Part shown: positions 1-64,000 of the stretch, piece by piece
How the letters are laid out: the number at the start of each line of letters is the position of its first letter
Position numbering within the stretch: position 1 is the stretch's first letter
Origin: Candidatus Enterousia sp.
GTDB lineage: Bacteria > Pseudomonadota > Alphaproteobacteria > Rs-D84
Direction of reading: 5' to 3'
Length of the DNA: 64,000 nucleotides
NCBI GenBank assembly: GCA_045646625.1
Contig: JAZRLB010000004.1
Location: forward strand, 2,323-66,322
Notes under the pieces: generated by a model
Database searches by the model: none
The model's input: the letters and a program-made list of their open reading frames with translations, nothing else
Told to the model about the DNA's origin: nothing
Made by a program: the position numbers and the translations under genes

Positions 1-28
1 GCCAGTCGGCGGTTTTTTTGTTTGCGCT

Positions 29-1018
29 TTAGAACCATTTCCACGGTTGCAATACCTTTAACAACCCCAGCGCAGTACGTTTATCCGCATAGGTATGACC
101 ACAACGAGGGCAAACGTTGAATGGCTTGATAATGGCTTTGACTTTGCCGAACACCAGGTGCCACAGATATATTCCCAGCGCCCAGGCCGCAATTACCAAT
201 CCCCACGCGACATAACCAAAATATGTATCAACCGTGCGTGTAATTACTGTGATAGTTGTTATGTCTGATTTTGATAAATCATCATAGATTTTGGTAGCAA
301 CTGGCCAGGATGATGGACGCCAAGGATACACGTGTTTAATACCATAGTTGGTTAGCAACGTTGTTCCCAAACCACCCGACTGTTTATCCAGCGCAGATTT
401 TATTGCGCTGTCTAGCATTGTATCAACCTCGGCCTGGGCAACGCGCGTCAAATCGGTTTTGACTTTGTCTAACTGGGCGTTAACCTTGGCGGCGGTGTTA
501 TCAACACTGGCAATCGCTTCGTTAGTTTTTGCAATGCCAGCATCCACGTCTGCGACCGCTTTGTCAATACCGTCCGTTTTGGCGCCAAACATTTTCGCAA
601 AGCCGGACAATTTTTTTACACTTTCGGTTTGTTTACTGGCCGCAGTTGTTTTTTCGCGCGCAACGGCCGTTGTATCCGTCACTTTGTCAACAGCATCTTC
701 GGCCAGTTTCACTTTGTCCAACGCAACCGCAATCGGTTTTTCCAGATTGATTGATTTCGCAACACCGTCCAGCAATGCTTCGTACTGTTTTACAATGCCG
801 CGTTGCAAGTCAAAGAACATTGATACGACAATAGATTTCTTAATCGGTTGGGAATATGTGTTTTTTACGTGCAAAGGAAACCATATCAACAACGCAAACC
901 AAATTACAGTAAATATGGTGATAAATGTTTTTACTGAGCGCACCAATGACCGCTTTTTAGCAACAGTTTTGACGCCACCCATATCAATAACTTCTATTTC
1001 TTTCTTTTTTCTGGCCAT
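29..1018 (-). CDS. hypothetical membrane protein: N-terminal TM, long Ala/Lys/Asp-rich coiled coil, C-terminal TM and CPRCGH zinc-ribbon-like motif
   Basis: 329-aa ORF; hydrophobic segments near both termini; CxxC..H motif at C-terminus; no family recognised. Confidence 0.5.
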   Translation of the reverse strand: MARKKKEIEVIDMGGVKTVAKKRSLVRSVKTFITIFTVIWFALLIWFPLHVKNTYSQPIKKSIVVSMFFDLQRGIVKQYEALLDGVAKSINLEKPIAVALDKVKLAEDAVDKVTDTTAVAREKTTAASKQTESVKKLSGFAKMFGAKTDGIDKAVADVDAGIAKTNEAIASVDNTAAKVNAQLDKVKTDLTRVAQAEVDTMLDSAIKSALDKQSGGLGTTLLTNYGIKHVYPWRPSSWPVATKIYDDLSKSDITTITVITRTVDTYFGYVAWGLVIAAWALGIYLWHLVFGKVKAIIKPFNVCPRCGHTYADKRTALGLLKVLQPWKWF

Positions 1019-1080
1019 AAAAAAACTCCTTTACATTATGTAATGGAGTTTAGACGAACATTGTGCCGTTTTGCAATAAA

Positions 1081-2528
<1,448 letters not shown>

Positions 2529-2540
2529 TTATTTCCTTGG

Positions 2541-2942
2541 TTAGTCTTTGGAATTTGCCATCGAAATTTTTATCTGCTGCGTATGATGTTGATATACGAA
2601 CTGCATCTGGGCCAGCAAACGATGCATAGCAACAACATTGCGCCCCAGCGCAAATGTTAATTCAGACATTTTATCACCATCATCACGGGCACGTTCCAGT
2701 TGTGCTTCTATTTTTTCTGTGCACTTTTGCAACGCACGATAATCTTTGAACAGTTTGGCATAATCACGATTATCCACCAACGCGCCCCCATCGCGATTGA
2801 TGAATTTTTCAATGGCGTTTTTTGCCATTTTGGAATTCAATAACATTTTACCGTATTTTAAGGTCGCCTTTTTTTCAGCCTTGGTGTTCAGAAAACGCTT
2901 TAAAATTTTTGGATTTGCCAATACACGAAGCCACGCTGCCAT
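2541..2942 (-). CDS. hypothetical helical protein between M16 peptidase and tgt
   Basis: 133-aa ORF, same strand as neighbours, 4-16 nt gaps to them; no family recognised. Confidence 0.45.
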   Translation of the reverse strand: MAAWLRVLANPKILKRFLNTKAEKKATLKYGKMLLNSKMAKNAIEKFINRDGGALVDNRDYAKLFKDYRALQKCTEKIEAQLERARDDGDKMSELTFALGRNVVAMHRLLAQMQFVYQHHTQQIKISMANSKD

Positions 2943-2945
2943 AAA

Positions 2946-4235
2946 TTACCCCCCTTTGACTGTCGGCTTAAAGTTGTTTTGCCATATGGCCATCAGGTCT
3001 GCATCAAAATCTGCCCCCTGGGTTATAATAGATATCGGACCACCAAAATAGCCACGACTATTTTCAACTACATCTGAGACAGTTATTTTATCGAACTGTT
3101 CCAACACCCAATTAAAATCGTAAATACGGCCGTGGTTTTGATAAAAACTAATTAACCTATCTCGACGTGCGGACGAACTTTCCAACCAGTCGGCATCACC
3201 CAGACTGTCTTTGCGATTATATCTGTCCAGGTCATCAGATGTAATTTCTGGCGAATTGTAAATTCGATACGCGTGTTTCGCAATCAATGCCACCACCTGG
3301 GCAATGTTATCCGCAGCGGTTTCCGTAGCAAAGCCGTTCCAGCTGTGCTGATGATTGCCGGCGGCAAAACCACCAAAACCGTACACCAGACCGTTATCTT
3401 GGCGCAAGATGTCGGCAATTTGTTTGTTCATATAACGCTCAAATCGCCCCACGCATATGTTTTTGAAATAGTTTTCAAACGCATTGCCCCATTTGTCTGG
3501 AAATAATATACGCAGGCGAACATTGTTGTTGGGTTTAGAATTGTGAAATACGCCCGGTGTGTATGGTATATATGTATCATGAACGACATCGTGCGTTGGT
3601 AAAAATGCAAAGGATTTTTCTAATTGTGTCAAAATAGCATCTGGATCCGATATCTGGCCGGAAATTGCAATGATACAATTTCTGGCGGATAAACGACGCG
3701 ATAAGAATTCCAACATCTGGTCGCGTGTAAATGAATTTATGGTTTCAACTGTTCCCAGATTACGTGTTGAAAATGTTCGATTACCGAACAAGCGTTCTGA
3801 CATAAAATCATCAAACTGACGCCCTGGGTTGTCCAGTGCACGACGCAGTTCATCGCAGATAACACGACGTTCTATTTCAATCTTGGCCGGATCAAACAAT
3901 GAATTTTGCAACTGATCCCCGATATAATCTATCAAAACATTAACATTTGATGCCAGAATGCGCCCATAAAATGCCAGTGACGAAGAACCTGTTGAGGCAT
4001 TGCGCACCGCACCATGATAATCCATATAATCATCAATCGCCTTTTTATTGGGAAATCGGGGCGTTCCCTTGCACAGCATATGTTCACAAAAATGCGTTAT
4101 GCCGTATTCGTTGGGCGCTTCGTCCCGCGAACCGGTCAAAAAAGCAACACGAACCGCAGTTGTTTCAAGTTCCATTGGGTCCAAGATAACAGAAACGCCA
4201 TTGGATAATTTGTGCAAGGTCGGATTATATTTCAT
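2946..4235 (-). CDS. M16 (pitrilysin/insulinase) family zinc peptidase
   Basis: Inverted zinc motif HFCEHM (HxxEH) near N-terminus; start placed at MKYNPTL, 10 nt after queA stop; ORF track extends to 4274. Confidence 0.8.
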   Translation of the reverse strand: MKYNPTLHKLSNGVSVILDPMELETTAVRVAFLTGSRDEAPNEYGITHFCEHMLCKGTPRFPNKKAIDDYMDYHGAVRNASTGSSSLAFYGRILASNVNVLIDYIGDQLQNSLFDPAKIEIERRVICDELRRALDNPGRQFDDFMSERLFGNRTFSTRNLGTVETINSFTRDQMLEFLSRRLSARNCIIAISGQISDPDAILTQLEKSFAFLPTHDVVHDTYIPYTPGVFHNSKPNNNVRLRILFPDKWGNAFENYFKNICVGRFERYMNKQIADILRQDNGLVYGFGGFAAGNHQHSWNGFATETAADNIAQVVALIAKHAYRIYNSPEITSDDLDRYNRKDSLGDADWLESSSARRDRLISFYQNHGRIYDFNWVLEQFDKITVSDVVENSRGYFGGPISIITQGADFDADLMAIWQNNFKPTVKGG

Positions 4236-5262
4236 TGCATCGCCCTTTCTTGAACAACAGACAACAATCACCATAACTGAAAAAACGGTATTTTTCGGCC
4301 ACAGCGTGTGAATATGCTTTTTTCATTTCATCCAATCCAGCAAAAGCGGACACCAACATAAATAATGTTGATTTTGGCAAATGAAAATTGGTTAATAGGA
4401 CATCAACCGCACGGAATTCATAGCCCGGCGTAATAAATATATCTGTGGTCGAACAAAATGGCGCAACACGGCGATACTTATTAGGTTCACTGTTACGTAT
4501 TGCCGCACTTTCCAACAATCGCAGGGATGTAGTACCCACTGCAATTACACGTGTGGCTTTGTTAATTTTTGCGGCCTGATCGTCTGTAATGCATCCCCAT
4601 TCGCTGTGCATTTTGTGCTGCGATAAATCTTCGGTTTTCACCGGTAACCAAGTACCCGCACCAACATGCAATGTTATATTTACAATTTCTGCACCACGGG
4701 CGCGAATTTCGTCCAGTAATTCAGGCGTAAAATGCAAGCCCGCCGTCGGTGCCGCCATTGACCCAAGCGGCTGGGCATAAACCGTTTGATAACGTTCGCG
4801 GTCTGCAATTTCTGCATCACGTTTCATATATGGCGGCAATGGCATCTTGCCGACCGCGTCCAGCGTTTCTAATACGTTATCACATAAAAATTCTAGTTTC
4901 AGACCACTGTCGTCATCGTGCGCCAAAACACGAATTTGCGTTCCGTTATCCAATGTCAGAATTGTACCGTCCGGAATTTTATTGAACCGCTTGCACAGCC
5001 CCCACCAAGTTTTATCGTCAACGGCGGTGTGCAATGTGATTTCGTGCTTGCCGTCCGCCATAAAGCGCGCCGGAATTACACGCGAATTGTTAAACACAAC
5101 AACATCGCCTGGGCGCAGACAATCCAGAAAATTACGGACAAGTTTGTCGACAATTGCGCCGCCATTAACCACCAACATACGCGACGCATCGCGTTGTTCC
5201 AATGGATGCGACGCGATTAATTCAGGCGGCAACTCAAAATCAAAATCAGATAATGTTAACAT
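4225..5262 (-). CDS. queA: S-adenosylmethionine:tRNA ribosyltransferase-isomerase
   Basis: 345 aa; MLTLSDFDFELPPELIASHPLEQRDASRMLVV N-terminus characteristic of QueA. Confidence 0.95.
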   Translation of the reverse strand: MLTLSDFDFELPPELIASHPLEQRDASRMLVVNGGAIVDKLVRNFLDCLRPGDVVVFNNSRVIPARFMADGKHEITLHTAVDDKTWWGLCKRFNKIPDGTILTLDNGTQIRVLAHDDDSGLKLEFLCDNVLETLDAVGKMPLPPYMKRDAEIADRERYQTVYAQPLGSMAAPTAGLHFTPELLDEIRARGAEIVNITLHVGAGTWLPVKTEDLSQHKMHSEWGCITDDQAAKINKATRVIAVGTTSLRLLESAAIRNSEPNKYRRVAPFCSTTDIFITPGYEFRAVDVLLTNFHLPKSTLFMLVSAFAGLDEMKKAYSHAVAEKYRFFSYGDCCLLFKKGRCNEI

Positions 5263-5655
5263 TTATAAGGAACGTGTCTTGGGTTGGCCGATTTCGGCGC
5301 GCAATTTGTTTATTTCCTGGATTGTTTCCAGCTCGCGCGTGGAATAGCTGTTTATACGGGTCATTTCAACCGAGTATGAACGCAGAATTCGTTGACTTTG
5401 GTGGGCAAGTGGCAAATAATGGTATGTCAGCGTATCGCCTGGAATCATATACTGATAAAAAGCATTAGATGTGCTATCCGCACCAAAACCGATACTCGCT
5501 TCGGCATAACCGTCTGAATTTCTGTCCAGATACAGCACGCCATCACGCTTTGCAACGACAACATCCTGGAATTCTACGTTATCGCGATCACACGAGCCCA
5601 TAAACGGAACGGATGCCACCAATAAATACGGAACAATTTTTTTATATCTTCTCAT
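5263..5655 (-). CDS. hypothetical lipoprotein
   Basis: Signal peptide ending ...PFMGSC (lipobox-like); 130 aa; abuts queA start. Confidence 0.5.
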   Translation of the reverse strand: MRRYKKIVPYLLVASVPFMGSCDRDNVEFQDVVVAKRDGVLYLDRNSDGYAEASIGFGADSTSNAFYQYMIPGDTLTYHYLPLAHQSQRILRSYSVEMTRINSYSTRELETIQEINKLRAEIGQPKTRSL

Positions 5656-5664
5656 AAAACATCC

Positions 5665-6561
5665 TTATTTTTTAAATTCCAGGCCCTGGTCGGTATAATT
5701 TTCAGCCTTGTCTTCCCAGTCCGGTTCAACACGCACAAACAGGTGCAAGCGCGCATTCACCCCCCACTGGTCCTGAATATCGTGACGGGCAGCCATACCA
5801 ATCTGTTTCAATTGTGCGCCACCACGCCCAACAACAATCTTTTTATGTCCTTCGTTGCGGACCGCAATTTTTTGATAAATATCCAAGACACCATCAGCAT
5901 CAACATCAACACGTTCAGTGACAACATTGATATGATATGGCAATTCCTGATGAATGTATTTATAAATCTTTTCACGGGTCAATTCCGCCAGATACAATTC
6001 ATCGGGCACATCAGGCGCATCGGTCGGGTCAAACAAGTATGGGCTTTCCGGCATAACATTCGCCAGCGCAGTCAACATTTTTTCAATCCCATCATTTTTC
6101 AATGCAGAAATCATAAAGATTTCAGCCCACGGTGCCAATGAATTTAATTCCGCAACCATTGGCAGCAATTCCAGTTTAGCAATTGCATCAACCTTGTTCA
6201 ATGCGACAAAAATATTTGGACGGTCGGCAATTTTTTGAGCCAAGGCACGAATTGTTTCGGTAACACCCTTTTGCGCGTCAACCAACAACAACACCGCATC
6301 TGCATCAGATACCGCATCCATAGCGGCGGCAACCATCGCCCGATCCAAACGACGCGAAGGTTTAAAAACCCCGGGGGTATCAACGAATACCAGTTGTTTT
6401 TCACCAACCATTTTGACGGCACGCAGACGGGTGCGCGTGGTCTGAACCTTGTGCGAAACAATGGATACTTTACGTCCCATAATTTGGTTTAACAATGTAC
6501 TTTTGCCCGCGTTCGTCGGGCCGATAATGGCAACAAAGCCGGAATATGTTTTTTCTGTCAT
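5665..6561 (-). CDS. era: GTPase Era
   Basis: G1 motif GPTNAGKST, DTPG, NKVD, KH domain at C-terminus; start set at MTEKTYSGFVAIIG (ATG at 6561) rather than the upstream-extended ORF to 6705. Confidence 0.9.
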   Translation of the reverse strand: MTEKTYSGFVAIIGPTNAGKSTLLNQIMGRKVSIVSHKVQTTRTRLRAVKMVGEKQLVFVDTPGVFKPSRRLDRAMVAAAMDAVSDADAVLLLVDAQKGVTETIRALAQKIADRPNIFVALNKVDAIAKLELLPMVAELNSLAPWAEIFMISALKNDGIEKMLTALANVMPESPYLFDPTDAPDVPDELYLAELTREKIYKYIHQELPYHINVVTERVDVDADGVLDIYQKIAVRNEGHKKIVVGRGGAQLKQIGMAARHDIQDQWGVNARLHLFVRVEPDWEDKAENYTDQGLEFKK

Positions 6562-6662
6562 AACAAAAAGTGTATCACAACAATTTGAAAAGTAAACAAA
6601 AACGTTGCAAATTCGCAGATTTGTGCTAAATCTGAACTTATAAGAAAACAAAGGATTTTTAT

Positions 6663-7370
6663 ATGCAATTAACAGGTCCAGAAATTCTGCGCAGAATGAC
6701 CGCAAAAGGAAAGCCTGATATTATTATTGAACCGTTTGATTTAAGATGTCTGGGCAGCAACAGTTATGACTTACACTTGGCAGACACACTGCGCATTTAC
6801 AAGCACACATTGCCGATTGGTATGAAACCTGCAATCGAATACAAAGGCAGCAGATTTTTGCACTCTATGGCTGACTGGTTCAACGATAAAGAATCATACG
6901 AATTATACACAAAGCATCCCGAACACTATGACATTCGGAATCCGGAACGTCTTGTTGACCCAACCAACCCCAAACATCACGAAACAATCGACATAAAAAT
7001 ACCCGAAACGGGTCTGATTTTGTCACCAGATATCGGCTATCTGGGATCGACAGTGGAATATACAGAAACACGCAACTTGTTCCCGTATATTGACGGAAAA
7101 TCCAGTGTTGGACGCAATTTTATCTTAAATCACCACACCGCCGGTCGTGGTGACGATGGTTTCTGTGGGGAATGGACATTGGAAATCCGCGTACTGTACC
7201 CAACGGTTGTTTATCCATATATGCGAATTGGTCAGATTTACTATGAAAAATTTGCTGGCAATCGCATGCCATACGATAAAAACCCGAACAGTCACTATAA
7301 TGCACAACGCGGTCCAACGGCAGCAGCAGTCATTCCGATTGATAATTTCTTGAAAGATAAACAAAGATAA
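6663..7370 (+). CDS. dcd: dCTP deaminase family protein
   Basis: MQLTGPEILRRM...SYDLHL N-terminus typical of Dcd/dUTPase-fold deaminases; longer (235 aa) than E. coli Dcd. Confidence 0.75.
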   Translation: MQLTGPEILRRMTAKGKPDIIIEPFDLRCLGSNSYDLHLADTLRIYKHTLPIGMKPAIEYKGSRFLHSMADWFNDKESYELYTKHPEHYDIRNPERLVDPTNPKHHETIDIKIPETGLILSPDIGYLGSTVEYTETRNLFPYIDGKSSVGRNFILNHHTAGRGDDGFCGEWTLEIRVLYPTVVYPYMRIGQIYYEKFAGNRMPYDKNPNSHYNAQRGPTAAAVIPIDNFLKDKQR

Positions 7371-7602
7371 AAAAATTGACAAAAACCACTTGACAATTTT
7401 TTATTTGTAATTATATTTTATACGTAATCTTTGGTTCCCCGGTCGGGGCGGGCTGCCGAGACAGATGGCAAGTCGGGGTGTTTGTATCTTAACAGATGCC
7501 TGAATGTACACTGTGAATTGATTTTATCGCAGTGAACCAATCAACAAAAAAACAAAATATTAACATACAGCAAAGTGCGGCGATTAAGTTCGCAGCGCTT
7601 GG

Positions 7603-8295
7603 TTGATTGCAAAGGAGGATAAAATGAATTTTAAATGGACATTAAGTTATGTTATTGCAGGCGCAGGAATCTTGTCTAGTCCAACCACAGGCTCTGTCAA
7701 CAACACAAAAAACTTTGAAGCAGCCGGTAAAAAAATCGAACTGCGTAAAGACAGCATCCAGAAATTAGACACCGGCAGCGCCACACCACGTGTTTTAAGC
7801 TGCGAATCTCAGGGCAAAGACGTATTGTACAAATATGACAATGGCCAGGTTTCCAGACGCAGTGGCGGAACACGCGCCTGGCGCAACTGCAATCCAGGCA
7901 ATTTGAGACTGACACCATTTTCACGCGAAAATGGCGCAATCGGCAAAGCTGGCGGGTTCGCTGTTTTCCCAGACGTAGAGACAGGTCGTCGCGCATTGGG
8001 GAACTTGTTGCGTTCCGAAAACTATATTAACAAGACAATTCGCGCAGCAATTTATAAATATGCGCCACCACATGAAAACAATGTCGCGTCATATAATCGC
8101 CAGCTGATTAAATTGACAGGTTTGGACATCAACAAAAAAATCAGTTCCTTGACTGGGAAACAGTTGGAATCGGTTATAAATGCAATTTGTGTTGTCGAAG
8201 GATGGCGCGAAGGCAAGGAGACAGTTTGTGTTCAAGCAAATACAAACAAACGTCCAGAAATGTTGTTGGCACAGGCGAATATACGCACACGATAA
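7603..8295 (+). CDS. hypothetical secreted protein (RAWRNCNPGNLR motif)
   Basis: 230 aa; hydrophobic N-terminal segment; no confident family assignment. Confidence 0.5.
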   Translation: MIAKEDKMNFKWTLSYVIAGAGILSSPTTGSVNNTKNFEAAGKKIELRKDSIQKLDTGSATPRVLSCESQGKDVLYKYDNGQVSRRSGGTRAWRNCNPGNLRLTPFSRENGAIGKAGGFAVFPDVETGRRALGNLLRSENYINKTIRAAIYKYAPPHENNVASYNRQLIKLTGLDINKKISSLTGKQLESVINAICVVEGWREGKETVCVQANTNKRPEMLLAQANIRTR

Positions 8296-8321
8296 AAAAA
8301 TCGCCAATCGGGGATTTTTTT
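8294..8321. terminator. bidirectional intrinsic terminator between secreted-protein gene and prfB
   Basis: aaaaaaatcgcc-aatc-ggggattttttt: A-run/hairpin/T-run. Confidence 0.6.
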
Positions 8322-9391
8322 ATTGCCGCTGCAAACACGCCAACATAAATTCATCCAAATCGCCATCCAATACCGCATCTGAATCCGTTTTTTCAACGCC
8401 CGTCCGCACATCTTTGACCAGCTTATACGGATACAGAACATAGTTTCGGATTTGGCTGCCCCACTCTATCTTTTTCTGGGCGGCTTTGGCGGCATCTTCG
8501 GCGGCCGCACGTTTTTGTAATTCCAGTTCATACAGTTTACTGCGCAACATTTTCATCGCCATTTCACGGTTTTGAATCTGGCTGCGTTCATTCTGACACG
8601 TCACGACCGTGTTGGTCGGGATGTGTGTAATTCTGACCGCACTGTCGGTTTTATTTACGTGCTGACCGCCCGCACCAGACGCACGATACGTATCAACACG
8701 TAAATCTTTGTCATTAATCTCTATTTCAATCGTATCATCAATATCAGGCCATACGTCTACAGATGCAAAACTGGTCTGACGCTTGCCATTGGCGTTAAAC
8801 GGGGAAATGCGCACCAGGCGATGCACACCAATCTCGTTCTTTAACCAGCCGTACGCCCGCTCGCCAGATATACGGTATGTTATGTTTTTTATACCCGCAG
8901 TATCACCCGCGTGTTCTTCGATGACCTCGATAAAAAAACCGTGACGTTCAGCCCAACGTGAATACATCCGCGACATCATTTGTGCCCAATCTTGAGCCTC
9001 GGTCCCGCCAGCACCAGCCTGGATAAATAAAAACGCACCACTGCCGTCCGCAGGCTCGCGAAACAGGGTGATAAACTTGGCACGATGCGCAGATTCCGAC
9101 AATTCCATAATCGAATGAACAACATCCGGATCTTCGGGCGCCAGTTCATACAAATCACAAAGATTTTTGTATTCTGATTCCAACGTGCGTAATTCAGTCA
9201 ACATACGTTCCAGACCGGACTTTTTCTGCAACAACGCACGCGCATTGTCAGGATTGCTCCACAAATCTGGGGCATTCACACTGATATTCAGTTCATCTAT
9301 TTGTGATTGCAATTTTTCGGGGTCAAAGAAACCCCCTGACGGCAGAAACGTCGTCGGATATTTGTACTAAAATTTCATTTCCATTAATCAT
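8320..9391 (-). CDS. prfB: peptide chain release factor 2, translated with programmed +1 ribosomal frameshift
   Basis: Frame 0: ATG at 9391 encodes MINGNEILVQISDDVSAVRGFL then in-frame TGA; the +1 frame continues DPEKLQSQIDELN...SGAGGQHVNKTDSAVRITHIP (GGQ motif) to 8320. Confidence 0.9.
9322..9337 (-). promoter_or_regulatory. prfB +1 frameshift site: internal SD-like AGGGGG followed by CUU UGA C
   Basis: Minus-strand sequence AGGGGGTTTCTTTGAC matches the classic RF2 autoregulatory shifty site. Confidence 0.85.
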
Positions 9392-9486
9392 TGGATTTAA
9401 TCTTATCAGTTTATTTCACTAAATCAAATGAATGTTTGCCTTTTTTTATGTTTTATGATAAAATCAGTGCAACGAGAGGGAGTTTC

Positions 9487-10734
9487 ATGAAACATTTTCT
9501 GTGTGTTTTTGGTGTGATTGGGGCCTGTTTGTTGGCTAACAGCGCATCCGCCGTGTCCGCTGGAACGGTCAGTGCAGCAGACAAAAACCGCGCCCCGACA
9601 ATCCAGACGCCAACGGCTTCGGGTGGCGCACGTGGGTATGCAGGAGCTGCAAATGCATATAAAACAAATCAGCGCAACACTTATTTTATGGTGACACAGC
9701 CAGACGTTGATACCGCTTGCAGAACTAAAATTTTTAACTGTCTGTCAGATTATTGCGGTGACGTGACGGTTGTACCAGGCCAGCGTGAATCAAAGTGCAA
9801 ATACGCAACGGAAAGCGAACTGTATAACTATGCATTGTTGTGTCTGCAACGTGACACAGAAATACTGTTGCCACAATATGGCGCAAATACGCAAAATTAT
9901 ACCGGCGGAATGAATACGGCGGCGCGTCTGTGTCCTTCTTATGTACAACAGGAATTGATGTCATATCTGTCAATGGCGAATATGGCGACACAATTGTCCA
10001 AATCTAATTCTGACCTATGTATTCAAAGGCGTCAGGAATTAGAAGCCGCGATGGCCTGTCATTCTGTTGCATTGGCGTATGGGAATGAAACGACCAGTAT
10101 GTTATTAACACAGCTGACTGACTATTGTGGCGCAGGCGTCCCAGGTGGCAGCGCAGAAATGGTCACACGCTTTGCAAACGCGGGCAACGTAGGCGCAAAT
10201 ATATGGGGCTGGGCAGAAAAGATTGTTAGTCTGGATATGAATAAAAAAGGCGCAGACTGGCAGTCGGCGGTTGATGCAGTTTTAGCAAGTTATACAAATC
10301 GTATGAACCTGGCCTGTGGCGATGATATGAAAATAAATACGGTCGCGCACGACTCGACTACAAATCAGCCATCCGCACTACAGACACTGGCAACTTTGGC
10401 TGCGGGTGTTGCGATGCCAACCGTGACACAAAAAATAGAAAACCCATATCAAAACCAATCTATTTGGATGGAAGTACGATCAATGAGCGATGAAATATAT
10501 AGTTACGATCGCGCATTCAATGTCGTCCAAGCCGCAATGTCATTGCCATCAACAACACAGAACGCATTCCTGACCAGCGCACAGGTTGACGATATGAAAA
10601 CAGCATACATACGTGGCACCAAGGTTTTCATATTACGCGACAGCGCGCATTGTTATATAATACCCGTTGTACAGCTGACCGATTCAGAAGAATCGATGGT
10701 CGCGCAATCATTCGCAAACTGTATCGCGAAATAA
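9487..10734 (+). CDS. hypothetical secreted Cys-rich protein
   Basis: Start at MKHFLCVFGVIGACLLANSASA (signal peptide) preceded by GAGGGAG SD; about 16 Cys; 416 aa; no family recognised. Confidence 0.55.
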   Translation: MKHFLCVFGVIGACLLANSASAVSAGTVSAADKNRAPTIQTPTASGGARGYAGAANAYKTNQRNTYFMVTQPDVDTACRTKIFNCLSDYCGDVTVVPGQRESKCKYATESELYNYALLCLQRDTEILLPQYGANTQNYTGGMNTAARLCPSYVQQELMSYLSMANMATQLSKSNSDLCIQRRQELEAAMACHSVALAYGNETTSMLLTQLTDYCGAGVPGGSAEMVTRFANAGNVGANIWGWAEKIVSLDMNKKGADWQSAVDAVLASYTNRMNLACGDDMKINTVAHDSTTNQPSALQTLATLAAGVAMPTVTQKIENPYQNQSIWMEVRSMSDEIYSYDRAFNVVQAAMSLPSTTQNAFLTSAQVDDMKTAYIRGTKVFILRDSAHCYIIPVVQLTDSEESMVAQSFANCIAK

Positions 10735-10739
10735 TAAAA

Positions 10740-10762
10740 CGCCCATGCGGGCGTTCTTTGTT
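10740..10762 (+). terminator. intrinsic terminator
   Basis: cgcccatgcgggcg hairpin followed by ttctttgtt. Confidence 0.6.
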
Positions 10763-10767
10763 GAAAT

Positions 10768-10796
10768 AAAAAAATCCCGAATTCGGGATTTTTTTT
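10768..10796. terminator. bidirectional intrinsic terminator
   Basis: aaaaaaatcccgaattcgggatttttttt. Confidence 0.7.
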
Positions 10797-11550
10797 ATTC
10801 TGATATTTCCGAGTCGGTATTTTCAGCGCGACCCTCGACTGCGCGCGCAACCGTTTCCAGTTGCAACAACTGGTTTTCCAACGCTGCGCGTTCTGATGAT
10901 TTATAACCTGTTTCTTGGTCTGATTTGACCGTTGCAGTTTCATTCGTAGTCACTTCTTTATTCTTGGTGCCAGATATCGCAGGATTAATCAAGTTATTAT
11001 AAATCTCTATCGCCTGATGCGTGCCAGCCATATCGCGCGCTAACAACTTGTTCTCAGGACCAGGAAAGAACCAATCATCCAATTTTACCGCGGTTATCTG
11101 CATAATTGGACGTGTGCGCGACTGGGCCAGCCATTTTGGCAAAAACGGCATATCAGAATAATACCACAGCGCACCCCAGTAAAATATCCCCATCACGACA
11201 ACACCACGAACAATACCAAAGATTACCCCCAAGGTTTTGTCGGTGACGTTCATAATACTGTCCTGGATTTTATCGCGCAGTTTCTGATTCAAAAACCCAA
11301 CCAGTATTAAAACCGCAAAGAATATGATAAAATAGGATGCGACCAACGTGCCAACCGTCGATTCAGACAAATCAAACCAGGACTGTAAAATACCATCCAA
11401 CCAAGGTGATGCGAAACGCGCAGAAATCGCCGCCACAACCCAAGACAATGTCGCAATCGTTTCATAAACGCCACCACGAATTGTCGCCCAAATTGTGGAC
11501 GCCAATATGGCGCCCACATATACATAATCAAGTGCAGTTAAATCAAACAT
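10795..11550 (-). CDS. cvpA: CvpA-family (colicin V production) membrane protein
   Basis: Four predicted TM helices in first 150 aa with CvpA-like topology, charged C-terminal tail. Confidence 0.65.
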   Translation of the reverse strand: MFDLTALDYVYVGAILASTIWATIRGGVYETIATLSWVVAAISARFASPWLDGILQSWFDLSESTVGTLVASYFIIFFAVLILVGFLNQKLRDKIQDSIMNVTDKTLGVIFGIVRGVVVMGIFYWGALWYYSDMPFLPKWLAQSRTRPIMQITAVKLDDWFFPGPENKLLARDMAGTHQAIEIYNNLINPAISGTKNKEVTTNETATVKSDQETGYKSSERAALENQLLQLETVARAVEGRAENTDSEISE

Positions 11551-11570
11551 ATTTTCCCCAGACTAGGTGA

Positions 11571-12161
11571 TTATTTCTTGTTGTCTTTGCGAACCAATAC
11601 ATAACCCAAGCCCGCAACCAAGACAATCAACAGACCCCAGAACCAGATTGTGCTGCCGCCATTTTCATTTTTTTTTGCGACTTCTTCTGTTTCTGCAACT
11701 TCGACCGCAGCGGCATTGTATTCGACAACTGCGTTTGCGCGATCTGAATGTTCTGACTTAAATTTTTCCGCATCTTCTGACATAGCTTTTTTATTTTCAG
11801 CTGCAGCTGCTTTTTGTTCATCAGACATATCCGCTTCGACGTGACCACGCAATGTGTCCTGCATAAAATCCGCATACCCCTGTTCGCATTTGTCACCAAT
11901 TACCAATACAGGGACCCCACCAGATTCAAATTCACATTTTTTCAATGCATCACGGAACATAGGCAAATTCGCTTCGTCCATTACATTAACAGCTGTCACC
12001 TTTAATTCTGGGTACTCGTAGACCAAGGTGTTAGAAATAAATTCACGCGCGTGGTGGCAATGTGGACAGGATGGTGAATAATATATCGTGACGTCTGCAG
12101 CAGATGCAGCACCAGCAAATGTTAAACCCATAACAGCAGATAAAAGTGATAATTTTTTCAT
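11571..12161 (-). CDS. periplasmic thioredoxin/glutaredoxin-fold protein (CPHC) with signal peptide and C-terminal TM anchor
   Basis: ATG at 12161 preceded by AAAGGAG; signal peptide MKKLSLLSAVMGLTFAGAASA; CPHC active-site motif; GVPVLVIG; acidic linker; C-terminal hydrophobic helix. Confidence 0.7.
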   Translation of the reverse strand: MKKLSLLSAVMGLTFAGAASAADVTIYYSPSCPHCHHAREFISNTLVYEYPELKVTAVNVMDEANLPMFRDALKKCEFESGGVPVLVIGDKCEQGYADFMQDTLRGHVEADMSDEQKAAAAENKKAMSEDAEKFKSEHSDRANAVVEYNAAAVEVAETEEVAKKNENGGSTIWFWGLLIVLVAGLGYVLVRKDNKK

Positions 12162-12294
12162 ATTTAATACTCCTTTCAATGGTTCGATTATAGAAAATAT
12201 TTTTATAAACGCGCAAGCAATTTTTAATAAAATTTTCCTGTTGAAAAAAATACAATATCAAACACAATATATTGTAAAAAAAAGGAGGTAATTT

Positions 12295-12882
12295 ATGTTT
12301 ATGCTGGCAGACTTTCCATTACCATACGCTTCAAATGCATTGGAACCATACATTTCACAAGAAACAATCGAAACGCATCACGGGAAACACGTTGCAGGAT
12401 ATATAAATAACCTGAATAATCTGATTGCGAATACACCGTATGAGTCTGTATCACTTGTGGACATAATTCAAAATTCTGCAGGCAACCCCGATGAACAAAA
12501 GATATTTAATAACGCAGCCCAGGTTTATAATCACGATTTCTTCTTTCACGGAATGTGCCCAAAATGTACCGCAGATATCCCAAATGAAATAATTGAACAA
12601 TTCGGCAGCGCAGAAAATTTTAAAAAGCAATTTAAAGATGCCGCCACAAGTGTCTTTGGCAGTGGATATACGTGGCTGGTGCGAGATGGTGATGAACTTC
12701 GAATTATAAACACCGCGAACGCGGACACGCCAATTGCACACAATATGAAACCAATTTTGAACATTGATGTTTGGGAACACGCATACTATTTAGACTATAA
12801 AAATAAACGCGCAGATTTTATCGATTCATTCTTGGATAATTTGGTAAACTGGGATTTCGTTGCAGAAAATTTAAACAAATAA
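12295..12882 (+). CDS. sodB: Fe/Mn superoxide dismutase
   Basis: LPYASNALEPYIS...HHGKH...DVWEHAYY signature residues. Confidence 0.9.
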   Translation: MFMLADFPLPYASNALEPYISQETIETHHGKHVAGYINNLNNLIANTPYESVSLVDIIQNSAGNPDEQKIFNNAAQVYNHDFFFHGMCPKCTADIPNEIIEQFGSAENFKKQFKDAATSVFGSGYTWLVRDGDELRIINTANADTPIAHNMKPILNIDVWEHAYYLDYKNKRADFIDSFLDNLVNWDFVAENLNK

Positions 12883-12909
12883 AATCCCCCATTTTGGGGG
12901 ATTTTTATT
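12881..12909. terminator. bidirectional intrinsic terminator
   Basis: aaaatcccccattttgggggattttt. Confidence 0.7.
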
Positions 12910-14653
12910 AATGTTCTTCGCCGGGGTGTTCGGGCTGATATATTTCGACATCACGCGTCATAGCCAGGAATTTGTCAGCACGACGTGTTGACAATTCTGC
13001 TAGTGGAATTTGCTGCAGTTCCTTAATCTGTTCTGCAACAGAAGTAGCCAACAGTTCCATCGTTGTTTGCCAATCTGTATGAGCCCCACCAGCCGGCTCG
13101 TGAATTATTTCATCAATTACATTCATATCTGCCATATCGCGTGCAGTCAATTTCATAGCCGCGGATGCGGTTGCACGGAATTTGTTATCACGCCATAGAA
13201 TACTGGCGCATGATTCCGGCGCAATAACTGAATAGATTGCGTTTTCCATCATCAGAACACGATCGCCCGTTCCAATCGCAATCGCACCACCAGAACCGCC
13301 CTGCCCCGTGTTAACAGCAACATATGGTGTACGCATTGACAGCCCCGCTGCAATTGATGACGCAACAGCCTGGGATTGACCACGTTCTTCTCCTTCGCGT
13401 CCCGCAAAGGCACCAGCCGTATCAAACAGTGAAATCAATGGTAAATTAAATTTTTCAGCCAACTTCATCATACGAATAGCCTTGCGATAACCGTCTGGAT
13501 TAGCCATACCAAAGCGATGTTTTTGACGCGTTTCGATTGTGCGCCCCTGTTCCTGGCCAATAATAACGGCCGGAATACCACGCCAGAAACCAATACCAGA
13601 ACCCATTGCCGCATCTTCGGAACATAATCTGTCGCCGGCCAGGTATGTCCACTCATCAACAATTCCGTTAATATAATCCAAGAAGTGCGGACGGTTTTCG
13701 TGACGCGCAAGCAATACTTTATCGTACGCCTCGGTTTCACCCATACCACGAATCTTTTTAGACGCATCGTGCGCGGGTGTTGTGGCGATAATTTGCTTTG
13801 GCTCGCGTTCTTGTTTGGTCAAAACAGCCAGAATTTTTACAAGCGCATTATGCAATTCGCCACGCGCAACAACCATATCAACCATTCCGTGTTCGTACAG
13901 ATATTCAGCAGTCTGGAAATTTGACGGCAATTTTTCACGAATATTCTGTTCAATTACGCGACGACCTGCGAACCCAATGCGCGCACCCTTTTCTGCAATA
14001 TGAATGTCGCCCAGCATTGCAAAGGACGCAGTAACGCCACCAAACGTCGGATCTGTTAACAGCACAATATACGGTATGCCATTGGCATGCAATTTGTTAA
14101 CAGCGACCGTTGTTCGTGCCATTTGCATTAACGACAATATGTTTTCCTGCATACGGGCACCGCCACTGGCTGTAACCATAACAAATGGACGATGTTCGGC
14201 CACTGCGTGCTCCATAGCCGCAACAATAGCATCCCCCGCAGCGCGCCCCATAGACCCCATCATAAACAAACCGTTCAAGACACATACTGTGGATGGAATT
14301 CCACCAATTGTGCCATCGGCCGTCGATACCGCATCATAACAACCCGTTTCAGAACGCGCATCCGCCAATCGTTCTGTGTATGCGACACGGTCCGTAAATT
14401 TTAATGGATCGTCGGACGCACTTGGCGGCACCAGTTTTTCCCAGGTATTGTCGTCAAACAGTAAATCAAAACGCTGTTTCGGGGTCATAATAAACGCACG
14501 ACCACAGCTGGGGCATATATATTTATTGTCTTTGTAATCTTTGTAATAAACCAGCTTTCCACAGGCTTCACACTTAATCCACATCAGGCGACGTACGCGT
14601 TCGTAGCGTTCACGATTACGATTTTTAATACCCGACTTTTTTCCAAACAGCAT
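12908..14653 (-). CDS. accDA: acetyl-CoA carboxylase carboxyltransferase, fused beta (AccD) - alpha (AccA) subunits in one polypeptide
   Basis: N-terminal AccD zinc ribbon CEACGK...CPSCG and FVMVTASGGARMQE; C-terminal half matches AccA from RPHFLDY...GQGGSGGAIAIG...APESCASILW. Confidence 0.85.
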   Translation of the reverse strand: MLFGKKSGIKNRNRERYERVRRLMWIKCEACGKLVYYKDYKDNKYICPSCGRAFIMTPKQRFDLLFDDNTWEKLVPPSASDDPLKFTDRVAYTERLADARSETGCYDAVSTADGTIGGIPSTVCVLNGLFMMGSMGRAAGDAIVAAMEHAVAEHRPFVMVTASGGARMQENILSLMQMARTTVAVNKLHANGIPYIVLLTDPTFGGVTASFAMLGDIHIAEKGARIGFAGRRVIEQNIREKLPSNFQTAEYLYEHGMVDMVVARGELHNALVKILAVLTKQEREPKQIIATTPAHDASKKIRGMGETEAYDKVLLARHENRPHFLDYINGIVDEWTYLAGDRLCSEDAAMGSGIGFWRGIPAVIIGQEQGRTIETRQKHRFGMANPDGYRKAIRMMKLAEKFNLPLISLFDTAGAFAGREGEERGQSQAVASSIAAGLSMRTPYVAVNTGQGGSGGAIAIGTGDRVLMMENAIYSVIAPESCASILWRDNKFRATASAAMKLTARDMADMNVIDEIIHEPAGGAHTDWQTTMELLATSVAEQIKELQQIPLAELSTRRADKFLAMTRDVEIYQPEHPGEEH

Positions 14654-14655
14654 AA

Positions 14656-14937
14656 TTATTGTCCATTCATCTTTTTAGTTAATTCACGACTGGGCTTGAA
14701 TAAAATAGTCGTGCTGGCCGGTAATGGCATTGGCTGGCCTGTACAGGGATTGTATCCAACCTTGGTCGCGCGGGCGCGTGGCTGGAATGTGCCAAAACCA
14801 CGAATTTCAATACGATCGCCGTTGGCAATAGATTCAATCATATGTTCGGATACTGTATCCAAAATCGCCGCCGCATCATTGGCGCGCATACGTTTGAAAC
14901 GAACCTGAATAGAACGTACAATGTCTGACCTTTTCAT
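14656..14937 (-). CDS. ihfB: integration host factor / HU family DNA-binding protein (IHF beta-like)
   Basis: 93 aa; IEIRGFGTF...R..GYNPCTG arm motif. Confidence 0.75.
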   Translation of the reverse strand: MKRSDIVRSIQVRFKRMRANDAAAILDTVSEHMIESIANGDRIEIRGFGTFQPRARATKVGYNPCTGQPMPLPASTTILFKPSRELTKKMNGQ

Positions 14938-15083
14938 ATCTTATATCCTTTATTCTTGCCCTTTATTATTCATATCTTAGCACATTTTATCAAGAATAAA
15001 GTTTTTTATTTATTTGGAATACGTTCCTGTGCCCAAAATTCAATAAAAATGATAAATTATTCGTATAGGAACAAGGAAAAATT

Positions 15084-15803
15084 ATGGATGAATTATTCGA
15101 CTTGTACAATCAAAACACACAAACAGGAATAACTTTAATGCCATTAATTGGCGACCCAGCACCTAAATTCAGCGCCAGCACCACAAATGGACCAATACAA
15201 TTCCCAGACGACTTTGCAGGAAAATGGATTGTATTATTTTCACACCCGTCAGATTTTACTCCGGTTTGCACATCTGAATTCATTGCGTTCCAGCGTGAAA
15301 TAGACGAATTTGAAAAGCTGAATGTGCAGTTGGTTGGTTTGTCTGTTGGGGCGTTGTCTTCTCATTTAGCATGGTTCAATACAATCGAAACAATGCCAGG
15401 CGGCATAAAAATAACGTTTCCGCTGATTGATGATATGGGCGGAAAAATTGCAAAACTATACGGAATGATTCAGCCAAACGCATCTGACACACACGCCGTA
15501 CGTGCGGTATTTATTATTGACCCTAATGGCATAATTCGTGCGATTTTATACTATCCTGCGGTCCTGGGGCGCAATATCGAAGAAATTAAACGAATGATTA
15601 TTGGTTTACAGACAGGTGACGCGTTTAAAGTTGCAGTTCCTGTAAATTGGATGCCAGGCGATGATGTTTTACGTCCAGCCCCAGGCACCGCAGATGCAAT
15701 GCGACGCGCCAATGATAATAACCCTTGGTTTATGACATATAAAAAGTTGGATAAAAATGCTGTTCTTAGGAAAATCTGCAAACAAAAAAACGCCAAGAAA
15801 TAA
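15084..15803 (+). CDS. 1-Cys peroxiredoxin (Prx6-like)
   Basis: FTPVCTSE peroxidatic Cys motif, thioredoxin fold length about 220 aa. Confidence 0.85.
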   Translation: MDELFDLYNQNTQTGITLMPLIGDPAPKFSASTTNGPIQFPDDFAGKWIVLFSHPSDFTPVCTSEFIAFQREIDEFEKLNVQLVGLSVGALSSHLAWFNTIETMPGGIKITFPLIDDMGGKIAKLYGMIQPNASDTHAVRAVFIIDPNGIIRAILYYPAVLGRNIEEIKRMIIGLQTGDAFKVAVPVNWMPGDDVLRPAPGTADAMRRANDNNPWFMTYKKLDKNAVLRKICKQKNAKK

Positions 15804-15835
15804 TCCAGGCGCAGACAAACCGATATATTTCTGGT

Positions 15836-16231
15836 TCAAAATACCAGCGGAAAATCGCGTATATCCATGGGCACGCCGTCACGTTCGGGATCCCATTGAA
15901 AATCCGTCATAATGACACGTTTTTCACGGTCAAATTTGACACCTTCGCTTTTCAATGCGCGATACTGTTCGGTGGCCATTCCACAGCATAACGAACCGTC
16001 TTTGAATACAACACGATGCCACGGAAGATGCCATGAGGCCTTGTTATTAGATGCATAGCCAACGAAACGCGCCATACGCGGTCGGCCAATCATAGCCGCA
16101 ATTTGACCGAATGATGCAACACGGCCGTATGGGATGCGTGCAACAGTATCATAAACTTTTTCATTAAATGTTTTTTCCATAATTTTCAGTTTATCAGCCA
16201 AGAATAAAAAGTCAAATTTTTGGCCTTGCAA
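15836..16231 (-). CDS. alkyltransferase-like protein (MGMT DNA-binding domain with Trp replacing active-site Cys)
   Basis: PWHRVV in place of PCHRV; helix-turn-helix SFGQIAAMIG. Confidence 0.7.
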   Translation of the reverse strand: MQGQKFDFLFLADKLKIMEKTFNEKVYDTVARIPYGRVASFGQIAAMIGRPRMARFVGYASNNKASWHLPWHRVVFKDGSLCCGMATEQYRALKSEGVKFDREKRVIMTDFQWDPERDGVPMDIRDFPLVF

Positions 16232-16263
16232 AATAATCCCAGGATGGTTATAATGGCGGGCAC

Positions 16264-16354
16264 GGAGACGTGGCAGAGCGGTTGAATGCGCGCGACTCGA
16301 AATCGTGTATACGGCAACCCCGTATCAAGGGTTCAAATCCCTTCGTCTCCGCCA
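16264..16354 (+). tRNA. tRNA-Ser (anticodon CGA)
   Basis: Acceptor GGAGACG/CGTCTCC, T-arm AAGGGTTCAAATCCCTT, long variable arm, anticodon loop CTCGAAA, CCA end. Confidence 0.9.
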
Positions 16355-16361
16355 GAATTTA

Positions 16362-16386
16362 CCCCGCATTTCGCGGGGTGTTTTAT
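16362..16386. terminator. intrinsic terminator after tRNA-Ser (also serves convergent ABC gene)
   Basis: ccccgcatttcgcgggg + tgtttt. Confidence 0.65.
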
Positions 16387-16391
16387 TGCGA

Positions 16392-18206
16392 TTATTCTTG
16401 GATAAATCCACCGGACTGCATTTTCCACAGACGCGCATATTCGCCGCCACGACGCAATAATGTGGAATGGGCGCCCTGCTCGACCACGCGACCGTCTTTT
16501 AAGACGACTATGCGGTCCATATTGCGCAATGTGGACAGGCGGTGCGCAATTGCCAATGTAGTGCGACCGGCCGCCAATTCATCAAATGATTTCTGGATAC
16601 AGACCTCGGTTTCACTATCAAGGGCGGATGTGGCCTCGTCCAGAATCAAGATTGGGGCATTTTTCAAAAATGCACGCGCGATTGCGACGCGTTGACGTTG
16701 ACCGCCAGACAATTTGATTCCGCGGTCGCCGACCATAGAATCGTATTTCTTATCCGTTCCCATAATAAATTTGTGTGCCATGGCACGTTTAGATGCCGTA
16801 CGAATTTCACGGTCGGTTGCGCCAGGTTTGCCATATTCAATGTTTTCACGCAGGGTACGGTTGAACATTGTTGGTTCCTGGGGGATGAACGCAATTGATT
16901 CGCGCAAGGAATCTTGGGTCACATCACGAATATTTTGCCCGTCAATCAGGATTTCGCCGTGCGTTGGGTCATAGAAGCGCATTAACAGGTTCACCAACGT
17001 GGTCTTGCCTGCACCCGACGGACCAACCAAGCCGACGCGTTCGCCGCACTTGACTTTCAAATTGAAATTCCGCAGGACCCATTTGCGTTTGTATTTGAAC
17101 GAAACGTTTCGGAATTCAATTTCCCCACACGACACGGACAAAGCCGGCGCATTCGGCGCATCCATAACATCAATCGGGACCGCCAATTCTTCATAGGCAC
17201 GCGAGGCCGCCCCCAGAGTATCTGTAATATTTGGAATCTGGTTTACAATCTGACCAATTGTTCCCATAACCGTAAAGAACACAGAATTTGTAAACACGAT
17301 TTCTGCAACCGTTATTTTGTTATTCATATACAACCATACACACAGCAACAACGTTATGCCATAGCATATATCCCAGACAACCATAGGAAAACCCCAAAAC
17401 CAACGCTGGATATAATATTTGTACTTGTGTGCACGGACCGCCTTTTGACGCGACGGTTCCAGATATGCACGTTCGCGAGAAACACCCGCAAACAACTTGA
17501 CAACAGAAAAGTTTGAAATACTGTCCACGCTCTTCCCAGAAACCTCGCTGTTTGCACTGCTGTAATCTTTGGCGGATTTGTTCATTGGCTTTACCATCAC
17601 CCAACTGTATGTGGCACGAAAAACGAAAACAATCCCAAACATTATCGCAACATAGGTGTTGATAGAAAATATCAAACCCATATTAACGATAATCACCGCA
17701 AACAGACAAACAATACGCCAAAAATCAACGATGGCATCAAAGCCCTTGGTGACATACAAAATCTGGGTATGAACTTTGCCCGCCATTCGCCCCGTCCAAA
17801 ACGATATGGACTGGGAGTGAACATAATCGCTGAGCTCTGTCCAAATACGGTTTGATACAATTGGTTGCCAGCGAGCATAAAAAACACTGCGCAATAAAGC
17901 ACTGATATCTATTACCAATAACAGAACAACTATTAAAATAATTGTTGGCAGCGCGTGTGCCATAAAGGTCGTTCCAGCAGGTACAGGATTTTCAAACAGG
18001 CTGATAAACCAACGCTGAAAATTTGGGAACAGAACACCATCCATTGACACAATGAAAAAGAATATCGCCCAGGCAATAAGCGCGCCCCAAGAGCCCGGCA
18101 CCGCGTATTTGAAATAAAATTTCCACAGGGAACGCGGCAAGACCGCACTCTGTATTTTAGATTTTTTATTGGTTTTTTGTGATTTTCCAATGATTCTGTG
18201 TAACAT
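16392..18206 (-). CDS. ABC exporter, fused permease/ATPase (MsbA/lipid A exporter-like)
   Basis: Six N-terminal TM helices; Walker A GPSGAGKTT, signature LSGGQRQRVAIARA, Walker B ILILDEATSALD. Confidence 0.85.
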   Translation of the reverse strand: MLHRIIGKSQKTNKKSKIQSAVLPRSLWKFYFKYAVPGSWGALIAWAIFFFIVSMDGVLFPNFQRWFISLFENPVPAGTTFMAHALPTIILIVVLLLVIDISALLRSVFYARWQPIVSNRIWTELSDYVHSQSISFWTGRMAGKVHTQILYVTKGFDAIVDFWRIVCLFAVIIVNMGLIFSINTYVAIMFGIVFVFRATYSWVMVKPMNKSAKDYSSANSEVSGKSVDSISNFSVVKLFAGVSRERAYLEPSRQKAVRAHKYKYYIQRWFWGFPMVVWDICYGITLLLCVWLYMNNKITVAEIVFTNSVFFTVMGTIGQIVNQIPNITDTLGAASRAYEELAVPIDVMDAPNAPALSVSCGEIEFRNVSFKYKRKWVLRNFNLKVKCGERVGLVGPSGAGKTTLVNLLMRFYDPTHGEILIDGQNIRDVTQDSLRESIAFIPQEPTMFNRTLRENIEYGKPGATDREIRTASKRAMAHKFIMGTDKKYDSMVGDRGIKLSGGQRQRVAIARAFLKNAPILILDEATSALDSETEVCIQKSFDELAAGRTTLAIAHRLSTLRNMDRIVVLKDGRVVEQGAHSTLLRRGGEYARLWKMQSGGFIQE

Positions 18207-18370
18207 TTTATTATTCCCTTTTGGAAAAAATTAATATTTTTGCCCCCCTTACAAAACAGGAAACACTAAATGTAGAACAGCAACATCATTTAATAAATCC
18301 TTTGGCCGATTTAAATTACGTGCTATTTTAAGCAAAAAAGCAGACATAAGTCCAGTACTTTTTCGGCCAC

Positions 18371-18399
18371 AAAAAAGGAATCCCGCCAGTTTGGCGGGA
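18371..18399 (-). terminator. intrinsic terminator downstream of GT6 gene
   Basis: tcccgccagtttggcggga hairpin followed by T-run on minus strand. Confidence 0.6.
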
Positions 18400-18402
18400 A
18401 AC

Positions 18403-19284
18403 TTAGATGGAACCAAAGTAATTTCTAACCCGACGGCGCAATTTGCGTGTCGGCATTAAAAACGCACCCCATTTACACCCAGGTATCATAACATTGCGAA
18501 CGAACCAGTTGTTCGGTATTCTGCGTTCAGACTGGCCACGCAGCCAGCGAACACCGCCGTATTTCGGATGTTCTTTGTGACGCGATATAACCTTGACCAT
18601 TGGCATTTCAACAGTGTTTACGTGCTTTAATTTACCTTCGGGGAAACCATAGGCACGACCGCACAGCAGATATTCTTTGTCGATCAAGTATGCGTTCAAA
18701 TGAGATTCATCGTCAACACGCGCAACAATGTTATTAGCCAAATCTATTTCGATGTTCTTTTTCAATTTTCTGCACATTTTCAAGAACGCTTCTGATGTGC
18801 CGCCATTGAATGCGCCACAAACATAGTGCTTGCCCTTGCCATATGGCACAAATGCAGTTGATTCGGGGCGACGTTCATAACCGAAACTGTCTGGATTGCC
18901 CGCAAAGACATCGCCACTGCGACCAGGATGACTGCCTGCAACAAGCCCATCATGCCATTCGCACGGTGTAATTTCAGATAAATCCACTGGGTTTACGAAC
19001 TGCATATTCGCGTTAAAAAAGTAGATATAGTCAAAATCTTTTAATTCCTTTTCACGCTGAAGGAACATATCAAAGCGCAGCAATGTGTCATATGGCCAAC
19101 CCTTTTTCTGGGCAGGTGTAATGTGTACGTTTGGTGCGTCCGAGTGGTCAAAATTTTCATTGTCGGTCCAAATAAAGTACTGCTTTTCACAAGGGCCTAG
19201 ATATTTTTCACAAGATTCATAAAAATCTTTCCAAAAAGAAATATATCGCCCCAGTGCAATGTATAAAATGGCAACTTTTTTCAT
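18403..19284 (-). CDS. glycosyltransferase family 6 (histo-blood-group A/B transferase-like), bacterial NXN variant
   Basis: DYIYFFNANMQF (NXN at the DXD position), YERRPESTAFVP, CGAFNGG, DDESHLNAYL all align with conserved GT6 blocks. Confidence 0.8.
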   Translation of the reverse strand: MKKVAILYIALGRYISFWKDFYESCEKYLGPCEKQYFIWTDNENFDHSDAPNVHITPAQKKGWPYDTLLRFDMFLQREKELKDFDYIYFFNANMQFVNPVDLSEITPCEWHDGLVAGSHPGRSGDVFAGNPDSFGYERRPESTAFVPYGKGKHYVCGAFNGGTSEAFLKMCRKLKKNIEIDLANNIVARVDDESHLNAYLIDKEYLLCGRAYGFPEGKLKHVNTVEMPMVKVISRHKEHPKYGGVRWLRGQSERRIPNNWFVRNVMIPGCKWGAFLMPTRKLRRRVRNYFGSI

Positions 19285-19568
19285 AAAAAACCCCTATATT
19301 TTGCAGCATAAGAATCGGGAAGTTCGACAAGACAGATAACCTTGACCTTGTGGTTTTGGGATACATAGATTACACCCGTTGCGTAGCCACAACCGCCCGT
19401 CTGTTATGTCGGGACAGTTAGTCAAAACAATTAAGTGTTAGTTATCTGGGTTATCGACGCCCAACTGTTAACTGACACGAATATGATATCGGAATATTTT
19501 CATAAACGCAATCATATATTCCTGAAATACGCTTGAATGGTTTTTCAATTTTTGCTATAATCCATTCT

Positions 19569-20738
19569 ATGAAAATCACCCGCAGAAATCTTTTGAAAAT
19601 TACAGGTGTATCAATTTTGGCGGCGGCGACATTGCCGCGCGTGGCATTTGCGGCACGAAATTCACTGAAATCACTGCGCACAGGCGTTCAACCAGGCGAC
19701 AAAACCAGACTGGTGATTGAAACGACGTCACGTCCATCATATTCGTTGGCGTATCCAAATGGGCAACTGGTGATTAATATCGCAAACACCGCTGCAAACA
19801 CCACGGTGACGGCAAATTTGGCGGCGGGTGGCCTGGTCAAATCTATTGCCCAGGCACAAAATGGCGACAGTTTACAAATCATCGCAAATTTAAAGCAGTC
19901 CATCGCACAGATTCCAAAGTCATCAATTATGATTCTGGAACCAAATGGTGACAATGATTACCGTTTGGTGCTGGATTTTGTGGCGGGCACAACAGGTTCA
20001 TCCAAAAAGGAAACGTACACAACCACTTCGGCCGCCACAACAACCGCGGTGACGGCAGCAAGAAAATATGTCATTGTCATTGATGCAGGCCACGGCGGCA
20101 AGGATCCAGGATGTATCGGCAAGGGCGGGACACGCGAAAAAGATGTCGTACTGTCGGTGGCAAAAAAACTGAAAAACAAATTGGATGCAAATGGATTTAA
20201 GACACACCTGACACGCAGTGGGGATACATATCTGAAATTGGCAGAACGTGCCGCAATCGCAGAAAAACGTAAGGCAGATTTGTTTATATCACTGCATGCG
20301 AATGCGAACCCCAGCCGAAAAATGAAGGGCTTTTCGATTTATACCCTGTCAGAAAAGGCGTCCGACGAAGAAGCAAAAAAGCTGGCCGAAGCAGAAAATG
20401 CCGCAGATAAAATCGGGGTCGAAGGTTTTACACAATTTGAAGAAAACATCCGAATTGCGCTGTCATCCCTGCAGCAACATGCGGTCGCAGAAATGAGCGA
20501 AGAATACGCTACGGGATGCGCTAAGTCATTCAAACGTGCCGACATTGAACAACAGCCAGGCCCAGACGTACGTCACGCACCATTCGCGGTATTACGTTCC
20601 ACTGTACCAGGGGCACTGTTGGAACTGGGGCATCTGTCAAATGCGAACGAAGAAAAATTATTAAAATCAGGTAAGCATCAGGATAAACTGGTGGCGGCAA
20701 TTGTAAAATCTGTGAAAAATTATAATTTTGAAGTATAG
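19569..20738 (+). CDS. amiC: N-acetylmuramoyl-L-alanine amidase (AMIN + Amidase_3 domains), Tat-type signal
   Basis: TRRNLLK twin-Arg signal; AMIN-like beta region; IVIDAGHGGKDPG...LFISLHANA catalytic Zn-binding motifs. Confidence 0.85.
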   Translation: MKITRRNLLKITGVSILAAATLPRVAFAARNSLKSLRTGVQPGDKTRLVIETTSRPSYSLAYPNGQLVINIANTAANTTVTANLAAGGLVKSIAQAQNGDSLQIIANLKQSIAQIPKSSIMILEPNGDNDYRLVLDFVAGTTGSSKKETYTTTSAATTTAVTAARKYVIVIDAGHGGKDPGCIGKGGTREKDVVLSVAKKLKNKLDANGFKTHLTRSGDTYLKLAERAAIAEKRKADLFISLHANANPSRKMKGFSIYTLSEKASDEEAKKLAEAENAADKIGVEGFTQFEENIRIALSSLQQHAVAEMSEEYATGCAKSFKRADIEQQPGPDVRHAPFAVLRSTVPGALLELGHLSNANEEKLLKSGKHQDKLVAAIVKSVKNYNFEV

Positions 20739-20802
20739 CGACCATTGACAACTGCATATTTTTTCTTAAATAACTATATAGTTATGTGCAGGGAATTTTG
20801 TA

Positions 20803-22482
20803 ATGGAGTTAAATGGTATTTATAAATATTTGCGAACCTCGGCGGCCCTTTTAGATAAGACGCTGGTCAAGATTGTGCATAAAAATTGTGTCCAGCTTTA
20901 TAAGACAGCGCTGAACAACAAAGATGAAACCATTGCGAATAACCTGGACGCAATGTACTACAGCGAATTATATGCGGCGGCCCGTAGTTCCGAGCCGGAA
21001 ATTATGCAACCATTAATGCAACGGCGCGCATATGAAATATATTCCAAACTGAAACAAAACAATGAATTTAATCAGATTGAAAAACTGATAAAAAGATATC
21101 CATACCAACTGCTTGTTGGGGCACAACGGGCACGAGATACCGCATGTGCAAAGTTAATATTAGATTTTTATGCATACGAAACGTATAAGACGGCACGGGA
21201 CACAGAAAACTATACGACTATGTCAAACGCCGCCGCACAGGCACACACACAGATTTATGTTACGGCCTTGGCAAAGAACGACCAGGATATATTGGAAAGC
21301 ATTTTATCGGGATATGCATATGACATTTATAAACAGCTAATTAGCACAAATAATGAAGAAGCGCTGAAATATCTGGAAGACAATTATGCTGTTGATATAT
21401 TTAATATAGCCAATCGACGTCTGGATTCCAAGACTGTGAATCTACTGGTATCAAAAAAGACTTATCAAATATTTATTAATTTAATGAATACAGATAATCT
21501 GATGGCTGGACGAATTGCGCGCGAATACCATACAAAACTGTATCTGGATGCAAAAACAATAGGGAATTGCGCGGCAATACAAACCGTTATAGACCTGCAC
21601 GCGTATGCTATTTATTCAGATTTGACAAAAATTGGCAATAAAACGGTTGCCAACGAATTTAAAGAACAATATTTTATACAAATATATGAAACAGCCGTTG
21701 CCAATGGCGCAATCAATATTCGTGATGATATGTTAAGTGCATACGGATATAAAATATATTTATACCTGGTGAGCAAAGCTGGCACAGACGCAAATATTGT
21801 CCTGGGGCACTGTTCGTCGGAATTTTGGGGACAGGTGTATCTGGATGCAAAAAAGGCAAGGAATACAAAGATAATTGGTACGTTAAGCCGTGCGCACGCC
21901 TATGATATTTTTATGGGACTAAGGGCCCTGGGGCAACCGGACTCGGCAGATGATTTCAGAAAAAAATATTTTATACTGATATATCTGTGGGCAATCGAAC
22001 GCAGGGACAAATCAATCCAACACGAAATGCTGAGCCTGTATCCATATCAGATTTATTCGTTTGCAATCAAAGAAAAATTAGAGTCTGTTGCAAGAATTAT
22101 AGAACAGGCCGCAGGACCACTGTGTTATGACATATATAAATCTGCGATAAAAGCCAACGACCAGGCGGCTATAAAGCAAATCACCAGATATAAGAACGAA
22201 ATTGAAAAAGCGGCTTTGTCGCACGGCGACGTGGATATTTTGCGCACAATAAGAACACGATTCCAGTCAAGTCTGAATATTGCGGCCATCGGTAAAGAAT
22301 CGCGTGCAATGCGCGACGCCGAGCCTGCGGCCCCAAAACAGGACGAAGAAACTGTTGTTCCAAAGGATTTGGATGATTATATTGGATGGATAAGTAAGCC
22401 AGACCCAAGGTATACAATGGAGAAGATACCCGGCCAAAAAGGCGCTCAAAACTACCCCGATCATCATGATAACTGGGATTAA
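20803..22482 (+). CDS. hypothetical protein built of about 14 tandem 18-residue aromatic repeats (Y[AGP]Y.IY..L / [YF]..IY..A)
   Basis: Recurrent YAYDIY, YAYETY, HAYAIY, YGYKIY, YPYQIY, CYDIY motifs at about 18-aa spacing; no signal peptide. Confidence 0.6.
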   Translation: MELNGIYKYLRTSAALLDKTLVKIVHKNCVQLYKTALNNKDETIANNLDAMYYSELYAAARSSEPEIMQPLMQRRAYEIYSKLKQNNEFNQIEKLIKRYPYQLLVGAQRARDTACAKLILDFYAYETYKTARDTENYTTMSNAAAQAHTQIYVTALAKNDQDILESILSGYAYDIYKQLISTNNEEALKYLEDNYAVDIFNIANRRLDSKTVNLLVSKKTYQIFINLMNTDNLMAGRIAREYHTKLYLDAKTIGNCAAIQTVIDLHAYAIYSDLTKIGNKTVANEFKEQYFIQIYETAVANGAINIRDDMLSAYGYKIYLYLVSKAGTDANIVLGHCSSEFWGQVYLDAKKARNTKIIGTLSRAHAYDIFMGLRALGQPDSADDFRKKYFILIYLWAIERRDKSIQHEMLSLYPYQIYSFAIKEKLESVARIIEQAAGPLCYDIYKSAIKANDQAAIKQITRYKNEIEKAALSHGDVDILRTIRTRFQSSLNIAAIGKESRAMRDAEPAAPKQDEETVVPKDLDDYIGWISKPDPRYTMEKIPGQKGAQNYPDHHDNWD

Positions 22483-22501
22483 TTAGCGGAGGATAGATAA
22501 T

Positions 22502-23830
22502 ATGTCGGAATTCGTAGCAGGTATAGATTTTGGAACCAGTAATTCAACCGTCACCATCGTCGGGCCAGATGGCGTGCCACAGATGATTATGCTGGAACCG
22601 GACAGTTTTACCATGCCGTCGGTAATGTTCTTTGAAACAGACAAACAAACAGATGAAATAACCGCATATTTTGGTACGGCGGCTGAACAGATGAATGCAA
22701 AATATCCGACCGACGGCCGAATGATGCGCGCCATAAAAAGTATTCTGGGAACAGATTTGACACAACAAAACGCCACAATTGGGTTCAAGAAAAAGCCTTA
22801 TCTGGAAATTATTCGTGACTTTTTGTTTGAAATAAAACTGGCTGCGGATATCAAGGCGGGCGAAAATATTGATTCTGTGGTTTTGGGGCGCCCCGTGCAT
22901 TTTACAAAAACACCCAGCGCGGAATCAGATAAACTGGCCGAAGATGCGCTTAGGCTAATTGCAGAAAACCTGGGATTTAAAAATATCGCGTTCCAATATG
23001 AACCTATCGCGGCTGCGTTCGCACACGAACAAAAACTGAAAATTGGCGAAGAAAAATTAACGGTTATTATCGACATTGGCGGTGGTACGTCGGATATTTC
23101 AATAGTAAGATTGTCAGGTGACCGAAAAAATATGCTTGACCGCAGCAAAGATATACTGTCGAATTCAGGCGTCAGGATTGGGGGACGTGATTTTGACAAA
23201 GCGCTGTCCAAGGGGGCGTTTATGCCGCACTTTGGTCAAGGAGGACAATCCCAAAAGCCTGAAAAAAAATTCTTGCGAAATAAAAAAATACTGTCACCTA
23301 TTCCTGTTGAACCCTTTGATAACCTGTCCACCACACACAATATTGTGAAATTGTACGACGGAAAAACACTGAGGTTGATTGATGCCCTGATACCGCATGA
23401 GTGCGAACCAAAACGATTACATCGTATGCGCGAGGTTATTGTTAGACAATTAGGACATACACATTTGGCCTATGTCGAGAAATCTAAGATACAATTAAGC
23501 GATAAAAAAAGCATCACTATGAAGTTAGACTATCTGACCGATAAGCCCAAAGTGACAATTAAGCGCGATGAATTTGAAGGATTTATTGAAAAAGATATAA
23601 AATCAATTAAAACTAAAATAAACGAAGCCCTCAAAAATGCAGGGGTGACATCTGCTGATATCGAACTGGTGGTGCTGACAGGCGGCTCAAGCCAAATCCC
23701 GTGTGTAATTGATACCACACGCAAAATGTTCCCCAACGCCGAAATGTCATCAAGCAATGTGATGACGTCCGTAGGGCTGGGGTTGGCATATGATGCAAAA
23801 CGACGCAAAAACCAGAACAATTGGCAGTAA
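22502..23830 (+). CDS. yegD: Hsp70-family actin-like ATPase, YegD-like (no substrate-binding domain)
   Basis: IDFGTSNS phosphate-1, AFQYEPIAAA, VIIDIGGGTSDISIV phosphate-2, LTGGSSQIP adenosine motif; 442 aa. Confidence 0.75.
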   Translation: MSEFVAGIDFGTSNSTVTIVGPDGVPQMIMLEPDSFTMPSVMFFETDKQTDEITAYFGTAAEQMNAKYPTDGRMMRAIKSILGTDLTQQNATIGFKKKPYLEIIRDFLFEIKLAADIKAGENIDSVVLGRPVHFTKTPSAESDKLAEDALRLIAENLGFKNIAFQYEPIAAAFAHEQKLKIGEEKLTVIIDIGGGTSDISIVRLSGDRKNMLDRSKDILSNSGVRIGGRDFDKALSKGAFMPHFGQGGQSQKPEKKFLRNKKILSPIPVEPFDNLSTTHNIVKLYDGKTLRLIDALIPHECEPKRLHRMREVIVRQLGHTHLAYVEKSKIQLSDKKSITMKLDYLTDKPKVTIKRDEFEGFIEKDIKSIKTKINEALKNAGVTSADIELVVLTGGSSQIPCVIDTTRKMFPNAEMSSSNVMTSVGLGLAYDAKRRKNQNNWQ

Positions 23831-23893
23831 AATTTTGGGTGTTGCTTTTTTTTATAATATTGTTATCCTATTACCACTGTACAAAGGATTTAT

Positions 23894-24916
23894 ATGTCAG
23901 TTAAGGCAAAACGCCTGATTAAGAAAATTATCAGTTATTCAGGCATATTCTTTTTCACGTTGGCCGCGGTTATGTTGTGGTGGCAATTGCGTAATTACAG
24001 TTTATCAGATATCGCACACGCGATTCTGGACATCCCACTTCTTAATTTGACGATGGCCTGTGCGGCCTGCCTTGCTGGGTATCTGGCGCTGTCACTGTAT
24101 GATTATTTGGCGCTGAACTATGTTGGCGGCAAGGTGACGTGGTGGAAGTGGATGCTGGCGGGGATGCTGGGGTTTGCAATCAGCAATAACGCAGGTCACG
24201 CTGTTGTTAGCGGGGGCGCAATTCGATATCGACTGTATACGCGCTGGCGTATTCGTGGGGGCGATATTGTAAAAATGCTGACGATATCAGGTTTTACATA
24301 CTTCCTGGGGGCGGCGGCCATTGTGATAATCAGCTATTTTATGGTGCCGCACAGTATGTTCCAGAACTCTATCGGGGCCAGCGTCGGAATTAACGCGCTG
24401 TTTATGTTCTGTTTGGTGACACTGTTGCTGTATTTTTCTGTTGCAACCTTCTTTCACAAGAAAAGTATTAAAATTGGTGAAATAAAATTTCAAATCCCAT
24501 CCGTTAAAATGGCATTTACGCAGACAATTTTGGGAATCACAGACAGTGTGCTGGCTGGATTGGTGCTGTACTGCTGTTTAACACCCTTTGTGGAAATTCC
24601 GTTTGTCGTGTTTATGGGCCTGTTTGCAATCGCACAATCAACGGGTGTTTTCAGCCAGGTTCCAGGTGGAATCGGCGTTTTTGAAACAGTATTTTTGGTC
24701 GCCCTGCCCGACACTGTTGACAAGGCAAATATTTTTGGCGCACTGTTAGCATATCGTATAATTTATTATGTGCTGCCGCTGATTGGTATGGGCGGGTTAT
24801 TTTTCGTTTATGAAAGATGGCTGCGGTCGCGTATGAAAAGATGGCTGAACGAAGCCAAAGAAAAAATCCCAGCCAAAATCAAAAGCATAAAATCTGAGAT
24901 AAAAATCAGAAAATAA
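23894..24916 (+). CDS. UPF0104 / lysyl-phosphatidylglycerol-synthase-TM-like (flippase-like) membrane protein
   Basis: 8 predicted TM helices; conserved GGAIRYRLY motif of the MprF flippase-like domain. Confidence 0.6.
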   Translation: MSVKAKRLIKKIISYSGIFFFTLAAVMLWWQLRNYSLSDIAHAILDIPLLNLTMACAACLAGYLALSLYDYLALNYVGGKVTWWKWMLAGMLGFAISNNAGHAVVSGGAIRYRLYTRWRIRGGDIVKMLTISGFTYFLGAAAIVIISYFMVPHSMFQNSIGASVGINALFMFCLVTLLLYFSVATFFHKKSIKIGEIKFQIPSVKMAFTQTILGITDSVLAGLVLYCCLTPFVEIPFVVFMGLFAIAQSTGVFSQVPGGIGVFETVFLVALPDTVDKANIFGALLAYRIIYYVLPLIGMGGLFFVYERWLRSRMKRWLNEAKEKIPAKIKSIKSEIKIRK

Positions 24917-25121
24917 ATACCTTGATAACCCTGTATGGCCGTGCTAAAATGATGTTTGTGTATGACATGGGGTTATAAGTAAGTGTTTGTATTATCACTG
25001 TTTTCAACAATTCGAATGGTGCTGATGGTTATCGTGGCACAATCCCTTGGCATGGGCTTGGACGCCCCACAGGGACGGATTGTCGCCATCGCATACAACG
25101 CCAAAACAAAAGGATTACAAA

Positions 25122-26915
25122 ATGTCAAAAAAAATATATGTGGATGCAGTCCACCCGGAGGAAACACGTGTTGTTGTAGTTGATACCGCAACAAATCGCG
25201 TTTCAGACTTTGACGTTGAAACAACAACAAAACCACAAATCAAAGGCAACATATATCTGGCCAAGGTTATTCGTGTTGAACCGTCTTTGCAGGCTGCATT
25301 CGTAGATTATGGAACAGGCAAAAATGGATTTTTGCCATTCTCGGAAATCCATCCGGATTACTATCAGGTGACAGCAGAACAGAAAAAGAAACTGCTGGAA
25401 TTGGCGCACGCCAATATCGTTGACGATGACGACGATCCAAATGACGAAGAGGATGAAGTCGCAGAATACGACGATCACAGCGCAGGCGAAGACAATAAAG
25501 AATTTGCAAAACGTGCACGTGAATTCAAAATTCAGGACGTAATTAAACCTAAACAAATCCTGTTGGTTCAGGGCGTCAAGGAAGAACGTGGGCAAAAAGG
25601 TGCCTCTATGACAACATACTTGTCATTGGCGGGTCGTTTTGCGGTACTAATGCCAAATTCACGCAAACGCAACAGTTATGGTATTTCCAAGAAAATTTCA
25701 GACAAATCAGAACGCGCACGTCTGCGCGAAGTTCTGCACGGGCTGAAAATTCCAAAGGGTATGACCGTTGTTCTGCGCACAGCAGCAATGGGGGCAACAC
25801 CTGCGGAAATTGCAGCAGACTATGATTATCTGGTTAATTTGTGGAATGAAATTCGCAAGACTACATTGGCATCAGTTGCACCGGTCACAATTCATACAGA
25901 AGATTCTTTGTTGCGTCGCGTAGTTCGTGATTTCCTGAGTGATAAAGAAGACGTCTTGATTATTCAGGGCGAAGAAGCATTCGATGCCGCAAAACAATAT
26001 TTTGTTCAAATGTATGGTAAGGCACCACGCAAACAGTTGGTGCACTATAAAGACGCAGGCGTGCCACTGATGGTCAAAGCGGGCGTTGAAAAACAACTAG
26101 AAGGTTTGCACGGACCATATGTCACATTGCCATCTGGGGGGTCTTTGGTTATAAACCAGACCGAAGCAATGGTGACAATTGACGTGAACTCTTCACGCGC
26201 AATCAAGGAAAAAGATATCGAACAGACCGCGCTGAATACCAATTTAGAAGCAGCCGAGGAAATTGCACTGCAATTGCGTTTACGCGACCTGGCAGGTATT
26301 GTCGCGATTGACTTTATCGATATGGAAGAAGAAAAAAACAACCGCAAGCTGGAAATGAAAATGCGCGAAGTGATGAAACGCGACCGCGCCCGTACCCAAG
26401 TTGCAAAAATTAATAACTTTGGCGTATTGATGCTGTCACGTCAGCGTCTGCGCAGCAGTTTTATGGAATCATCATATGTGGCGTGCCCACACTGTGTGGG
26501 TGCGGGTGTTGTGCCTTCTATTCAGACGGCGGCAATTATCTTGTTCCGTCATTTGCAGGAAAAATTGTTGGCCAAGGCGGCACAGAAAATTATTATGACC
26601 GTACCAACAGATGTCGCAATCTATCTGTTAAATCATAAACGCGCAGAGCTGGCTGAAATGGAAGCGAAGTTCGAAACAGAAATTGTGATTGTTGGTGATG
26701 ACAGCCTGATGAATATAGATCAATATTCTATTCAACGTGTCGCGCCAGAACAGAACAAGACCGAAGAACTGTTGGGGGCATATGCACCGTCAACAGATGC
26801 GAAGCGAAAAAATGCCCAACATATTGATGCAAAAAAGACAACAATTAATGCACAACGTCGCAAACGTAAAAAACAGCAAAAAAAGAAGTCTTTTTGGCAG
26901 AAGTTGGTCAGTTAG
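25122..26915 (+). CDS. ribonuclease E/G family endoribonuclease (compact, acidic insertion, basic C-tail)
   Basis: S1 domain NIYLAKVIRVEPSLQAAFVDYG; DNase-I-like/Zn-link motifs incl. CPHCVGAGV; start at MSKKIYVD (ATG 25122). Confidence 0.85.
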   Translation: MSKKIYVDAVHPEETRVVVVDTATNRVSDFDVETTTKPQIKGNIYLAKVIRVEPSLQAAFVDYGTGKNGFLPFSEIHPDYYQVTAEQKKKLLELAHANIVDDDDDPNDEEDEVAEYDDHSAGEDNKEFAKRAREFKIQDVIKPKQILLVQGVKEERGQKGASMTTYLSLAGRFAVLMPNSRKRNSYGISKKISDKSERARLREVLHGLKIPKGMTVVLRTAAMGATPAEIAADYDYLVNLWNEIRKTTLASVAPVTIHTEDSLLRRVVRDFLSDKEDVLIIQGEEAFDAAKQYFVQMYGKAPRKQLVHYKDAGVPLMVKAGVEKQLEGLHGPYVTLPSGGSLVINQTEAMVTIDVNSSRAIKEKDIEQTALNTNLEAAEEIALQLRLRDLAGIVAIDFIDMEEEKNNRKLEMKMREVMKRDRARTQVAKINNFGVLMLSRQRLRSSFMESSYVACPHCVGAGVVPSIQTAAIILFRHLQEKLLAKAAQKIIMTVPTDVAIYLLNHKRAELAEMEAKFETEIVIVGDDSLMNIDQYSIQRVAPEQNKTEELLGAYAPSTDAKRKNAQHIDAKKTTINAQRRKRKKQQKKKSFWQKLVS

Positions 26916-26944
26916 AAAAAATCCCGCAAACGCGGGATTTTTTT
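26916..26944. terminator. bidirectional intrinsic terminator between rne-like gene and priA
   Basis: aaaaaatcccgcaaacgcgggatttttttt. Confidence 0.7.
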
Positions 26945-29141
26945 ACATAAAATTAATCGGGTTTACATCGATTTTTACACGTATGTTGACAGGTTGCTTT
27001 ACCTTAGCTAGCCAATGCGACACCGCCGGTTGTAATGCGGCGTTCTGACCGCCCACCACCAAAAATCGCATACGATACCAATTACGTATCTGGTATATCT
27101 GGGCTGCAATCGGCCCCATTATTTTTGCGCCTTTCAAAACAGGGGCCGCCGCCGCCAAGTCCGCACAATATTTCTGTAATACAGATTCGCGTTCACCTTC
27201 GACAATAACCGCAATTAACTGGCCATAAGGGGGCATATGGGCCGCCCGGCGCCCCGCCATATCAGACGCCATAAAATCATCACGAGCCCCCGCACATATA
27301 GCCGTTAAGACTGGGTGGTCAGGCTGGTACGTTTGCATTAAAACACGCCCAGGGTTCATGCCGCGACCCGCCCGACCTGCAACCTGGAACAATTGTTGAA
27401 AAGTATGTTCTGCGGCGCGGAAATCTGTACCAAACAACCCCATATCAGCATCAACCACACCAACCAATGTCAGATTTGGAAAATGATGACCCTTGGCCAA
27501 TATTTGTGTACCGATAACAACGTCAATTTCGCCGTCTTCCATTTTGCGAACCAGCCGCTCCAGTGCCTGGCGCGACGAGATTATGTCACTGGACACCAAT
27601 GCAGTTCGGGCGGACGGGAAACGGGCGATGACCTCATCCTGCACCTTTTCCAGACCAATACCGCGCATAGATACATCTGTACCACAATCGGGGCACGCCC
27701 CCGGCAATTGTGCAGTACGACCGCACATATGGCACAATAATTTTCCAAGACGCTTATGATAGGTCATACCGACACTGCAATCAGAACACGTCGCCGTCCA
27801 GCCGCACTTCTTGCATTGAATAATTGGTGCAAAACCACGACGATTTATAAACAACATAACCTGGTGGCCGGCTTTTAGGGTTTCAGATATCGCCCCACAC
27901 AATGGCGCAGATAAATATCCAACTTGTTCGGTTTCATTTACGCTGTAATTATCCGGGCGATTTTCACGCAAATCGATGGTCTTGATTTCAGGCAGCTGGG
28001 CCCCGCCAAATCGTGATGTCAGGCACAGACGTGAATATTTACCCGAATTTACATTTTCTAAGGTTTCTGCCGCAGGGGTTGCAGATGCCAAAACAACCGG
28101 AAAACCCGTAATTTTAGCACGCAATATCGCCATATCACGCGCGTGGTAATTGCCCATATCTTCTTGTTTATACGATGGATCGTGCTCTTCGTCTATAACA
28201 ATTAACCCCAAATCCTGCCACGGCAAGAACAGCGCACTGCGTGTACCAACAACCATTTTTATTTTCCCGGTCAATACACCATGCCATATTTCGCGACGAC
28301 GGGCGGTGGTTAAATTACTGTGCCAGACAACCGGGGGCGCGCCAAAACGCGTTTCAAAGCGTGTCATAAATTGAGCCGTTAATGCAATTTCGGGCATCAT
28401 CAGCAATACCGACCGACCTTGTTTATAGGCACGCCAAGCGGAATCAAAATAAACCTGGGTTTTTCCACTGCCTGTTATGCCGTCCAACAAGCACACAGAA
28501 AAACCACCTGATTCTATTTCCTGGCCAATTTTATCGGCGGCGGTTTGCTGTTCAGAATTCAGCACAACATCACCGGAATCACGATATTCATCGGGAACGA
28601 ATTGCCTTGTTTTTACCTGTTCCCCGACAGGAATTAAGGTCTTGCTTTTTATCATAGAACGAACAACGGCCGATGAAACACGCGCAATGTTTTGAATATC
28701 AGATACTGTCATTGGTTCATTGTCGTTGGATGAAAACGCATCCATTACCGCAATACGATTTGTGGTCATTCGGGCCGATGCATCAAAATTAAATGCATAA
28801 AGCGGTTCGGTTCGTGGCGGCGAAAATGCGTCAGAAATATTCACAATTAGGCGCAGCACAGTACCAAGCGGCATTAATGTCCAATCAGACATACGCCTGA
28901 GCCATTGCAGGTCTGTTATATTCAGCCGCGCATCGTGCACGGCGATGATGTCACGAATTTTTTCGGGTGGCAAACCACTGTCCCCGATGCCCCAGACAAC
29001 GCCAATGCACGGTCGGTTCATAACACAAACCGAGACAAATGTGCCAATGTCCGCAGGTGCAGTCAGACGATAGTCATAGCCACTGTTTGGAATATTGGAT
29101 ATTAAAACTTTTACAACGGTACCTGGATTAAACATATTCAT
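26943..29141 (-). CDS. priA: primosomal protein N' (replication restart helicase)
   Basis: Walker A GITGSGKTQVY, DEEHD, Cys-rich zinc-binding region CKKCGW..CSDCS..CHMCG..CPDCG. Confidence 0.9.
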   Translation of the reverse strand: MNMFNPGTVVKVLISNIPNSGYDYRLTAPADIGTFVSVCVMNRPCIGVVWGIGDSGLPPEKIRDIIAVHDARLNITDLQWLRRMSDWTLMPLGTVLRLIVNISDAFSPPRTEPLYAFNFDASARMTTNRIAVMDAFSSNDNEPMTVSDIQNIARVSSAVVRSMIKSKTLIPVGEQVKTRQFVPDEYRDSGDVVLNSEQQTAADKIGQEIESGGFSVCLLDGITGSGKTQVYFDSAWRAYKQGRSVLLMMPEIALTAQFMTRFETRFGAPPVVWHSNLTTARRREIWHGVLTGKIKMVVGTRSALFLPWQDLGLIVIDEEHDPSYKQEDMGNYHARDMAILRAKITGFPVVLASATPAAETLENVNSGKYSRLCLTSRFGGAQLPEIKTIDLRENRPDNYSVNETEQVGYLSAPLCGAISETLKAGHQVMLFINRRGFAPIIQCKKCGWTATCSDCSVGMTYHKRLGKLLCHMCGRTAQLPGACPDCGTDVSMRGIGLEKVQDEVIARFPSARTALVSSDIISSRQALERLVRKMEDGEIDVVIGTQILAKGHHFPNLTLVGVVDADMGLFGTDFRAAEHTFQQLFQVAGRAGRGMNPGRVLMQTYQPDHPVLTAICAGARDDFMASDMAGRRAAHMPPYGQLIAVIVEGERESVLQKYCADLAAAAPVLKGAKIMGPIAAQIYQIRNWYRMRFLVVGGQNAALQPAVSHWLAKVKQPVNIRVKIDVNPINFM

Positions 29142-29206
29142 AAAGTACTTGTTTTTTTCTTTTTTTTCAATACCATTTATGGCATCAAATTTTCAAAGGC
29201 ATTTTT

Positions 29207-29944
29207 ATGAATATATGGCGTTTTTATTTCGAAATTTGTGACTTTGTTATCGGTTTTATCCCGAACCGCAAGATGCGCGAAAAAATCAGATCTAAGGAAC
29301 TGTATGATTATCGCAAAAAGTTCAATGCACTGAAAAGCGCCCTGGGTCCTAAGGAATTCAAGCGGGTAAGAATTATTAAAGGGGGATGGAATATCGGGTT
29401 TATTATCGATAACAAATATGTGTGTAAAATTCGTAAGTATTATGACAAAGACATTCCAATCGAAAAGATAATACGTGAAAAACGTATCACTGATGCTTTT
29501 GGCCCAATTGTACCAATCAGAATACCAAAAATAGATATTATCGAAACGTGTGGATACACGTTCTATAGATATAACTTTATCCCAGGCAAGAATTTGAACC
29601 GGATGCCACTGCGAACTATTATCAAAAATGGCTGGCGTTGGGGTAAACAATTAGCTGAATTTATAGATGCGATGCATAACGCAAATCCAGCAGAAATTAA
29701 AGATCTGAAAAGTGGCAATGGTGATGGGTGGAACCATAACGACATCTGCAATAACATAATTGTGGATAAAAAAACGATGCAGATCGTAGGCATTATAGAC
29801 TGGGAATATTCTGGTTGGGGAACACTGGAAACAGAATTCCATAATTGTACTGCTTTTTCTAAGAAAATGCTTAACTCTGGAATCGGAACCGCTATTCAGT
29901 TGGAATATCACGTTATGCAAAAGAAGAAAGCAAAGAGAAATTAA
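29207..29944 (+). CDS. aminoglycoside-phosphotransferase / choline-kinase-like small kinase-fold protein
   Basis: Brenner motif GWNHNDICNNNII (HxDxxxxN) and IIDWEYSGWG (DFG-equivalent); AT-rich gene. Confidence 0.55.
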   Translation: MNIWRFYFEICDFVIGFIPNRKMREKIRSKELYDYRKKFNALKSALGPKEFKRVRIIKGGWNIGFIIDNKYVCKIRKYYDKDIPIEKIIREKRITDAFGPIVPIRIPKIDIIETCGYTFYRYNFIPGKNLNRMPLRTIIKNGWRWGKQLAEFIDAMHNANPAEIKDLKSGNGDGWNHNDICNNIIVDKKTMQIVGIIDWEYSGWGTLETEFHNCTAFSKKMLNSGIGTAIQLEYHVMQKKKAKRN

Positions 29945-30025
29945 ATAAACCGCCCCTTTTTAGGTTGACAAATCTGTTCTTTACACTATCTTGTAAAAGA
30001 AACAAATATTACTAAGGGGTTTAAT

Positions 30026-30595
30026 ATGCAAAAAAATTTTCAAAAAGGTCAAAAGGGGAAAACTGCCGCAGATAGGGCGATGGATGAATTTGTATCGTGG
30101 ATGGCAGACGAAATGTACAAGCAGTATGGTCTTGGGACACGTGCAAACAATGTTGACGGATTGGAAGAAAAAAAACTGGCGTGGCGCTCGTTACAAAAAT
30201 GGACCAAAGAAAAGGAAGCCTTCGTCATTAGCCATGCAAAAATGTTCATACGACTGTTAGATCCAAAAGATTCTAATTCTACAAATTTGGTATTTATTAA
30301 AGCGCTGACAAATCGTATGGCACAGTATCTGTCTTTGTTCCTGGAACAGGGACCAAATCGCGCCAGGAACCAAACCCAACAGATGTTGAAAAAAATATTG
30401 TTTGTTGATAATGAATATATACGCGGTCTGGAATTGCACCAAAAAGACAAGCGTGCTATGGCGCAATCACGCACACCGCAAGCAGTTGCAGCCAGACGCA
30501 AACGCGAACGTATTGACGCAAAAAATGAAAAACGCAAGCTGGAAAATCAAATTCGTGTACTGTTTATGGAAGTTGCGACATACAGAAAACGATAA
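30026..30595 (+). CDS. hypothetical protein (basic C-terminus)
   Basis: 189-aa ORF with downstream shared terminator; no family recognised. Confidence 0.45.
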   Translation: MQKNFQKGQKGKTAADRAMDEFVSWMADEMYKQYGLGTRANNVDGLEEKKLAWRSLQKWTKEKEAFVISHAKMFIRLLDPKDSNSTNLVFIKALTNRMAQYLSLFLEQGPNRARNQTQQMLKKILFVDNEYIRGLELHQKDKRAMAQSRTPQAVAARRKRERIDAKNEKRKLENQIRVLFMEVATYRKR

Positions 30596-30628
30596 AAAAT
30601 CCCCCAGATGGGGGATTTTTATTTTTGG
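30595..30628. terminator. bidirectional intrinsic terminator
   Basis: aaaaaatcccccagatgggggattttt. Confidence 0.7.
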
Positions 30629-31044
30629 CGTGACGCCACGCGGGCAATCAGGCTTTTTATTTTTTCTGAATTGTCTGTGGTTGCAACGCGACCATTCAAG
30701 CGCGTTTCAGCCAATTCCAGTAATTTGAAAAAATGTGGCGCACGCATACGAGTAATGACTGCGATTGGATTAAACTTATATTTTCCAAATGCGCGGCCAA
30801 CATTGTATCTTGTGTATGCGTATGTCATTCTATAGGTACCCTTGCGATATAATTCTATCCAGCCTTCTTTATTGGTTGTATATTTCGGGGCGCCATGCGG
30901 GGCGGTAATAAAAAGTTTATAATCACCACATTCGATTACGTAACTGGTTTCTGTCTTGGTGCTGGTATCTTGAATACCTATTGTTTTATTAGTAAGAATT
31001 GCAGATGCAACTTCGCACATCTCATCTACACTGATTCTGCCCAT
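30619..31044 (-). CDS. hypothetical protein
   Basis: 141-aa ORF convergent with previous gene; no family recognised. Confidence 0.4.
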   Translation of the reverse strand: MGRISVDEMCEVASAILTNKTIGIQDTSTKTETSYVIECGDYKLFITAPHGAPKYTTNKEGWIELYRKGTYRMTYAYTRYNVGRAFGKYKFNPIAVITRMRAPHFFKLLELAETRLNGRVATTDNSEKIKSLIARVASRQK

Positions 31045-31055
31045 TGTATCACCTT

Positions 31056-31502
31056 TTACGAAATCTTTTCAATACGACGAATACGGCGTTCAATTGCATC
31101 AAATGGACTTTCCAAGAATGCCTGGGCGCACAGGAATGCAACCTCGATATCAATGTCGTCGGCAGCCAATGCCATAACATTTGTGTCATCGTGAAAACGG
31201 TCATCGCGTGCCTGGGACGGATTATCACAGCGCGATGCACGAATGTGACGATAACGATTGGCCGCAATCATAACGCCAGCCCCTGTACCACAAATAATAA
31301 TTCCACGTGAATTTGGCACGTCCAACATCGCATCCGCTAATATAGCGGCAACATCTGGATAATCAACGGGGGTGTTCAGGTCATCTGTGCCCAAATTAAC
31401 AACGTTATACCCCGCCGCAGACAGCATTTCAATCAGGTATAATTTCAGACCAACACCACGATGATCGGCCGCAATAAAAACTTTACTTACTGTTTTGTTC
31501 AT
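31056..31502 (-). CDS. rpiB: ribose-5-phosphate isomerase B
   Basis: FIAADHRGVGLK...IICGTGAGVMIAANR catalytic Cys motif. Confidence 0.85.
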   Translation of the reverse strand: MNKTVSKVFIAADHRGVGLKLYLIEMLSAAGYNVVNLGTDDLNTPVDYPDVAAILADAMLDVPNSRGIIICGTGAGVMIAANRYRHIRASRCDNPSQARDDRFHDDTNVMALAADDIDIEVAFLCAQAFLESPFDAIERRIRRIEKIS

Positions 31503-31858
31503 TTTTCTTTGTCCTTGCGCTTTTGTAATTTACATTCCAGGCCTGTATTGCCTGTGATATTCAATGTGCGATATGACAAAATGCCAACCATTTTAGCCGC
31601 ACTGAATATGTTCGCAGTATTCACAGTCGCAGGGCCGTCTAATTCACCGTGCAAAAACAACACAGGCGTTTTAACCTCGCCTACAACGCGACCACCACGA
31701 CCAATAACAACTGTTTCGGCAGTAATGTTGCCGATAACTTCACCGTGAATCTGGACGTTATGGTCTGTTTTTATGTCACCTGTTAATTTGCAACCCGCAC
31801 CGATTACGGTCGGCGACTGCTTTTCAGTAGAGTTCGTAAATGCCAGCATATCATTCAT
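31499..31858 (-). CDS. bactofilin (polymer-forming cytoskeletal protein)
   Basis: 119 aa; beta-helical repeat pattern IGAGCKLTGDIKTDHNVQIHGEVIGNITAETVVIGRGGRVVGEV typical of DUF583/bactofilin. Confidence 0.7.
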   Translation of the reverse strand: MNDMLAFTNSTEKQSPTVIGAGCKLTGDIKTDHNVQIHGEVIGNITAETVVIGRGGRVVGEVKTPVLFLHGELDGPATVNTANIFSAAKMVGILSYRTLNITGNTGLECKLQKRKDKEK

Positions 31859-33128
31859 CCTTTACAAATTTAGTTGGGTCAAATGGGGCACCCTTGTACC
31901 GAATTTCATAATGTAAATGCGGTCCAGTTGAACGACCAGACGATCCCGCCAACCCAATAACAGTCCCAGGGCGCACCCAATCACCACGCGACACCAGAAT
32001 CTGGGACAGATGCGCATACAACGTTGTAAAGCCCAGACCATGGTCAATTTCAACCGTTGTGCCATAACCAACACGTTCGCCCGCCGACACAACGCGCCCA
32101 GGCGCAACCGCCATTAATTCTGTACCTATTTTGCCTGCAAAATCAATTCCACGATGCTTTTTAGGCTTGCCTGTAAATGGATCGTTACGTGTACCATAAT
32201 TGGATGTGACGCGAGAATTTACAGGCTTGCCCAATGGCAAGATTTCATTCAATCGACGCAGACCATTCCAACGCTCTAAACCATCGGCCAGACGCTGGTA
32301 TTTTTCATCCAATGTCCTGTCAAATTCAATAGGTGTAAATGCGGCCCCTACCAATGGAGTGTTATATTTGTTAGCACTGCGCAATAACGTCGTTTGGTTC
32401 AGCCCCAATGATACAAGCGTACTGTTTATACGCTTGATATTTTTTTGTAATTCTTCTGTGTTTTCTTTGGTTAACGCAGTCACTGTATCAACAATAATAT
32501 TATCCGCATCGACAATTTGCGACATCGACTCAACCATCTGGGCGTTGCGCTTTTTTAATTCTTCATTTTCAGCACGTGTCAATTCGTATTCTGCGGACAA
32601 TTCTGATAATTTTGTGTATTCAGGTGTAAAATCTTCGTCGCGCAACATTTCAACAATGCGCGTGCGCAGAAAGTCCAGTTCGCCCCACGTCTTGATACGG
32701 GAATTCATCAGTTTTTCACGTTCGGCTTCTTTTAAATCTTTGTCATTTAAAACCTTGTCATCAATGACATTCAAGTCACGAACCAGATTATTATATTTCG
32801 TCAGATATGTCTGCAAATCAGACATATGACGTGCATGGGTCGTACGTGCTATTTCCAACTGTTCTGTGCGCTTCTGCAATAATGGACGATGATATACAAA
32901 TACATATGTCGACCAGGATGCCCACAAAACCAAACCAATCTTGGCACAAAAGCGGGTAAAACGCCAAAAACTGGACTGACTGTATGTGTAGACATTGCCA
33001 CGCGGAGTATCCATTACCGTAAATTCACGTGGCGGAAAAACACGCACAATCACGCGCCATACAGCACGAAACGGAGATGTGATAAACGCCCACAAGGACG
33101 TAAAATAACGCGTTATAAAATTTATCAT
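31851..33128 (-). CDS. membrane-anchored M23 (LytM) peptidase with cytoplasmic N-terminus, TM, coiled coil and C-terminal M23 domain (LmdC-like)
   Basis: HRGIDFAG...HLHYEI zinc-binding M23 motifs; TM IGLVLWASWSTYVFVY; central heptad-rich region. Confidence 0.8.
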   Translation of the reverse strand: MINFITRYFTSLWAFITSPFRAVWRVIVRVFPPREFTVMDTPRGNVYTYSQSSFWRFTRFCAKIGLVLWASWSTYVFVYHRPLLQKRTEQLEIARTTHARHMSDLQTYLTKYNNLVRDLNVIDDKVLNDKDLKEAEREKLMNSRIKTWGELDFLRTRIVEMLRDEDFTPEYTKLSELSAEYELTRAENEELKKRNAQMVESMSQIVDADNIIVDTVTALTKENTEELQKNIKRINSTLVSLGLNQTTLLRSANKYNTPLVGAAFTPIEFDRTLDEKYQRLADGLERWNGLRRLNEILPLGKPVNSRVTSNYGTRNDPFTGKPKKHRGIDFAGKIGTELMAVAPGRVVSAGERVGYGTTVEIDHGLGFTTLYAHLSQILVSRGDWVRPGTVIGLAGSSGRSTGPHLHYEIRYKGAPFDPTKFVKDE

Positions 33129-33808
33129 TTTAACGTTAGTCTAGACAAAATATCTGCAATAGTCAAGCCGTCGCGCAAAACAGGTTCGCAATTCATAGAA
33201 AGCCCCCGATGCAGGACAGATATCCCGCGCGACCCAAGACGTCCAGAGACCAAAACCCGTTCGGCTGTATCACGCGCGCCAAACAGCGGCAAGATAGTTA
33301 TATCGCCTAACTTTTTTGCCATTTCTGATACAACCAAACCAGTCGTGGCAGCATCGGTTATGATACAAAACGTGCCCATCGGCCGTACGCGTGCAATGCA
33401 ACGTGCAACCCAGGTGGATAAATCTGCGTTATGATGCGCATTATGCCTGGCCGGGGTGCCATTAAAATACGGCGGATTCGTTATAACCAAATCAAATGTT
33501 CGTGTCGTACGCCACGTGTTAATATCTGCATTTATCAGTTCTGCGTCCGTGCCATTCAGGTCCAAGTTGCCGCGACACGCCGACAACATTTCATCAGATG
33601 TATCGATACCTGTAATCTTTGCGTCTGGATTGTTGGCCAACAGACACAGTGATACGCCACCTGAACCGACCCCAACGTCCAATACAGTTTTAACACCGCC
33701 TGGTGCAAAGGCCGCCAGCCATACGGCATCTGACGTTGGGTTATAGTGACCACGGCGCATTTTTATACGCCCGCCCATCAAGGTAAAAATTTCTTGTTTT
33801 ATGCTCAT
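33125..33808 (-). CDS. class I SAM-dependent methyltransferase with NPPY motif (TrmN6/YfiC-like)
   Basis: VLDVGVGSGGVSL SAM motif I; DLVITNPPYF motif IV. Confidence 0.65.
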   Translation of the reverse strand: MSIKQEIFTLMGGRIKMRRGHYNPTSDAVWLAAFAPGGVKTVLDVGVGSGGVSLCLLANNPDAKITGIDTSDEMLSACRGNLDLNGTDAELINADINTWRTTRTFDLVITNPPYFNGTPARHNAHHNADLSTWVARCIARVRPMGTFCIITDAATTGLVVSEMAKKLGDITILPLFGARDTAERVLVSGRLGSRGISVLHRGLSMNCEPVLRDGLTIADILSRLTLK

Positions 33809-33845
33809 CTGTATTTATAATAAAACAACAAAAACAAAAGGCAAG

Positions 33846-34835
33846 TTTATGTTGAATGAATTTATAGTGGTTGAAAGTGCCATCAGCGCATTTAATAACG
33901 CAGCGTTATGGATGCCTGCCTTTCTGTGGTGGACAATCTTGGCGTTGCCATTGTTTGTTGTTGTCTATTGGTGCCGAAGCACCATTATGAGTCGAATTGG
34001 TTGGAAACGCGAAAATATTCTGAACAAATCTGCGACCTGGGTTGCAGGATTAACCTGTGTGTGGGCGATTATGTTTGGCGGCAACTATGGCGTGCTGCGC
34101 GACAGTTTGTCCGTATTGCCAATGATGATGGCGACGATTTTGTTTTTAACATCCTTGTTCGTTTCATCGCATTTGAGAGAATACGCCCTGCCCCGAATGA
34201 ATTGGTGGCGCTGGATAATGGTAATAGGAATATTGCTGGTCGTGGGTGCGTCAGACACACACGCCTGGTGGGGACCAATATTACAAATTTGCGCATTGGC
34301 GGCAGGGATTGTTCTGGGACGTATTGCCCGAGAAAAAATGAGACCTGTGGCAGGATTAGTATTAATTATGATGATGGTCGCGACAGCAATGTTAATGCAA
34401 CCTGAATTTTTCAGATTTGGCCAATTGGGAAATCTGACCGCGGTGCATTTGCTGGCAATGCTGGCGCTGGGGGGCGCGTGCGTAATGACCGTCGCTATAC
34501 AAAATATTAATTCACAAGGAAAAATTCACCGCAGTATTTATATCAAGTTTAAATGGCTGATGCGTGTAATATGCGCATTGGGGGTGGCACTGTTTATATT
34601 GACCGAGGCCGTACCCGTCTTTATCGGAACAACAGTCGCGCTGTTTATGTCAATTGCACTGTCCGTATGGCATTCTAAGACCGTAAATCGCGCATTGGCA
34701 GACAAAGCCTTTTCTGTCGCAATTATGACATTTGGTGTAATTACAGTTATGCCAGCCATTACTGCAATTGGAATTTTATACTGGGGCAATTCAGACAATG
34801 TGAAAATTTGGGACGAATGCAAACACTTGTTATAA
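33846..34835 (+). CDS. hypothetical polytopic membrane protein
   Basis: At least 9 hydrophobic helices; start chosen at MLNEFIVV; no family recognised. Confidence 0.5.
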   Translation, partial: FMLNEFIVVESAISAFNNAALWMPAFLWWTILALPLFVVVYWCRSTIMSRIGWKRENILNKSATWVAGLTCVWAIMFGGNYGVLRDSLSVLPMMMATILFLTSLFVSSHLREYALPRMNWWRWIMVIGILLVVGASDTHAWWGPILQICALAAGIVLGRIAREKMRPVAGLVLIMMMVATAMLMQPEFFRFGQLGNLTAVHLLAMLALGGACVMTVAIQNINSQGKIHRSIYIKFKWLMRVICALGVALFILTEAVPVFIGTTVALFMSIALSVWHSKTVNRALADKAFSVAIMTFGVITVMPAITAIGILYWGNSDNVKIWDECKHLL

Positions 34836-34918
34836 TTGGTTATATTTATTGAATAACAATTTGTATTGATTTAATATATTATTCAACCCGTTAATAATTA
34901 AAAAGAACGGGTTTTATT

Positions 34919-35719
34919 ATGGCTATACATCCAACAGCGATTATTCACGAAGGCGCAAAACTGGGCGCAGACTGTAAAATTGGCCCATATTGTATCGTGG
35001 GCGCCAATGTCGTACTGGGCGACCGTGTGGAATTGGTTTCGCACGTCGTGATTGATGGAAAAACATCAGTTGGCGACGATTCTATTATTTATCCTTTTGC
35101 CGTGGTTGGCGTTATGAGCCAAGATTTGAAATGGCAAGACGAAGCAACAATGACCGGCGTTCGCATCGGTAAACGTTGCAAAATTCGCGAATACGCAACA
35201 ATTCATTCTGGAACACCAGCATCCGATGGAACGGTGATTGGGGACGACTGTCAAATTATGGTTAATGCACACGTTGCACACGACTGTCGCGTAGGAAACA
35301 GTGTCGTTATGTCTAACTTGGTTCAATTAGCAGGTCACGTAGAAGTTGAAGACTTTGCAATTATCAGTGGCGGCGCAATGGTTCTGCAATTTGCACGCAT
35401 CGGACGCAACGCATTTATCGGTGGTATGTCAGGCGTTGGAAACGATGTATTGCCGTACGCAATCTATGACGGCAGTCCGCGCGCAGTATATCGCACGATC
35501 AACCGCGTTGGTTTAATGCGCCACGGTTTTACAAATGAAGATATGCACGCAATTCACGCTGTGTATTCGACGGTGTTTAATGGCGGTGAAGGTACTGTGT
35601 CAGAAAGATTGGCTAAGGTTCGCAAAGAAGTCAAAAATAATAAATATGCAATGGATGCAATTGACTTTATCGAAAATCGTTCAAAGCGCGGAATTGGTAC
35701 GTCAAAAAATGCAGAATAA
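34919..35719 (+). CDS. lpxA: acyl-ACP--UDP-N-acetylglucosamine O-acyltransferase
   Basis: Hexapeptide-repeat left-handed beta helix; MAIHPTAIIHEGAKLG N-terminus typical of LpxA. Confidence 0.9.
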   Translation: MAIHPTAIIHEGAKLGADCKIGPYCIVGANVVLGDRVELVSHVVIDGKTSVGDDSIIYPFAVVGVMSQDLKWQDEATMTGVRIGKRCKIREYATIHSGTPASDGTVIGDDCQIMVNAHVAHDCRVGNSVVMSNLVQLAGHVEVEDFAIISGGAMVLQFARIGRNAFIGGMSGVGNDVLPYAIYDGSPRAVYRTINRVGLMRHGFTNEDMHAIHAVYSTVFNGGEGTVSERLAKVRKEVKNNKYAMDAIDFIENRSKRGIGTSKNAE

Positions 35720-36848
35720 AAAACAAACTGTATTTATTGTTGCAGGCGAAGTGTCAGGCGATGTATTAGGTGGACGCATTATGTCCCAAATGCCAGACAC
35801 TGAATTTATTGGTATTGGCGGACAAAATATGCAGGCGGCGGGGCTGCAGTCCCTGTTTCCTATGTCCGATTTGGCCGTTATGGGTATTGTCGAGGTTTTG
35901 GCGCACGCGCACACACTGACCCGACGGATTAATCAAACAGTTGATGCAATTATTGAATGTAAGCCAGACGTCGTTGTATCAATTGATGCACCTGGATTTA
36001 TTAAAAGCGTTATAAAAAAAATCCGCAAATCACAAGAAGGTCAAAAGTTGATTGCAGACGGTCTGCGCTTTCATCACGTTGTTGCGCCCCAGGTGTGGGC
36101 ATGGCGACCAGGACGCGCAAAAAAATATGCAAACACGTTTGACAAACTGTATGCGTTCTTTGATTTTGAAGTGCCATATTTTACCAAACACGGTCTGGAA
36201 ACCGTGGCGGTGGGACATCCAATTGCAGATGCACTGGTCGGAAAATATAAACAGACAAAAAAACAGACCGAAAAAATTATTACACTGGTTCCCGGCAGCA
36301 GAATGTCCGAGGTAAAGCGGTTGCTGCCCTTGATGCGCGATGTGGCAGAACAACTGGCACGCAATGGATATATGGGATACAAGTTTATAATACCAACCGT
36401 GGAAACAACCGAAGATTATGTAAAACAAGAAACTGCCAGCTGGCGCATAAAACCAACGCTGGTGCCAGCCAGCGAACGATATAACATATACGCCAAGACA
36501 TATATAGCAGTTGCCGCCAGCGGAACAGTATCAGCAGAATTGGCAATGCTGCACGTGCCAGCGATTATAGTGTATAAAATGAACCCAATAACGACCTGGA
36601 TTGGCCGAATGCTTATAAAAGTTAAGTGGGTGTCATTGGTTAACATTTTGCTGAATCGTGGGGTATATCCTGAATTTTTGGGCCCTGCGGCAACGACTGA
36701 AAATATCTTAGGAGCAGTACAGCAATTAACAATTCCGTCAAAACGCGAACGTATGATTGCAGATTTAGAATCTGCAGATAAATTATGGCGCCCAAATTTA
36801 GATGGTGCTGGTGCTGCAATTGCCAATGGAATTAAGAAATCCGCTTAA
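35709..36848 (+). CDS. lpxB: lipid-A-disaccharide synthase
   Basis: ATG at 35709 overlaps lpxA stop by 11 nt; TVFIVAGEVSGDVLG N-terminus, GT-B fold. Confidence 0.85.
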   Translation: MQNKKQTVFIVAGEVSGDVLGGRIMSQMPDTEFIGIGGQNMQAAGLQSLFPMSDLAVMGIVEVLAHAHTLTRRINQTVDAIIECKPDVVVSIDAPGFIKSVIKKIRKSQEGQKLIADGLRFHHVVAPQVWAWRPGRAKKYANTFDKLYAFFDFEVPYFTKHGLETVAVGHPIADALVGKYKQTKKQTEKIITLVPGSRMSEVKRLLPLMRDVAEQLARNGYMGYKFIIPTVETTEDYVKQETASWRIKPTLVPASERYNIYAKTYIAVAASGTVSAELAMLHVPAIIVYKMNPITTWIGRMLIKVKWVSLVNILLNRGVYPEFLGPAATTENILGAVQQLTIPSKRERMIADLESADKLWRPNLDGAGAAIANGIKKSA

Positions 36849-36859
36849 TCGCGGATTTC

Positions 36860-37465
36860 TTAATTATGAAAATAGGAATTGTTCTGTTTCAGCCATCCGA
36901 TACTGGTGTCCATACCGTGACCGTGCACAATCGCCGTATCGTCAGGCAGGTTCATATCATAGATATTTGCGATTGATTTTAACAACATTTTCAGGTCCCC
37001 GCCTGGCAGATCGTATCGACCAATTCCAGGCTGGAACAATGTATCACCAATTAACAGCACCTTTTCGTCTGGGAAATGGTATGCCACACCACCCGGCGTA
37101 TGCCCAGGCGTTTCGATTACATCCATAAATAAACCCGGTAAAATTTCTGTTCGCTTTAATTCCAGAGGTGTTGGGCGCACATCATCAACACTGATTTTTG
37201 GTAATCCAAAATATTCCAGCAAGTCATTTCCCCAGCCAACCAATCTGAAATCGCCACTGTGCAAGAACCAGGGCACGTTATACATTTTGGACAACGCAGG
37301 CGTGCACGCGATATGGTCCGGATGACCGTGCGTCGCATATATAGCGCGCAGTTTCAGTCCGCGCCCATCCAGAATTTTAGCCCATTCGTCCGCATATCCC
37401 CACGCATCAAACAAAACACAATCATTGCCCACAGTCACCAGCACAGACTGGGTATTTTCAGGGGA
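36860..37465 (-). CDS. MBL-fold metallo-hydrolase (glyoxalase II-like)
   Basis: ATHGHPDHI metal-binding motif; start uncertain (37465, 37507 or 37564). Confidence 0.65.
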   Translation of the reverse strand, partial: SPENTQSVLVTVGNDCVLFDAWGYADEWAKILDGRGLKLRAIYATHGHPDHIACTPALSKMYNVPWFLHSGDFRLVGWGNDLLEYFGLPKISVDDVRPTPLELKRTEILPGLFMDVIETPGHTPGGVAYHFPDEKVLLIGDTLFQPGIGRYDLPGGDLKMLLKSIANIYDMNLPDDTAIVHGHGMDTSIGWLKQNNSYFHN

Positions 37466-37484
37466 CATTTGGAACAATTCGAAT

Positions 37485-39449
37485 TTACTGTTTGTCAGAT
37501 TTTGCATTTTTTCGCGCTTTGGTTTTCTTCTCAGATTTTTCGGCTGATTTTTTACCGAATACAATTTCGCGAATTTCTGCGCCAGTCAATGTTTCTCGGT
37601 TCAGCAATTCGTTGGCTAGTTTTTCAACCGTCTTTTTATTCTTGGTCAGATGTTTTGTTGCGTCCATATGCGCCGCATCTAACCAGGCACGAATTTCACC
37701 ATCTACAAGTTCAGCTGTCTTTTCTGATGCGTTTTCCAGCGCACCACGTACGCCAAATGTACCAACCTGGTTAATGGCAGGCAAGCCCACCTTTTTAGAC
37801 AAGCCTGCAGTTGTTATTGAATACCGAGCCAGGCGCGTGGCCATTGCGATATCGCTTTCTGCACCTGTGGTGATTTTGTCTGCACCAAAGAATATTTCTT
37901 CGGCACATCTGCCGGCCAGTGCAATGGACAGGTTTGCGCGAACCTCGGCCAGGGTCATAGATACCTTGTCATCAATCGGCAGGTGCTGAACCATACCCAG
38001 CGCGCGACCACGTGGGATAATCGTCGCCTTGTGCACAGGGTCGGTAATGTCTTCGTACATCATACTGACGAATGCATGGCCTGCTTCGTGATACGCAGTC
38101 AGTTTGATATCTTCGGGGCGCATTTTGCGAATTTTGCGTGGCCCCATAATAATTTTATCCCGCGCTTCTTCGATATCGTCCGGCGTGATTTTATCGCGAC
38201 CATTGCGAACCGCGTGCAGGGCCGCTTCGTTCAACAGGTTTTCCAAATCTGCACCTGAAAATCCAGTTGTGCCACGTGCAATATCCTGCAGATTCACGTT
38301 GTCACAAACCTTGACCTTTTTGGCGTATAAATCCAGAATTTCGCGACGACCGGCCATATCTGGCAGTTCAATATAAACCTGGCGGTCAAAGCGACCCGGG
38401 CGCAATAATGCCGCATCCAACATATCTACGCGATTTGTTGCGCCGATTACAATAATTCCTGTGTCATTGGCAAAACCATCCATTTCAATCAACAACTGAT
38501 TTAGTGTCTGTTCCCGGTCTTGGTCATTATATGAATGGGTTGAACGTTTTTGCCCAATCGCATCAATTTCATCAATGAACAAAATACATGGCGCGTTGCG
38601 TTTAGCCATTTCAAAGATTTCTTTTATCTTGGCGACCCCCAGTCCAACAATAATACCTGAAAAGTCAGATCCAGATGCCGCAAAGAAAGGAACGTTTGCT
38701 TCGCCCGCAATTGCGCGTGCCAATAATGTTTTACCCGTTCCAGGCTGGCCCGACAACAACACGCCGCGTGGCACACGTGCCCCCAGTGATTTGTATTTGT
38801 CTTTGTTTTTCAAAAAGTCGACAATTTCAGATAATTCTTGTTTTTCAGAATCAATACCGGCCACGTCCGCAAATGTTGTCTTAGGTTTGCCAGTTGCAAT
38901 CTTGGTTGGGTTTTGCCCAATTAAACTGCGACTGATTCCGCCCGCCGCACCACCACGACGAAAGCCACGCAAAATCCAAAAGATAAACAGCAGCGTCAAT
39001 GCCAATGGCGCAAATGTCGCGACTGTATCCACCCAGCCGCGTGACGTATCAATTGTAATCGCAGTCCCAGATTCAGATAACTTTGCCAGCATTTCCGGAT
39101 CATATGTAATCGTTGCTGTATATTTTGTTCCGTCCGCCAACGTGCCGGTCGCATCATTGCCGTTTATCTTCATCGTTTTAATTTCAGGCGCACGTCGCAG
39201 CACATCCGAAAAAGATAGTTCCACAGGCTTGGTATTTGAAAGTTTTGGCATAGAAGGCGTATCATTTAGTCTACCCCCGCCCAACAATAAAATGCGTGCA
39301 ATTACCGCAATAAATAGTATACCAAAAAACATTAAAAACCAATTGGCACGATCGGTGTGTTTCGTATTATTTTTTTGATTGTTGTTTTTTAAGTCTTTTA
39401 ATTTTTTCATTTTTTTTCCTGATGCTTGTTTTTGCGCCTTCGGGGACAA
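37485..39449 (-). CDS. ftsH: ATP-dependent zinc metalloprotease FtsH
   Basis: AAA Walker A GQPGTGKT, SRH, HEAGH zinc motif; start codon uncertain (overlaps tilS end). Confidence 0.95.
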   Translation of the reverse strand: MSPKAQKQASGKKMKKLKDLKNNNQKNNTKHTDRANWFLMFFGILFIAVIARILLLGGGRLNDTPSMPKLSNTKPVELSFSDVLRRAPEIKTMKINGNDATGTLADGTKYTATITYDPEMLAKLSESGTAITIDTSRGWVDTVATFAPLALTLLFIFWILRGFRRGGAAGGISRSLIGQNPTKIATGKPKTTFADVAGIDSEKQELSEIVDFLKNKDKYKSLGARVPRGVLLSGQPGTGKTLLARAIAGEANVPFFAASGSDFSGIIVGLGVAKIKEIFEMAKRNAPCILFIDEIDAIGQKRSTHSYNDQDREQTLNQLLIEMDGFANDTGIIVIGATNRVDMLDAALLRPGRFDRQVYIELPDMAGRREILDLYAKKVKVCDNVNLQDIARGTTGFSGADLENLLNEAALHAVRNGRDKITPDDIEEARDKIIMGPRKIRKMRPEDIKLTAYHEAGHAFVSMMYEDITDPVHKATIIPRGRALGMVQHLPIDDKVSMTLAEVRANLSIALAGRCAEEIFFGADKITTGAESDIAMATRLARYSITTAGLSKKVGLPAINQVGTFGVRGALENASEKTAELVDGEIRAWLDAAHMDATKHLTKNKKTVEKLANELLNRETLTGAEIREIVFGKKSAEKSEKKTKARKNAKSDKQ

Positions 39450-40362
39450 TCAGAATCTGAGAGCAGTGGCGCCGAATTGTGCAGTGCCCCAATGTAAACT
39501 GACAGTCGTCGTGCAGTTTAGTTAGTGCTAATTCCAATGAATTCAAGCGTGGCTGATATTCATTCCCCCCGATGGTCTGAATTAATATTCCCAGCAACTT
39601 TAGACCAATATGGGGTGGCACGTCAAATAGAAAAGAATCTGAAAATAATGCGTACCCATCATACAAGACAGACGAAGCACGCGCCGTAACATCGTTTTCC
39701 AGCGCATCACGGGCACGAGACAAATTTTCAATCGCTAATAAAATTCTGTCATCAGAAATCCCTAGTTTTTCTGACAACAAATGACGATTCTGACGAATTT
39801 TAACCCGAGTATATTTATCGTCAAAATTCATTTCGTCTTCAAAGTATTTAATGGCGTTATTCTGACAATATTCAACCAATTCGCGCCTGAACACGTCCAG
39901 CAGCGGACGTACAATTTTGATTCCATCGCGATAAGTTTCACGCTGAATGCCAGACAAGCCGACAACACCACTGCCACGCGACAGGTTCATCAGAAATGTT
40001 TCGATTTGGTCGTCGGCCTGGTGCGCAATCATCAGAACGTCAATATTATTTTCGTGGCAAAAATCAATCATAAATTTATATCGCGCGTTGCGGGCAGCGG
40101 CTTCTACGCCGGTTAGTGGCTTTTGTTCCAGCCAATGAAATATGTGACACGGTATACCCAGCTTTTCACACGTCGCGACAACATATTCTGATTCTGTATC
40201 CGCGGCGGAACGCAGGTGGTGATGAACGTGCAACGCGACTATATCCAGCTTTAATCCAGCCAGCCAATGCAACAGACAAACAGAATCAACGCCACCACTG
40301 ACCGCCACGGCTATGCGTTGATTGGAATAATTGCGCATAAAATCTAAAAACTTTTCATTCAT
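39367..40362 (-). CDS. tilS: tRNA(Ile)-lysidine synthetase
   Basis: PP-loop SGGVDS; conserved position upstream of ftsH. Confidence 0.85.
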   Translation of the reverse strand: MNEKFLDFMRNYSNQRIAVAVSGGVDSVCLLHWLAGLKLDIVALHVHHHLRSAADTESEYVVATCEKLGIPCHIFHWLEQKPLTGVEAAARNARYKFMIDFCHENNIDVLMIAHQADDQIETFLMNLSRGSGVVGLSGIQRETYRDGIKIVRPLLDVFRRELVEYCQNNAIKYFEDEMNFDDKYTRVKIRQNRHLLSEKLGISDDRILLAIENLSRARDALENDVTARASSVLYDGYALFSDSFLFDVPPHIGLKLLGILIQTIGGNEYQPRLNSLELALTKLHDDCQFTLGHCTIRRHCSQILIVPEGAKTSIRKKNEKIKRLKKQQSKK

Positions 40363-40409
40363 TGTATGGCTATTTTATGGTATAATTTTTAAAAATAAAG
40401 GAAAAAGAA

Positions 40410-40961
40410 ATGGCAGGTAATTTGAAATCAATCGCTGTATATTGCGGACATCAAACAGGCAAAGACCCACAGTTTAAACAGGATGCGCGCGCGGTGGGGC
40501 GTCTGCTGGCAAAAAATGGAATTCGTATGGTTTTTGGCGGTGGAGACGTAGGATTAATGGGCACAGTTGCAACAGCAGCGCTGGACAACGGTGGCGAAGT
40601 TATTGGCGTTTCAACCAATGACGTTATCGCAATGCAAGAACCCGCGCACAAAGAAATTGCGGTTCAGGTTGTTGACGGTGTTAATGAACGCAAACAAATT
40701 ATGTTTGATGAATCGGACGCTTTTATTATTTTGCCGGGTGGAATTGGCACACTTAATGAATTAACGGATATTTTAACAATGCAACAGATTGGCGAGACAA
40801 CAAAACCGCTGTTCTTTTTGAACACAAATGGTTTTTGGAATCCATTGACACGACTGGTAAAACATATGCAAAAAAATGGATTTATTGTCAAAACCGAAAA
40901 TTACAACATATTCCACGCGGAAACAGTGGCGGAATTAAAAAAACAGATTTTGAACTATTAA
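40410..40961 (+). CDS. LOG-family (TIGR00730) nucleotide phosphoribohydrolase
   Basis: GGGxxGLMG and PGGxGTxxE motifs. Confidence 0.8.
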   Translation: MAGNLKSIAVYCGHQTGKDPQFKQDARAVGRLLAKNGIRMVFGGGDVGLMGTVATAALDNGGEVIGVSTNDVIAMQEPAHKEIAVQVVDGVNERKQIMFDESDAFIILPGGIGTLNELTDILTMQQIGETTKPLFFLNTNGFWNPLTRLVKHMQKNGFIVKTENYNIFHAETVAELKKQILNY

Positions 40962-41173
40962 AATTCAAATACTTTGTCACGCGATGTTGCGCCACGAATT
41001 AACTTAATACTGGTCTTTGGGACACCATAGTGCTCGGCCAGCATTTTTATTACATCTGCGGTTGCTTTGCCGTCTGTCGGGGCGGTTGTTGTATGCACGC
41101 GCACACTGCCATCGGGCTGAATTTCAACCCGATTAAGCTTAGCACGCGGAATAACACGGACAGATATTTTCAT
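40958..41173 (-). CDS. DUF167 (YggU-like) small protein
   Basis: 71 aa; ISVRVIPRAK...V.V.....P.DGKAN pattern. Confidence 0.6.
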   Translation of the reverse strand: MKISVRVIPRAKLNRVEIQPDGSVRVHTTTAPTDGKATADVIKMLAEHYGVPKTSIKLIRGATSRDKVFEF

Positions 41174-41175
41174 CT

Positions 41176-41556
41176 TTATGGCTTTATTTCGGCAATAAGT
41201 TCTCGAAAGGCACCAGTTTTTTCGCCCGCAACCAAGTGTAAGTGAAAATGAAATACAGACTGTTTTACAAATGGTGCGTTCGCCCCCGCATTTGCAAGAC
41301 AGTTAAACTCACATTCTATGCCCAATTTGTCAGCAGTTCGAGCAAAGCATTCCCAAAAACCAGCCTGTTCATCAGCAGATGCGTTTTTTGCAAAATCCAG
41401 TATGTTTTGATACGGCCCCTTGGGGATTACCAGAACATGGTTTGAAAACATCGGGTTGATGTCGTGAAAACTCATCGCAAAATCATTCTCGTATACTTTA
41501 TTGGTTGGGATTTCGCCGCGTATCATTTTAGCAAAGACATTATTTGTGTCGTACAT
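41176..41556 (-). CDS. HIT-family hydrolase
   Basis: Histidine triad HFHLHLV. Confidence 0.8.
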   Translation of the reverse strand: MYDTNNVFAKMIRGEIPTNKVYENDFAMSFHDINPMFSNHVLVIPKGPYQNILDFAKNASADEQAGFWECFARTADKLGIECEFNCLANAGANAPFVKQSVFHFHLHLVAGEKTGAFRELIAEIKP

Positions 41557-41604
41557 TGTTTTGATTCCTTTTGATTTTCAATAAACAGAATATTAAAATA
41601 TGGA

Positions 41605-41632
41605 CTTGAAATCAATCATTTTTAACCTATAT
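41605..41632 (+). promoter_or_regulatory. candidate sigma-32-type heat-shock promoter for groES-groEL
   Basis: CTTGAAA - 14 nt - CCTATAT about 35 nt upstream of groES start; no CIRCE inverted repeat seen. Confidence 0.45.
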
Positions 41633-41667
41633 GAACCGTACACCGGTTTATCAAAGGAGATTTTATT

Positions 41668-41955
41668 ATGTTTAAACCATTACACAATTACGTTCTGCTG
41701 GAAAGAATCGAAGAAGAAACAAAAACCGCCGGCGGAATTATTATACCTGATAATGCACGTGAAAAACCATCCCGCGGCCGCGTAATTGCAGTGGGCGCAG
41801 GCTTGTATGACGGCGACGAATTGATTCCAATGACCGTCAAAGAAAATGATACAGTTTTATTCGCAAAATGGGCGGCGTCTGCAAATGAAATCAAATTAGA
41901 TGGTCGTGACTATGTGTTAATCAAGGAAACAGATATTCTGGGAATTATTAAATAA
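41668..41955 (+). CDS. groES: co-chaperonin GroES
   Basis: 95 aa; mobile loop GGIIIPD. Confidence 0.95.
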
Positions 41956-41966
41956 GGATACAAACA

Positions 41967-43586
41967 ATGGCAAAAGATATTATTTTTGACACAGATAAAA
42001 TGGCAGCTGGCGTTGACAAGTTGGCAAATGCAGTAAAAATCACTATGGGCCCCAAGGGACGCACAGTTGTTATTGAAAAATCCTATGGCGCGCCCGTCGC
42101 AACCAAAGACGGCGTGACCGTGGCCAAGGCTGTGTCGCTGAAAGACCCCGCAGAAAATATTGGCGCACGTATGGTACAAGAAGTTGCAAAAAAAGCAGGT
42201 GACGATGCCGGCGACGGCACAACAACAGCGACCGTGTTGGCACAAAAATTGATACGCGAAGGCCGTCGCGTGATTGCCGCGGGAATGAATCCAATGGATG
42301 TAAAACGCGGAATCGATTTGGCAACATCAGCCGTTATCGCGGACATTGAAAAACACGCACGTCCAGTCAAAGACAGCGCTGAAATCGCCCAGGTTGCAAC
42401 CATTTCAGCGAATTCTGATTCCGATATTGGCACAAAAATTGCCGATGCTATGGAACGCGTTGGCAAAGAAGGTGTGATTACAGTCGAAGAAGCAAAAGGT
42501 CTGGATACAGAAATTGATGTTGTTGAAGGCATGCAATTCGACCAAGGCTTTATGTCGCCATATTTTGTCACAAACAGCGAAAAGATGCTGGCTGAACTGG
42601 ATGGCGCCCAGATTTTGGTTTCTGAAAAGAAAATTACAGGCTTACAAGCACTGTTGCCAATTCTGGAACCGATTGCACAATCGGGCAAGCCATTATTGAT
42701 TATTGCCGAAGATGTTGAATCCGAAGCGTTGGCAACACTGGTCCTAAACCGTTTGCGTGGTGGCCTGAAGGTATGCGCCGTCAAAGCGCCAGGATATGGC
42801 GATAGACGCAAGGAAATGTTAAAAGACATCGCAATTCTGACGGGCGCAACAGTTATTTCTGATGATATGGGTATGACATTTGAAAACATTTCGCCTGTTG
42901 TTCTGGGGGCTGCAAAAAAGGTCGTTGTATCTAAGGATTCTACACTGTTGGCGCACGGCGCAGGTGACAAATCCGCCATCGCAGCACGCGCAGACGAAAT
43001 TCGCAATGCAATTGCGAACTCGACCAGTGATTACGACCGCGAAAAATTATCCGAACGATTGGCCAAAATGGTTGGCGGTGTTGCTGTTATCAAGGTCGGC
43101 GGTATGACCGAAGTTGAAGTAAAAGAAAAGAAAGACCGTGTGGATGACGCGTTGGCTGCAACACGTGCAGCCGTCGCAGAAGGCATTGTGGCGGGTGGTG
43201 GTATCGCCTTGGTGCGCGCGGCGTCTGCGTTGACAGACCTGCACGGTGCAAATTCAGACCAAGATGTCGGCATTGATATTGTTCGTCGTGCAATTATTGC
43301 ACCATGTGCACAGATTGCAGAAAACGCAGGAAAATCAGGCGAAATCGTTGTTGGCAAAGTTATGGAATCGTCTGATTATAATTTTGGTTATAATGCACAG
43401 ACAGACGAATATGTCGATATGATGGCAGCAGGTATTATTGACCCCGCCAAGGTAGTTAAGACAGCCATCGCTGCAGCCGCTTCGACCGCGGGCGTTATGC
43501 TGACTACGGGGGCAGTTATGACGGAAATCCCCGAAGAAAAATCTGCTGCACCACAAATGCCCGGTGGTATGCCAGGAATGATGTAA
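41967..43586 (+). CDS. groEL: chaperonin GroEL
   Basis: 539 aa; [23 protein letters not shown]-terminal GGM repeats. Confidence 0.97.
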
Positions 43587-43619
43587 AAAAAATCCCCCAC
43601 AATCAGGGGGATTTTTTTT
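43585..43619. terminator. intrinsic terminator after groEL
   Basis: aaaaaaaatcccccacaatcagggggatttttttt. Confidence 0.7.
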
Positions 43620-43699
43620 AATAGATATAAAATATTTTTCCTTTACATCTTTTTTTTATTTGAATACAATCAAAACGTCAACAAATAAAGGAAGGGCAA

Positions 43700-44227
43700 A
43701 TGGCAGACAAAACAACAAAAAAAACAACAGTTAAAAAGACTGCAACTAAACCTGCAGCTACAAAGAAACCTACTGTAAAAAAAACAACAGCAAAAAAAGC
43801 ACCTGTAAAAAAAATGACGGCGCCTGTTGAAGATAAATTCCCATGTGGCTGTGACAAGGGCTGCGCTTGTGGCGGCGATTGCGTATGCGCAAAAAAGAAA
43901 TGTACATTCGGCCGCTTTTTGAAAAAATTAATTTTGGTTTTGATTATTTTTGCATTGGGATTTGCATCCGCCAAAATGTGCTGCTGTCACAAGCGTGCAA
44001 AAATGGGTCCACGTCCAATGTTTGAAAACGGATGCCTGGTCGTAAAATGCGAAAAGATGGCTGAAAAAGTTGCTGCGATGGACACAAATGCAGACGGATG
44101 CGTCACACGCGAAGAATTCAAAGCGGCGCGCAAACATATGAAGCGTGCACCACAAGAAGTTGCAGAACAGCCTGTGGCCGCAGAATCAGCGCCAGAGATG
44201 CCGGAAACACCGGAAATGGATGACTAG
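43700..44227 (+). CDS. hypothetical small membrane protein: Lys/Thr-rich histone-H1-like N-tail, Cys-cluster, TM helix, EF-hand, acidic C-tail
   Basis: KKTTVKKTATKPAATKKPTVKK; CGCDKGCACGGDCVCAKKKC; LILVLIIFALGFASA; DTNADGCVTREE (canonical EF-hand loop). Confidence 0.5.
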   Translation: MADKTTKKTTVKKTATKPAATKKPTVKKTTAKKAPVKKMTAPVEDKFPCGCDKGCACGGDCVCAKKKCTFGRFLKKLILVLIIFALGFASAKMCCCHKRAKMGPRPMFENGCLVVKCEKMAEKVAAMDTNADGCVTREEFKAARKHMKRAPQEVAEQPVAAESAPEMPETPEMDD

Positions 44228-44240
44228 TTCAGGTTTTATT

Positions 44241-44269
44241 GGGGCCACAAATGCGGCCCCTTTTGTTTT
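44241..44269 (+). terminator. intrinsic terminator
   Basis: ggggccacaaatgcggcccc + ttttgtttt. Confidence 0.7.
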
Positions 44270-44341
44270 GCGGCGAATTTTCTTATTTATTATTGAAATT
44301 TATCGTTTATAATTAATCCAAGAAAACCAAAGGAGGAATAT

Positions 44342-44779
44342 ATGAAATTCAGATTATTAGCAGCCGGTGTATGCGTACTGACGTTGGCAGCCTGTGGTGA
44401 TAATGCCCAGAATCCTGAACTGTTAAAAGGTGCGAGTTTTGTTTCTGCGCAACCGGGCGTTGATATCACACTGTCGTTCGATCCGGTTGAAATGCGCGTA
44501 TACGGTGGCGTTGTTAATCGTTATAACGGCGGATATACCGCGGATGGCAACAACATTAAATTCGAAGGTTTTGCATCAACTATGATGATGGGTGATGCCG
44601 AAGCAATGGAAACAGAACAAGAATACTTTGAATTTATGCCAACAGTCGAAACATATGTATTGGACGAAGGCAAACTGACACTGATTTCAGGTGATGGCAA
44701 AGAAATAATCTTTACCCAAATCGAAGTAGAACCAGCAGAAACAGCCGCGTCAGCGACCCCAGAAACAGTTTCTGAATAA
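44342..44779 (+). CDS. lipoprotein with META/HslJ-like domain
   Basis: Lipobox LAAC; NRYNGGYTADGNNIKF..STMMMG pattern of HslJ-like META domain. Confidence 0.55.
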   Translation: MKFRLLAAGVCVLTLAACGDNAQNPELLKGASFVSAQPGVDITLSFDPVEMRVYGGVVNRYNGGYTADGNNIKFEGFASTMMMGDAEAMETEQEYFEFMPTVETYVLDEGKLTLISGDGKEIIFTQIEVEPAETAASATPETVSE

Positions 44780-44856
44780 ATTCATTCATATTCACTTGAC
44801 AATCGTTAAAAGAATATGTATAATTTGGCGGCGTTCGATAAGAACACGGCAGTTTT

Positions 44857-44932
44857 GGCCCCATCGTCTAGAGGCCTAGGACACCGCCCTTTCAAGGCGA
44901 GAACACCGGTTCGAATCCGGTTGGGGCTGCCA
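44857..44932 (+). tRNA. tRNA-Glu (anticodon UUC)
   Basis: GGCCCCATCGTCTAGAGGCCTAGGACACCGCCCTTTCAAGGCG...GGTTCGAATCCGG...CCA; anticodon loop CTTTCAA. Confidence 0.9.
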
Positions 44933-44940
44933 AAATAAAC

Positions 44941-44970
44941 AAATCGGGTTTTATACCCGATTTTTCTTTG
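44941..44970 (+). terminator. intrinsic terminator after tRNA-Glu
   Basis: aaatcgggttttatacccgattt + ttctttgtttt. Confidence 0.6.
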
Positions 44971-45055
44971 TTTTCCAATACTTTCAGCGGTTCGTAAGTC
45001 GGGTGTTAAAAATCACCACGATTTCGCACATTTACGAACTTTTCATGAAAATACT

Positions 45056-46819
45056 TTATACACCGTGCTGTTCTCCTGAACTATCAATATCTTTGGTAAT
45101 AATTATTTTAGAAACAGCGTTTGTTCCTTTTTTAATTTTTCTAGTCTTAGTTTCTATCAACTCTTTTTTGTATTCTTTAAACCAAGCCTGTAATTCACTT
45201 ACCGAATCAAAATATCTGCCAGACTCACTCGGAAAATATTCTCGCGCTTTTGGCAACCCTTCCAATGACTCTAAGTTTTCTGCACAGAAAGAGAAAAGAC
45301 CTCCTATTTCTTTTGGCGCCCCCTTCAAAGATTTTAATTTATTTCCTTCGGAGCACAAAAAATTTCTCCCAACCCTTCTTGGGCTCCCATATAATGTAAT
45401 CAACTGATTACCTCTACATATAAAATCATCCGCAACCTCCTCCGGTCCACCACTTAGGCTTGTCAATTTATTATGTTCACAACCAAAGGTACCGTTGATT
45501 ATTTTTGGCGCCCCTTTCAATGTGGTTAATTCATTAAAATCACAATAAAAAGACCTTCCAACATATTCTGGCGCACCGTGTAGCGATGTTAATTTATTAC
45601 CGCGTATATAAAAATATCCATCAACTAATTTTGGGAACCCTTCTAAAGACTCTAACACCCCATCAATAATCCTAATATCACCCGTAATTTTTAATTTGGA
45701 TATATTTGGAAAATGCGAAATCTCAATCTTTTGAAAACAGATTGCTGGAATTTCTGTGCCAGATGCCAAATCTACTATATTTTTTATATTACCATCGTTG
45801 TCTATAACGTACAACTGCCCACTTCTGCAAAATACAACTCCCGCATCCATAGGATCAAAGGTTTTGTTTTCATCAAATCTTTTTTGCGGGATTAAGGACA
45901 ATTTTTTCTGACGAATAAAATAATTTTTCGTCATCCCAAAAGCATCATCAAATTCACGAGACAGTGTTGCCATGTTATTTTTATATCTACATGTTCTAGG
46001 GGAAATGGATTTTTGCAAATTCCATGGCAGCCCTTTACGAGATACAAAATTTATACAATGCGGATAAGTTTCATATTCTTTACCATATAACAAGATAGGT
46101 TTATTTCCTAATTTCATTATAAAAATATCATTGTCTGTACGTATCGATTCATCGTGATATTTATCCGAAAGATCTAATGGAAAAAAAGATACCTCTATAC
46201 CATTTAACACGCTTCTAAAACAATATTTACCGATATCTCCTGGCATATCAAACCACCACCAAAGCCCCGCAGAGGCATCAACATATCTAATTCTTATATT
46301 AAAATATTCATAAAATCGTTTTCTAAAAACATATCCCTGGTCAGCATATACTTTTTCCTCGTCATAAACTGATTGCCCTGCTTCATCGTCCCACAAAAAT
46401 AAGCATCTTAAAAAAATACTTGTTTTGATACAATAATTGAACAATGTCAGCGCATCCTGCTTTGTTAACGAAACATCTGGTTTGTTAAAATTGTTCACAA
46501 TTCTGCTGATGTTTTTTTCTAACTCAATCGAACTTCTGTCATTGCAATCTTTATGAACAGCAACCATAAATTCAGATTCTATTTTTGAAAAGACCTTCTT
46601 TTCGCCCGTAGCACTTTTCGCAGCAAACCTGGAGTAAATATGTTCAAAATTTACACTACCGTTTTTAATATCTTCTTCAGTGTACGAGTTGCCACAAAAA
46701 GGACACGTGCCATATACGCCATCGGAAATACCGACACGATAGCCCTTTGCATTCCCTTTTTCATCACGATACAATTCTGGTTTTTTATTTTTCATAATTA
46801 GTACTATATCATAAAACAC
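45056..46819 (-). CDS. hypothetical 587-aa protein: N-terminal HNH-like zinc-finger motif, central region, C-terminal about seven 22-residue LxSLxGAPxxVxGxFxCxxNxL repeats
   Basis: GTCPFCGNSYTEEDIKNGSVNFEHI; repeats KLTSLHGAPEYVGRSFYCDFNE / LTTLKGAPKIINGTFGCEHNK / LTSLSGGPEEVADDFICRGNQ etc.; AT-rich coding sequence. Confidence 0.6.
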   Translation of the reverse strand: MFYDIVLIMKNKKPELYRDEKGNAKGYRVGISDGVYGTCPFCGNSYTEEDIKNGSVNFEHIYSRFAAKSATGEKKVFSKIESEFMVAVHKDCNDRSSIELEKNISRIVNNFNKPDVSLTKQDALTLFNYCIKTSIFLRCLFLWDDEAGQSVYDEEKVYADQGYVFRKRFYEYFNIRIRYVDASAGLWWWFDMPGDIGKYCFRSVLNGIEVSFFPLDLSDKYHDESIRTDNDIFIMKLGNKPILLYGKEYETYPHCINFVSRKGLPWNLQKSISPRTCRYKNNMATLSREFDDAFGMTKNYFIRQKKLSLIPQKRFDENKTFDPMDAGVVFCRSGQLYVIDNDGNIKNIVDLASGTEIPAICFQKIEISHFPNISKLKITGDIRIIDGVLESLEGFPKLVDGYFYIRGNKLTSLHGAPEYVGRSFYCDFNELTTLKGAPKIINGTFGCEHNKLTSLSGGPEEVADDFICRGNQLITLYGSPRRVGRNFLCSEGNKLKSLKGAPKEIGGLFSFCAENLESLEGLPKAREYFPSESGRYFDSVSELQAWFKEYKKELIETKTRKIKKGTNAVSKIIITKDIDSSGEQHGV

Positions 46820-46931
46820 CTAAAAAATCTTTTACTTCTTTCCCAAATAACAATAAATCGCGGATAAAAGCTGTTAGTGGATTGCACCAGTCGCCTGCCT
46901 CAAAAAAAATCAAAACCACCAACAGGTGACT

Positions 46932-47684
46932 TTATTCCGATATTTTATTGCCACGGTCATCATAGTCCAGATAATTCCATTTTTTATCTTCGGCCACAGT
47001 AGCAAAACAACAATATAATTCTGGATCACAATTTTCAGAATATGTCCGACCCGCACAAAACTCGCTGGGCCCCAAACAAAATTCCCGGGCAAAATCCCTG
47101 GGGTAGCCGGCTGCAACCTTAGTTTCCACGCATTCCCTGGCGATTTCAAGCCGCAAACTATCCTCGTCTGGCATAGAAGAAAAAACAAACATTCCCAGCA
47201 AAATTAACCCGCACCATACGCAAGCAATAACAAATGAGATTTTTGATAAAATGTCGGAACATGTATTTTTTCTTGCCCTTGTATTCCTGGTAGTTTTTAT
47301 AAGGCAGATAACTGATACAATTATTAATATTATGTCTATAACATCTATTAATCTGGGGAAATTATCATAGAATACACCTAGCCCCTGTAATGACCAGTAC
47401 AAGCCAACGCCACACAAGAATATAAGCACAATATACGGCAACCTGTAATCACGGCATATCAACCTTGCAATTGCAAAAATCGGCAATACAAGAAAAAAAC
47501 CAATCGTCAAAAACGTCAGCCATCTGGTTCCTGAATCACACACAGAAAATACAGCAAGACAAACGCCCAGCCCAAACAAAAGGCCGGCTAATATATACTT
47601 AACCCATTCATACCAGCCCCACAATTTGATGTGCGCAACTAATTGCTTAAAGTATTTTTTGATAAACATAATTTCATCCTGCAC
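46932..47684 (-). CDS. hypothetical membrane protein with Cys-rich C-terminal domain
   Basis: 4-5 TM helices then CVETKVAAGYPRDFAREFCLGPSEFCAGRTYSENCDPELYCC. Confidence 0.45.
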   Translation of the reverse strand: MQDEIMFIKKYFKQLVAHIKLWGWYEWVKYILAGLLFGLGVCLAVFSVCDSGTRWLTFLTIGFFLVLPIFAIARLICRDYRLPYIVLIFLCGVGLYWSLQGLGVFYDNFPRLIDVIDIILIIVSVICLIKTTRNTRARKNTCSDILSKISFVIACVWCGLILLGMFVFSSMPDEDSLRLEIARECVETKVAAGYPRDFAREFCLGPSEFCAGRTYSENCDPELYCCFATVAEDKKWNYLDYDDRGNKISE

Positions 47685-47728
47685 GCTTTTTAGATTTGTA
47701 AATCTTTGACATACCCCGCCCGACGCAC

Positions 47729-47758
47729 AAAAAAATCCCCTGTACAGGGGGATTTTTT
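47729..47758. terminator. bidirectional intrinsic terminator
   Basis: aaaaaaatcccctgtacagggggatttttt. Confidence 0.7.
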
Positions 47759-47759
47759 A

Positions 47760-49001
47760 TTATTTTGAAAAGCTGTAATCCATTTCCAGATGATTTGGAT
47801 TGTATGTGCCATTCATAATCGCCAATGTATCTTCGACGATTACCAATTCTTCGTTTGTGGCAATCATCAAGATTTTCACACGGCTGTCATCTGTGCTGAT
47901 AACGGCACTGTCAACACCTTTGCGTGCCAGGGCCGCTGCGTTCTTTTCTTTGTCCAGTTTTATACCCAATTCTTCCAGGCCGGAACAGAACTTTTCACGC
48001 AGATAATCGTCGTTTTCACCAACGCCCGCTGTGAACACCAACGCGTCAACGTGACCCAATTCAGCCATAAATGCACCGATGTATTTTTTTACATTGTGAG
48101 CCTCCATTTCAATGGCCAGACGGCACAGGTCATTTGTATCTTTGTTGCCTTCGACGTCACGACGGTCGGCAAAGCATTCCGTAATACCCATAAGACCAGA
48201 ATCTTTGTTCAAATGTTTTTGCATCTGATCTGGGGTCAATCCCAAACGCTGCATCACGTACAAGACAACACCTGGATCCAAATCGCCTGGACGTGTGCCC
48301 ATAGTCAGCCCCGCCAATGGTGTCATACCCAAAGAGGTATCAACAGAAACACCGTTGCGAATTGCGGTTGCAGATGCGCCAGAACCGATATGCAATGTAA
48401 TCAGATTGCATTCGTTCGCAGGCTTGCCCAATAATTTTGCAGCAACCTTGGAAACGTACAGGTGGCTGGTTCCGTGGAAGCCATAGCGACGTACGCCCAG
48501 TTCAGAATACCACGCACGAGGCACCGCATAGCGATACGCATAATCTGGCATAGTCTGGTGGAACGCAGTATCAAATACTGCAACCTGGGTCGCGTTTGGC
48601 AACAACTGTTGCGCAGCAACAATGCCGACCAATGCAGCTGGATTGTGCAATGGTGCAATTTGAGACAATTCGTCAATCGTCTTGATAACTTCATCGTTGA
48701 TTTCAACAGATGATGCAAACTTTTCACCACCCAATACGACACGGTGGCCGACACCCTTGATCTCGTTCATATCGACGGACGCTTCACGCAGCATAAACAT
48801 AACAACGTTCAAAGCCTCGTTATGATTTTGCATACTGCATTCTTTCTTTTGCTTTGTGCCGTCTGGATATTTTTGGGTGACAAAAGAATCCGGCAAACCA
48901 ATCTTTTCAACGTTTCCACCAACAATGGCGGTTTTGGAATCTGCGTCGAACACCTGATACTTCAGGGACGAGGAACCACAATTCAGTGCAAGTATGTACA
49001 T
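47760..49001 (-). CDS. ackA: acetate kinase
   Basis: Start at MYILALNCGSSSLKYQ (ATG 49001); acetate/propionate kinase family. Confidence 0.9.
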   Translation of the reverse strand: MYILALNCGSSSLKYQVFDADSKTAIVGGNVEKIGLPDSFVTQKYPDGTKQKKECSMQNHNEALNVVMFMLREASVDMNEIKGVGHRVVLGGEKFASSVEINDEVIKTIDELSQIAPLHNPAALVGIVAAQQLLPNATQVAVFDTAFHQTMPDYAYRYAVPRAWYSELGVRRYGFHGTSHLYVSKVAAKLLGKPANECNLITLHIGSGASATAIRNGVSVDTSLGMTPLAGLTMGTRPGDLDPGVVLYVMQRLGLTPDQMQKHLNKDSGLMGITECFADRRDVEGNKDTNDLCRLAIEMEAHNVKKYIGAFMAELGHVDALVFTAGVGENDDYLREKFCSGLEELGIKLDKEKNAAALARKGVDSAVISTDDSRVKILMIATNEELVIVEDTLAIMNGTYNPNHLEMDYSFSK

Positions 49002-49056
49002 ATGAAATCCTTTTTTTCTTCTTCGGCGCACAGCATAGCAATGTTTTTTATACCTT

Positions 49057-49629
49057 TCAACAATAAACGTGGAATAAAACACACCAATTTGCATCCGTCA
49101 GTTCCGTTTTGGTGCCCATATCACGGTGACAAGCCCAGTATTTTTGCGCCCCAACCATCAGACGGATATTAAGGCCGTTTTTATCAACAAAGCAATTTAT
49201 GCGCGGGCAATCATATTCCCCAACCCCAAACGCCCAAACCACATCACCGGCGACATAGCCGGCTTCGTCATTCTGACAAATAAGCGCGGCACGTACAAAA
49301 TGGGGCATTTGTTCACCACCAAACACATAATTTAGGTGTGCAGTTTTTGAATTTATGGGAACAGGCATAGTTTCGGTCACAGTAAATGGCGTGGGCGCGT
49401 GTTTAGCAAATAAATCAGACCACATTTCATCAGGAACCGCTGTTATATCAAATGTTCCGGTGTTGGTTGCCGCATCATCCGCGCGACGCAGTGCAAACCC
49501 GCCCAGCGTTTCGCCATCGTGAATGCGCAAAGTTTTTGCATCAATATCCATTGTTATTTCACCAGGCAGTCCGGTAAAATCGTTGTTTTGTGCGGCGGTG
49601 CCGCGTCTTATTTGAAGTACACGTGTCAT
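49057..49629 (-). CDS. hypothetical protein with phage tail-fibre-type N-terminal motif
   Basis: Start MTRVLQIRRGTAAQNNDFTGLPGEITMDIDAKTLRIHDGETLGG resembles the conserved N-terminus of phage/GTA tail fibre proteins; AAGGA SD upstream. Confidence 0.5.
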   Translation of the reverse strand: MTRVLQIRRGTAAQNNDFTGLPGEITMDIDAKTLRIHDGETLGGFALRRADDAATNTGTFDITAVPDEMWSDLFAKHAPTPFTVTETMPVPINSKTAHLNYVFGGEQMPHFVRAALICQNDEAGYVAGDVVWAFGVGEYDCPRINCFVDKNGLNIRLMVGAQKYWACHRDMGTKTELTDANWCVLFHVYC

Positions 49630-49650
49630 AAGTAATCCTTTTTTCATGAA

Positions 49651-49677
49651 AATAAAAAGCCCGCCAGTTGGCGGGGC
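49651..49677 (-). terminator. intrinsic terminator for gene ending at 49750
   Basis: cccgcc-agtt-ggcggg hairpin followed by T-run on minus strand. Confidence 0.55.
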
Positions 49678-49749
49678 AAAAAAACAAACGCCATCGTTCC
49701 CGATGACGCATGTGTGTATTATAGCATAAATTAACAAAAAAATCAAGTA

Positions 49750-50481
49750 TTAGCGTATAATTTGCGCTGTACGATTTATCAGCGTTTGTCGAACAGTTTG
49801 TTGTCGGCCACCACACATCGGCCAAGCAGTGCATGACACATCGCATATCGTGCCATTTGCAGTGACCGTCAGATTCCGGATAAGCGTGCTGTACATCCTG
49901 ACTGGGGCAAGTATGCGATTTACATCCCGTATATCCTCGTCCCTTTGTTTATTCCACCATTTAAGATTTGTTTCATTGCGATACTCCAGAGAGTACCTGG
50001 CTTTACGTTCCTCTTCTTCCATGGTTTCCTTTATAAATTCTTTGGAGTATGGTTCCAATTTGTGCACCTCTCCCTGTAATACACGCAGTTGTTCGTATAT
50101 ATGCTTGTACTTTTCATAATGTCTGGCAAGGTCAGCTTCCTTGGATGAGAAAGAAAAAATCCAAGAAAGTTTTTCATAGCCTTCTGCATCTTCTAGCAAC
50201 GCGCCCTTGATAAGAATAGAACGGTGCCGTTTTTTAAAATCTTCCAGGCGTTGTTTCGCGACAACATACAAAGGTTCCGTTTGTATGTGTTTTGTTCGCA
50301 AATCATTTCGCAAACGGGCAAGTTCGGCACTAACGTTTACTTCGCCTGAATATTTTTGTTGATAGATATTCTGTAATTTGGATATCGCCTGGGAATATTT
50401 TACATATTCGGAATAAGAAATCTCTTTGAAGACGAAAGTGCCAAGATTGCCAACCGCATAAGGAATGCGAATAGTAGTCAT
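49750..50481 (-). CDS. hypothetical protein (about 243 aa, helical, Glu/Lys-rich centre)
   Basis: ORF with probable start MTTIRIPYAVG; no family recognised. Confidence 0.45.
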   Translation of the reverse strand: MTTIRIPYAVGNLGTFVFKEISYSEYVKYSQAISKLQNIYQQKYSGEVNVSAELARLRNDLRTKHIQTEPLYVVAKQRLEDFKKRHRSILIKGALLEDAEGYEKLSWIFSFSSKEADLARHYEKYKHIYEQLRVLQGEVHKLEPYSKEFIKETMEEEERKARYSLEYRNETNLKWWNKQRDEDIRDVNRILAPVRMYSTLIRNLTVTANGTICDVSCTAWPMCGGRQQTVRQTLINRTAQIIR

Positions 50482-50555
50482 AATCAACCCCTTTTGGGGA
50501 TTATTACACACGGCATCCAATTGTCAACAGATTTAGCGCACAACGGCCCAGCATC

Positions 50556-52928
50556 TTAGGCGGCGATAGAATGCGAACTGTTATAGTCGGCAATTAGGGT
50601 ACTTACCTGGCCATTAAAACGCTTTTGTGCGTTTTTCGCACTAAGATTTCTGAACCAATTGTACATAGGCCCGGTTTTGGTGTTTCGCCCTGTTTCCAAC
50701 ATATTCCAGTATTTAACCAATTCTTCCAAATCATCAACATGAGTGGCATCCCAATTGCGCACTTCTTCTTCATGGCGTGTTATCTGTTCGTTTAATTGAT
50801 CCAGCAATTCTTGACCATTTACTAGATGTTCTAACAGTCTTTGTCTTGTACCCAGTCGTCTTCTGTTCAGTTTCAGGGTTGGGAAACCGGTTTCTATGGC
50901 GTCCAGGTGGGCCTGCAACGGCGCGCCGGTACCGGTCAGTGTTGGCTTTGGTTTCAAAGTGTCTGAATTAATTGAGTCCAGGAAATCACTCACCGCTTCG
51001 TATTCAGTTTGATTCGCGATCGGATCCCATGCGCCACCACCGGTCACATTATTGTATGTTTGGGCCAAGGCGGTTCTCAATGCCTGAACATTCGCAGCGC
51101 AGAAAGTGTCTATGGCGGTTATGTATCCTTGGATGTCATGTTCCATGTTTGCTTTTGCAACGTCGTACGTATGTCCACGACGAATTCTGTCAACGGTGGC
51201 TTGGGTTGTGGCTTGTTGTGCGCGTTCACTGGTCAGCAACCTTTCAAGCGCCACCTTGTCGGCGGCCTGTTTGTCTAAATAGGCGTTGTGTTCGGCCGCG
51301 AAATTTCCACTTTTATCAGAATATTGTTTGATTTTGCTGCCTGACAGGTTTATCGCATTACCAACCATAGTTATGCCATAGCCAATACCCATAAGTGCGG
51401 TTTTGATACCTTTGTCCAACGCTTTGGTGACAACCTGCATTCCTTCGTTTTTATTCCATGACAATTTGTCGTGGGAAAAGATGCTTAGTTTTTCTTTGCC
51501 CAGGGCATCCATAATCTTGCTGGTGGTATAGTCGTAATGTAATACGGAAATCAGTTCCAATGCGGTCTTGGCTTCGTCCTTTTTGCCTTCTTTGATTGCG
51601 CGTATCATGATTTCTTTGACCAAAGCCTGCATATGCGTGCCATTTTTCAAAGCACCGGCCCAGACCTTGGATATTTTTGGGTCGTTTTTCAATGCGTTCA
51701 GCGTTTTGTCAAACCATTCAAGATGCTTTTTTGCTTTGAACTCGCGCGCACCCTGCAATTTGTCTTTTGCGTTGCCGATGTTTTTTAATACACCATCCAG
51801 ACCGTCCGTTTTTTTCAGTCCTTTGCGCAAATGCTTGCAAATTGCTTTGGCTTCTGGCGAAAAAAACAACTCGTCGCCTTTGAGTTTTGCATATTTTTCC
51901 AGGCAGTCAGAATATGTATCACCCCACCATTCAGACAAGCGTTCCGGCAAGGTCAGAGTATCTTCGCGCTTCGGCTGCACATAATCTTCACTTTTTGGAT
52001 CGTCGTATGATTGATTCTTTATCGCCTTGTTCAACGGCCCAGAAATTTTACCGTCATCGTATTGTTCAAAAACTTCGCGAACTTTTGAATCGCGCCGAAG
52101 CGTATCTAACAAAGTTCTGTATTCGTGTTTGAATTGTTCCAGACGAAATACCGAGATATTATCGTCATCAAACCACGCGGAAGTATCGCTGCAATCTGGG
52201 ATTTCTGATGGATTTGTAATCCCCAGACGTTGTTGCATGGTTGTGTCACCCGCGATATAACCGTCAATAACCTGAGCAACTTTTTCCAGGTTCTTTCTGA
52301 ACTTTGGGTTTTTGTTATATTTTTCCGAGACAATTCCACCCAACAAATCATCATATGAAAAATCGTCAGTCAACAATCCCCAGTTTTTTAATTGCAACTC
52401 TAAACGATTTTTATACTTGGTCAAAAAACCATGAAGTGTAACCGCCGTTGAGCCAGCAGGGGCTGGACCAATTTTTTGCTTGCCGGCGGCGGTCGCCTTG
52501 GTGTATTGGAACAAATGGTGGATGGTCGTTGTACCAGATGTATGCGAACCAAAGTACGTGTCCAGGAATTTTGTGGCCTTGTCATTATACTTGAAATCCT
52601 TCCGGGCCCCATCCATTGACTGAAAGGCGCTCTGAAAGGCCTTGAACATTTTTTTCCATTCTTTGTCGTCGGCCCCCAGATACATTTCATCGGCGGGGTC
52701 CTCTGGGTCGGGCAAAGCCTTCTGTATATAAATATTCGTTTCAGGAACGGTTTCAAATTCACCGGTTGCGGGGTTTTTCTTTAATAATTCTTCCGCCCAG
52801 ATTTTCTGGTTGTCGGTCGCCTTTTTATCCCGGATATAGCCACAAAATTGCACAAATTGCTCGTGCGACATTTCACGAAATATCAGCCTGTTGTAATAAG
52901 CTGTCAAAAAATCTTTCATATTAGCCAT
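50556..52928 (-). CDS. large hypothetical protein (about 790 aa), no signal peptide, Lys/Asp-rich, effector-like
   Basis: Probable start MANMKDFLTAYY; no family recognised; co-oriented with preceding gene. Confidence 0.5.
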   Translation of the reverse strand: MANMKDFLTAYYNRLIFREMSHEQFVQFCGYIRDKKATDNQKIWAEELLKKNPATGEFETVPETNIYIQKALPDPEDPADEMYLGADDKEWKKMFKAFQSAFQSMDGARKDFKYNDKATKFLDTYFGSHTSGTTTIHHLFQYTKATAAGKQKIGPAPAGSTAVTLHGFLTKYKNRLELQLKNWGLLTDDFSYDDLLGGIVSEKYNKNPKFRKNLEKVAQVIDGYIAGDTTMQQRLGITNPSEIPDCSDTSAWFDDDNISVFRLEQFKHEYRTLLDTLRRDSKVREVFEQYDDGKISGPLNKAIKNQSYDDPKSEDYVQPKREDTLTLPERLSEWWGDTYSDCLEKYAKLKGDELFFSPEAKAICKHLRKGLKKTDGLDGVLKNIGNAKDKLQGAREFKAKKHLEWFDKTLNALKNDPKISKVWAGALKNGTHMQALVKEIMIRAIKEGKKDEAKTALELISVLHYDYTTSKIMDALGKEKLSIFSHDKLSWNKNEGMQVVTKALDKGIKTALMGIGYGITMVGNAINLSGSKIKQYSDKSGNFAAEHNAYLDKQAADKVALERLLTSERAQQATTQATVDRIRRGHTYDVAKANMEHDIQGYITAIDTFCAANVQALRTALAQTYNNVTGGGAWDPIANQTEYEAVSDFLDSINSDTLKPKPTLTGTGAPLQAHLDAIETGFPTLKLNRRRLGTRQRLLEHLVNGQELLDQLNEQITRHEEEVRNWDATHVDDLEELVKYWNMLETGRNTKTGPMYNWFRNLSAKNAQKRFNGQVSTLIADYNSSHSIAA

Positions 52929-53039
52929 AATCGCACCTTTAACTATCCTGTTTATTATAGTGTAAATTTGACAAAATTTCAATATTTTCTGTACTTTTTT
53001 TGTGGATTTTGGTTATATTTTTCTTGGAAAGGACGATTT

Positions 53040-54203
53040 ATGAAAAGATTGCTGATTTCGCTGTACGGTTTTTCATTTTTTAATAAGTTTTTATTGCTGA
53101 CACCCGTCTATGCAATTTTTATGCAAGAAAATGGTTTAAGCGACCTGCAATTGTCCACTATGTTCATTGTGTCGGCCGTGGGAACAATACTGGCACAGGT
53201 GCCAATCACATTTATCACAAACAGAATTGGGCAGCGATGGTCTATGATTGCAGGACAAATCTTGAAAGGCATTGCGATATTACTGTGGTTGGTGACACCA
53301 ACATATTTGGGTTTCGCGGTCGGTATGTTTTTATGGGGCGCCCAGGCAGGATTCCGTGGTGTCGCATTCGAAGGCCTGGTATATGATTCCGTGGCGGCAT
53401 ACGGTAAAAAACGTGAATATTCACGAATTCTGGGACGCAAAGCAACATACGAATCAGTCGGAACGGCACTGTCCGCATTTGGTTCGCTGCTGATGTTTAT
53501 GGGATATGATTGGGTGACATGGGCGTCGGTTGCCGCGATACTGATTTCTATGATCTGCCTGCTGTCGGTGCCATATCGTCCGATTACGCCCACTAATGTA
53601 GCGGCAATAAGTATACGTAAAATGATGCGAACAGGCGTTCGTGTGTGTATGCGAACCCCCTGTTTGATGCCGATTATGCTGTTGGCATTATTTGTGGCAA
53701 ATGTACCATACATTGATGATTTTTTAAGCCCCATAGCATTACAAATCGGTATCCCAACAGAATATGTGGGGATTGTGCCGCTGTTCTTGTTGGGGTGCGC
53801 GACAATCGGGCAACGATTTGCGTATAAATTTGCAAATCTGTCGGATAAATTTTTATATGCGCTGATCGGGGTGGTTGGAATGGCGTATATTGGATTTGGA
53901 ATGGATTATGGAATTGGCTCTTTGTGGATTATGGGCGTGGCATATATGTTGTTCTATGGGATTTATACACTGATATATTCACGATTTCAACATATGATTC
54001 CATCGCGTCATCGGTCAGTTGCGCTGTCTTTTTATACGACAATAAACTATGCGACTTATATGATTGTCTGCGGCATTGTTGGGCTGGGGGCAACATTGGG
54101 CAGTTGGCGGTTCAGTATTATGATTCTGGGGGCAATAATGATTGCGGTATGTGTTTGGGCAATGACATTCGTCCGTAAACGCTGTGGCACAATTAAAAAT
54201 TAA
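53040..54203 (+). CDS. MFS-type transporter (12 TM), paralog 1
   Basis: ATG 53040 after AAAGGA; polytopic; conserved N-terminal block LLISLYGFSFFNKFLLLTPVYAIFMQ shared with downstream paralog. Confidence 0.7.
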   Translation: MKRLLISLYGFSFFNKFLLLTPVYAIFMQENGLSDLQLSTMFIVSAVGTILAQVPITFITNRIGQRWSMIAGQILKGIAILLWLVTPTYLGFAVGMFLWGAQAGFRGVAFEGLVYDSVAAYGKKREYSRILGRKATYESVGTALSAFGSLLMFMGYDWVTWASVAAILISMICLLSVPYRPITPTNVAAISIRKMMRTGVRVCMRTPCLMPIMLLALFVANVPYIDDFLSPIALQIGIPTEYVGIVPLFLLGCATIGQRFAYKFANLSDKFLYALIGVVGMAYIGFGMDYGIGSLWIMGVAYMLFYGIYTLIYSRFQHMIPSRHRSVALSFYTTINYATYMIVCGIVGLGATLGSWRFSIMILGAIMIAVCVWAMTFVRKRCGTIKN

Positions 54204-54276
54204 AGAAAATTTATGCTGGGATTTTATTAGTAAAAGGACTATAATCACACCTGAATTTGGCTTTCAGGAAGGGAAT

Positions 54277-55518
54277 ATGAAGAAAAAATCAAGCTTGCGC
54301 AAATTATTATTTAATGTGTATGCGTTTGCGTTCTTTAATAAACTGCTGTTGCTGTCGCCCGTGTACGCCGTGTTTATGCAAGAACACGGAATGTCGGATA
54401 TGCAATTGTCCGCACTGTTCATTATTCTGTCGGTCGGGACATTTATGACCCAGATTCCCGTCACGTGGGTGACAAATAAACTGGGGCAGAAGAATGCAAT
54501 TAACCTTGGGCAACTGCTAAAAGCGATTGCATTTGTGCTGTGGCTGATATGGCCCACGTTCTGGGGGTTTTCAATCGGGATGTTTCTGTGGGGGATTCAG
54601 GCGGCGTTCTTTAACGTGGCGTACGAAGGACTGTTGTATGACGAACTGCGCGCACGCAGACATCACGATGTTTATGCGCGGGCATTGGGAATGCGATACA
54701 ATGTGTCGGCGGTGGCGGTGGCACTGTCCGCATTTGGGTCGCTGATGATGCCGTTGGGATACGAATGGATTACGATGGCGTCCTTGGTGGCAGTGGCACT
54801 GTCTATGATTTCAATCAACAGAATCCAAATACGCGCACACCACAAATCGGTAAAGCGACGGGAACGCAAAACGGACTTTATGAAATTGTTTAGAACCGGC
54901 ACAAAAATCTGTGTCCAGACACCGTGTATTTTTCTAATGCTGATGCTGACACTGTTGGTAAGTAATATTTGCTATCTGGACGATTATTTAAGCCCAATCG
55001 GAATTGAAATCGGATTACCTGTTATGTATGTGGGACTGGTTCAGTTCTTTGCACTGGGGTGCAGCGTTCTGGGGCAGACATTCGCACACAGATTTAAGCA
55101 TATACCAGATTGGATGCTGTATTCTGCAATTTGTGTGGCAGGCGGATTGTACATAGTATTCGCATTCAGTTATTCTGTGGCGGGGTTGTGGGCACTGGGG
55201 GTTGCGTATGCTTTGTTTGCGGCGATATATATATTGCTGTATTCCAGATTCCAAGACTTTTTGCCTTCGTCATATCGGTCGGTTATTTTGGCACTGTTCA
55301 GTATCGGCGAAAATATTACGTATATTGTGACATGTCTGCTGATTGGGTTGGGCGGAACATTGGGCAGCTGGAAGTACAGTATTATGTTCATAGGCGCTAC
55401 ATTGGTGCTGATTGGGCTGTGGGCGCTGGTGTACATCAGGGATAGATGCGCCGTTTCACAGATACCACGCGGGCACACCATCAAAACAACACGACCCGCA
55501 GGTTCAGATATTGTTTAA
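54277..55518 (+). CDS. MFS-type transporter (12 TM), paralog 2 (tandem duplicate)
   Basis: ATG 54277; LLFNVYAFAFFNKLLLLSPVYAVFMQ... colinear with upstream protein. Confidence 0.7.
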   Translation: MKKKSSLRKLLFNVYAFAFFNKLLLLSPVYAVFMQEHGMSDMQLSALFIILSVGTFMTQIPVTWVTNKLGQKNAINLGQLLKAIAFVLWLIWPTFWGFSIGMFLWGIQAAFFNVAYEGLLYDELRARRHHDVYARALGMRYNVSAVAVALSAFGSLMMPLGYEWITMASLVAVALSMISINRIQIRAHHKSVKRRERKTDFMKLFRTGTKICVQTPCIFLMLMLTLLVSNICYLDDYLSPIGIEIGLPVMYVGLVQFFALGCSVLGQTFAHRFKHIPDWMLYSAICVAGGLYIVFAFSYSVAGLWALGVAYALFAAIYILLYSRFQDFLPSSYRSVILALFSIGENITYIVTCLLIGLGGTLGSWKYSIMFIGATLVLIGLWALVYIRDRCAVSQIPRGHTIKTTRPAGSDIV

Positions 55519-55566
55519 GCATAGATTCTTGTACGGTTAAAACGTATAAAATAGTAATATACGGAT

Positions 55567-56238
55567 ATGAAGCCAAATGTCCGTATAATTTTTTTAAAAT
55601 CTTTGCCGTATCTGATGTCAATTGCAGGCGGAATCATACTGTACACAGGCGCAATAGATAATGCACCAAATGCAAATCTGCAAGATCTGGTTATTAATGT
55701 GTCGGCGTCTTTGTTGTCGATTCCGCTGGTTTTTTTGCTGTACGATTATACTAATTCACGCATCACAAACCAGATGAAGCAAACAATGGTGACCAGTATG
55801 ACAGACAAACTGAATGTGCTGATGCTGAATATTATTATGCTGTTGCGAGAATCAATGGGTGTGCGAACAAAACTGACAACAGAAAATCTGAATAGAATGC
55901 TGATATGGCAAGCACCAGAAATATCAAAACGAATTAAGATTACACCAAAAATTCTGGATAAACTGCACGAATACCACAATGAACTGGACACACAATTGTT
56001 CAGAAATGCCCAAACACACGTTCTGACAACCGAACAGGCACAGATTCTGGCCGGATTGGTACGCGATATAACACATCTGATAAATGAAAGCAAATTTAGA
56101 CACAACAAGCATATCACCGCAAAATATATTGAATCTGTGATGGGACGGATTCTGGACTGGCTGGATTCAGACAGCGTGGCGGCAATGAATCTGGCCCAGC
56201 ATATGGCAGATACAAACGCCACAGATAACAAAAAATAA
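55567..56238 (+). CDS. hypothetical membrane protein (2 TM + helical cytoplasmic domain)
   Basis: 223-aa ORF; no family recognised. Confidence 0.45.
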   Translation: MKPNVRIIFLKSLPYLMSIAGGIILYTGAIDNAPNANLQDLVINVSASLLSIPLVFLLYDYTNSRITNQMKQTMVTSMTDKLNVLMLNIIMLLRESMGVRTKLTTENLNRMLIWQAPEISKRIKITPKILDKLHEYHNELDTQLFRNAQTHVLTTEQAQILAGLVRDITHLINESKFRHNKHITAKYIESVMGRILDWLDSDSVAAMNLAQHMADTNATDNKK

Positions 56239-56350
56239 AAAAATTTGTATTTTTTGCATTTTTTCTTGCATTTTGTTTTTTTATATGTCAAAATGTCCGC
56301 CGACCACTGGAAACGAAATACTTGTATTTTGACTTTCCAGGTCCGGCTTT

Positions 56351-56426
56351 GGGGACATAGCTCAGTTGGTAGAGCAAATGACTTTTAATCATTGGGTCCA
56401 GGGTTCGAGTCCCTGTGTCCCCACCA
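56351..56426 (+). tRNA. tRNA-Lys (anticodon UUU)
   Basis: GGGGACATAGCTCAGTTGGTAGAGC...anticodon loop CTTTTAA...GGGTTCGAGTCCCTGTGTCCCCACCA. Confidence 0.9.
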
Positions 56427-56433
56427 GAAATTC

Positions 56434-56468
56434 AACGACCGCTTGCCGGTCGTTTAATTTTTTTATTT
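56434..56468 (+). terminator. intrinsic terminator after tRNA-Lys
   Basis: aacgaccgcttgccggtcgtt + taattttttt. Confidence 0.7.
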
Positions 56469-56544
56469 TCGCTTGTAAAAAAAATTGAAAAACTGCGATT
56501 TTATGCTAAGTTCACAGTAGAATAAAAGCATAAAAGGATAGACA

Positions 56545-56886
56545 ATGTCATTTACACAGGAAAAAAGAATAAAAGTCCGCAAGTGTCAGGGTTGTGAAAA
56601 ACACTGCGAATTTGGTGTTAAATTCGAAGAATCAAAAGTCATCCACAAAGGAAAACTGGTATCCAAACAATGCGTATATCCAACACTGGGTGGAAATGCC
56701 ATAAAATCATACTTTAATAGTATTGGCGAAACTGTTAAGCCTGGCTTTCTTATTATGGACAATATTGTCATACTGGATAGGGTGCCCAAAAAAATAAATG
56801 CTGAAACTATGTCACATATTACCGAAGACATGTTAAAAGAGGCACAACTAATTTCTTATTTGTGCGACCATTACAAAACAAGATAG
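56545..56886 (+). CDS. hypothetical protein with N-terminal CxxC..HC motif
   Basis: 113-aa ORF followed by terminator ccaccgcccgattgggtgg+T-run at 56904-56931. Confidence 0.4.
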   Translation: MSFTQEKRIKVRKCQGCEKHCEFGVKFEESKVIHKGKLVSKQCVYPTLGGNAIKSYFNSIGETVKPGFLIMDNIVILDRVPKKINAETMSHITEDMLKEAQLISYLCDHYKTR

Positions 56887-57092
56887 AAACAACAAAACTA
56901 ATCCACCGCCCGATTGGGTGGTTTTTTGTTTGTGTGACAGCTTTGGTGTTTTTAATGAAAAAATTAGTCGCAAAAGAATGTGCAACATAAGATAATATAC
57001 AATACAAATGCGATAACCCCAATATGACACATCGGTATATTTGGCACATTACTTGATCATATCTAAATAATAAAACATGCGCCCGTGGGCGC

Positions 57093-57440
57093 ATGGTGCA
57101 GATGAACATATAAGCCGGATTCTGTCCTGCCGACAGGCCAGTATGTTTCGCATACCACCCCGCGGTAGTGGGCATGATTAATCTGCATATTGCATTACTG
57201 CGATATGTCAAGCCTTCTACCCGCCCCCGATGTGGGACACATATAGGGAGCCTATTTGAAGTTGCTGCGCGCAGAGATTGCCCGTTTCACTCGAATTTAA
57301 TCGTTTACGTCACTGTTGCTCTAATCGTCGGGTTGCCCCGCCCGGTATATTAGCCGGTACGCTGTCCCAAGCAGTCCGGACTTTCCTCCGCCTGTTGCCA
57401 GACGGCCATGCCCTGTGCATCTTACGGTTGCTGATTTTAG
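57093..57440 (-). ncRNA. rnpB: RNase P RNA (bacterial type A)
   Basis: Minus strand contains GGCGGAGGAAAGUCCGGAC (P4 5' strand), ACCGGCUAAUAUACCGGGCGGGGCAACCCGACGAUUAGAGCAACAG (P10-P12 region) and ACAGAAUCCGGCUUAU (P4 3' strand); terminator hairpin gcgcccgtgggcgc at 57079-57092; ends approximate (+/-15 nt). Confidence 0.8.
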
Positions 57441-57510
57441 CAGTTTTTTATGATATTTCAACTTTTCTTTTTACAGTTGAATATTTGCGCATTTTTCACT
57501 AAATTTATAT

Positions 57511-59568
57511 GTGATGAGATGCCAAATAATAGATTTTTTAAATACTGACCTGCAATTTATTCGCGGGGTGGGTCCGGCGTTGGCTGCGCGACTGGATGAA
57601 GTGCTGGGCGGGCGGCGTGTGTTGGATTTTCTGCGTCACCGTCCATCATATGTGCGTGCACGCGGGATAACAGAAAATGTGCTGGATGCAAATCCAGGCG
57701 ACACAATTACAATTCCGTTATTAATAAAATCACATCGCACGGGACGTGCATTTCGTGGACGTCGCAGTCCAAGCCAGATTACCTGCAATGACAAAATGGG
57801 GAACACCGTTATTATTCAATTCTTTAATGCAAAATATCTGGATTATTGGATGAACAAAATGCCAGTGGGCACGTGGCGTATGGTGTCAGGAAAACTGGAA
57901 AAGACATCCAAACCGACCATCAATCATCCGGACTTTATTGAAGAATTACAAAACGCTGCAAAAATCCCATCCGCCCAGGCAATTTATCCGGCAGGCGAAG
58001 GGTTGACCCAAAAAGTATTTGCAAATATTCGCGATCAAATTTTTGCTGCCCTGCCCGACAAATTACGCGGAGAAAGTGATGAACGCGTGCTGGAATTTTT
58101 TGATGCTTTGGAACACGTGCATTTTCCAAAATCTGATGCAGAATTGGCGCCAAACGCAACATATATGGCAAAATTAGCGTACTGTGAATTATTAGCCCAT
58201 CAGGCCGCGATTGTTATCAGTCGGCGCAATCGTATGGACGTGCGGAACCGACGAACCGTGCGGGCAAAAAAATACGATTTAATGGAAAAGTTTTGGAGCA
58301 CCCTGCCCTTTGAAATGACGGGCGCGCAAAAGCGTACGTGTGATGATATTTTTCACGACTTGATGCGAGACGTGCCAATGATGCGACTGGTCCAGGGGGA
58401 TGTGGGCAGTGGCAAAACCATTGTTGCATTGGCCGCTGCTGTGCGAATGGCCGAAATGGGTAGCCAGACCGCTATATTGGCGCCAACCGACACATTGGCA
58501 CAGCAACATTTTGCGAAATTAAAGCCTATGTGTGATGAAATTGGTATTGTGTCCGACATTCTGACCGGCCGCGACAAAGGCGTGGCACGTCGTGAAAAGT
58601 TAATATCGTTGCGATCGGGGCGCACACGTGTTGTTGTGGGAACACACGCATTATTTTCTGCGGATGTTGAATACAAAGATTTAGGGCTGGTTATAATTGA
58701 CGAGCAACATAGGTTTGGCGTTGCCCAGCGCGAAGCATTACGCAATAAAGGAAAAAATCCAGATTTGTTGGCACTGTCCGCGACACCAATTCCGCGTACG
58801 CTGTCTATGACAATCTATGGCGATATGGACGTGTCTATTATTAACGAAAAGCCCGCCGGACGAAAGCCCATAAAAACAACCAAATTGTCGTGTGCACGGA
58901 TTATAGATTTGTTAGAACGCATTGATATGCAGGTGAATGCTGGCGCCAAGGTGTTCTGGGTTTGCCCATTGGTTGAAGAATCTGAAAACGATAACGCAAT
59001 GACCGCAGCCGAAGAACGACACAAGATGTTGGCTGAATATTTCCCAAATGTGGGGCTGGTTCATGGAAAAATGGATAAAAAAGAACGCGATGCGGTTATG
59101 GCAAAATTTGCCGCCACGGATTCCGATATGCCAATATTGGTCGCCACCACAGTGATAGAGGTTGGAATTGATGTCCCACAGGCGTCTATTATTGTAATTG
59201 AAAACGCAGAGCGGTTTGGTTTGGCTGCTTTACATCAATTGCGTGGGCGCGTGGGGCGCGGCAACACGCAATCGTACTGCGTGCTGGTATTTGGACGAAA
59301 CGTATCAGAGGACGGATTAAGGCGACTGGATGTACTGTGCGAAACCGATGATGGGTTTGTTATCGCAGAACAAGATTTAATGATGCGTGGTGTTGGCGAA
59401 TTATTGGGCACGCGACAAAGTGGTTGGATGCGATACTATTTCGTGGACTATCGCGAACATCGGGATTTGTTCAAGTTGGCCTCAACCGCTGCACGTGATA
59501 ATGATATAGATTCCTGGGTGTGTGATTTAATGTATTTCTTTGATCGTGGGGTGGTGCTGGGTGCGTAA
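57511..59568 (+). CDS. recG: ATP-dependent DNA helicase RecG
   Basis: Walker A GDVGSGKT, DEQHRFG, LSATPIPRTL motifs; N-terminal wedge domain. Confidence 0.9.
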   Translation: MMRCQIIDFLNTDLQFIRGVGPALAARLDEVLGGRRVLDFLRHRPSYVRARGITENVLDANPGDTITIPLLIKSHRTGRAFRGRRSPSQITCNDKMGNTVIIQFFNAKYLDYWMNKMPVGTWRMVSGKLEKTSKPTINHPDFIEELQNAAKIPSAQAIYPAGEGLTQKVFANIRDQIFAALPDKLRGESDERVLEFFDALEHVHFPKSDAELAPNATYMAKLAYCELLAHQAAIVISRRNRMDVRNRRTVRAKKYDLMEKFWSTLPFEMTGAQKRTCDDIFHDLMRDVPMMRLVQGDVGSGKTIVALAAAVRMAEMGSQTAILAPTDTLAQQHFAKLKPMCDEIGIVSDILTGRDKGVARREKLISLRSGRTRVVVGTHALFSADVEYKDLGLVIIDEQHRFGVAQREALRNKGKNPDLLALSATPIPRTLSMTIYGDMDVSIINEKPAGRKPIKTTKLSCARIIDLLERIDMQVNAGAKVFWVCPLVEESENDNAMTAAEERHKMLAEYFPNVGLVHGKMDKKERDAVMAKFAATDSDMPILVATTVIEVGIDVPQASIIVIENAERFGLAALHQLRGRVGRGNTQSYCVLVFGRNVSEDGLRRLDVLCETDDGFVIAEQDLMMRGVGELLGTRQSGWMRYYFVDYREHRDLFKLASTAARDNDIDSWVCDLMYFFDRGVVLGA

Positions 59569-60850
59569 GATTTTTATATTTTTATTGTCGCTGATTATCG
59601 CCATTCCATCGATGGGTGCATCATTGATAAACGACACAGAAATAGAACGCGCGATTGGGAAATTGGTTACGCCACTTGTACACGCCGCCAATATTCCAGA
59701 TGGCCGAATGAATATTCATATTGTCAACGACGATGACTTTAACGCATTTGTTATGGGTGGCGAAGATATTTATGTTTATACAGGGCTGTTGAAGCAAATC
59801 AAAAATCCAAATGCACTGCAGGCCGTAGTCGCACACGAATTGGGGCATACACTGGGCGGACATATGGCACAAATGTCAGACCGAATGAACGCAGAAATGA
59901 AGCGCACAATGCTGATTCAGGCGTTGGGGGTGGGCCTGATGGTAGCAGGCGGCAATCCGACGCTGGGGGCTGGGGTTTTAGCGGGCTCGTCCGGGGTTGC
60001 ACAACAATCTATGCTGGCATTCACGCGTGACGAAGAACGTGTTGCCGATAATATGGGCGTGGATTTAATGGTTCGTGCGAAGCAAAATCCAAATGGATTT
60101 ATCACCGTTCTGGAACAAATGCAGGAATTAACGGGCGCGGCGGAATCTCGTATTAACCCAAACCGTATAAATCACCCACTGACCACAGAAAGATTAAATA
60201 ATGTACGGGAACAGATTGCACAAATCAATAATGATAAAAAATGGAAGTCGGCCAATGCGGCAGAATACGAATTGGTGCGTGCAAAACTTATTGGATATCT
60301 GGACAGCGCCAAACAAGTTCGTGAAAAATATCCAAATTCTGATAAATCTGATGCGGCGATTTATGCGCGCGCAATCGCAAATATGCGCGGTGGGAATCTG
60401 GATGGGGCGCGTGTGGGTACGCAGACACTAATATCACGACATCCAGACAATCCATATTTCTATGAATTATTGGGGGATATTGAATATCAATTTGGGCACT
60501 ATGACGACAGTGTCAAGGCGTATGAAAAATCATTGGAACTGGTGAGGGATGCGCCACAGATTCAGACTGCATTGGCATTGGTATTAAGCGAACGCAACAA
60601 ACCAGGCGACGAGGCGCGCGCAATCGAAATGTGCAAGCGCGCGTTATTAAAGGCCCCCGCCCCGCTGACATACTGGGTTCTGGCACGCACATATGGGGAC
60701 CGCAATCCTGGACACAGCGCGTGGGCAATGGCAGAATATTATAATATGATCGGCCAAAAAGATGATGCCAAGGCATATGCAAAACGCGCCCAAAAATACC
60801 TGAAAAAAGATACCGCAGAATATATCAAATCTGGTGATATATTAAAATAA
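59540..60850 (+). CDS. periplasmic M48 metalloprotease with C-terminal TPR repeats (BepA/YfgC-like)
   Basis: Signal peptide; HELGH zinc motif; TPR-like C-terminal third. Confidence 0.8.
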   Translation: MIVGWCWVRKIFIFLLSLIIAIPSMGASLINDTEIERAIGKLVTPLVHAANIPDGRMNIHIVNDDDFNAFVMGGEDIYVYTGLLKQIKNPNALQAVVAHELGHTLGGHMAQMSDRMNAEMKRTMLIQALGVGLMVAGGNPTLGAGVLAGSSGVAQQSMLAFTRDEERVADNMGVDLMVRAKQNPNGFITVLEQMQELTGAAESRINPNRINHPLTTERLNNVREQIAQINNDKKWKSANAAEYELVRAKLIGYLDSAKQVREKYPNSDKSDAAIYARAIANMRGGNLDGARVGTQTLISRHPDNPYFYELLGDIEYQFGHYDDSVKAYEKSLELVRDAPQIQTALALVLSERNKPGDEARAIEMCKRALLKAPAPLTYWVLARTYGDRNPGHSAWAMAEYYNMIGQKDDAKAYAKRAQKYLKKDTAEYIKSGDILK

Positions 60851-60890
60851 ATATTGACAATATATCTCTTTGCGGCGATGATGGTTTGTT

Positions 60891-61691
60891 ATGATTAAAC
60901 CAGGGGATAAATTTTCAGCAAATGATTTAACTACTTCTTTGAAAGAGGTTTGCAATTATGAAGTCAATAATTTTGCAATTAATAATCGGTGTGTTGCAGG
61001 TGTAATTATTGGTGATTCCGCCATTGTGCCAGTCAATATGACGCCCTGCGAATATAAAAACATTTGTGAGGAAGAAAATAACGCGCTTACATCAAGCGCG
61101 CTGAATCTGGACAGGCAATTGCGCAAAGTCGGATTGAAAACCACGCACAGGTTTGCCTACAAATACAAGATAGGAGGATTAACGCAAAAACAAATAATTG
61201 ATTCAGCATATTGTCTGGAATGGTTTTATCAAATATGGAATACAACCATACCAAAACAAGAATTTGAGGATGAATATTTTTCTAAAATTGATGACGCGTT
61301 CCGCCTGACGTACTATTATGCACAGTATTTGTGGGCACAGAACCCGCGTGTATGTGGCGATATTGCCAAAGCGCTGTGGGCGCCAGATGTTTCTCGTTGG
61401 AAACAAATCACGGCCGCAATTCTGGGAATTGGGTTTGGTTTTCACCCTGATGATGTTTACGAATTCGCAATCGAACATATAAATCCAAACCTGTCACGAC
61501 AGGCACACGATAAGCGATATGCAGAACAGCGGGAGTTCAAAAATAAAATGAAGGATTGTTGGAGTATTGATACAGGGTGTTTAGTTCTGTCGCAAAAAAA
61601 CCGCGACAAACTTGAAAAAATTGTCACAAAGACAGATACGCCCTATTTTGTGCAGGTTGTAAAGAAACTATTGCTTAAGAAGGAACGATAA
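60891..61691 (+). CDS. hypothetical protein
   Basis: 266-aa ORF followed by bidirectional terminator aaaaatcccccgaatgggggattttt (61693-61718). Confidence 0.45.
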   Translation: MIKPGDKFSANDLTTSLKEVCNYEVNNFAINNRCVAGVIIGDSAIVPVNMTPCEYKNICEEENNALTSSALNLDRQLRKVGLKTTHRFAYKYKIGGLTQKQIIDSAYCLEWFYQIWNTTIPKQEFEDEYFSKIDDAFRLTYYYAQYLWAQNPRVCGDIAKALWAPDVSRWKQITAAILGIGFGFHPDDVYEFAIEHINPNLSRQAHDKRYAEQREFKNKMKDCWSIDTGCLVLSQKNRDKLEKIVTKTDTPYFVQVVKKLLLKKER

Positions 61692-61719
61692 TAAAAATCC
61701 CCCGAATGGGGGATTTTTA

Positions 61720-61869
61720 TTAACAACCGCCGGTCATATTGCCGATGATTTTTGAAACAGAAATATCTTTGTGCAGCAGGAATTCATATTCACAGTTACC
61801 TGATTTGTAATAGCCGCCACAAGCGCTTAATGTCAATACGGCAACCAATGCCAACAATGCTTTTTTCAT
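61720..61869 (-). CDS. small lipoprotein (entericidin-like size)
   Basis: ATG 61869 after AAGGAG; MKKALLALVAVLTLSACGG lipobox; 49 aa. Confidence 0.45.
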   Translation of the reverse strand: MKKALLALVAVLTLSACGGYYKSGNCEYEFLLHKDISVSKIIGNMTGGC

Positions 61870-61935
61870 AGGTTCTCCTTTTATGTTAAAGTTAACGTGT
61901 AAATTATACAGGAATAAATTCAAACTTTCAATACT

Positions 61936-62286
61936 TTAGATAGAATTTTTTATCCAATGAATACGCAGCCCACATACCACAATTACATCAAACCGCGCAT
62001 CGCCCGTCCAACCAATGCGCGCGATAAATGTTTCCGCCGCACGACGCAGACGTGCCGATTGACGCATCGTAATCGCGTCAAATGCGGTTTGTACGTCAGG
62101 ACGATTTTTCACCTCGACAAAAATTAACAGATTTCTGCGTCGCGCAATTATATCTATTTCCGCACGATTGGTATTACGACCCGTAATATAGCGAGATGAA
62201 ACAATCTTGTAACCGTGCAGACGCAAATAATTGCGGGCCAGAAATTCTGCAAATAAACCCTTGGAATATGATGTTCTAGAACGCAT
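61936..62286 (-). CDS. yraN: YraN/UPF0102-family endonuclease-like protein
   Basis: AEFLARNYL..GYKIV..RY....EIDIIA......FVEVK motif series; start assumed at internal M (62286). Confidence 0.7.
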   Translation of the reverse strand: MRSRTSYSKGLFAEFLARNYLRLHGYKIVSSRYITGRNTNRAEIDIIARRRNLLIFVEVKNRPDVQTAFDAITMRQSARLRRAAETFIARIGWTGDARFDVIVVCGLRIHWIKNSI

Positions 62287-63058
62287 ACGGCTTTGCCCGG
62301 AAGTTTTCACGCGCAGACTGGATGTTCTTGACCAAATCGGACGCGTTGCGACCATTGTCCACCAAATCCAGCGCGCCATAGTATGCAATCAACATAGGGT
62401 CGTATGAATTCGTACTGGAAATCCAATGGTCCGTTCCTGAATTTGGCGCACCATATTTATCCAGCACGTGCTGCCAGAAAGCCAGGATTTTATTTTCACG
62501 CTGTTTTTCAAACTTTTCGGCCGCCCCTTCAATCTCGTTCACATCATTGTTATAAACCACACGGTATACACGATTATCTGTTGCATTGCTTGTAAAATAA
62601 ACCACTATGGTTTCCCCAGTGTTTTCACGAACTAGATGTAATTCAGATGCATACAACAGACCACGATTGCGCGCCAGACTGTTGATACATTTTTCCAGTT
62701 CTGCTGGAACAACTGTGCCCTGGTTACGACATTCATAGTCAAGATTATTTTTCCAATCTGGGTGAATGGTATAGATTATGCCATTTTGTTGACGCGGGGC
62801 GTAAAGACCGCGTTCGCGAAAAAACAATGTGTAAACATCATCAAATGACATCCCCAACATAATGCCCGCAATATCAAATGCCCCAACAGATGCAACCGAT
62901 GCACCTGAATTTAAATCAACGTCATCCATCGTGATGTCGGTGTCACCACTGTCCACAATGGCAAACTCGTTAAAATCGAATGCGTCAGTATCAGCGCACG
63001 CAACCCCAATAGATGTCACCGTGCATAAAATCATAAAAAATTTCAGCATTTGTTTCAT
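62276..63058 (-). CDS. hypothetical secreted protein
   Basis: Signal peptide MKQMLKFFMILCTVTSIGVACA; 260 aa; no family recognised. Confidence 0.45.
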   Translation of the reverse strand: MKQMLKFFMILCTVTSIGVACADTDAFDFNEFAIVDSGDTDITMDDVDLNSGASVASVGAFDIAGIMLGMSFDDVYTLFFRERGLYAPRQQNGIIYTIHPDWKNNLDYECRNQGTVVPAELEKCINSLARNRGLLYASELHLVRENTGETIVVYFTSNATDNRVYRVVYNNDVNEIEGAAEKFEKQRENKILAFWQHVLDKYGAPNSGTDHWISSTNSYDPMLIAYYGALDLVDNGRNASDLVKNIQSARENFRAKPYAF

Positions 63059-63077
63059 ATACTATATTATTCCCATT

Positions 63078-63719
63078 TTAGTCGTGTGATGCAACATCAA
63101 TAACTATGAATTTAAATGCGGCGGCTGGGTCACCATCTGTTTCCAGGTATTCTTCAACAGATGTGCCCCAAACAACATCGCGCATACCAGGTGCATAATT
63201 TATACCCAGGTAAAGCGTTCCACGACTGATATCAGGAGATACGGAAAAATTATTCGGTGTACGCCACGTTTTCAATTCATATTCCGCAATCCAATACTGT
63301 TTATTTGTGTCTTGGACCAATGACAGCAATGAAACTGTACGCAGCATTCTGTCCTGGGCCATTTTTTCCAGTTCTGGCGCAACTTTTTCCAGCCAAGTGG
63401 TAAATACTGCACGGGTTGACATACGCGCCAATGATGTGCTGGCCTCTTTACGGCGGGTTATGTCCGTGACATCTGGAGTCACATAGAAATATTCCGTTAT
63501 ATATTTTGCAATCAGGCGTTCACGCATCGCATTGACACCAACGTCACTGTCACTTAGAACATCTTCAAAGCGCATTGATGCAGTGTCGCCCGGCTGAAAA
63601 AAATAAGTGTCAACAGATACCTTTTCGCCCGTGTCATAAATTAATCCAGACAAAACCAATGCAACGCACATCAGCGCCATTAGCAATAAACCTGAAAAAA
63701 ATATTATCAGCTTCTTCAT
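63078..63719 (-). CDS. hypothetical N-terminally anchored membrane/periplasmic protein
   Basis: N-terminal TM MKKLIIFFSGLLLMALMCVALVL; start overlaps upstream stop (TAATG). Confidence 0.45.
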   Translation of the reverse strand: MKKLIIFFSGLLLMALMCVALVLSGLIYDTGEKVSVDTYFFQPGDTASMRFEDVLSDSDVGVNAMRERLIAKYITEYFYVTPDVTDITRRKEASTSLARMSTRAVFTTWLEKVAPELEKMAQDRMLRTVSLLSLVQDTNKQYWIAEYELKTWRTPNNFSVSPDISRGTLYLGINYAPGMRDVVWGTSVEEYLETDGDPAAAFKFIVIDVASHD

Positions 63720-64000
63720 TAGTTCATCTTGTATGCGTTAAAGTCGGCTACATAGTACCCCAATGTTTGCGGATATGAATCCGCATTACTGGCAACCGTT
63801 GCGTATGCCAAAATTTTTATTGGGGCGTTTTTATTCGACAGAATTGTTGCGCTGATTTGCCAGGCGCCACCGTTCGGGGTCACTTCACCAATCGGATTCA
63901 TCTGTATCGACGACATATCAATACGCCAGGTTTCACCATTTAATATGCGCGACTGATATTCTGGCTTTACATCAGATGTAAAGCGAGAAAAAATATCGTC
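63719..64000 (-). CDS. hypothetical protein, partial (N-terminus lies beyond window end)
   Basis: Open frame runs without stop from 64000 to TAA at 63719; translationally coupled to downstream gene. Confidence 0.4.
   Translation of the reverse strand, partial: DDIFSRFTSDVKPEYQSRILNGETWRIDMSSIQMNPIGEVTPNGGAWQISATILSNKNAPIKILAYATVASNADSYPQTLGYYVADFNAYKMN

Follow-up and report, generated by a model that had tools for sequence, protein, structure and literature searches.

The window analysed here, a stretch of 64,000 nucleotides (64 kb) from a contig of Candidatus Enterousia sp., carries on its minus strand a gene of 293 codons (18403..19284), with an ATG start and a TAA stop, whose product (hereafter GT6) we confirm as a bacterial member of CAZy family GT6 and thus related to the ABO blood-group transferases of humans. 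A Shine-Dalgarno-like ribosome-binding site, AGGGG, can be read 6 nt 5′ of the ATG (19291..19295, minus strand), and a terminator-like hairpin followed by a T-run (18371..18399, minus strand; 8-bp stem with six G-C pairs, 3-nt loop) begins 4 nt past the stop codon. Nine of 12 relatives have a like hairpin and T-run after the stop codon of their GT6 gene, and the gene of the window, as read from the sequence, appears to be transcribed alone as a monocistronic unit. Its divergent neighbour encodes an AmiC-type N-acetylmuramoyl-L-alanine amidase with the Pfam domains AMIN and Amidase_3 (19533..20738, plus strand; likely true start 19569). The divergent GT6/AmiC pair is kept in seven relatives (L001, L002, L004, L006, L008, L009 and L010), and AmiC is probably conserved next to GT6 by synteny only. 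An Rfam search of the intergenic region between the two genes returned no RNA element, and no template/variable repeat pair of a diversity-generating retroelement was found near the Mtd_N gene.

Membership of GT6 in the family, as the first-pass annotation had proposed, is borne out by profile, sequence and fold. Pfam PF03414 (Glyco_transf_6) matched at E=1.7e-23, with 83.3 bits against a gathering cut-off of 25, and NCBIfam NF041524 (Gltr_6) was barely exceeded, at 251.1 bits for a cut-off of 250. When the PDB was searched with the sequence, the Bacteroides ovatus enzyme BoGT6a (4ayj) matched residues 3-250 at E=3.6e-45, human GTA and GTB matched at about 1e-18 and bovine alpha3GalT at about 1e-13. 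The AlphaFold2 model, built on an alignment of 98 sequences, had a pLDDT of 93.3 and a pTM of 0.90. Its top Foldseek match in the PDB was again BoGT6a (4cj8_E; target TM 0.90, rmsd 2.1 Å), and this predicted model gave TM values of 0.67-0.73 with human GTA/GTB and bovine alpha3GT. The catalytic GT-A domain covers residues 1-250 (18535..19284, minus strand) and aligns with residues 2-244 of BoGT6a, which make up the minimal functional construct of the family (PMC3961637). The family had also been described to us as patchily distributed in bacteria, with a rare NXN clade; its rarity was overstated, for a search at E<=1e-3 gave 2,276 clusters at 50% identity.

An HMMER alignment with human GTB places the conserved blocks in the same order in both proteins: YERRPESTAFVP at residues 136-147, for which the human counterpart is YERRPQSQAYIP, GAFNGG at residues 157-162 (GAFFGG in GTB), and DDESHLN at residues 191-197 (HDESHLN in human). 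The blocks first noticed are thus colinear, and the equivalent of the human catalytic residue E303 is present as Glu193, which together with the preceding Asp192 is aligned and found in 85 of 85 close homologues. The expected NXN motif also proved to be where the animal enzymes have DVD: N91-A-N93 (19006..19014, minus strand) aligns with N95-A-N97 of BoGT6a. Asn91 is invariant and Asn93 nearly invariant in 98 sequences, and NAN occurs in 107 of 110 aligned homologues. The presence of NXN in place of DXD implies that GT6 belongs to the metal-independent bacterial clade, in which the divalent-cation independence of BoGT6a has been shown by experiment (PMC3516806). Other residues of that enzyme with known roles (PMC3516806, PMC3961637) have their counterparts here: besides N95/N97 (N91/N93), these are D191/E192 (D192/E193), the Y135-E-R-R block (Y136-E-R-R), R73 (R70), and the UDP-diphosphate-binding K231 and R243, whose equivalents are K237, invariant among homologues, and R249, conserved in at least 90% of them.

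Downstream of the catalytic domain, residues 251-293 and the stop codon (18403..18534, minus strand) make up a predicted basic-hydrophobic-basic (BHB) membrane-association tail, recognised by its charge, predicted helices and conservation. It holds 10 Lys/Arg residues vs one Asp/Glu (net charge about +9; 33/33 in the body of GT6); R254-R255/R263 and R279-R287 flank its hydrophobic core (residues 260-277), and AlphaFold2 predicts helices at 260-274 and 280-287. The tail is conserved in about 85 homologues, and a BHB domain has been described for bacterial GT6 (PMC3516806). GT6 therefore has the three hallmarks by which the bacterial clade has been described: the minimal catalytic domain, N91-A-N93 for DXD and the C-terminal BHB tail.

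The closest characterised system is BoGT6a (PDB 4AYJ, 4AYL, 4CJ8, 4CJB and 4CJC), which is about 38% identical to GT6 over residues 3-250 and shares its minimal GT-A domain, N-A-N, the Asp-Glu pair, the Lys231/Arg243 equivalents, Y-E-R-R and a basic/hydrophobic C-terminal membrane tail (PMC3516806, PMC3961637). The two differ, however, in that W189-H190 of BoGT6a is V190-D191 here and A-G-G-L is C-G-A-F, in the changed acceptor contacts T134, F125, K128, W218 and I228, in a 5-residue insertion after G121 and one of 4-6 residues near 225 that are found in GT6, in the length of the tail (17 residues there vs 43 here), and in the host, a Bacteroides species in one case and a reduced-genome alphaproteobacterium in the other. 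With human GTA/GTB and bovine alpha-1,3-galactosyltransferase, GT6 shares the GT-A fold (about 24-25% identity in structural alignment of the predicted model), the colinear YERRP.S.A..P, G.F.GG and DESHLN blocks and the equivalent of the catalytic Glu303/Glu317. Unlike them it has no N-terminal transmembrane/stem region, carries a C-terminal tail instead, and has Val/Asp at the W300/H301 equivalents; since these vertebrate enzymes have DXD where GT6 has NXN, the latter is predicted to be metal-independent. The GT6 proteins of Parachlamydia acanthamoebae and cyanophage P-SSM2 likewise have the minimal catalytic domain of the family, but they are DXD, metal-dependent enzymes without a BHB tail (PMC3516806), and the NXN and long BHB tail found here thus set GT6 apart from the amoeba-symbiont type that had been named among its possible relatives. 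GT6 adds a member to a metal-independent bacterial group that was known before; its annotation is well supported, with corrections, and describes no new system.

One of these corrections concerns the active site. The catalytic loop, W-H-D-E almost throughout the family, has the form V190-D191-D192-E193 (18706..18717, minus strand), in which E193 corresponds to BoGT6a E192 and human E303. Among 85 close homologues, Val is found at the Trp position in 81 and Asp at the His position in 83; Asp occupies the latter position in 83 of 90 close homologues vs none of 144 wider GT6 representatives, essentially all of which have His. This clade-specific change, masked by the motif (H/D)DESHLN under which the block was first reported, falls at a donor O6′ contact (PMC3516806). 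In BoGT6a the NE2 of His190 touches O6′ of the donor, and Trp189 forms a stacking contact with the acceptor (PMC3516806). The Trp-His that precedes Asp-Glu is a conserved GT6 feature, absent here, and no formal criterion of the family, so that its replacement points to altered specificity and is no argument against membership. The donor-specificity segment C156-G-A158-F159 (18808..18819, minus strand) corresponds to human 266-269 and to A155-G-G-L158 of BoGT6a (its role is described in PMC3516806 and PMC4202792), and CGA is found in 87 of 90 close homologues. The residues equivalent to human 266/268, from which it had been suggested that the donor could be read, were readily located as Cys156/Ala158; they follow neither the GTA (Leu266/Gly268) nor the GTB (Met266/Ala268) pattern, and a donor assignment made from them is ambiguous. 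The pattern closest to Cys/Ala is the Gly/Ala of a cis-AB dual-specificity mutant, as given in PDB entry titles.

On its sequence, GT6 can be placed in a distinct subclade marked by the V-D-D-E loop, the C-G-A donor segment and the long tail, which forms a single group in a neighbour-joining tree drawn without bootstrap values and with WbnI and BgtA left out. The subclade is common to gut Alphaproteobacteria of the Rs-D84/Enterousia type and to some Bacteroidales, a distribution consistent with transfer within the gut. As for a recent horizontal acquisition, composition gave no signal of one, being typical of the genome (GC z=-0.34, GC3 z=0.06), and its synteny with AmiC holds throughout the genus. 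Its host, a gut alphaproteobacterium that has not been cultured, is of the Candidatus Enterousia/Rs-D84 type. This lineage has reduced genomes (0.75-1.0 Mb; PMC12306168) and occurs in gut metagenomes of ruminants, mice and other animals; Ca. Enterousia species have been named from chicken and horse faeces too. Orthologues of GT6, with their own terminators (9/12), are kept in at least 12 species-level genomes, and dN/dS, computed only from pairs with an estimable dS (several pairs were saturated), is about 0.05, like that of AmiC, AccDA and the ABC gene discussed below, and indicates strong purifying selection.

The genomic context of GT6 is best read from its relatives. The host makes lipid A, for which lpxA and lpxB are encoded in the window, and neither a partner glycosyltransferase nor a flippase, a polymerase or a ligase was found within these 64 kb. 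GT61, GT92, GT2, RgpF, GT9, GT8 and the heptose pathway were not found in the window or in Enterousia-type loci, except for a GT2 in one of them (L004); the closest Enterousia relatives (L001, L004-L010) were covered by tblastn with the window proteins and the partner genes of loci L012 and L020, and L001 also by a listing of its open reading frames. A GT61 family search and a cluster look-up gave no name that would tie a GT61 to Enterousia. Bacteroidales loci of the subclade carry GT61, Wzy_C, PAP2, GT2/GT4, an epimerase and a pyruvyl transferase, and alphaproteobacterial relatives have recA-typA islands with 7-8 glycosyltransferases, including GT61, GT92 and RgpF. On an 887-kb contig (L020), GT6 leads a cluster with GT32-like, GT9 and GT8 enzymes, an acyltransferase, HldE, GmhA, GmhB and an ADP-heptose 6-epimerase (388 bits vs a cut-off of 275). 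The recurring neighbour of GT6 in the relatives is a GT61-family enzyme. By analogy with these glycosyltransferase islands, the Wzy locus and the ADP-heptose/GT9 LPS-core cluster, in relatives 54-66% identical to it, GT6 probably has a role in cell-surface glycan or LPS, which is the part of the initial LPS/LOS proposal that we would retain.

Taken from its sequence features, GT6 is in our judgement probably a metal-independent retaining GT-A glycosyltransferase belonging to the bacterial NXN branch within CAZy GT6, transcribed alone, with an acceptor pocket unlike that of the characterised A/B synthases. The 250-residue catalytic domain would bind a UDP-hexose, UDP-Gal or UDP-GalNAc, the sequence being compatible with either; Asn91, Lys237 and Arg249 would stand in for the Mn2+ of the animal enzymes, and Glu193 and Asp192 would be the catalytic residues. 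The 43-residue cationic-hydrophobic-cationic tail may anchor the enzyme to the inner membrane on its cytoplasmic side, where LPS-core/O-chain and surface-polysaccharide intermediates would be built before export.

It was initially suggested that GT6 makes an A/B-type epitope. As a special case of the reading above, the enzyme could be a true histo-blood-group A/B synthase that adds alpha-1,3-GalNAc/Gal to Fuc-alpha-1,2-Gal (H-type) termini of LPS in host mimicry, which we regard as unlikely, though it has precedents: all three characterised bacterial NXN enzymes, namely BoGT6a, WbnI of E. coli O86 and BgtA of Helicobacter mustelae, use Fuc-alpha-1,2-Gal acceptors (PMC4202792), and the host lineage inhabits animal guts. 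Three positions separate fucose-accepting enzymes from alpha3GalT (PMC3516806), and in GT6 His119 and Gly121 are permissive and the Ile228 equivalent is a small Ser, not a blocking Trp. WbnI and BgtA, of the NXN clade by literature description, make B and A antigens on O-antigen/LPS (PMC4202792), and relatives of GT6 in its subclade are also located in O-antigen, capsule or LPS-core loci. However, the wbnI and bgtA genes lie inside O-antigen clusters with an alpha-1,2-fucosyltransferase (WbwK in O86; PMC4202792), while the gene studied here is a lone one. A search for fucosyltransferases, proposed at the outset as a check, was negative: no GT11, GT10 or other fucosyltransferase and no GDP-fucose genes were seen in the 64-kb window, none was found in the annotated neighbourhoods of the related clusters examined (L003, L012, L015, L017, L019, L020 and L021), and the partner that recurs there is GT61. 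Moreover, although H119, Y154 and E193 (GT6 numbering) are kept, the replacements W189V, T134G, W218K, F125R and K128D remove most of the contacts that BoGT6a makes with 2′-fucosyllactose; at the Thr134 equivalent, where GT6 has Gly, most relatives have Pro. Given the V-D-D-E loop, the changed contacts, the ambiguous Cys/Ala pair and the missing fucosyltransferase, the product is not established as A/B. Indeed, the Val/Asp at W189/H190, together with the changes at W218, I228, T134, F125 and K128, means that donor, acceptor and even linkage could differ from those of the characterised GT6 enzymes. A further-reaching version, in which the subclade has changed its chemistry to another donor, such as UDP-Glc or a hexose modified at C6, or to a non-Gal, possibly charged acceptor, and the product is no alpha-Gal or A/B epitope, seems to us rather improbable. 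It would account for the clade-specific loss of the His190 contact with O6′ and of the Trp189 stacking, for the new charged residues R122, D125 and K220 at the predicted acceptor site, and for the consistent partnership with GT61 and not with a fucosyltransferase. Against it, Asp192, the O4′ contact that selects the galacto configuration, Arg70 and the G-x-x-N-G-G segment are all unchanged, a C6 hydroxyl can still hydrogen-bond Asp, and we found no experimental precedent.

The gene adjoining GT6 on the other side raises the question of a functional module. An ABCB-type half-transporter exporter (16392..18206, minus strand; Pfam ABC_membrane and ABC_tran) is encoded on the same strand, 196 nt downstream of GT6, and was taken at first as MsbA-like and as an argument for LPS/LOS. 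That GT6 and an MsbA or glycolipid flippase form a module, with the exporter translocating the lipid-linked product across the inner membrane once GT6 has modified it, is suggested by this proximity, by the domain architecture with MsbA models among the top NCBIfam matches, and by the L020 LPS-core cluster headed by GT6, which also closes with an ABC_membrane and ABC_tran gene; we nevertheless consider it very unlikely. Between the GT6 stop and the ABC gene lie the strong terminator and then a promoter-like site, which leave the exporter outside the GT6 transcription unit. No exporter is present within about 6 kb of GT6 in 10 of 12 alphaproteobacterial loci, and in the remaining two (L001 and L010) an orthologue with 93-95% identity to the window exporter lies 3 kb off in convergent orientation. 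The protein scores below every curated NCBIfam cut-off, including those of the MsbA models TIGR02203 and NF008381 (354.6 vs 602 and 281.9 vs 867 bits) and of its best model, a glucan exporter (367 vs 733), and among solved structures MsbA, at 270 bits, is outscored by Atm1 and Sav1866 at about 300. The terminal ABC gene of the L020 cluster, compared as a 99-aa fragment, had no significant similarity to the window exporter. An ABC_membrane/ABC_tran gene thus does adjoin GT6, but its product resembles MsbA no more closely than it does Atm1 or Sav1866. In view of the terminator, the adjacency missing in relatives and the cut-offs missed, the exporter is no functional partner, an operon is rejected, the adjacency is coincidental and the argument for LPS/LOS drawn from it falls. 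Finally, the solitary position of GT6, with no other glycosyltransferase in the window and in a lineage whose genomes have shrunk to such a size, might suggest that the gene is what remains of a lost glycan cluster, in decay or no longer functional. This is scarcely credible for an intact, full-length open reading frame with all catalytic residues conserved, held under such purifying selection and retained in so many species.

Bacterial GT6 enzymes have been proposed as the microbial source of the A/B and alpha-Gal-like antigens that elicit natural anti-blood-group and anti-Gal antibodies, and they are central to the debate on whether the ABO gene family has passed horizontally between bacteria and vertebrates. 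With our results the metal-independent clade comes to include an entire lineage of gut Alphaproteobacteria that are uncultured and have reduced genomes, and if GT6 were to make an alpha-Gal-like or B-like product, this would bear on the anti-glycan immunity that the microbiota drives. As a speculation to which we attach little confidence, the V-D-D-E/C-G-A subclade could be a functionally distinct GT6 lineage that makes a conserved terminal epitope of the alpha-galactosyl type, either linear-B/alpha-Gal-like or new and built together with GT61, on LPS across the gut-restricted Rs-D84/Enterousia order. Since the gene is lone and highly constrained in genomes of about 0.8-1 Mb, such an epitope would matter for life in the gut, be it through host tolerance, adhesion or contact with partner cells, and Rs-D84/Enterousia could then be a widespread and overlooked source of the antigens behind natural anti-Gal/anti-B antibodies. 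The V-D-D-E loop and the C-G-A segment are, in any event, a natural active-site variant and as such a tractable target for enzymology.

The gene on the minus strand from 19284 to 18403 (ATG start, TAA stop, 293 aa, with an AGGGG ribosome-binding site 6 nt 5′ of the ATG) belongs to the ABO-type glycosyltransferase family GT6, as the first-pass annotation had proposed. Its product matched Pfam PF03414 (E=1.7e-23, 83 bits; gathering score 25), NCBIfam NF041524, barely above the cut-off (251 bits against 250), and BoGT6a, the solved metal-independent enzyme of Bacteroides ovatus (E=3.6e-45, residues 3-250), followed by human GTA and GTB (E ~1e-18) and bovine alpha3GalT (E ~1e-13); the family match is far above chance level. 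The AlphaFold2 model, built on a 98-sequence alignment, had a pLDDT of 93.3 and a pTM of 0.90, and a Foldseek search of the PDB with it ranked BoGT6a first (target TM 0.90, rmsd 2.1 Å), then human GTA/GTB and bovine alpha3GT. When the alignment was checked, the blocks noticed earlier, YERRPESTAFVP (136-147), GAFNGG (157-162) and DDESHLN (191-197), were found in the same order as in human GTB, and the E303-equivalent catalytic glutamate, on which the assignment had been made to hinge, is present as Glu193.

Three GT6 groups are distinguished in the literature: vertebrate multi-domain DXD enzymes; prokaryotic and phage DXD enzymes (Parachlamydia and cyanophage P-SSM2); and bacterial enzymes that work without a metal, carry NXN for DXD and combine a minimal catalytic domain at the N-terminus with a basic-hydrophobic-basic (BHB) membrane-association domain at the C-terminus (PMC3516806, PMC3961637). 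The ORF has every sequence feature of the third group. N91-A-N93 occupies the position of the animal DVD, as had been claimed, Asp192-Glu193 corresponds to BoGT6a Asp191-Glu192 (human E303), and the diphosphate-binding pair that substitutes for a metal in BoGT6a, Lys231 and Arg243, is matched by Lys237 and Arg249. The tail (251-293) has 10 Lys/Arg against one acidic residue, beside a neutral catalytic body; it is hydrophobic in the middle, is predicted to form two helices, is 43 residues long, compared with 17 in BoGT6a, and is kept in ~85 full-length homologues. The gene is thus an addition to an already described metal-independent group and not a new system.

Within this group, database searches recovered ~90 proteins of 287-305 aa, 53-94% identical to the product, nearly all with N-A-N, C-G-A-F-N-G-G and V-D-D-E-S-H-L-N, which a neighbour-joining tree without support values united on one long branch. 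BoGT6a Trp189, the residue stacked against the acceptor in every solved GT6 enzyme, is Val190 here, and His190, whose NE2 hydrogen-bonds donor O6′ (PMC3516806, Table 4), is Asp191; none of the best 144 wider-family representatives has Asp at that position. The acceptor contacts Trp218, Ile228, Phe125 and Lys128 are replaced by Lys, Ser, Arg and Asp, and Thr134 by Gly (Pro in most relatives).

The donor-specifying segment, C-G-A-F, differs from A-G-G-L in the GalNAc-specific BoGT6a, L-G-G-F in GTA, M-G-A-F in GTB and H-A-A-L in alpha3GT. Position 266 is the chief donor determinant, since the acetamido group fits beside Leu but not beside Met (PMC4202792), so the small Cys together with Ala fits neither pattern. 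The residues equivalent to human 266/268 could be located, but they do not give the expected choice between GTA and GTB; their nearest counterpart is the cis-AB mutant L266G/G268A, which has dual specificity and of which structures were among the Foldseek matches. The annotation had also foreseen a blood-group A/B-type epitope as the product. The positions that discriminate on fucose, occupied by His119, Gly121 and, at the equivalent of 228, a small residue, would permit it; however, the acceptor contacts are altered and no fucosyltransferase was found in the genomic contexts examined, and we regard such an epitope as possible but rather unlikely.

Some of the loci of relatives (numbered L001 to L021) give clues to a role in surface glycans. 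Bacteroidales loci place the subclade gene directly downstream of a GT61-family gene, with Wzy_C, PAP2, GT2, GT4, Caps_synth, pyruvyl transferase and epimerase genes, on contigs that are genuinely of that order, as T9SS Por_Secre_tail proteins lie nearby. In two alphaproteobacterial lineages it lies within a recA-typA island of 7-8 glycosyltransferases, including GT61, GT92 and RgpF. A GT61 protein of ~400 aa occurs within ~1 kb of GT6 in two Bacteroidales contexts (L015/L016, L017/L018; 6626-7879 in L015, 6739-7983 in L017) and two alphaproteobacterial ones (L012, 7910-9109; L019, 11958-13148). These proteins are mutually 40-62% identical, in a large family (244 proteins at E<=1e-10), and GT61 is a candidate functional partner. 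In L020 (10001-20864; contig CAYBZM010000001.1, 886,885 bp and near genome length), from a related reduced-genome bacterium, GT6 heads a compact LPS-core-type cluster of GT32-like, GT9 (heptosyltransferase family), GT8, acyltransferase, HldE, GmhA, GmhB and ADP-heptose 6-epimerase genes (the last at 388 bits; cut-off 275), closed by an ABC_membrane/ABC_tran gene. The gene's surroundings in these relatives speak for an enzyme that acts on intermediates of the LPS core, O-chain or capsule, in agreement with the LPS/LOS role first suggested. The 64-kb window itself holds no second glycosyltransferase. We propose a retaining, metal-independent glycosyltransferase, peripheral to the inner membrane, that would attach an alpha-linked terminal Gal or GalNAc, donated by a UDP-sugar, to a lipid-linked glycan containing beta-Gal(NAc).

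Relatives in species-representative genomes are from MAGs of the yak caecum, the goat colon and the gut of wild mice, several of them named Candidatus Enterousia sp.; their housekeeping proteins are 85-96% identical to those of the window, with conserved gene order. Enterousia (GTDB order Rs-D84, Alphaproteobacteria) is an uncultured lineage of animal guts whose genomes measure ~0.75-1.0 Mb and whose metabolism is very limited (PMC12306168). Since lpxA and lpxB are present in the window, the organism makes lipid A. In Enterousia proper GT6 has become an orphan (for example MreB, GT6, SspB in L003; CvpA-L33, GT6 in L021) that is nevertheless kept; the gene is under selective constraint (dN/dS ~0.05, similar to AmiC, AccDA and the exporter) and does not stand out from the genome in base composition. 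When 1.84 billion cluster representatives were scanned exhaustively with HMMER, 2,276 clusters related to GT6 scored at E<=1e-3, 253 of them at E<=1e-30; the family is patchy, as stated earlier, yet not rare in metagenomic data. The interest of this member lies in the lineage that hosts it, an active-site variant particular to its clade, a GT61 partner that recurs and a distribution across phyla.

The adjoining ABC exporter (16392-18206, minus strand) had been taken as a functional link, which did not hold. GT6 is a monocistronic unit: a strong terminator-like hairpin (18399-18381; 8-bp stem, 6 G-C pairs, T-run) lies directly 3′ of its stop, with a promoter-like site beyond, and 9 of 12 relatives have an analogous hairpin and T-run of different sequence. 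The divergent AmiC/GT6 pair is conserved in seven Enterousia-type loci (L001, L002, L004, L006, L008, L009, L010), and AccDA-IHF-Prx-MGMT precedes in five (L001, L004, L006, L010, and L005 with a 2.6-kb gap before GT6). Exporter orthologues (93-95% identical) lie 3 kb from GT6, convergently, in L001, where HU-like, secreted-protein and prfB genes intervene, and L010; the other loci have none within ~6 kb. The label "MsbA-like" stands for the architecture only, as the exporter passed no curated NCBIfam cut-off (glucan exporter 367, cut-off 733; MsbA-related 357, 780; MsbA 355, 602) and, of the solved half-transporters, is closer to Atm1 and Sav1866 (~300 bits) than to MsbA (270 bits). Because of the terminator, the loci of relatives and the sub-cut-off scores, we rejected a GT6-exporter operon and read the adjacency as a local rearrangement.

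The window's order is MGMT-like(-), tRNA-Ser(+), ABC exporter(-), GT6(-), AmiC(+), where related genomes have MGMT-like then AmiC; tRNA-Ser(CGA) (16264-16354, plus strand) sits exactly where the orders part, which suggests a rearrangement breakpoint. For the AmiC-type amidase (19533-20738, plus strand), translation probably begins later than at the TTG listed: Met13 (nt 19569) opens MKITRRNLLKITG...AFA, resembling a twin-arginine signal peptide, followed by the AMIN domain.

Elsewhere, a 581-aa protein (12908-14653, minus strand) joins the acetyl-CoA carboxylase carboxyltransferase subunits AccD (beta, 15-282) and AccA (alpha, 281-567), and is conserved over its whole length in related MAG loci. 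A protein of 559 aa, with internal repeats of recurring Y.Y.IY-type motifs and no Pfam/NCBIfam match (20803-23830, plus strand, with the next gene) is immediately followed by a YegD-like Hsp70-family protein (PRK11678, 236 bits; cut-off 331). The 340-aa protein at 23894-24916 (plus strand) matches the transmembrane flippase part of MprF only (LPG_synthase_TM; residues 9-317 of 841 in the NCBIfam bifunctional model), without the synthase domain. Beside tRNA-Glu (44857-44932), a 587-aa ORF without Pfam match (45056-46819, minus strand; GC 0.345, z=-3.4 against other genes; 63-nt periodic internal repeats) may be horizontally acquired or a fast-evolving repeat protein. The minus-strand region 49057-52982 encodes a 229-aa protein with a Major-tropism-determinant N-terminal domain (Mtd_N, E=4.6e-12); its downstream ORFs of 256 aa (49750-50520) and 808 aa (50556-52982) had no family match, and neither a DGR-type template/variable repeat pair nor a reverse transcriptase was seen near the Mtd_N gene. 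Bacterial class A RNase P RNA (169 bits; gathering score 100) lies at 57095-57423 on the minus strand, and tRNA-Lys at 56351-56426.

Follow-up and report, generated by a model that had tools for sequence, protein, structure and literature searches.

A tyrosine-rich 24-residue repeat protein encoded beside a YegD-like Hsp70-type ATPase in Candidatus Enterousia: a putative adaptor-ATPase operon upstream of a separate MprF-like/RNase E/G unit

Related systems

Helical-repeat cofactors of Hsp70 include the TPR proteins Hop and CHIP, which bind the C-terminal EEVD of Hsp70, and the ARM-repeat exchange factors HspBP1/Fes1. Helical repeats are also associated with an Hsp70-like ATPase, fused or separately encoded, in the McrBC-derived CoCoNuT systems, where CnuD/CnuCD of type III combine an Hsp70-like nucleotide-binding domain (NBD) and substrate-binding domain (SBD) with HEAT-like repeats (PMC11090510). 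A 2026 review portrays YegD only as an NBD that lacks the linker, basket and lid, and neither a function nor a partner had been assigned to YegD-type Hsp70s as of 2026 (PMC13580251). Such Hsp70s without an SBD range from E. coli down to bacteria whose genomes fall below 1 Mb.

The locus described here encodes a repeat protein, designated REP, directly upstream of a YegD-like ATPase. It resembles the Hsp70 helical-repeat cofactors in that a predicted alpha-solenoid is paired with an Hsp70-type ATPase and in that the repeat partner and a short C-terminal motif of the ATPase are found together. The locus differs from them in that REP has no TPR, ARM or HEAT sequence match, has a repeat unit that comprises 24 residues and a single helix instead of 34 or ~42 residues, and is linked to an ATPase without an SBD and without EEVD. 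In CnuD an SBD is present, the ATPase motifs are degenerate and the gene lies within McrB/McrC operons, whereas the REP-linked YegD has intact motifs and no SBD. No McrB-like GTPase or McrC/DUF2357 protein is encoded next to the REP-YegD pair; the neighbouring genes encode AmiC, UPF0104, RNase E/G, Hexapep and MGMT.

Gene organization

The window, which is the whole 64,000-nucleotide stretch of DNA analysed, contains three co-oriented ORFs (Table 1) with the gaps of 19 and 63 nt given in the original prediction, where they were taken as one operon encoding a membrane-associated machine. Comparison with other genomes identifies REP and YegD as the conserved unit and places the third gene, encoding an MprF-flippase-like protein, outside of it.

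Table 1. Features of the REP-YegD and MprF-like/RNase E/G region, in window coordinates
Feature	Position	Strand	Details	Basis or remark
Promoter-like element of REP	20745..20772	+	TTGACA, 16 nt, TAAATA	sequence match only
REP	20803..22482	+	559-aa orphan protein	ORF; no family in Pfam, NCBIfam, PADLOC or PHROG
Tandem repeats of REP	20863..22242	+	~19 repeats of 24 residues, residues ~21-480	one helix per repeat
C-terminal tail of REP	22267..22479	+	acidic, predicted-disordered, residues 489-559	pLDDT, pI
Shine-Dalgarno of YegD-like gene	22488..22493	+	GGAGGA	inside 19-nt gap
YegD-type Hsp70 NBD-only ATPase	22502..23830	+	442 aa, ending ...RRKNQNNWQ	profiles, alignment, AF2 model
Promoter-like element of MprF-like gene	23842..23869	+	TTGCTT, 16 nt, TATCCT	conserved in register
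Shine-Dalgarno of MprF-like gene	23884-23888	+	AAGGA	3' of promoter-like element
MprF-flippase-like protein	23894..24916	+	340 aa, stand-alone, polytopic membrane protein (PF03706/UPF0104)	profiles, structures
RNase E/G	25047..26915	+		Pfam RNase_E_G, E 1.5e-85

The promoter-like element of REP, with the form TTGACA-N16-TA(A/T)ATA, is found at the same position upstream of the gene in all five REP loci, including L080, which has a different upstream gene. The gap between REP and YegD holds a Shine-Dalgarno sequence alone and is too short for a promoter. The promoter-like element of the MprF-like gene is kept in 75/75 sequences (the window and 74 loci) regardless of the upstream gene. In the window YegD has no terminator-like hairpin behind it, which leaves room for transcription to continue into the MprF-like gene.

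We propose, with a probability of roughly 0.45, that the region is composed of a bicistronic REP-YegD operon, in which REP acts as an adaptor of the ATPase, and a separate unit of the MprF-like and RNase E/G genes. The two would be transcribed independently, with REP and YegD co-transcribed from their own promoter, and the MprF-like and RNase E/G genes would be an order-wide conserved housekeeping pair that merely lies downstream.

The YegD-like ATPase

The second gene had been predicted to encode a YegD-type ATPase, and this assignment is borne out by matches to Pfam HSP70 (E 8e-26) and to PRK11678 (YegD), its best NCBIfam match at 235.7 bits, as well as by an alignment (26% identity, E 1e-49) that is colinear with E. 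coli YegD over the full length. The protein misses the PRK11678 equivalog cut-off of 331 bits and, as a difference from E. coli YegD, the profile match does not include its first 45 residues; it is YegD-like rather than a certified equivalog. Like E. coli YegD (450 aa), it has the fold of an Hsp70 NBD and keeps the phosphate-1, phosphate-2 and adenosine motifs intact, and both proteins lack a linker and an SBD. The AF2 model (pLDDT 91.9) superposes on the NBDs of DnaK and Hsc70, which are also its top Foldseek matches (target-normalised TM 0.71-0.78), and the C-terminus extends only 8 residues beyond the last NBD helix, without an interdomain linker and with no residue left for the SBD that had been predicted to be missing. 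The catalytic and nucleotide-binding motifs are intact, in line with the original statement on the phosphate-1/2 and adenosine motifs, and the residues invariant in 46 homologues include D9, G11, T12, K79, E167, D191, G193-G195, T196 and G394-G395.

The REP-linked YegDs of four lineages form one subclade, with at least 54% identity versus at most 48% for the rest. A penultimate Trp is present in 6/6 YegDs of this clade versus 1/114 other YegD-like proteins, and the resulting ...W-x tail is a feature of the REP-linked clade that separates it from E. coli YegD. YegD-like genes without REP are solitary and located in unrelated contexts with no common neighbour.

The REP protein

The first gene product contains a recurring Y-x-I-Y motif, as the original prediction noted, but its repeat period is 24 residues and not the 18 that had been proposed. 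The autocorrelation maxima of the protein fall at lags 24 and 48, and the spacing of the anchor motif is exactly 24 in 15/19 intervals. The repeat consensus is [AIL]xx[LI]LxxYxYx[IL]Yxx[AL]xxx[NG][DN]xx[IA]. A Pfam search with the threshold relaxed to E <= 10 gave nothing but noise, REP has neither the profiles nor the repeat lengths (34, ~40 and ~42 aa) of TPR, HEAT and ARM proteins, and no transmembrane segment was predicted. REP represents a 24-residue, Y-x-Y-x-I-Y repeat family without earlier description. The AF2 model, which has moderate confidence (mean pLDDT 72.7, pTM 0.43) and was built from 3 sequences, is all-helical with ~28 helices and predicts ~20-residue helices separated by 3-residue turns. 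Foldseek analysis of this model provided only weak TPR and designed-solenoid matches as best hits (TM <= 0.24).

The C-terminal tail of REP has a pI of 4.8 and AF2 pLDDT values <50 over residues 489-521 and 532-559; residues 523-530 (DLDDYIGW) form a short helix, and the sequence closes with ...HHDNWD. The tail is poorly conserved and varies among the homologues, with the endings NNWD, NNWD, HENN and YERN, and the terminal NWD is absent from REP of L084 and P0123. The homologues are 553-689 aa in length and the number of repeats is variable.

Conservation of the pair

A search of 5.8 billion proteins and 1.84 billion cluster representatives placed REP homologues in just four lineages, a narrow distribution, at 24-88% identity: P0001 (88%), P0002 (57%), P0123 (30%) and an ORF of L084 (24%). 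Every homologue is encoded directly upstream of a YegD-like gene (4/4 lineages), with gaps of 19, 15, 23 and 26 nt, and the pair is maintained where REP has diverged to 24-30% identity. In L080-L083 the flanks differ on both sides and the order is Hexapep, REP, YegD, MGMT. The pair is documented in two distinct genomic contexts only.

Compared with the closest relative, L001, REP has a dN of 0.32 and YegD one of 0.17, with a range of 0.004-0.044 among five flanking genes; the dN/dS values of REP and YegD are 0.17 and 0.12, respectively. Both genes evolve 4-80 times faster than their flanks while still under purifying selection, and the dN/dS value of REP indicates a real coding gene. Identity to L084 amounts to 83% for AmiC, ~55% for YegD and 24% for REP.

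Proposed function and alternative explanations

In the proposed operon, REP would be a cytoplasmic alpha-solenoid of ~19 tyrosine-rich, single-helix, 24-residue repeats with an acidic disordered tail, and would serve as a lineage-specific partner or adaptor of the orphan Hsp70-type ATPase. Because the ATPase has no substrate-binding domain, the solenoid would supply the client- or target-binding surface, and the ATPase cycle would then release or remodel the bound target. A possible docking site is the short penultimate-Trp C-terminal tail of the REP-linked YegDs, in a manner akin to TPR cofactors on the Hsp70 EEVD tail or to ARM-repeat exchange factors clasping the NBD. A co-inherited dedicated partner, even in a single clade, provides a concrete hypothesis, namely that this ATPase works via an external helical-repeat adaptor. 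It is distinctly unlikely that REP is specifically a detachable, fast-evolving substrate-binding module and that REP and YegD form a two-component, client-recruiting chaperone or remodelling machine docked by the Trp tail and driven by the ATP cycle of YegD; the clients of such a machine may include foreign or host targets. If true, this would open a first way into the function of YegD proteins, a widespread orphan family.

The original prediction placed all three genes in one operon, with the scaffold and ATPase acting on or with a lipid flippase, and this is now very improbable. Co-orientation, short gaps and the lack of a terminator-like hairpin between the genes favour it, as does the identical three-gene order in L001, but this linkage was not found beyond that closest relative, although it had been expected to be fixed. 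Gene-neighbourhood analysis, the check originally suggested, upheld the adjacency of REP and YegD in 4 lineages but not that of the MprF-like gene, which adjoins neither of them in any of the 70 related loci whose upstream sequence spans 1.5 kb or more. The REP-YegD pairs of L080-L083 have no UPF0104 neighbour, E. coli yegD sits between alkA and yegI with neither REP nor UPF0104 beside it, and 78/80 more distant YegD-like loci also lack UPF0104; the other two, L135 and L140, belong to one distant high-GC lineage and encode it directly upstream of the YegD-like gene, a point in favour of the three-gene reading. The 63-nt gap contains the MprF-like gene's own conserved promoter-like element, and there is a roughly ten-fold difference in evolutionary rate between the REP-YegD pair and the third gene. 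Absence of the three-gene linkage from other genomes had been named beforehand as evidence against a single operon, and for the third gene this absence is what was observed. As the link to the MprF-like gene is unsupported, so is a membrane-associated machine, and the three-gene reading is largely refuted by gene neighbourhood. This correction prevents a lipid-flippase function from being passed to YegD by annotation transfer.

Two other explanations concern the pair itself. That REP is an unrelated orphan structural protein, located next to YegD by descent only and with no functional tie, is doubtful. On this view, a single acquisition would have brought REP into the ancestor of one Enterousia subclade, and in favour of it, YegD does without REP in every other lineage; since the REP-linked YegDs all fall in one subclade, their adjacency to REP in effect goes back to one event in evolution, and pair conservation and the Trp tail could reflect shared ancestry rather than constraint. 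However, the pair outlived rearrangement of both flanks despite the extreme divergence of REP, the 15-26 nt gaps hold just an RBS, the rate acceleration is parallel in both genes, the Trp tail is specific to the REP-linked clade, and strongly reduced genomes would be expected to lose a useless gene of 560-690 aa. It is unlikely that REP and YegD form a rapidly diversifying conflict module, active in anti-phage or anti-mobile-element defence or in the interaction of a reduced-genome gut symbiont with a host or partner, rather than a housekeeping chaperone pair. Fast evolution is common in repeat scaffolds without conflict. In favour of such a module, the pair is a hypervariable island in conserved synteny, with REP 24-57% identical where AmiC is 83-93% identical, a REP dN/dS of up to 0.41 at short divergence, and different repeat numbers among homologues of 553-689 aa. 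Relative to L002, REP has a dS of only 0.13 where the adjacent amiC has 0.52, which suggests recombinational exchange. YegD has a weak PADLOC match (E 4e-11) to the candidate system PDC-M61B that is limited to the Hsp70 phosphate-2 region, and REP itself has no PADLOC or PHROGs match and was not found in IMG/VR. CoCoNuT type III provides a precedent for Hsp70-like domains with HEAT-like repeats (PMC11090510), but no nuclease, McrBC-like or other effector gene adjoins the pair, and YegD-like genes are near-universal and single in these genomes of <1 Mb, which argues for a core role.

The MprF-like gene and RNase E/G

The assignment of the third gene product to the MprF flippase-like family stands. 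It scores 55.5 bits against PF03706 (cut-off 33.4) and aligns with the N-terminal transmembrane (flippase) domain of the MprF structures 6lvf and 7duw (E 1.5e-27), with the originally noted GGAIRYRLY on SAGAIRYRAY, including GAIRYR. MprF itself is a bifunctional lysyl-PG synthase/flippase, whereas this 340-aa protein matches the model of bifunctional MprF, which has 841 positions, over 9-317 only (187.9 bits versus a cut-off of 600) and is without the C-terminal aminoacyl-PG synthase domain.

Related loci were taken from 75 genomes of Ca. Enterousia (order Rs-D84), and identities of the MprF-like protein among 75 Rs-D84 loci are 69-97%. RNase E/G, rather than REP or YegD, is the conserved genomic partner of the MprF-like gene and is encoded directly downstream in 73/73 loci with enough sequence, at a median gap of 135 nt. 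UPF0104 and RNase E/G are exposed as a different and far more strongly conserved gene pair. The true start of RNase E/G in the window is likely the ATG at 25122. The orthologue in L001 is called at 597 aa.

Organization of the locus

The three ORFs of the original prediction, encoding a repeat protein (REP), a YegD-type Hsp70 ATPase (YegD) and an MprF-like (UPF0104) membrane protein, are present where expected, with intergenic gaps of 19 and 63 nt. The window derives from an alphaproteobacterium of the gut that resembles Candidatus Enterousia and belongs to the uncultured order Rs-D84, whose members have genomes of less than approximately 1 Mb (PMC12306168). A scan for consensus promoters and terminators was undiscriminating (28 sites observed against 18.5 expected), and upstream signals were taken instead from comparative alignment of the upstream regions, which was informative where the scan was not. 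The three genes fall into two units, and a conserved promoter-like element precedes each of them.

Features of the locus and its flanks (window positions)
Feature	Position	Strand	Product	Remark
Glyco_transf_6 (GT6) protein gene	18403–19284	−	293 aa	
amiC	19533–20738			AmiC amidase with AMIN domain; upstream flank of REP
REP	20803–22482	+	559 aa	
YegD-type gene	22502–23830	+	442 aa	
Promoter-like element TTGCTT-N16-TATCCT	23842–23869			MprF-like gene; inside the 63-nt gap
Shine-Dalgarno AAGGA	23884–23888			MprF-like gene; inside the 63-nt gap
MprF-like gene	23894–24916	+	340 aa	
RNase E/G gene	25047–26915	+		downstream of MprF-like gene
priA		−		next after RNase E/G

Orthologues of the 293-aa protein of this gut symbiont, in the closest relative (locus L001) and in comparison locus L002, are 93–94% identical to it and bear the Pfam domain Glyco_transf_6. 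The histo-blood-group A/B transferases belong to this family, which is not known to be common among bacteria.

The MprF-like gene

The third gene encodes a stand-alone MprF-flippase-like membrane protein, as had been proposed, with a PF03706 match above the gathering score. It covers only positions 9–317 of the 841-position bifunctional MprF model and aligns with the transmembrane domain of PDB entries 6lvf and 7duw (E-value 1.5e-27), with its GGAIRYRLY motif opposite SAGAIRYRAY. Because the protein is very strongly conserved across Rs-D84 (69–97% identity), 75 MprF-like loci could be gathered from species-representative genomes. In 70 of them the sequence extends 1.5 kb or more upstream of the gene, and in none of these does a YegD or REP homologue occur there. 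The upstream neighbour is variable: in 39 loci it is an RNase PH-like gene transcribed divergently, and elsewhere, as judged by eye, it resembles ClpB, FabI, acetate kinase, pyruvate kinase or other genes. All 75 sequences compared for upstream signals, the window among them, carry TTGCTT-N16-TATCCT and an AAGGA Shine-Dalgarno sequence within approximately 60 nt before the MprF-like ATG. An RNase E/G gene follows directly on the 3' side in all 73 loci with enough downstream sequence; the median gap is 135 nt.

The MprF-like and RNase E/G genes are invariant neighbours (window 23894–26915; loci L005–L078), and both are unusually conserved, RNase E/G being 84–99% identical across these loci. Identities to L001 are 97% for the MprF-like protein, 99% for RNase E/G and 93% for AmiC. 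The MprF-like gene of this pair lacks the aminoacyl-PG synthase domain. In E. coli an RNase of this kind is tethered to the membrane, and it is conceivable that RNase E/G and the lipid-flippase-like protein are functionally linked. The mechanically called RNase E/G ORF begins at a TTG (25047) and encodes 622 aa, whereas its orthologue in L001 is annotated with 597 aa. That length corresponds to the ATG at 25122 (MSKKIYVDA...), which is probably the true start, so that the gap after the MprF-like gene is probably approximately 205 nt and not 130 nt. The slot upstream of the MprF-like gene varies between genomes; in one Enterousia genome (L005, 6327–9890, forward strand) it holds a gene whose product, 1187 aa in length, combines a signal-like segment at the N-terminus with approximately ten long, almost identical repeats in tandem (...GLSGRLDNIEDAEYVT.GSLDRNWFG.MLS...).

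The repeat protein and the YegD-type ATPase

REP represents a previously undescribed repeat family. It has no family match in Pfam, NCBIfam, PADLOC or PHROG, and a Pfam search of four REP members at E ≤ 10 gave scattered noise only. Its repeat had been described as 18 residues long; the actual period is 24, with BLOSUM autocorrelation maxima at lags 24 and 48. There are approximately 19 units with the consensus ...Y-x-Y-x-[IL]-Y-x-x-[AL]..., and of 19 spacings 15 measure exactly 24 residues. The AF2 model (pLDDT 72.7, from an input of only three sequences) predicts that each repeat forms a single helix of approximately 20 residues and that these helices stack into a solenoid, which is followed by an acidic, disordered C-terminal tail of 70 residues. 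Foldseek returned only weak likeness to TPR or designed-repeat proteins (TM ≤ 0.24). No TM-like segments were identified in REP or YegD.

The second gene product is a YegD-type Hsp70, with a Pfam HSP70 match and PRK11678 as its top NCBIfam match (235.7 bits, under the 331-bit equivalog cut-off). Its alignment with E. coli YegD spans the entire protein (26% identity, E-value 1e-49). The intact nucleotide-binding motifs and missing substrate-binding domain of the original prediction were both borne out: 46 homologues show no variation at the catalytic or nucleotide-binding residues, and the confident AF2 model (pLDDT 91.9), which contains no substrate-binding domain, superposes on the nucleotide-binding domains of DnaK/Hsc70. 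PADLOC gave a weak partial match for YegD and none for REP or the MprF-like protein. No recorded protein matched the window's YegD or its homologue P0003 exactly.

The YegD homologues encoded next to REP (P0003–P0008) head the match list, with at least 54% identity against at most 48% for all others. Their penultimate residue is always Trp (NNWQ, DNWQ, GDWQ, NSWN, GFWK, NKWD), as in only one of the 114 other listed homologues (P0029, ...FLWL), so this C-terminal motif appears particular to the REP-linked clade. An NW[DQ] ending was also considered as a motif common to both proteins; it fails for REP of loci L080 and L084, and therefore the YegD Trp tail alone was retained.

Conservation of the REP-YegD pair

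Relatives of REP are few. A k-mer/HMMER search of 5.8 billion proteins yielded P0001 (88%) and P0002 (57%), and exhaustive phmmer over 1.84 billion cluster representatives, which gave two clusters only, contributed a single further relative, P0123 (30%). No further members were found in JGI metagenome contigs or in IMG/VR. A fourth lineage is represented by an unannotated 689-aa gene upstream of the YegD homologue P0008 at locus L084, likewise of period 24 (BLASTP E-value 4e-28, 24% identity to REP). The distribution of the pair is very narrow, being confined to a single subclade within a gut genus that is uncultured.

In each of the four REP lineages a YegD-like gene lies 15–26 nt downstream. 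Loci L080–L083 have the order Hexapep, REP, YegD, MGMT, so that both flanks are changed and UPF0104 is absent. A TTGACA-N16-TA(A/T)ATA element upstream of REP is common to all five loci compared, and the one signal in the REP-YegD gap is a ribosome-binding site, which reads GGAGGA in the window. These comparisons indicate that REP and YegD are the conserved unit of the region. The fixed linkage claimed for all three genes thus holds for REP and YegD and not for the MprF-like gene, and the three-gene arrangement, followed from both the MprF-like and YegD sides, is not conserved.

Against L001, dN is 0.32 for REP and 0.17 for YegD, compared with 0.004–0.044 for the flanking GT6, AmiC, MprF-like, RNase E/G and PriA genes; dN/dS is 0.17 and 0.12, compared with 0.007–0.057. 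Identities to L084 are 24% (REP), approximately 55% (YegD) and 83% (AmiC). These rates argue that REP and YegD are real genes under constraint, and the pair forms a hypervariable island within otherwise conserved synteny, behaving quite unlike the MprF-like gene. That REP might not be a real gene was ruled out because of its dN/dS of 0.17 and an ORF kept in four lineages. Against L002 (4214–5890), REP exhibits a dN/dS of 0.41, and its dS of 0.13 is four-fold below the 0.52 of neighbouring amiC, a hint that the REP allele or cassette was recently exchanged by recombination.

Possible function of the pair

The locus encodes a predicted soluble protein of helical repeats, inherited together with an Hsp70 consisting of the nucleotide-binding domain only, the two having accelerated in parallel. 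REP may be a partner or adaptor of the YegD ATPase, providing a binding surface in place of the missing substrate-binding domain, and would dock at the YegD Trp tail or at lobe II of the nucleotide-binding domain. The TPR-EEVD and HspBP1-NBD interactions are analogues for such docking. CoCoNuT type III systems offer a published precedent for Hsp70-like domains combined with repeats of the HEAT-like kind; their proteins, however, keep the substrate-binding domain, have degenerate ATPase motifs and occur in an McrBC operon setting (PMC11090510), none of which is true of REP-YegD. The pairing would be a new variation on the Hsp70 ATPase with a helical-repeat cofactor. A 2026 review (PMC13580251) still treats YegD as an orphan in function, which makes a candidate partner useful.

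The fast evolution, variable repeat number and weak PADLOC match may instead reflect a diversifying conflict or host-interaction module, although an effector gene, any viral or defence-family match and a defence context are all absent. The adjacency may also be purely historical, since the pair traces to a single clade. The membrane-associated three-gene machine is largely refuted, the gene-neighbourhood test set in advance by the original prediction having come out against it.

YegD homologues at L004, L085 and L086 are solitary and in unrelated contexts, and E. coli yegD sits between alkA and yegI. Among 80 distant metagenome YegD-like loci there is no common neighbour (the biggest cluster holds 7 of the 80) and no adjoining 24-periodic repeat protein. 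UPF0104 is a neighbour in only two of them, on related high-GC contigs of one lineage (L135 3852–6242 and L140 3777–6239; 62–64% GC), where a UPF0104/MprF-TM-like gene, 28% identical to the window's, lies directly upstream of the YegD-like gene, the reverse of the window's order. At four of the 80 loci (including L100 3702–4661, reverse strand), genes for a small CbpM-like protein and for a CbpA-like J-domain protein, in which an HPD motif was recognized by eye, adjoin the YegD-like gene on the opposite strand. Such a J-domain protein could have a bearing on the role of YegD, but the adjacency may be mere synteny within one lineage.

What the first reader, a model, noticed from the sequence alone, without database searches (positions are those of the whole stretch)
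43700..44227. Chimeric small protein: histone-H1-like Lys-rich tail + metallothionein-like Cys cluster + TM helix + canonical EF-hand
Immediately after groEL (separate terminators on both sides) lies a 175-aa ORF. It has an N-terminal KKTT/KPAA-type basic repeat region. This is followed by CGCDKGCACGGDCVCAKKKC, then a hydrophobic helix, a CCC triplet, and a textbook 12-residue EF-hand loop (D-T-N-A-D-G-C-V-T-R-E-E). The C-terminus is acidic and Pro/Glu-rich. This combination is not a described family. It could be a membrane-tethered metal/Ca-binding regulator or DNA-associated protein. Its placement next to the heat-shock operon may be meaningful.
Basis: seen in the sequence. Interest (0 to 1): 0.6.

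Follow-up and report, generated by a model that had tools for sequence, protein, structure and literature searches.

The report
Membrane-anchored EF-hand protein with basic tail
The ORF is a real, conserved gene of an undescribed protein family found so far only in tiny-genome gut Alphaproteobacteria. The protein has one membrane helix, with a histone-like lysine tail and a cysteine cluster before it and a calcium-binding EF-hand after it. The gene's usual neighbour is the nucleoid protein gene HU, not the heat-shock operon.

Summary

It is not a spurious ORF:
- More than 400 homologues exist, all labelled hypothetical. All named ones come from uncultured gut Alphaproteobacteria (Candidatus Enterousia, order Rs-D84, and relatives).
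- All members examined keep the same module order.
- dN/dS is about 0.2.
- A promoter and Shine-Dalgarno site are conserved upstream.

The EF-hand is supported by four lines of evidence: the PROSITE pattern, a family profile that hits only EF-hand proteins in the PDB, an AlphaFold helix-loop-helix, and invariant calcium-ligand positions. It is a single EF-hand preceded by a beta-hairpin. One cysteine in the hairpin and one at loop position 7 are invariant.

The lysine tail resembles histone H1 in composition only. The cysteine cluster matches no known family.

The groEL adjacency is not conserved, even in the closest relative. The recurrent and probably ancestral neighbour is HU, on the same strand but as a separate transcription unit.

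The best reading is a single-pass inner-membrane protein. The basic tail and metal-thiolate cluster would lie in the cytoplasm and the Ca-binding module in the periplasm, possibly linking nucleoid and membrane. The architecture is well supported; the function is inferred.

The parts
43593..43610 (+). Terminator-like hairpin plus T-run that ends groEL and separates it from the gene.
   Evidence: Equivalent hairpins sit between HU and the gene in L001 and L087.
43642..43670 (+). Promoter-like site TTTACA-N17-TACAAT. Its -10 element ends 29 nt before the ATG.
   Evidence: 10 of 12 matches. TTTAC[AT]-N16-18-TA[CAG]AAT is found in 75 of 84 homologous loci, ending 26-36 nt upstream of the start in 72 of them.
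43688..43696 (+). Shine-Dalgarno-like AAGGAAGGG.
   Evidence: Sequence. AAAGGAAGG is conserved in the upstream regions of homologues.
43700..44227 (+). CDS of 175 aa plus stop codon: the family member in this window.
   Evidence: dN/dS is about 0.20 over 400 sampled pairs of homologues.
43700..43822 (+). Residues 1-41: Lys/Thr/Ala/Pro-rich tail, predicted disordered, 34% Lys, pI 10.8. Inferred to be cytoplasmic and to bind polyanions or DNA.
   Evidence: pLDDT below 50. Pfam HC2 scores 22.7 bits against a cut-off of 40. Tail length varies from 6 to 100 aa across the family (median 39), with a median K+R fraction of 0.29. dN/dS is 0.25.
43844..43903 (+). Residues 49-68: Cys cluster CGCDKGCACGGDCVCAKKKC (7 Cys). 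Inferred to be a cytoplasmic metal-thiolate site next to the membrane.
   Evidence: C51 and C55 are invariant and C49, C57 and C68 are at least 90% conserved in A1. A CxC-type cluster is retained in almost all divergent members. There are 4-10 Cys before the TM helix.
43907..43978 (+). Residues 70-93: the single transmembrane helix. The hydrophobic core L77-A91 is flanked by invariant K75 and K76 and by K92 (at least 90% conserved).
   Evidence: AlphaFold helix 70-93 with pLDDT 87-90. Hydropathy. Lowest dN/dS of any module, 0.10.
43979..43987 (+). Residues 94-96: the CCC triplet at the outer end of the TM helix. It is variable in the family (CCC, CCF, CPM, CPC and others).
44018..44041 (+). 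Residues 107-114: beta-hairpin M-F-E-N-G-C-L-V with an N-G turn. It contains the invariant C112.
   Evidence: AlphaFold strands 107-109 and 112-114, and again in the domain-only model. G111 and C112 are invariant.
44051..44143 (+). Residues 118-148: EF-hand helix-loop-helix. Helix E is 118-127, the loop is D128-E139 (nt 44081-44116) and helix F is 137-148.
44150..44224 (+). Residues 151-175: acidic Pro/Glu-rich tail, predicted disordered. It is the least constrained module.
   Evidence: dN/dS is 0.48.
44241..44260 (+). Intrinsic-terminator-like hairpin (6 G-C pairs) plus T-run that ends the transcription unit.

Best explanation
The gene encodes a single-pass inner-membrane protein of an undescribed family. 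All named homologues come from gut Alphaproteobacteria with reduced genomes (Candidatus Enterousia, order Rs-D84, and relatives).

Shown:
- It is a real gene under purifying selection, with its own conserved promoter, ribosome-binding site and terminator.
- The module order is conserved in all members examined: basic disordered tail, CxC cysteine cluster, TM helix, beta-hairpin, one canonical EF-hand, acidic tail.

Inferred topology: N-terminus in the cytoplasm and C-terminus in the periplasm. The N-side carries a median net charge of +12 and there is no signal peptide.

Inferred mechanism:
- The periplasmic hairpin plus EF-hand module binds Ca2+. Because it is a lone EF-hand, it probably does so as a homodimer. 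It would be stapled or tuned by the invariant Cys pair C112/C134.
- On the cytoplasmic face, the CxC cluster holds a soft metal such as Zn or Cu.
- The Lys-rich tail binds a polyanion, most likely nucleoid DNA.

On this reading the protein acts as a membrane-anchored, nucleoid-associated tether. Its assembly state may depend on envelope Ca2+ or redox state.
For: Real gene:
- 157 homologues at E<=0.01, 291 more found with a profile of divergent members, and 76 GTDB species loci.
- dN/dS is 0.20 overall and 0.10-0.15 in the TM, EF-hand and Cys modules.
- The promoter is conserved in 75 of 84 loci, together with the Shine-Dalgarno site.

Architecture:
- It is conserved down to about 30% identity.
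- In P0121 the hairpin plus EF-hand module is duplicated in tandem, which shows it is a discrete unit.

EF-hand:
- PS00018 has a unique match in the window.
- Loop positions 1, 3, 5, 6, 8, 9 and 12 are conserved in 106 homologues.
- The family profile hits EF-hand proteins in the PDB: all 60 listed hits are EF-hand proteins, out of 289 at E<=10, and the best E-value is 7e-6.
- Pfam EF-hand_1 matches 45 of 45 C-terminal domains at E<=1, with a best E-value of 3e-6.
- AlphaFold gives a helix-loop-helix with pLDDT about 80.
- Nearly all listed Foldseek neighbours are EF-hand proteins, with rmsd 1-3.7 A over about 30 residues.

Topology:
- There is one hydrophobic helix.
- The N-side has a median net charge of +12 against +3 on the C-side, and N exceeds C in 91% of 295 members.
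- A signal-peptide-bearing thioredoxin-fold protein with a CPHC motif is encoded at 11571-12179 (-), so periplasmic disulfide formation is plausible.

DNA link:
- The tail is KKxx/AKKA-type, like the KAAK/PAAK repeats of Rv3852, the membrane-anchored mycobacterial nucleoid protein, and of MtHU (PMC8233713).
- HU lies directly upstream on the same strand, with a median gap of 121 bp, in 33 of 73 species loci. These include the most divergent loci.
- The same holds for 4 of 4 divergent members looked up.

Retention:
- The gene is kept in genomes below 1 Mb (PMC12306168).
Against: - No binding of Ca, other metals or DNA has been measured, and there is no expression data.
- The window protein's own Pfam scores are below the curated cut-offs: EF-hand_1 17.3-20.2 bits against 25.4, and HC2 22.7 bits against 40.
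- The 15-residue flanks on the two sides of the TM helix are equally basic (4 K/R each). The local positive-inside signal is therefore ambiguous.
- The number of Cys after the TM helix (3-7) shows no bias towards even numbers, as regular disulfide pairing would predict.
- The Lys tail shrinks to a few residues in some members (P0198, P0227, P0190), so it is not the core of the family.
- HU and the gene are separate transcription units, with a terminator between them. HU is part of a larger conserved block: alaS, two unknown genes, then HU. The adjacency could therefore be inherited gene order rather than functional coupling. It is lost in 33 of 73 loci and in this window.
- Foldseek E-values are all above 1.
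Confidence: 0.4

Rival explanations
1. Envelope Ca2+ or divalent-cation sensor or buffer with no role at the nucleoid. The periplasmic EF-hand module is the business end, comparable to the periplasmic EF-hand proteins EfhP of Pseudomonas and CaBP of Caulobacter. The basic N-terminal tail would only fix the topology, or bind acidic phospholipids or ribosomes.
For: - The hairpin plus EF-hand module and the TM helix are the most conserved parts (dN/dS 0.10-0.11). They are the only parts with residues invariant across divergent members.
- The tail can shrink to about 6 residues.
- P0121 duplicates only the EF-hand module.
- Periplasmic EF-hand Ca sensors are known in Proteobacteria (PMC9132961; abstract of PMC13171946).
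Against: - The tail is under purifying selection (dN/dS 0.25). At a median of 39 aa with 29% K+R it is much longer than topology requires.
- The recurrent HU adjacency would be unexplained.
- A conserved cytoplasmic Cys cluster would have no role.
Confidence: 0.3
2. Membrane-bound handler of thiophilic metals or a redox protein. The CxC cluster, juxtamembrane CCC and Cys-bearing loops would bind Zn, Cu or Fe, or an Fe-S cluster. This would be analogous to metallothioneins or to the 'FeoB-associated Cys-rich membrane protein' class. The EF-hand-like loop would then be a structural or secondary site.
For: - The protein has 13 Cys (7.4%). C51, C55, C112 and C134 are invariant in A1.
- Cys at EF-loop position 7 is 100% conserved, which Ca2+ binding does not require.
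- Some members add more CxC clusters: P0124, P0190, and P0137 at its C-terminus.
Against: - No metallothionein or PF12669 match appears even at E<=10.
- None of the contexts examined contains a metal transporter or a feo gene.
- All oxygen-ligand positions of the EF-loop (1, 3, 5, 9, 12) are conserved, as expected for Ca2+ rather than soft metals.
Confidence: 0.2
3. A heat-shock or chaperone-linked factor that functionally belongs with groESL, and with the downstream META/HslJ-like lipoprotein.
For: - In this window the gene lies 113 bp after groEL on the same strand. A META-domain lipoprotein follows it.
- groEL is also adjacent in 6 other loci.
Against: - A terminator and the gene's own promoter lie between groEL and the gene.
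- In the other groEL-adjacent loci groEL is convergent, not co-directional.
- Only 5 of 73 species loci have groEL within 4 kb.
- The nearest relative, L009, has another gene upstream.
- The META gene is shared only with L009.
Confidence: 0.03
4. Spurious low-complexity ORF, not a gene.
For: The N- and C-terminal thirds are low-complexity and predicted disordered.
Against: - Hundreds of full-length homologues have an intact frame.
- dN/dS is 0.2 with synonymous sites near saturation.
- The promoter and Shine-Dalgarno site are conserved.
Confidence: 0.01

Closest known systems
Rv3852 of Mycobacterium tuberculosis (membrane-anchored nucleoid-associated protein)
   Same: It has a Lys/Ala/Pro-rich histone-H1-like repeat region (KAAK/PAAK) followed by a single TM helix that anchors a DNA-binding protein to the membrane (PMC8233713). 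This is the closest functional analogue for the tail-plus-TM half.
   Different: - It has no Cys cluster and no EF-hand or other extracytoplasmic domain.
- It is restricted to actinobacteria.
- The NCBIfam Rv3852_fam model scores 7.5 bits against a cut-off of 100. The resemblance is therefore one of composition, not family membership.
Periplasmic bacterial EF-hand Ca2+ sensors: EfhP (PA4107) of P. aeruginosa; CaBP of Caulobacter vibrioides
   Same: They carry canonical EF-hand loops in small envelope proteins of Proteobacteria. EfhP binds Ca2+ with a Kd of 13.7 uM and is predicted to be periplasmic (PMC9132961). CaBP is exported to the periplasm by the Sec pathway (abstract of PMC13171946).
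   Different: - They have two or three EF-hands and a signal peptide, and are soluble.
- The protein here has a single EF-hand preceded by a beta-hairpin, an invariant Cys at loop position 7, a permanent TM anchor and a large basic cytoplasmic part.
- No similarity was detected outside the EF-hand motif. Multi-EF-hand proteins match the family profile only at profile positions of about 77-108.
Chlamydial Hc2 and bacterial histone-H1-like proteins (Pfam PF07382)
   Same: The tail has a Lys/Ala/Thr/Pro repeat composition. There is a weak HC2 hit (E 1.2e-4) over residues 6-40. PF07382 is precomputed on about a quarter of the close homologues.
   Different: - The score is below the gathering threshold (22.7 against 40 bits).
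- The matched region is low-complexity, is variable in length, and is nearly absent in some family members.
Metallothionein-type CxC clusters and the 'FeoB-associated Cys-rich membrane protein' class (Pfam PF12669)
   Same: They share a short CxC/CxxC-rich cluster next to basic residues and a TM helix. This comparison rests on my own knowledge of that family's typical sequence.
   Different: - The order is reversed here: the cluster comes before the TM helix.
- There is no Pfam match even at E<=10.
- No feo genes lie nearby.
STIM1 (eukaryotic ER Ca2+ sensor) - analogy only, from my own knowledge
   Same: It is a single-pass membrane protein with an EF-hand on the non-cytosolic side and a polybasic Lys-rich tail on the cytosolic side. 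That tail binds an anionic surface when the EF-hand changes state.
   Different: - The orientation in the sequence is opposite.
- STIM1 has SAM and coiled-coil domains.
- There is no homology: a single C-domain member gave EF-hand_STIM1 at E=0.14.

Membership tests
EF-hand (PROSITE PS00018 / Pfam PF00036 clan) | A 12-residue loop with the pattern D-x-[DNS]-x-[DNS]-G-x-[ILV]-x-x-x-E, followed by a hydrophobic residue. | tested here: met
   DTNADGCVTREEF matches PS00018, and it is the only match in the six-frame translation of the window. In 106 homologues D1 is 100%, position 3 is N/D, position 5 is D/N, G6 is 99%, position 8 is V/I, position 9 is T/S/N/D and E12 is 100%.
EF-hand (PROSITE PS00018 / Pfam PF00036 clan) | A score at or above Pfam's curated gathering threshold. 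| tested here: not met
   For the window protein EF-hand_1 scores 17.3 bits (whole protein) and 20.2 bits (C-domain alone) against a cut-off of 25.4. All 45 C-domains tested match EF-hand_1 at E<=1, with a best E-value of 3.2e-6.
EF-hand (PROSITE PS00018 / Pfam PF00036 clan) | The loop is flanked by two helices (helix-loop-helix fold). | tested here: met
   AlphaFold gives H118-127, a loop, then H137-148, with pLDDT 74-88. Foldseek neighbours are almost exclusively EF-hand proteins (rmsd 1-3.7 A), but E-values are above 1 for this 49-residue query. The family profile hits EF-hand proteins in the PDB: all 60 listed hits, with a best E-value of 7e-6.
EF-hand (PROSITE PS00018 / Pfam PF00036 clan) | Occurs as a pair of EF-hands within one domain. 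| tested here: not met
   There is one loop per module. A beta-hairpin (F-x-N-G-C-L) precedes it instead of a second helix-loop-helix. Only P0121 has two modules. Pairing by dimerisation could not be tested.
EF-hand (PROSITE PS00018 / Pfam PF00036 clan) | Binds Ca2+. | not testable with these tools
   This needs ITC, a 45Ca overlay or Tb3+ luminescence on the recombinant domain.
Histone H1-like nucleoprotein HC2 (PF07382) | Profile match above the gathering score. | tested here: not met
   22.7 bits against 40, over residues 6-40 only.
Histone H1-like nucleoprotein HC2 (PF07382) | Binds and condenses DNA. | not testable with these tools
   The inference rests only on composition (34% Lys, pI 10.8) and on adjacency to HU.
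Rv3852 family (NCBIfam NF050153) | Equivalog profile match. | tested here: not met
   7.5 bits against a cut-off of 100.
XopAW type III effector, Ca-binding (NCBIfam NF041410) | Subfamily profile match. | tested here: not met
   14.9 bits against a cut-off of 120, and only over the EF-hand at residues 122-156.
Metallothionein / FeoB-associated Cys-rich membrane protein (PF12669) | Profile match to the Cys-rich region. | tested here: not met
   No such family is listed, even at E<=10.
groESL heat-shock operon | Co-transcription with groESL, or conserved adjacency to it. | tested here: not met
   A terminator and the gene's own promoter lie in between. groEL is within 4 kb in 5 of 73 species loci, and there it is convergent. 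It is absent upstream in the closest relative, L009.
New family defined here (basic tail - CxC - TM - hairpin - EF-hand) | Full-length collinear match with the invariant G-C of the hairpin and D...G-C...E of the loop. | tested here: met
   The window protein is 100% identical to P0001 and 46-91% identical to the 119 other listed homologues. Invariant columns are given.

The most novel reading that the evidence does not exclude
A new class of bacterial transmembrane coupler that works in a STIM-like way. A lone, Cys-bearing EF-hand in the periplasm reads envelope Ca2+ or redox state. Through dimerisation across one TM helix, it controls how a cytoplasmic metal-thiolate cluster and histone-like tail hold the nucleoid, or another polyanion, at the membrane. 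That would make it a signal-responsive, membrane-tethered nucleoid protein, retained as a core function in symbionts with genomes below 1 Mb.
Probability: 0.15. Interest if true: 0.7.

Novelty: new variant of a known kind. Interest (0 to 1): 0.45.

Why it matters
Bacterial Ca2+ signalling and links between the nucleoid and the membrane are both poorly understood. Very few EF-hand proteins in bacteria have a defined partner. This family places a canonical EF-hand, a metal-thiolate cluster and a histone-like tail on one small single-pass protein. It is kept in many species of Candidatus Enterousia and its relatives, a lineage whose genomes are mostly below 1 Mb, which suggests it is not dispensable there.

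If the coupling is real, the family would give a minimal, tractable model for transmembrane Ca2+ or redox sensing linked to the chromosome. It would also be a second example, after mycobacterial Rv3852, of a membrane-anchored nucleoid protein.

If the function is only envelope Ca2+ binding, this is still a new, clearly delimited domain family: a hairpin plus a single EF-hand with an invariant Cys pair. That would be worth a Pfam entry. The organisms are uncultured, so testing requires heterologous expression.

Tried and rejected
- **Heat-shock linkage:** rejected on synteny and on the separate promoter and terminator.
- **Spurious ORF:** rejected.
- **ORFs on the opposite strand** (43678-43974 and others): ignored, because selection and homologues support the + frame.
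- **Phage or defence origin:** no PHROGs or PADLOC hit.
- **Curated families:** no Pfam or NCBIfam hit above its cut-off.
- **Foldseek with the full-length model:** only insignificant hits (E above 4), because two thirds of the model is disordered. Repeating with the 49-residue domain gave a consistent EF-hand neighbourhood, but E was still above 1.
- **Even-number test for periplasmic cysteines:** no bias towards even numbers (counts 3-7), so uninformative.
- **Local positive-inside test:** flanks are equal at 4 against 4. Only the whole-side net charge discriminates.
- **Exact look-up of the window protein (P0001) in the contig index:** nothing found.
- **Operon with HU:** rejected. A terminator follows HU and the gene has its own promoter.
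- **Literature:** no paper combines EF-hand, transmembrane, lysine-rich and nucleoid in bacteria. The one Enterousia paper read (full-text term search) covers genome reduction and metabolism; no term search for this protein was run, and the other listed Enterousia papers were not read.
Full report
**1. The observation**

Window 43700-44227 (+) is an ATG-initiated ORF of 175 aa.
- A tail at residues 1-41 with 14 Lys, 11 Thr, 7 Ala and 3 Pro (pI 10.8).
- CGCDKGCACGGDCVCAKKKC at residues 49-68.
- One strongly hydrophobic stretch with core L77-A91.
- CCC at residues 94-96.
- The 12-residue loop D128-T-N-A-D-G-C-V-T-R-E-E139.
- An acidic Pro/Glu tail at residues 151-175.

A terminator-like hairpin follows groEL at 43593-43610 and another follows the ORF at 44241-44260. 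A TTTACA-N17-TACAAT site lies at 43642-43670, and AAGGAAGGG precedes the ATG.

The PROSITE EF-hand pattern occurs once in the six-frame translation of the whole window, at this site. The protein has 7.4% Cys and 17% Lys, against 1.5% and 6.6% in the other ORFs.

**2. It is a real gene of a conserved, undescribed family**

A search of 5.8 billion proteins gave 157 hits at E<=0.01. The listed hits are 110-216 aa, nearly all 150-216 aa. Those that carry a name are 'hypothetical protein' from 'MAG: Alphaproteobacteria bacterium'.

A scan of GTDB species genomes found 76 loci. All are in uncultured gut Alphaproteobacteria: Candidatus Enterousia, ruminant 'RGIG' MAGs, bird, human and termite MAGs.

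An exhaustive profile search with the tail removed (alignment A2) found about 77 cluster representatives at 50% identity with E<1e-10. About 60 of these are single full-length matches of roughly 105-220 aa. A second search seeded with those divergent members added 291 proteins, again all hypothetical.

Nei-Gojobori estimates on 400 sampled pairs give dN/dS of 0.20 overall. By module: TM 0.10, EF-hand domain 0.11, Cys cluster 0.15, basic tail 0.25, juxtamembrane segment 0.29 and acidic tail 0.48. Synonymous sites are near saturation.

Upstream, TTTAC[AT]-N16-18-TA[CAG]AAT is present in 75 of 84 loci. In 72 of those it ends 26-36 nt before the start codon. AAAGGAAGG is also conserved.

Pfam, NCBIfam (both run on the window protein), PHROGs and PADLOC give nothing above their thresholds.

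According to PMC12306168, Candidatus Enterousia belongs to order Rs-D84. Its genomes are mostly below 1 Mb and lack the TCA cycle and respiratory chains. A lineage-specific gene kept in such genomes is unlikely to be dispensable; this last point is inference.

**3. Anatomy**

Alignments A1 (40 close members) and A3 (26 divergent members) show the same order everywhere:
1. M-A-x-K, then a K/A/P/T-rich tail.
2. A CxC-type cluster.
3. Basic residues, then the TM helix (xKKLIxxLIIFALGFAxAK).
4. A variable juxtamembrane stretch containing Cys.
5. F-x-N-G-C-L-(V/D)...K-C-P.
6. M-D-x-N-x-D-G-C-(V/I)-x-x-x-E-(F/Y).
7. A basic helix.
8. A variable tail that is often acidic and Pro-rich.

Across the divergent set the only invariant residues, apart from the initiator Met, are the hairpin Cys (C112), the Cys at EF-loop position 7 (C134) and E139. 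D128 is about 90% conserved.

Variation within the family:
- The tail ranges from 6 to 100 residues, with a median of 39 and a median K+R fraction of 0.29.
- P0121 carries two tandem copies of the hairpin plus EF-hand module after one TM helix. This shows the module is a discrete unit.
- P0137 adds a C-terminal CxC cluster, and P0124 and P0190 expand the N-terminal one.

AlphaFold2 with A1 gives a confident TM helix at 70-93 (pLDDT 87-90). It also gives a hairpin at 107-109/112-114, a helix at 118-127, a loop and a helix at 137-148 (pLDDT 74-83). The tail, Cys cluster and acidic end are disordered. The 49-residue domain modelled alone with 45 sequences reaches pLDDT 80.6 with the same elements.

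**4. The EF-hand**

- In 106 homologues the loop shows D1 100%, N/D at 3, D/N at 5, G6 99%, C7 100%, V/I at 8, T/S/N/D at 9 and E12 100%.
- The family profile searched against PDB sequences returns 289 hits at E<=10. All 60 listed are EF-hand proteins, all through profile positions of about 72-107, with one match (5e37) extending back to position 55. Examples are EhCaBP1 at 7e-6 and calmodulins at about 1e-4 to 1e-2.
- EF-hand_1 matches all 45 C-domains scanned at E<=1 (best 3e-6), but the window protein itself stays below the gathering score.
- Foldseek hits are statistically insignificant for so short a query. Even so, they are almost exclusively EF-hand proteins superposing at 1-3.7 A over about 30 residues. 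One of them is a homodimerising single-site troponin C peptide.

So the loop and fold are those of an EF-hand. What is unusual is that it is single, follows a beta-hairpin and carries an invariant Cys at position 7, matched by an invariant Cys in the hairpin.

From established EF-hand knowledge, position 7 ligates Ca2+ through its backbone carbonyl. The side chain is therefore free for another role, such as a disulfide to C112 or soft-metal or redox chemistry. This is inference, because the model coordinates could not be inspected.

**5. Topology**

There is one hydrophobic helix and no signal peptide. Across 295 members the N-side has a median of 14 K/R against 3 D/E (net +12). The C-side has 14 against 11 (net +3), and N exceeds C in 91%.

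Translocating the N-side is implausible, so N-in/C-out is inferred. That places the tail and CxC cluster in the cytoplasm, and the hairpin, EF-hand and acidic tail in the periplasm.

Three points bear on this:
- The 15-residue flanks are equally basic, 4 against 4.
- The Cys count after the TM helix has no even-number bias.
- The window encodes an exported thioredoxin-fold protein with a DsbA-like CPHC motif at 11571-12179 (-), so periplasmic disulfide formation is plausible.

**6. Genomic context**

In this window the gene follows groES-groEL and precedes a META-domain (HslJ-like) lipoprotein gene and tRNA-Glu. That arrangement is not conserved.

| Context among 73 species loci with the gene resolved | Loci |
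|---|---|
| HU (PF00216) directly upstream, same strand, median gap 121 bp | 33 |
| HU further away within the flank | 4 |
| No HU within the 4-kb upstream flank | 33 |
| Too little upstream sequence | 3 |

Separately, groEL lies within the flank in 5 of the 73 loci, and there it is convergent.

The recurrent block is alaS(-), an unknown gene of about 280 aa (-), an unknown gene of about 158 aa (+), HU(+), then the gene(+). It includes the most divergent loci, L079 and L080.

Four of four divergent members looked up independently also sit just downstream of HU, while their downstream neighbours differ. The closest relative with DNA in hand (L009, about 82% identity) shares the META gene downstream but has an unrelated gene upstream.

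The window has no HU gene near the locus. It has only an IHF/HU-family gene at 14656-14937 (-).

HU and the gene are separated by a terminator, and the gene has its own promoter. The association is therefore one of neighbourhood, not an operon. It may partly reflect inherited gene order.

**7. Mechanism proposed**

Shown: a conserved, independently transcribed gene for a protein with one TM helix, a basic disordered N-tail, a CxC cluster and a hairpin plus EF-hand module.

Inferred:
- N-in/C-out topology.
- Ca2+ binding by the periplasmic module, probably as a homodimer, since lone EF-hands normally pair.
- Stabilisation or regulation through the invariant C112/C134 pair.
- A soft-metal thiolate site at the inner face of the membrane.
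- The Lys-rich tail contacting DNA or another polyanion, making the protein a membrane-anchored nucleoid tether.

The nearest functional precedent for the cytoplasmic half is Rv3852, which has KAAK/PAAK repeats plus a TM helix and is membrane-localised (PMC8233713). For the periplasmic half the precedents are EfhP and Caulobacter CaBP. I put about 0.4 on this composite reading.

The main rivals are:
- An envelope Ca2+ sensor or buffer in which the tail has no DNA role (0.3).
- A metal or redox handler centred on the cysteines (0.2).

The heat-shock reading (0.03) and the spurious-ORF reading (0.01) are effectively excluded.

**8. Novelty and score**

Each motif is of a known kind. The combination, and the hairpin plus single EF-hand module with its invariant Cys pair, is not covered by any curated family. 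No paper in the library searched combines EF-hand, transmembrane, lysine-rich and nucleoid in bacteria.

I classify it as a new variant of known kinds: membrane-anchored EF-hand protein and membrane-tethered histone-like protein. It is of moderate interest (0.45). It is a clean, well-delimited family in an unusual group of reduced-genome symbionts. However, the function is unproven and the hosts are uncultured.

Noticed in passing
L001 3940-4419 (+) and its equivalents in most related loci (for example L087 2896-3423, L089 1304-1837): A conserved gene of about 158-177 aa with no Pfam match always lies just upstream of HU in the block alaS(-)/unk280(-)/unk158(+)/HU(+)/EF-hand gene(+). It is a second lineage-specific unknown tied to the same neighbourhood.
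   Followed up: partly
window 44796-44932 (+): A perfect sigma-70 consensus (TTGACA-17-TATAAT, 12 of 12) at 44796-44824 lies directly upstream of tRNA-Glu(UUC) at 44857-44932. In the relative L009, a large serine-recombinase-like ORF (537 aa; assignment from my reading of the sequence, not tested) occupies the region after the META gene. This suggests a rearrangement or insertion hot spot.
   Followed up: partly
window 45056-46819 (-): A 587-aa ORF with no Pfam hit. Its C-terminal half is built of repeats of the type L-x-S-L-x-G-x-P (about 20 residues each, leucine-rich-repeat-like). Only a weak relative (30% identity) turned up in one other locus, L058.
   Followed up: no
window 11571-12179 (-): A 202-aa protein with a signal-peptide-like N-terminus and a CPHC motif on a thioredoxin/glutaredoxin fold. 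It is a candidate DsbA-like periplasmic oxidoreductase in an organism reported to lack respiratory chains. How it would be re-oxidised is unclear.
   Followed up: partly
window 57095-57423 (-): RNase P RNA, class A (169 bits). The mechanical ORFs at 56819-57211 and 57278-57502 overlap it and are artefacts.
   Followed up: yes
window 44342-44779 (+): A META-domain (HslJ-like) lipoprotein with a lipobox (LAAC) lies directly downstream of the gene. It is shared only with the closest relative, L009.
   Followed up: partly
P0121 (L083/L084 5001-5627): This family member has the hairpin plus EF-hand module duplicated in tandem after a single TM helix. It sits after uvrB-tsaE rather than after HU. 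It would be a natural test case for whether two modules pair like a classical EF-hand domain.
   Followed up: partly

Follow-up and report, generated by a model that had tools for sequence, protein, structure and literature searches.

Nucleases with HNH domains of the HNH_5 and HNH_4 types, such as the HNH parts of Cas9 and IscB, EcoKMcrA, and Cap5, have in common a CxxC zinc knuckle, an (E/D)H motif at the end of a beta strand, a second strand, and a (C/H)xxC-N helix. Leucine-rich repeats (LRRs) with a short period of 20–21 residues and a Cys/Asn ladder position are known from Internalin-J (InlJ) of Listeria and from IpaH and SspH of Shigella/Salmonella, which are secreted or surface virulence factors equipped with signal or T3SS sequences. 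Unrelated genes set within shared non-coding boundaries are known from integron cassettes and from the minimal mobile elements of Neisseria. The gene described here resembles all three: its product carries the HNH elements listed above, its repeats match those of InlJ, IpaH, and SspH directly in sequence, and its boundaries are shared with unrelated genes. The fusion of HNH and LRR parts is a previously undescribed protein; the architecture is contained in no library model (Pfam, NCBIfam, or PADLOC), and one literature search gave no title that points to such a fusion.

The gene lies in a stretch of 64,000 nt from Candidatus Enterousia sp. (GCA_045646625.1, contig JAZRLB010000004.1, positions 2,323-66,322 of the forward strand), hereafter called the window, to which all coordinates refer. 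It occupies 45056..46795 on the minus strand (the HNH-LRR gene, 'X') and is convergent with a tRNA-Glu gene (anticodon UUC; 44857..44932, plus strand; ARAGORN, and Rfam tRNA with 56 bits), which is the anchor of a variable slot. The HNH-LRR stop codon is 124 nt away from the tRNA. The initial annotation had listed a 587-aa minus-strand protein of no recognizable family. The latter was correct, as no model in Pfam, NCBIfam, or PADLOC matched, but the length was not: the listed ORF (45056-46819, minus strand) begins with a GTG at 46819 that falls inside the promoter, and in the database copy, as in all homologues, the protein starts at the internal ATG at 46795, which yields 579 aa plus the stop codon. 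The claim that the DNA becomes AT-richer downstream of tRNA-Glu was borne out. Windowed GC drops to 0.33–0.35 over 45–47 kb (window mean, 0.437); GC of the gene is 0.345, compared with 0.438 ± 0.031 per gene for 48 ORFs of the window, which is ∼3 SD under the mean and the lowest of all window genes; and GC3 is 0.284, compared with 0.427 ± 0.045 for the 48 ORFs. Neither a transmembrane segment nor a signal peptide was predicted in the protein, and no paralogues are encoded within the 64-kb window. The product is a cytoplasmic three-part protein composed of an HNH domain, a beta-rich middle domain, and LRRs that vary at their surface, the latter followed by a Lys-rich tail.

The N-terminal part (aa 1–105; 46481..46795, minus strand) is predicted to be a divergent zinc-finger nuclease domain of the HNH family (beta-beta-alpha-metal). 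Its motifs, all encoded on the minus strand, are CPFCG (aa 31–35; 46691-46705), NFEH (aa 49–52; 46640-46651), and HKDCN (46541-46555). In alignments of homologues, the positions C31xxC34, N49-x-E51-H52, [H/C]81-K-x-C84-N85, and E93 are fixed. Both pairs of zinc ligands (C31xxC34 and H81xxC84) are present, and the histidine of NFEH (H52) and the asparagine of HKDCN (N85) are unchanged in 24 full-length and seven remote homologues; catalytic or metal-binding roles are suggested for these two residues by the way they align with the motifs of HNH_5 and HNH_4. Position 81 is a cysteine in the remote relatives P0124, P0127, and P0129 and also in P0024. A profile built from aa 1–372 retrieved the same three remote relatives at 1e-12 to 1e-15, and these score 27.4–29.1 bits on Pfam HNH_5, where the gathering threshold is 27.5. 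The earlier recognition of an HNH-like zinc finger in CPFCG...FEHI held: the ligands and the His and Asn are conserved, and remote homologues reach the level of HNH_5.

The families matched most by members were HNH_4 (11/21) and HNH_5 (9/21; best match, 8.8e-8). The window protein itself scored under every Pfam HNH threshold (HNH_4, 14.2 bits vs 22; E 0.044), and the distant member P0128 matched the HNH region of Cas9 weakly in the PADLOC models. Matches to HNH_5/HNH_4-type nucleases, be it by model or by fold, are weak. Foldseek of the predicted N-terminal structure against the PDB returned no match, and sequence-profile searches of the PDB with aa 1–372 and aa 1–140 returned only noise. The order of elements in the AF2 model (strand 48–52, strand 77–81, helix 82–102) has a helical insert separating the two strands. 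Unlike the HNH_5/HNH_4 types, the protein has this insertion of ∼24 residues, uses His as the third zinc ligand, and is joined to a family-specific middle domain and LRRs.

Despite the conserved motifs, the HNH part might be a non-catalytic zinc finger and the protein an LRR scaffold or regulator, or else an AT-rich housekeeping DNA-processing factor. The relative P0122 lacks the cysteines, and the genes around HNH-LRR in the window are otherwise housekeeping genes, both of which would agree with such a role. However, His and Asn are unchanged in the 24 homologues, and the HNH domain is the best-conserved part of the protein (72%); in one relative, moreover, the syntenic slot lacks the gene. 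The family is also tiny, with 22 matches among 1.84 billion representative proteins, which is a poor fit for a housekeeping factor. This explanation, be it as scaffold, regulator, or housekeeping factor, is considered very unlikely.

The HNH core is followed by a long helix (aa 106–140; 46376..46480, minus strand; AF2 helix 112–139), which holds the conserved residues K124 and L129 and is kept as far as the remote HNH_5 relatives. The beta-rich middle domain (aa 141–372, ∼230 aa; 45680..46375, minus strand) is without a structural match and without a detectable relative beyond the HNH-LRR family. It contains the tryptophan cluster LWWWFDMPGD that had been pointed out initially (aa 178–187; 46235-46264, minus strand), the triple W of which varies among homologues and is not conserved. 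The C-terminal tail (aa 521–579; 45059..45235, minus strand) consists of the helix ELQAWFKEYKK and a Lys-rich end; it is kept by all HNH-LRR relatives, even the distant P0128 and P0130, and is missing from LRR-only relatives.

Between the middle domain and the tail lie seven repeats (aa 373–520; 45236..45679, minus strand) with the consensus NxLxSLxGxPxxVxGxFxCxx, which, judged by their sequence, are genuine LRRs. The number of about seven tandem units in the initial annotation was right, but not the period of 22 residues, as the autocorrelation has its sole peak at a shift of 21 (28% identity; ≤10% at all other shifts). That the repeats are LRR-like was confirmed by sequence matches of the region to Internalin-J (E 2.3e-4) and to the LRR of IpaH7.8 (E 2.5e-3). 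Pfam LRR_4 was found in homologues; the window protein had zero Pfam LRR matches at E ≤ 1. The NCBIfam model of InlJ was matched by distant family members at 1e-12 to 1e-14, and the SspH2 model at 1e-10. Among orthologues, the LRR scaffold positions are 75–100% conserved, in contrast to the hypervariable x positions near FxCxxN.

The signature LxSLxGxPxxVxGxFxCxxN is closest to that of multi-copy LRR proteins of huge phages. These paralogues (in Lak megaphages, a 735-kb uncultured phage, and Vibrio jumbo phages) have the same 21-residue repeat and are 37–48% identical over aa 366–530, but the HNH and middle domains are missing from them. That the LRR module has its nearest relatives in multi-copy genes of huge gut phages hints at phage-host exchange or an arms race. 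A viral origin of the whole gene is ruled against, since the N-terminal 372 aa are encoded by no viral contig.

The repeat type, which is typical of virulence effectors (InlJ/IpaH/SspH2), could also mean that the protein is delivered as an effector or toxin; the LRRs would then bind a protein of a host cell or a competitor, HNH would act as a DNase, and the Lys-rich tail would be the signal for secretion or transfer. A quick turnover of alleles and a conserved basic tail specific to HNH-LRR proteins fit this notion, as does the reduced-genome, probably partner-dependent, gut-dwelling nature of the host bacteria (PMC12306168). In addition, other proteins have this LRR module joined to PcfJ-like domains (the Pfam name), and one of them bears the source label 'conjugal transfer/entry exclusion protein'. 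However, unlike InlJ, IpaH, and SspH, the HNH-LRR protein has neither a signal nor a T3SS sequence, and the window genes examined and the related loci revealed no secretion-system genes. Together with the lack of a predicted transmembrane segment, this leaves the secreted-effector role that had been proposed initially unsupported. The toxin-like domain sits at the N-terminus, which is not where polymorphic toxins have theirs, and there is no conserved adjacent immunity gene, which counts against an active DNase toxin because such a toxin would need one. A delivered effector is an unlikely explanation.

The HNH-LRR gene is bracketed by two conserved elements that do not code for protein, U and D, both recognized with nhmmer profiles. 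U, the 5′ boundary (46803..46900, minus strand), had 29 matches, which are spread over 15 loci and always lie on the gene strand; one of them is in the window. It ends with a predicted extended −10 promoter, TGATATAGT (46803-46811), 7 nt ahead of the ATG, and the transcript would be leaderless or nearly so. D, the 3′ boundary (44963..45044, minus strand), consists of the invariant inverted arms AGTTCGTAA and TTACGAACT enclosing a variable stretch of ∼36 nt. Its profile gave 20 matches at 15 non-redundant loci, exactly one of them in the 64-kb window and all on the gene strand save one weak palindromic reverse match. The only viral match to the D pattern (L029) lies inside a coding region of 54% GC and is attributed to chance. 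Pairing within D is confined to the outer arms, covariation is absent, and Rfam holds no family for it. D was also considered as an RNA structure or an attC site and was rejected as either, as it lacks covariation and pairs through the invariant outer stem only. A terminator scan of both strands placed a bidirectional intrinsic-terminator hairpin between tRNA and gene (44941..44963), so that the gene has its own predicted promoter and terminators on its flanks. Taken as a whole, the locus is an accessory cassette with one gene (U with promoter, gene, D, terminator). It is inserted into the core chromosome of a gut alphaproteobacterium with a reduced genome, close to Ca. Enterousia (order Rs-D84), and has a membrane-protein gene on one side and tRNA-Glu(UUC) on the other.

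The membrane-protein gene (46932..47669, minus strand; 245 aa, ∼5 predicted TM segments, Cys-rich tail) lies upstream and had been counted as part of the same islet. It is present as described, but it forms a transcription unit of its own, with a terminator at 46911-46934, and its homologues adjoin the same slot in two relatives that lack the HNH-LRR gene there (L025 and L026). Because these relatives keep it, the membrane-protein gene is placed outside the cassette. The acquired unit is one gene between two conserved boundary elements and not the segment 44933-47700. Nor is it a classical tRNA-integrated islet. An integrase is absent among the window neighbors (META, membrane protein, AckA, GroEL, and other housekeeping genes) and at the related loci. 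A search of the 64-kb window for a direct repeat of the tRNA-Glu 3′ end gave no exact match of ≥11 nt, and the last 30 nt have no second copy in the window even when up to seven mismatches are allowed. A tRNA-Glu gene (UUC or CUC) follows the homologous gene at nine further loci, 28 nt to 2.5 kb downstream; a copy of the tRNA 3′ end, 21 nt long and 4 nt away from the HNH-LRR stop codon, exists only in L015 and L016. The gene is accessory, yet not a classical tRNA island.

The accessory and acquired status, as initially suspected, follows from three lines of evidence that agree: composition, presence/absence among relatives, and incongruence between allele and host. GC of the gene is steady at 0.32–0.36 at related loci, while that of the flanks spans 0.34–0.43. 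In the relative L025, the exact slot is filled by a bPH_2 gene that has the same U and D on its two sides. L015 and L024 have GyrA proteins that are 93.6% identical and HNH-LRR alleles that are only 47.6% identical. All homologues with an organism label come from Alphaproteobacteria of gut and rumen that are uncultured, among them Ca. Enterousia (order Rs-D84); a metagenome scan yielded just three more loci, which are short and without tRNAs.

In related genomes, U and D bracket unrelated genes that are arrayed beside tRNA-Glu; nucleotidyltransferase, GNAT, GDSL lipase, DUF805, and bPH_2 genes are the cassette neighbors, and the NT cassette is found on opposite sides of the HNH-LRR gene in L002 and L007. 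No conserved neighbor of the HNH-LRR gene was found across the contexts compared. The 245-aa membrane protein and the ∼250–260-aa products of genes upstream of homologues were considered as a conserved partner and dismissed, as they are mutually unrelated; the HNH-LRR gene alone is common to the loci. Genes for a GNAT are found immediately downstream in L013 and L027 and close by in L002 and L007; an operon was not assumed because these GNATs are mostly dissimilar to one another. As in integron arrays, the occupants and their order differ between related genomes. Unlike integrons, the U/D loci show no integron integrase, D pairs by its invariant outer arms only and has the GTT...AAC order of attC reversed, each cassette has its own extended −10 promoter (in U) where integron cassettes are promoterless, and the arrays are anchored at tRNA-Glu.

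In multi-gene U/D loci (L001, L007, L008, L021-L023, L022), the HNH-LRR gene is the only member common to all, which raises the question of whether its product services the cassettes. HNH might cut the flanks of tRNA-Glu or the U/D inverted repeats and thereby aid its own insertion, in a homing-like manner, or the shuffling of cassettes. Consistent with a selfish nuclease of this kind, the gene is a neighbor of two distinct tRNA-Glu genes (UUC and CUC) whose contexts are unrelated, its allele tree is at odds with both context and host GyrA, the D arms do not vary and show no covariation, as would be expected of a protein-binding site, and L015 and L016 have the 21-nt copy of the tRNA end beside the gene. 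However, U/D cassettes occur without the HNH-LRR gene in L025 (within ±6 kb) and L026 (a 5.5-kb contig), and the contexts L011 and L012-L014 contain neither tRNA-Glu nor the full U and D elements. HNH homing enzymes that are known as free-standing proteins are far smaller and have a DNA-binding module, in place of which the HNH-LRR protein carries protein-binding LRRs. Homologous recombination between the repeats alone would, furthermore, also result in shuffling. Such a function is regarded as distinctly unlikely. It is highly improbable that the protein, as the most constant resident, nicks the AGTTCGTAA/TTACGAACT repeats and so drives capture and shuffling in a new, integrase-less U/D platform at the tRNA-Glu genes of Rs-D84 gut Alphaproteobacteria with reduced genomes; if it did, it would be an HNH-built functional analogue of the integron integrase.

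The best guess, put forward tentatively, is that the protein combines a sensor (LRR) and an effector (HNH) against invading DNA. The proposed target of the LRR domain is a protein ligand, most plausibly one that belongs to an invading phage or another mobile element. Its binding would free or steer the HNH domain to cut DNA, and the protein would act as sensor and effector in one, in need of neither a partner nor an immunity gene. Spread and replacement of the gene would proceed by recombination at the U/D boundary repeats and not via a tRNA-targeting integrase. The conservation of HNH and of the LRR scaffold, combined with hypervariable x positions, is a pattern that looks sensor-like, and a role as a defense sensor, also raised initially, is a plausible candidate. 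Cap5 (SAVED-HNH) and Avs or bacterial NLR-like proteins are functional analogues at most, which would follow the same proposed logic of sensor and nuclease in one chain, encoded at a variable, horizontally exchanged locus. Unlike these, the HNH-LRR protein has no SAVED domain, no STAND/NACHT ATPase, and no PADLOC match. In PADLOC-DB 2.0, neither the protein nor its neighbor nor its relatives had a defense match, save for the weak one of P0128 to the HNH region of Cas9, and no known defense genes are adjacent to the gene. Several observations speak against the sensor reading: the cassette neighbors are not typical defense genes, fast turnover of alleles is equally expected for effectors or selfish genes, and the protein lacks the NTPase switch domain that known bacterial NLR-like sensors have.

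Should the LRRs gate the HNH nuclease in this protein, it would represent a new candidate architecture for immune or effector proteins, a minimal sensor-effector that has no NTPase and couples LRR sensing in bacteria directly to the cutting of DNA. Its hosts have genomes smaller than 1 Mb with very few accessory genes. The U/D cassettes beside tRNA-Glu may be how reduced genomes still swap accessory genes without integrases, and the arrays make the persistence of flexible gene content under genome reduction testable.

The gene next to tRNA-Glu(UUC) (44857-44932, plus strand; tRNA scan) was listed by the ORF call as a minus-strand ORF of 587 aa (45056-46819), as in the initial annotation. That ORF exists, but the protein actually starts at an internal ATG at 46795 and comprises 579 aa; the same start is found in the identical database protein and in 23 of 23 aligned homologues, and the upstream GTG start of the longer ORF falls within the promoter. 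The AT-rich stretch noted beside the tRNA was evident both from windowed GC, which falls to 0.33-0.35 at 45-47 kb, and from per-gene composition: GC and GC3 of the ORF were 0.345 and 0.284, compared with means of 0.438 ± 0.031 and 0.427 ± 0.045 for 48 ORFs of the window. At ∼3 sd below the mean, its GC is the lowest in the window, and that of the adjoining membrane-protein gene (0.394) is only mildly low. The protein (HNH-LRR protein, for its HNH-like N-terminus and C-terminal leucine-rich repeats) belongs to no recognized family, as had been claimed; scans of Pfam, NCBIfam, PHROGs, and PADLOC yielded no meaningful match.

Housekeeping genes surround the HNH-LRR gene in the window (those for FtsH, TilS, LpxB, GroEL, AckA, and RecG, and MFS transporters). 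Just after groEL (43700-44227, plus strand), an odd 175-aa protein is encoded; its N-terminus is rich in Lys and Thr and resembles histone H1, and the protein also has a Cys-rich stretch, a single hydrophobic segment, and a weak match to EF-hand. Directly upstream of ackA, the minus strand encodes a 229-aa protein (49057-49746) with an Mtd_N domain (phage major-tropism-determinant N-terminal domain; E 4.6e-12) and a match to a PHROG tail protein. Next come genes for proteins of 256 aa (49750-50520) and 808 aa (50556-52982), both on the minus strand and neither with a family match. Because the listed ackA ORF overlaps the end of the Mtd_N gene, the true ackA start is probably a Met further in.

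Where full-length relatives carry an organism label, the sources are uncultured Alphaproteobacteria of gut or rumen, Ca. Enterousia among them; genomes of the order Rs-D84 lineage are ∼0.75-1.0 Mb in size (PMC12306168). In most of the recovered contexts, a convergent tRNA-Glu gene lies downstream of the HNH-LRR gene. In L024, L002, and L015, it is tRNA-Glu(CUC), following gyrA-MerR, at a distance of 28-174 nt; elsewhere it is tRNA-Glu(UUC), at 0.12 kb in the window, ∼0.3 kb in L006, ∼1.1 kb in L008, L021, and L023, 1.8 kb in L001, and 2.5 kb in L007. L011 and L012-L014 lack it, as does L022, apparently through deletion. L011, from a sheep-gut alphaproteobacterial MAG, carries two diverged HNH-LRR paralogues within 5 kb (6001-7851 and 11085-12389), with no tRNA-Glu nearby.

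The idea of a tRNA-targeted island bounded by a direct repeat had to be abandoned: no repeat of the tRNA-Glu 3′ end was found anywhere in the 64-kb window, which also contains no integrase gene. That the gene was acquired, on the other hand, was upheld by a presence/absence check in relatives. In L025, the order is membrane protein, bPH_2, tRNA-Glu, META (the META protein being 80% identical to that of the window); thus, a different gene occupies exactly the slot of the HNH-LRR gene. Nor do the alleles track their hosts. L015 and L024 share 93.6% identity in GyrA but only 47.6% in the HNH-LRR alleles at the same locus, and the L015 allele is closer (∼55%) to those of the other tRNA-Glu context, which shows horizontal allele replacement. 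GC of the gene is, in addition, constant across loci (0.32-0.36, versus 0.34-0.43 for flanking genes). Several lines thus show that the HNH-LRR gene is accessory, yet the locus is no classical island. In L015 (9757-9777) and L016 (5087-5107), 21 nt of the tRNA-Glu(CUC) 3′ end do recur, 4 nt from the HNH-LRR stop codon and ∼150 nt from the intact tRNA; the copy looks like the scar of an old integration or excision at this tRNA.

This accessory, non-island behavior is explained by two conserved non-coding elements at the cassette edges, U (∼90 nt, upstream, 46808-46900) and D (∼80 nt, downstream, 44963-45044), both on the minus strand. With nhmmer profiles, 29 U and 20 D copies were found across 15 non-redundant related loci, exactly one of each in the 64-kb window; all are oriented like the HNH-LRR gene, apart from a single D hit, weak and palindromic, in reverse. 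The bracketed genes are unrelated (a nucleotidyltransferase-GNAT pair, GDSL lipase, DUF805, bPH_2, small unknown proteins) and are arrayed beside the HNH-LRR gene, mostly between it and tRNA-Glu, some upstream. L025 has U-bPH_2-D where the window has U-HNH-LRR-D, and the nucleotidyltransferase cassette (75% identity) occurs on either side of the HNH-LRR gene: upstream in L002, downstream in L007. Bracketing was noted in L001, L002, L006, L007, L008, L021-L023 (including L022), L025, and L026. U ends with a conserved extended -10 box, TGATATAAT, ∼7 nt 5′ of the start codon, from which we infer a leaderless mRNA; in D, the inverted arms AGTTCGTAA and TTACGAACT are invariant, lie ∼36 nt apart, and show no covariation, and a terminator comes next. 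No Rfam family matches U or D. D was also considered as an attC site and rejected, not being attC-like, and no integrase was seen with the arrays. The tRNA-Glu and U/D association makes a selfish or cassette-servicing nuclease attractive, but cassettes also occur without the HNH-LRR gene nearby, and such a role is quite unlikely. The HNH-LRR gene itself is a stand-alone transcription unit. In the L013 and L027 lineages, which lack the tRNA-Glu/U/D setting, a GNAT acetyltransferase gene follows it by 2-8 nt (2053-2583 and 2455-3006, respectively), the two GNATs having no detectable mutual similarity. In one context, a fusion of a Mu-F-like phage head domain to a lysozyme of the GH108 or phage type, in some cases with a peptidoglycan-binding domain added, lies upstream (L007, 4298-5500; L008, 4603-5823; L021, 3640-4860; L023, 558-1700); the strain variant L022 lacks it, although its HNH-LRR protein is identical.

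An HNH-like zinc finger had been proposed from a CPFCG...FEHI motif, and a tryptophan cluster noted in the central region. The motifs CPFCG, NFEH, and LWWWFDMPGD are all present, but the triple tryptophan is lineage-specific. Invariant in the alignment are C31-P-F-C34-G, N49-F-E51-H52, H81-K-x-C84-N85, and E93. A profile of aa 1-372 retrieved only 22 proteins from 1.84 billion representatives; three without LRRs (P0124, P0127, and P0129; ∼410-430 aa) matched aa 28-134 at 1e-12 to 1e-15, score 27.4-29.1 bits on Pfam HNH_5 (threshold 27.5), and have Cys in place of H81. When 21 N-terminal sequences were scanned singly, HNH_4 (11/21) and HNH_5 (9/21; best 8.8e-8) came up most often among the families, with the window protein at only E 0.044; one distant member matched the Cas9 HNH region. 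Because of the invariant motifs and transitive profile matches, we accept the N-terminus as a putative HNH-type domain, with which the fold evidence is consistent, without proving it. The putative catalytic and zinc-binding residues are conserved; a rival, quite unlikely reading is a non-catalytic zinc-finger scaffold. Mean pairwise identity is 72% for HNH, 53% for LRR, and 43% for the middle domain.

The tandem repeats proved real, seven units at aa 378-520, with a period of 21 rather than 22 residues, their scaffold positions conserved and exposed positions variable. A search of PDB sequences with the C-terminal 217 aa hit Internalin-J (E 2.3e-4) and IpaH7.8 (E 2.5e-3), in each case in the LRR region, and distant HNH-LRR relatives hit the NCBIfam models for InlJ and SspH2. 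The LRR region alone is common to ∼100 database proteins with unrelated N-termini (PcfJ-like or unknown), many with Pfam LRR_4; in metagenomic proteins, the 21-residue module also occurs in fusion with PcfJ-like domains. That the protein is a delivered effector or toxin, as initially suggested, is unlikely: sequence prediction found no signal peptide or TM segment in the protein, and no conserved immunity or partner gene lies beside it. The LRR has its closest relatives in huge gut phages, where the genes are multi-copy (Lak megaphages, a 735-kb uncultured phage with up to 11 copies, Vibrio jumbo phages); records with the multi-copy module include PP083314, LR756501, and MK2500xx Lak phages. 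This kinship fits a phage-host interface, but is no proof of it.

The HNH and LRR domains themselves are of known kinds; what is new, as far as library searches and one scan of literature titles show, is that they are combined with a fold-orphan middle domain, that the protein is so narrowly distributed, and that its gene sits in a U/D cassette. Binding of a foreign protein may activate or target an HNH domain that the LRR, perhaps together with the middle domain, otherwise keeps inactive or untargeted. Such a ligand-gated nuclease is tentatively favored because it would best fit a predicted active DNase that is tolerated without an immunity protein.
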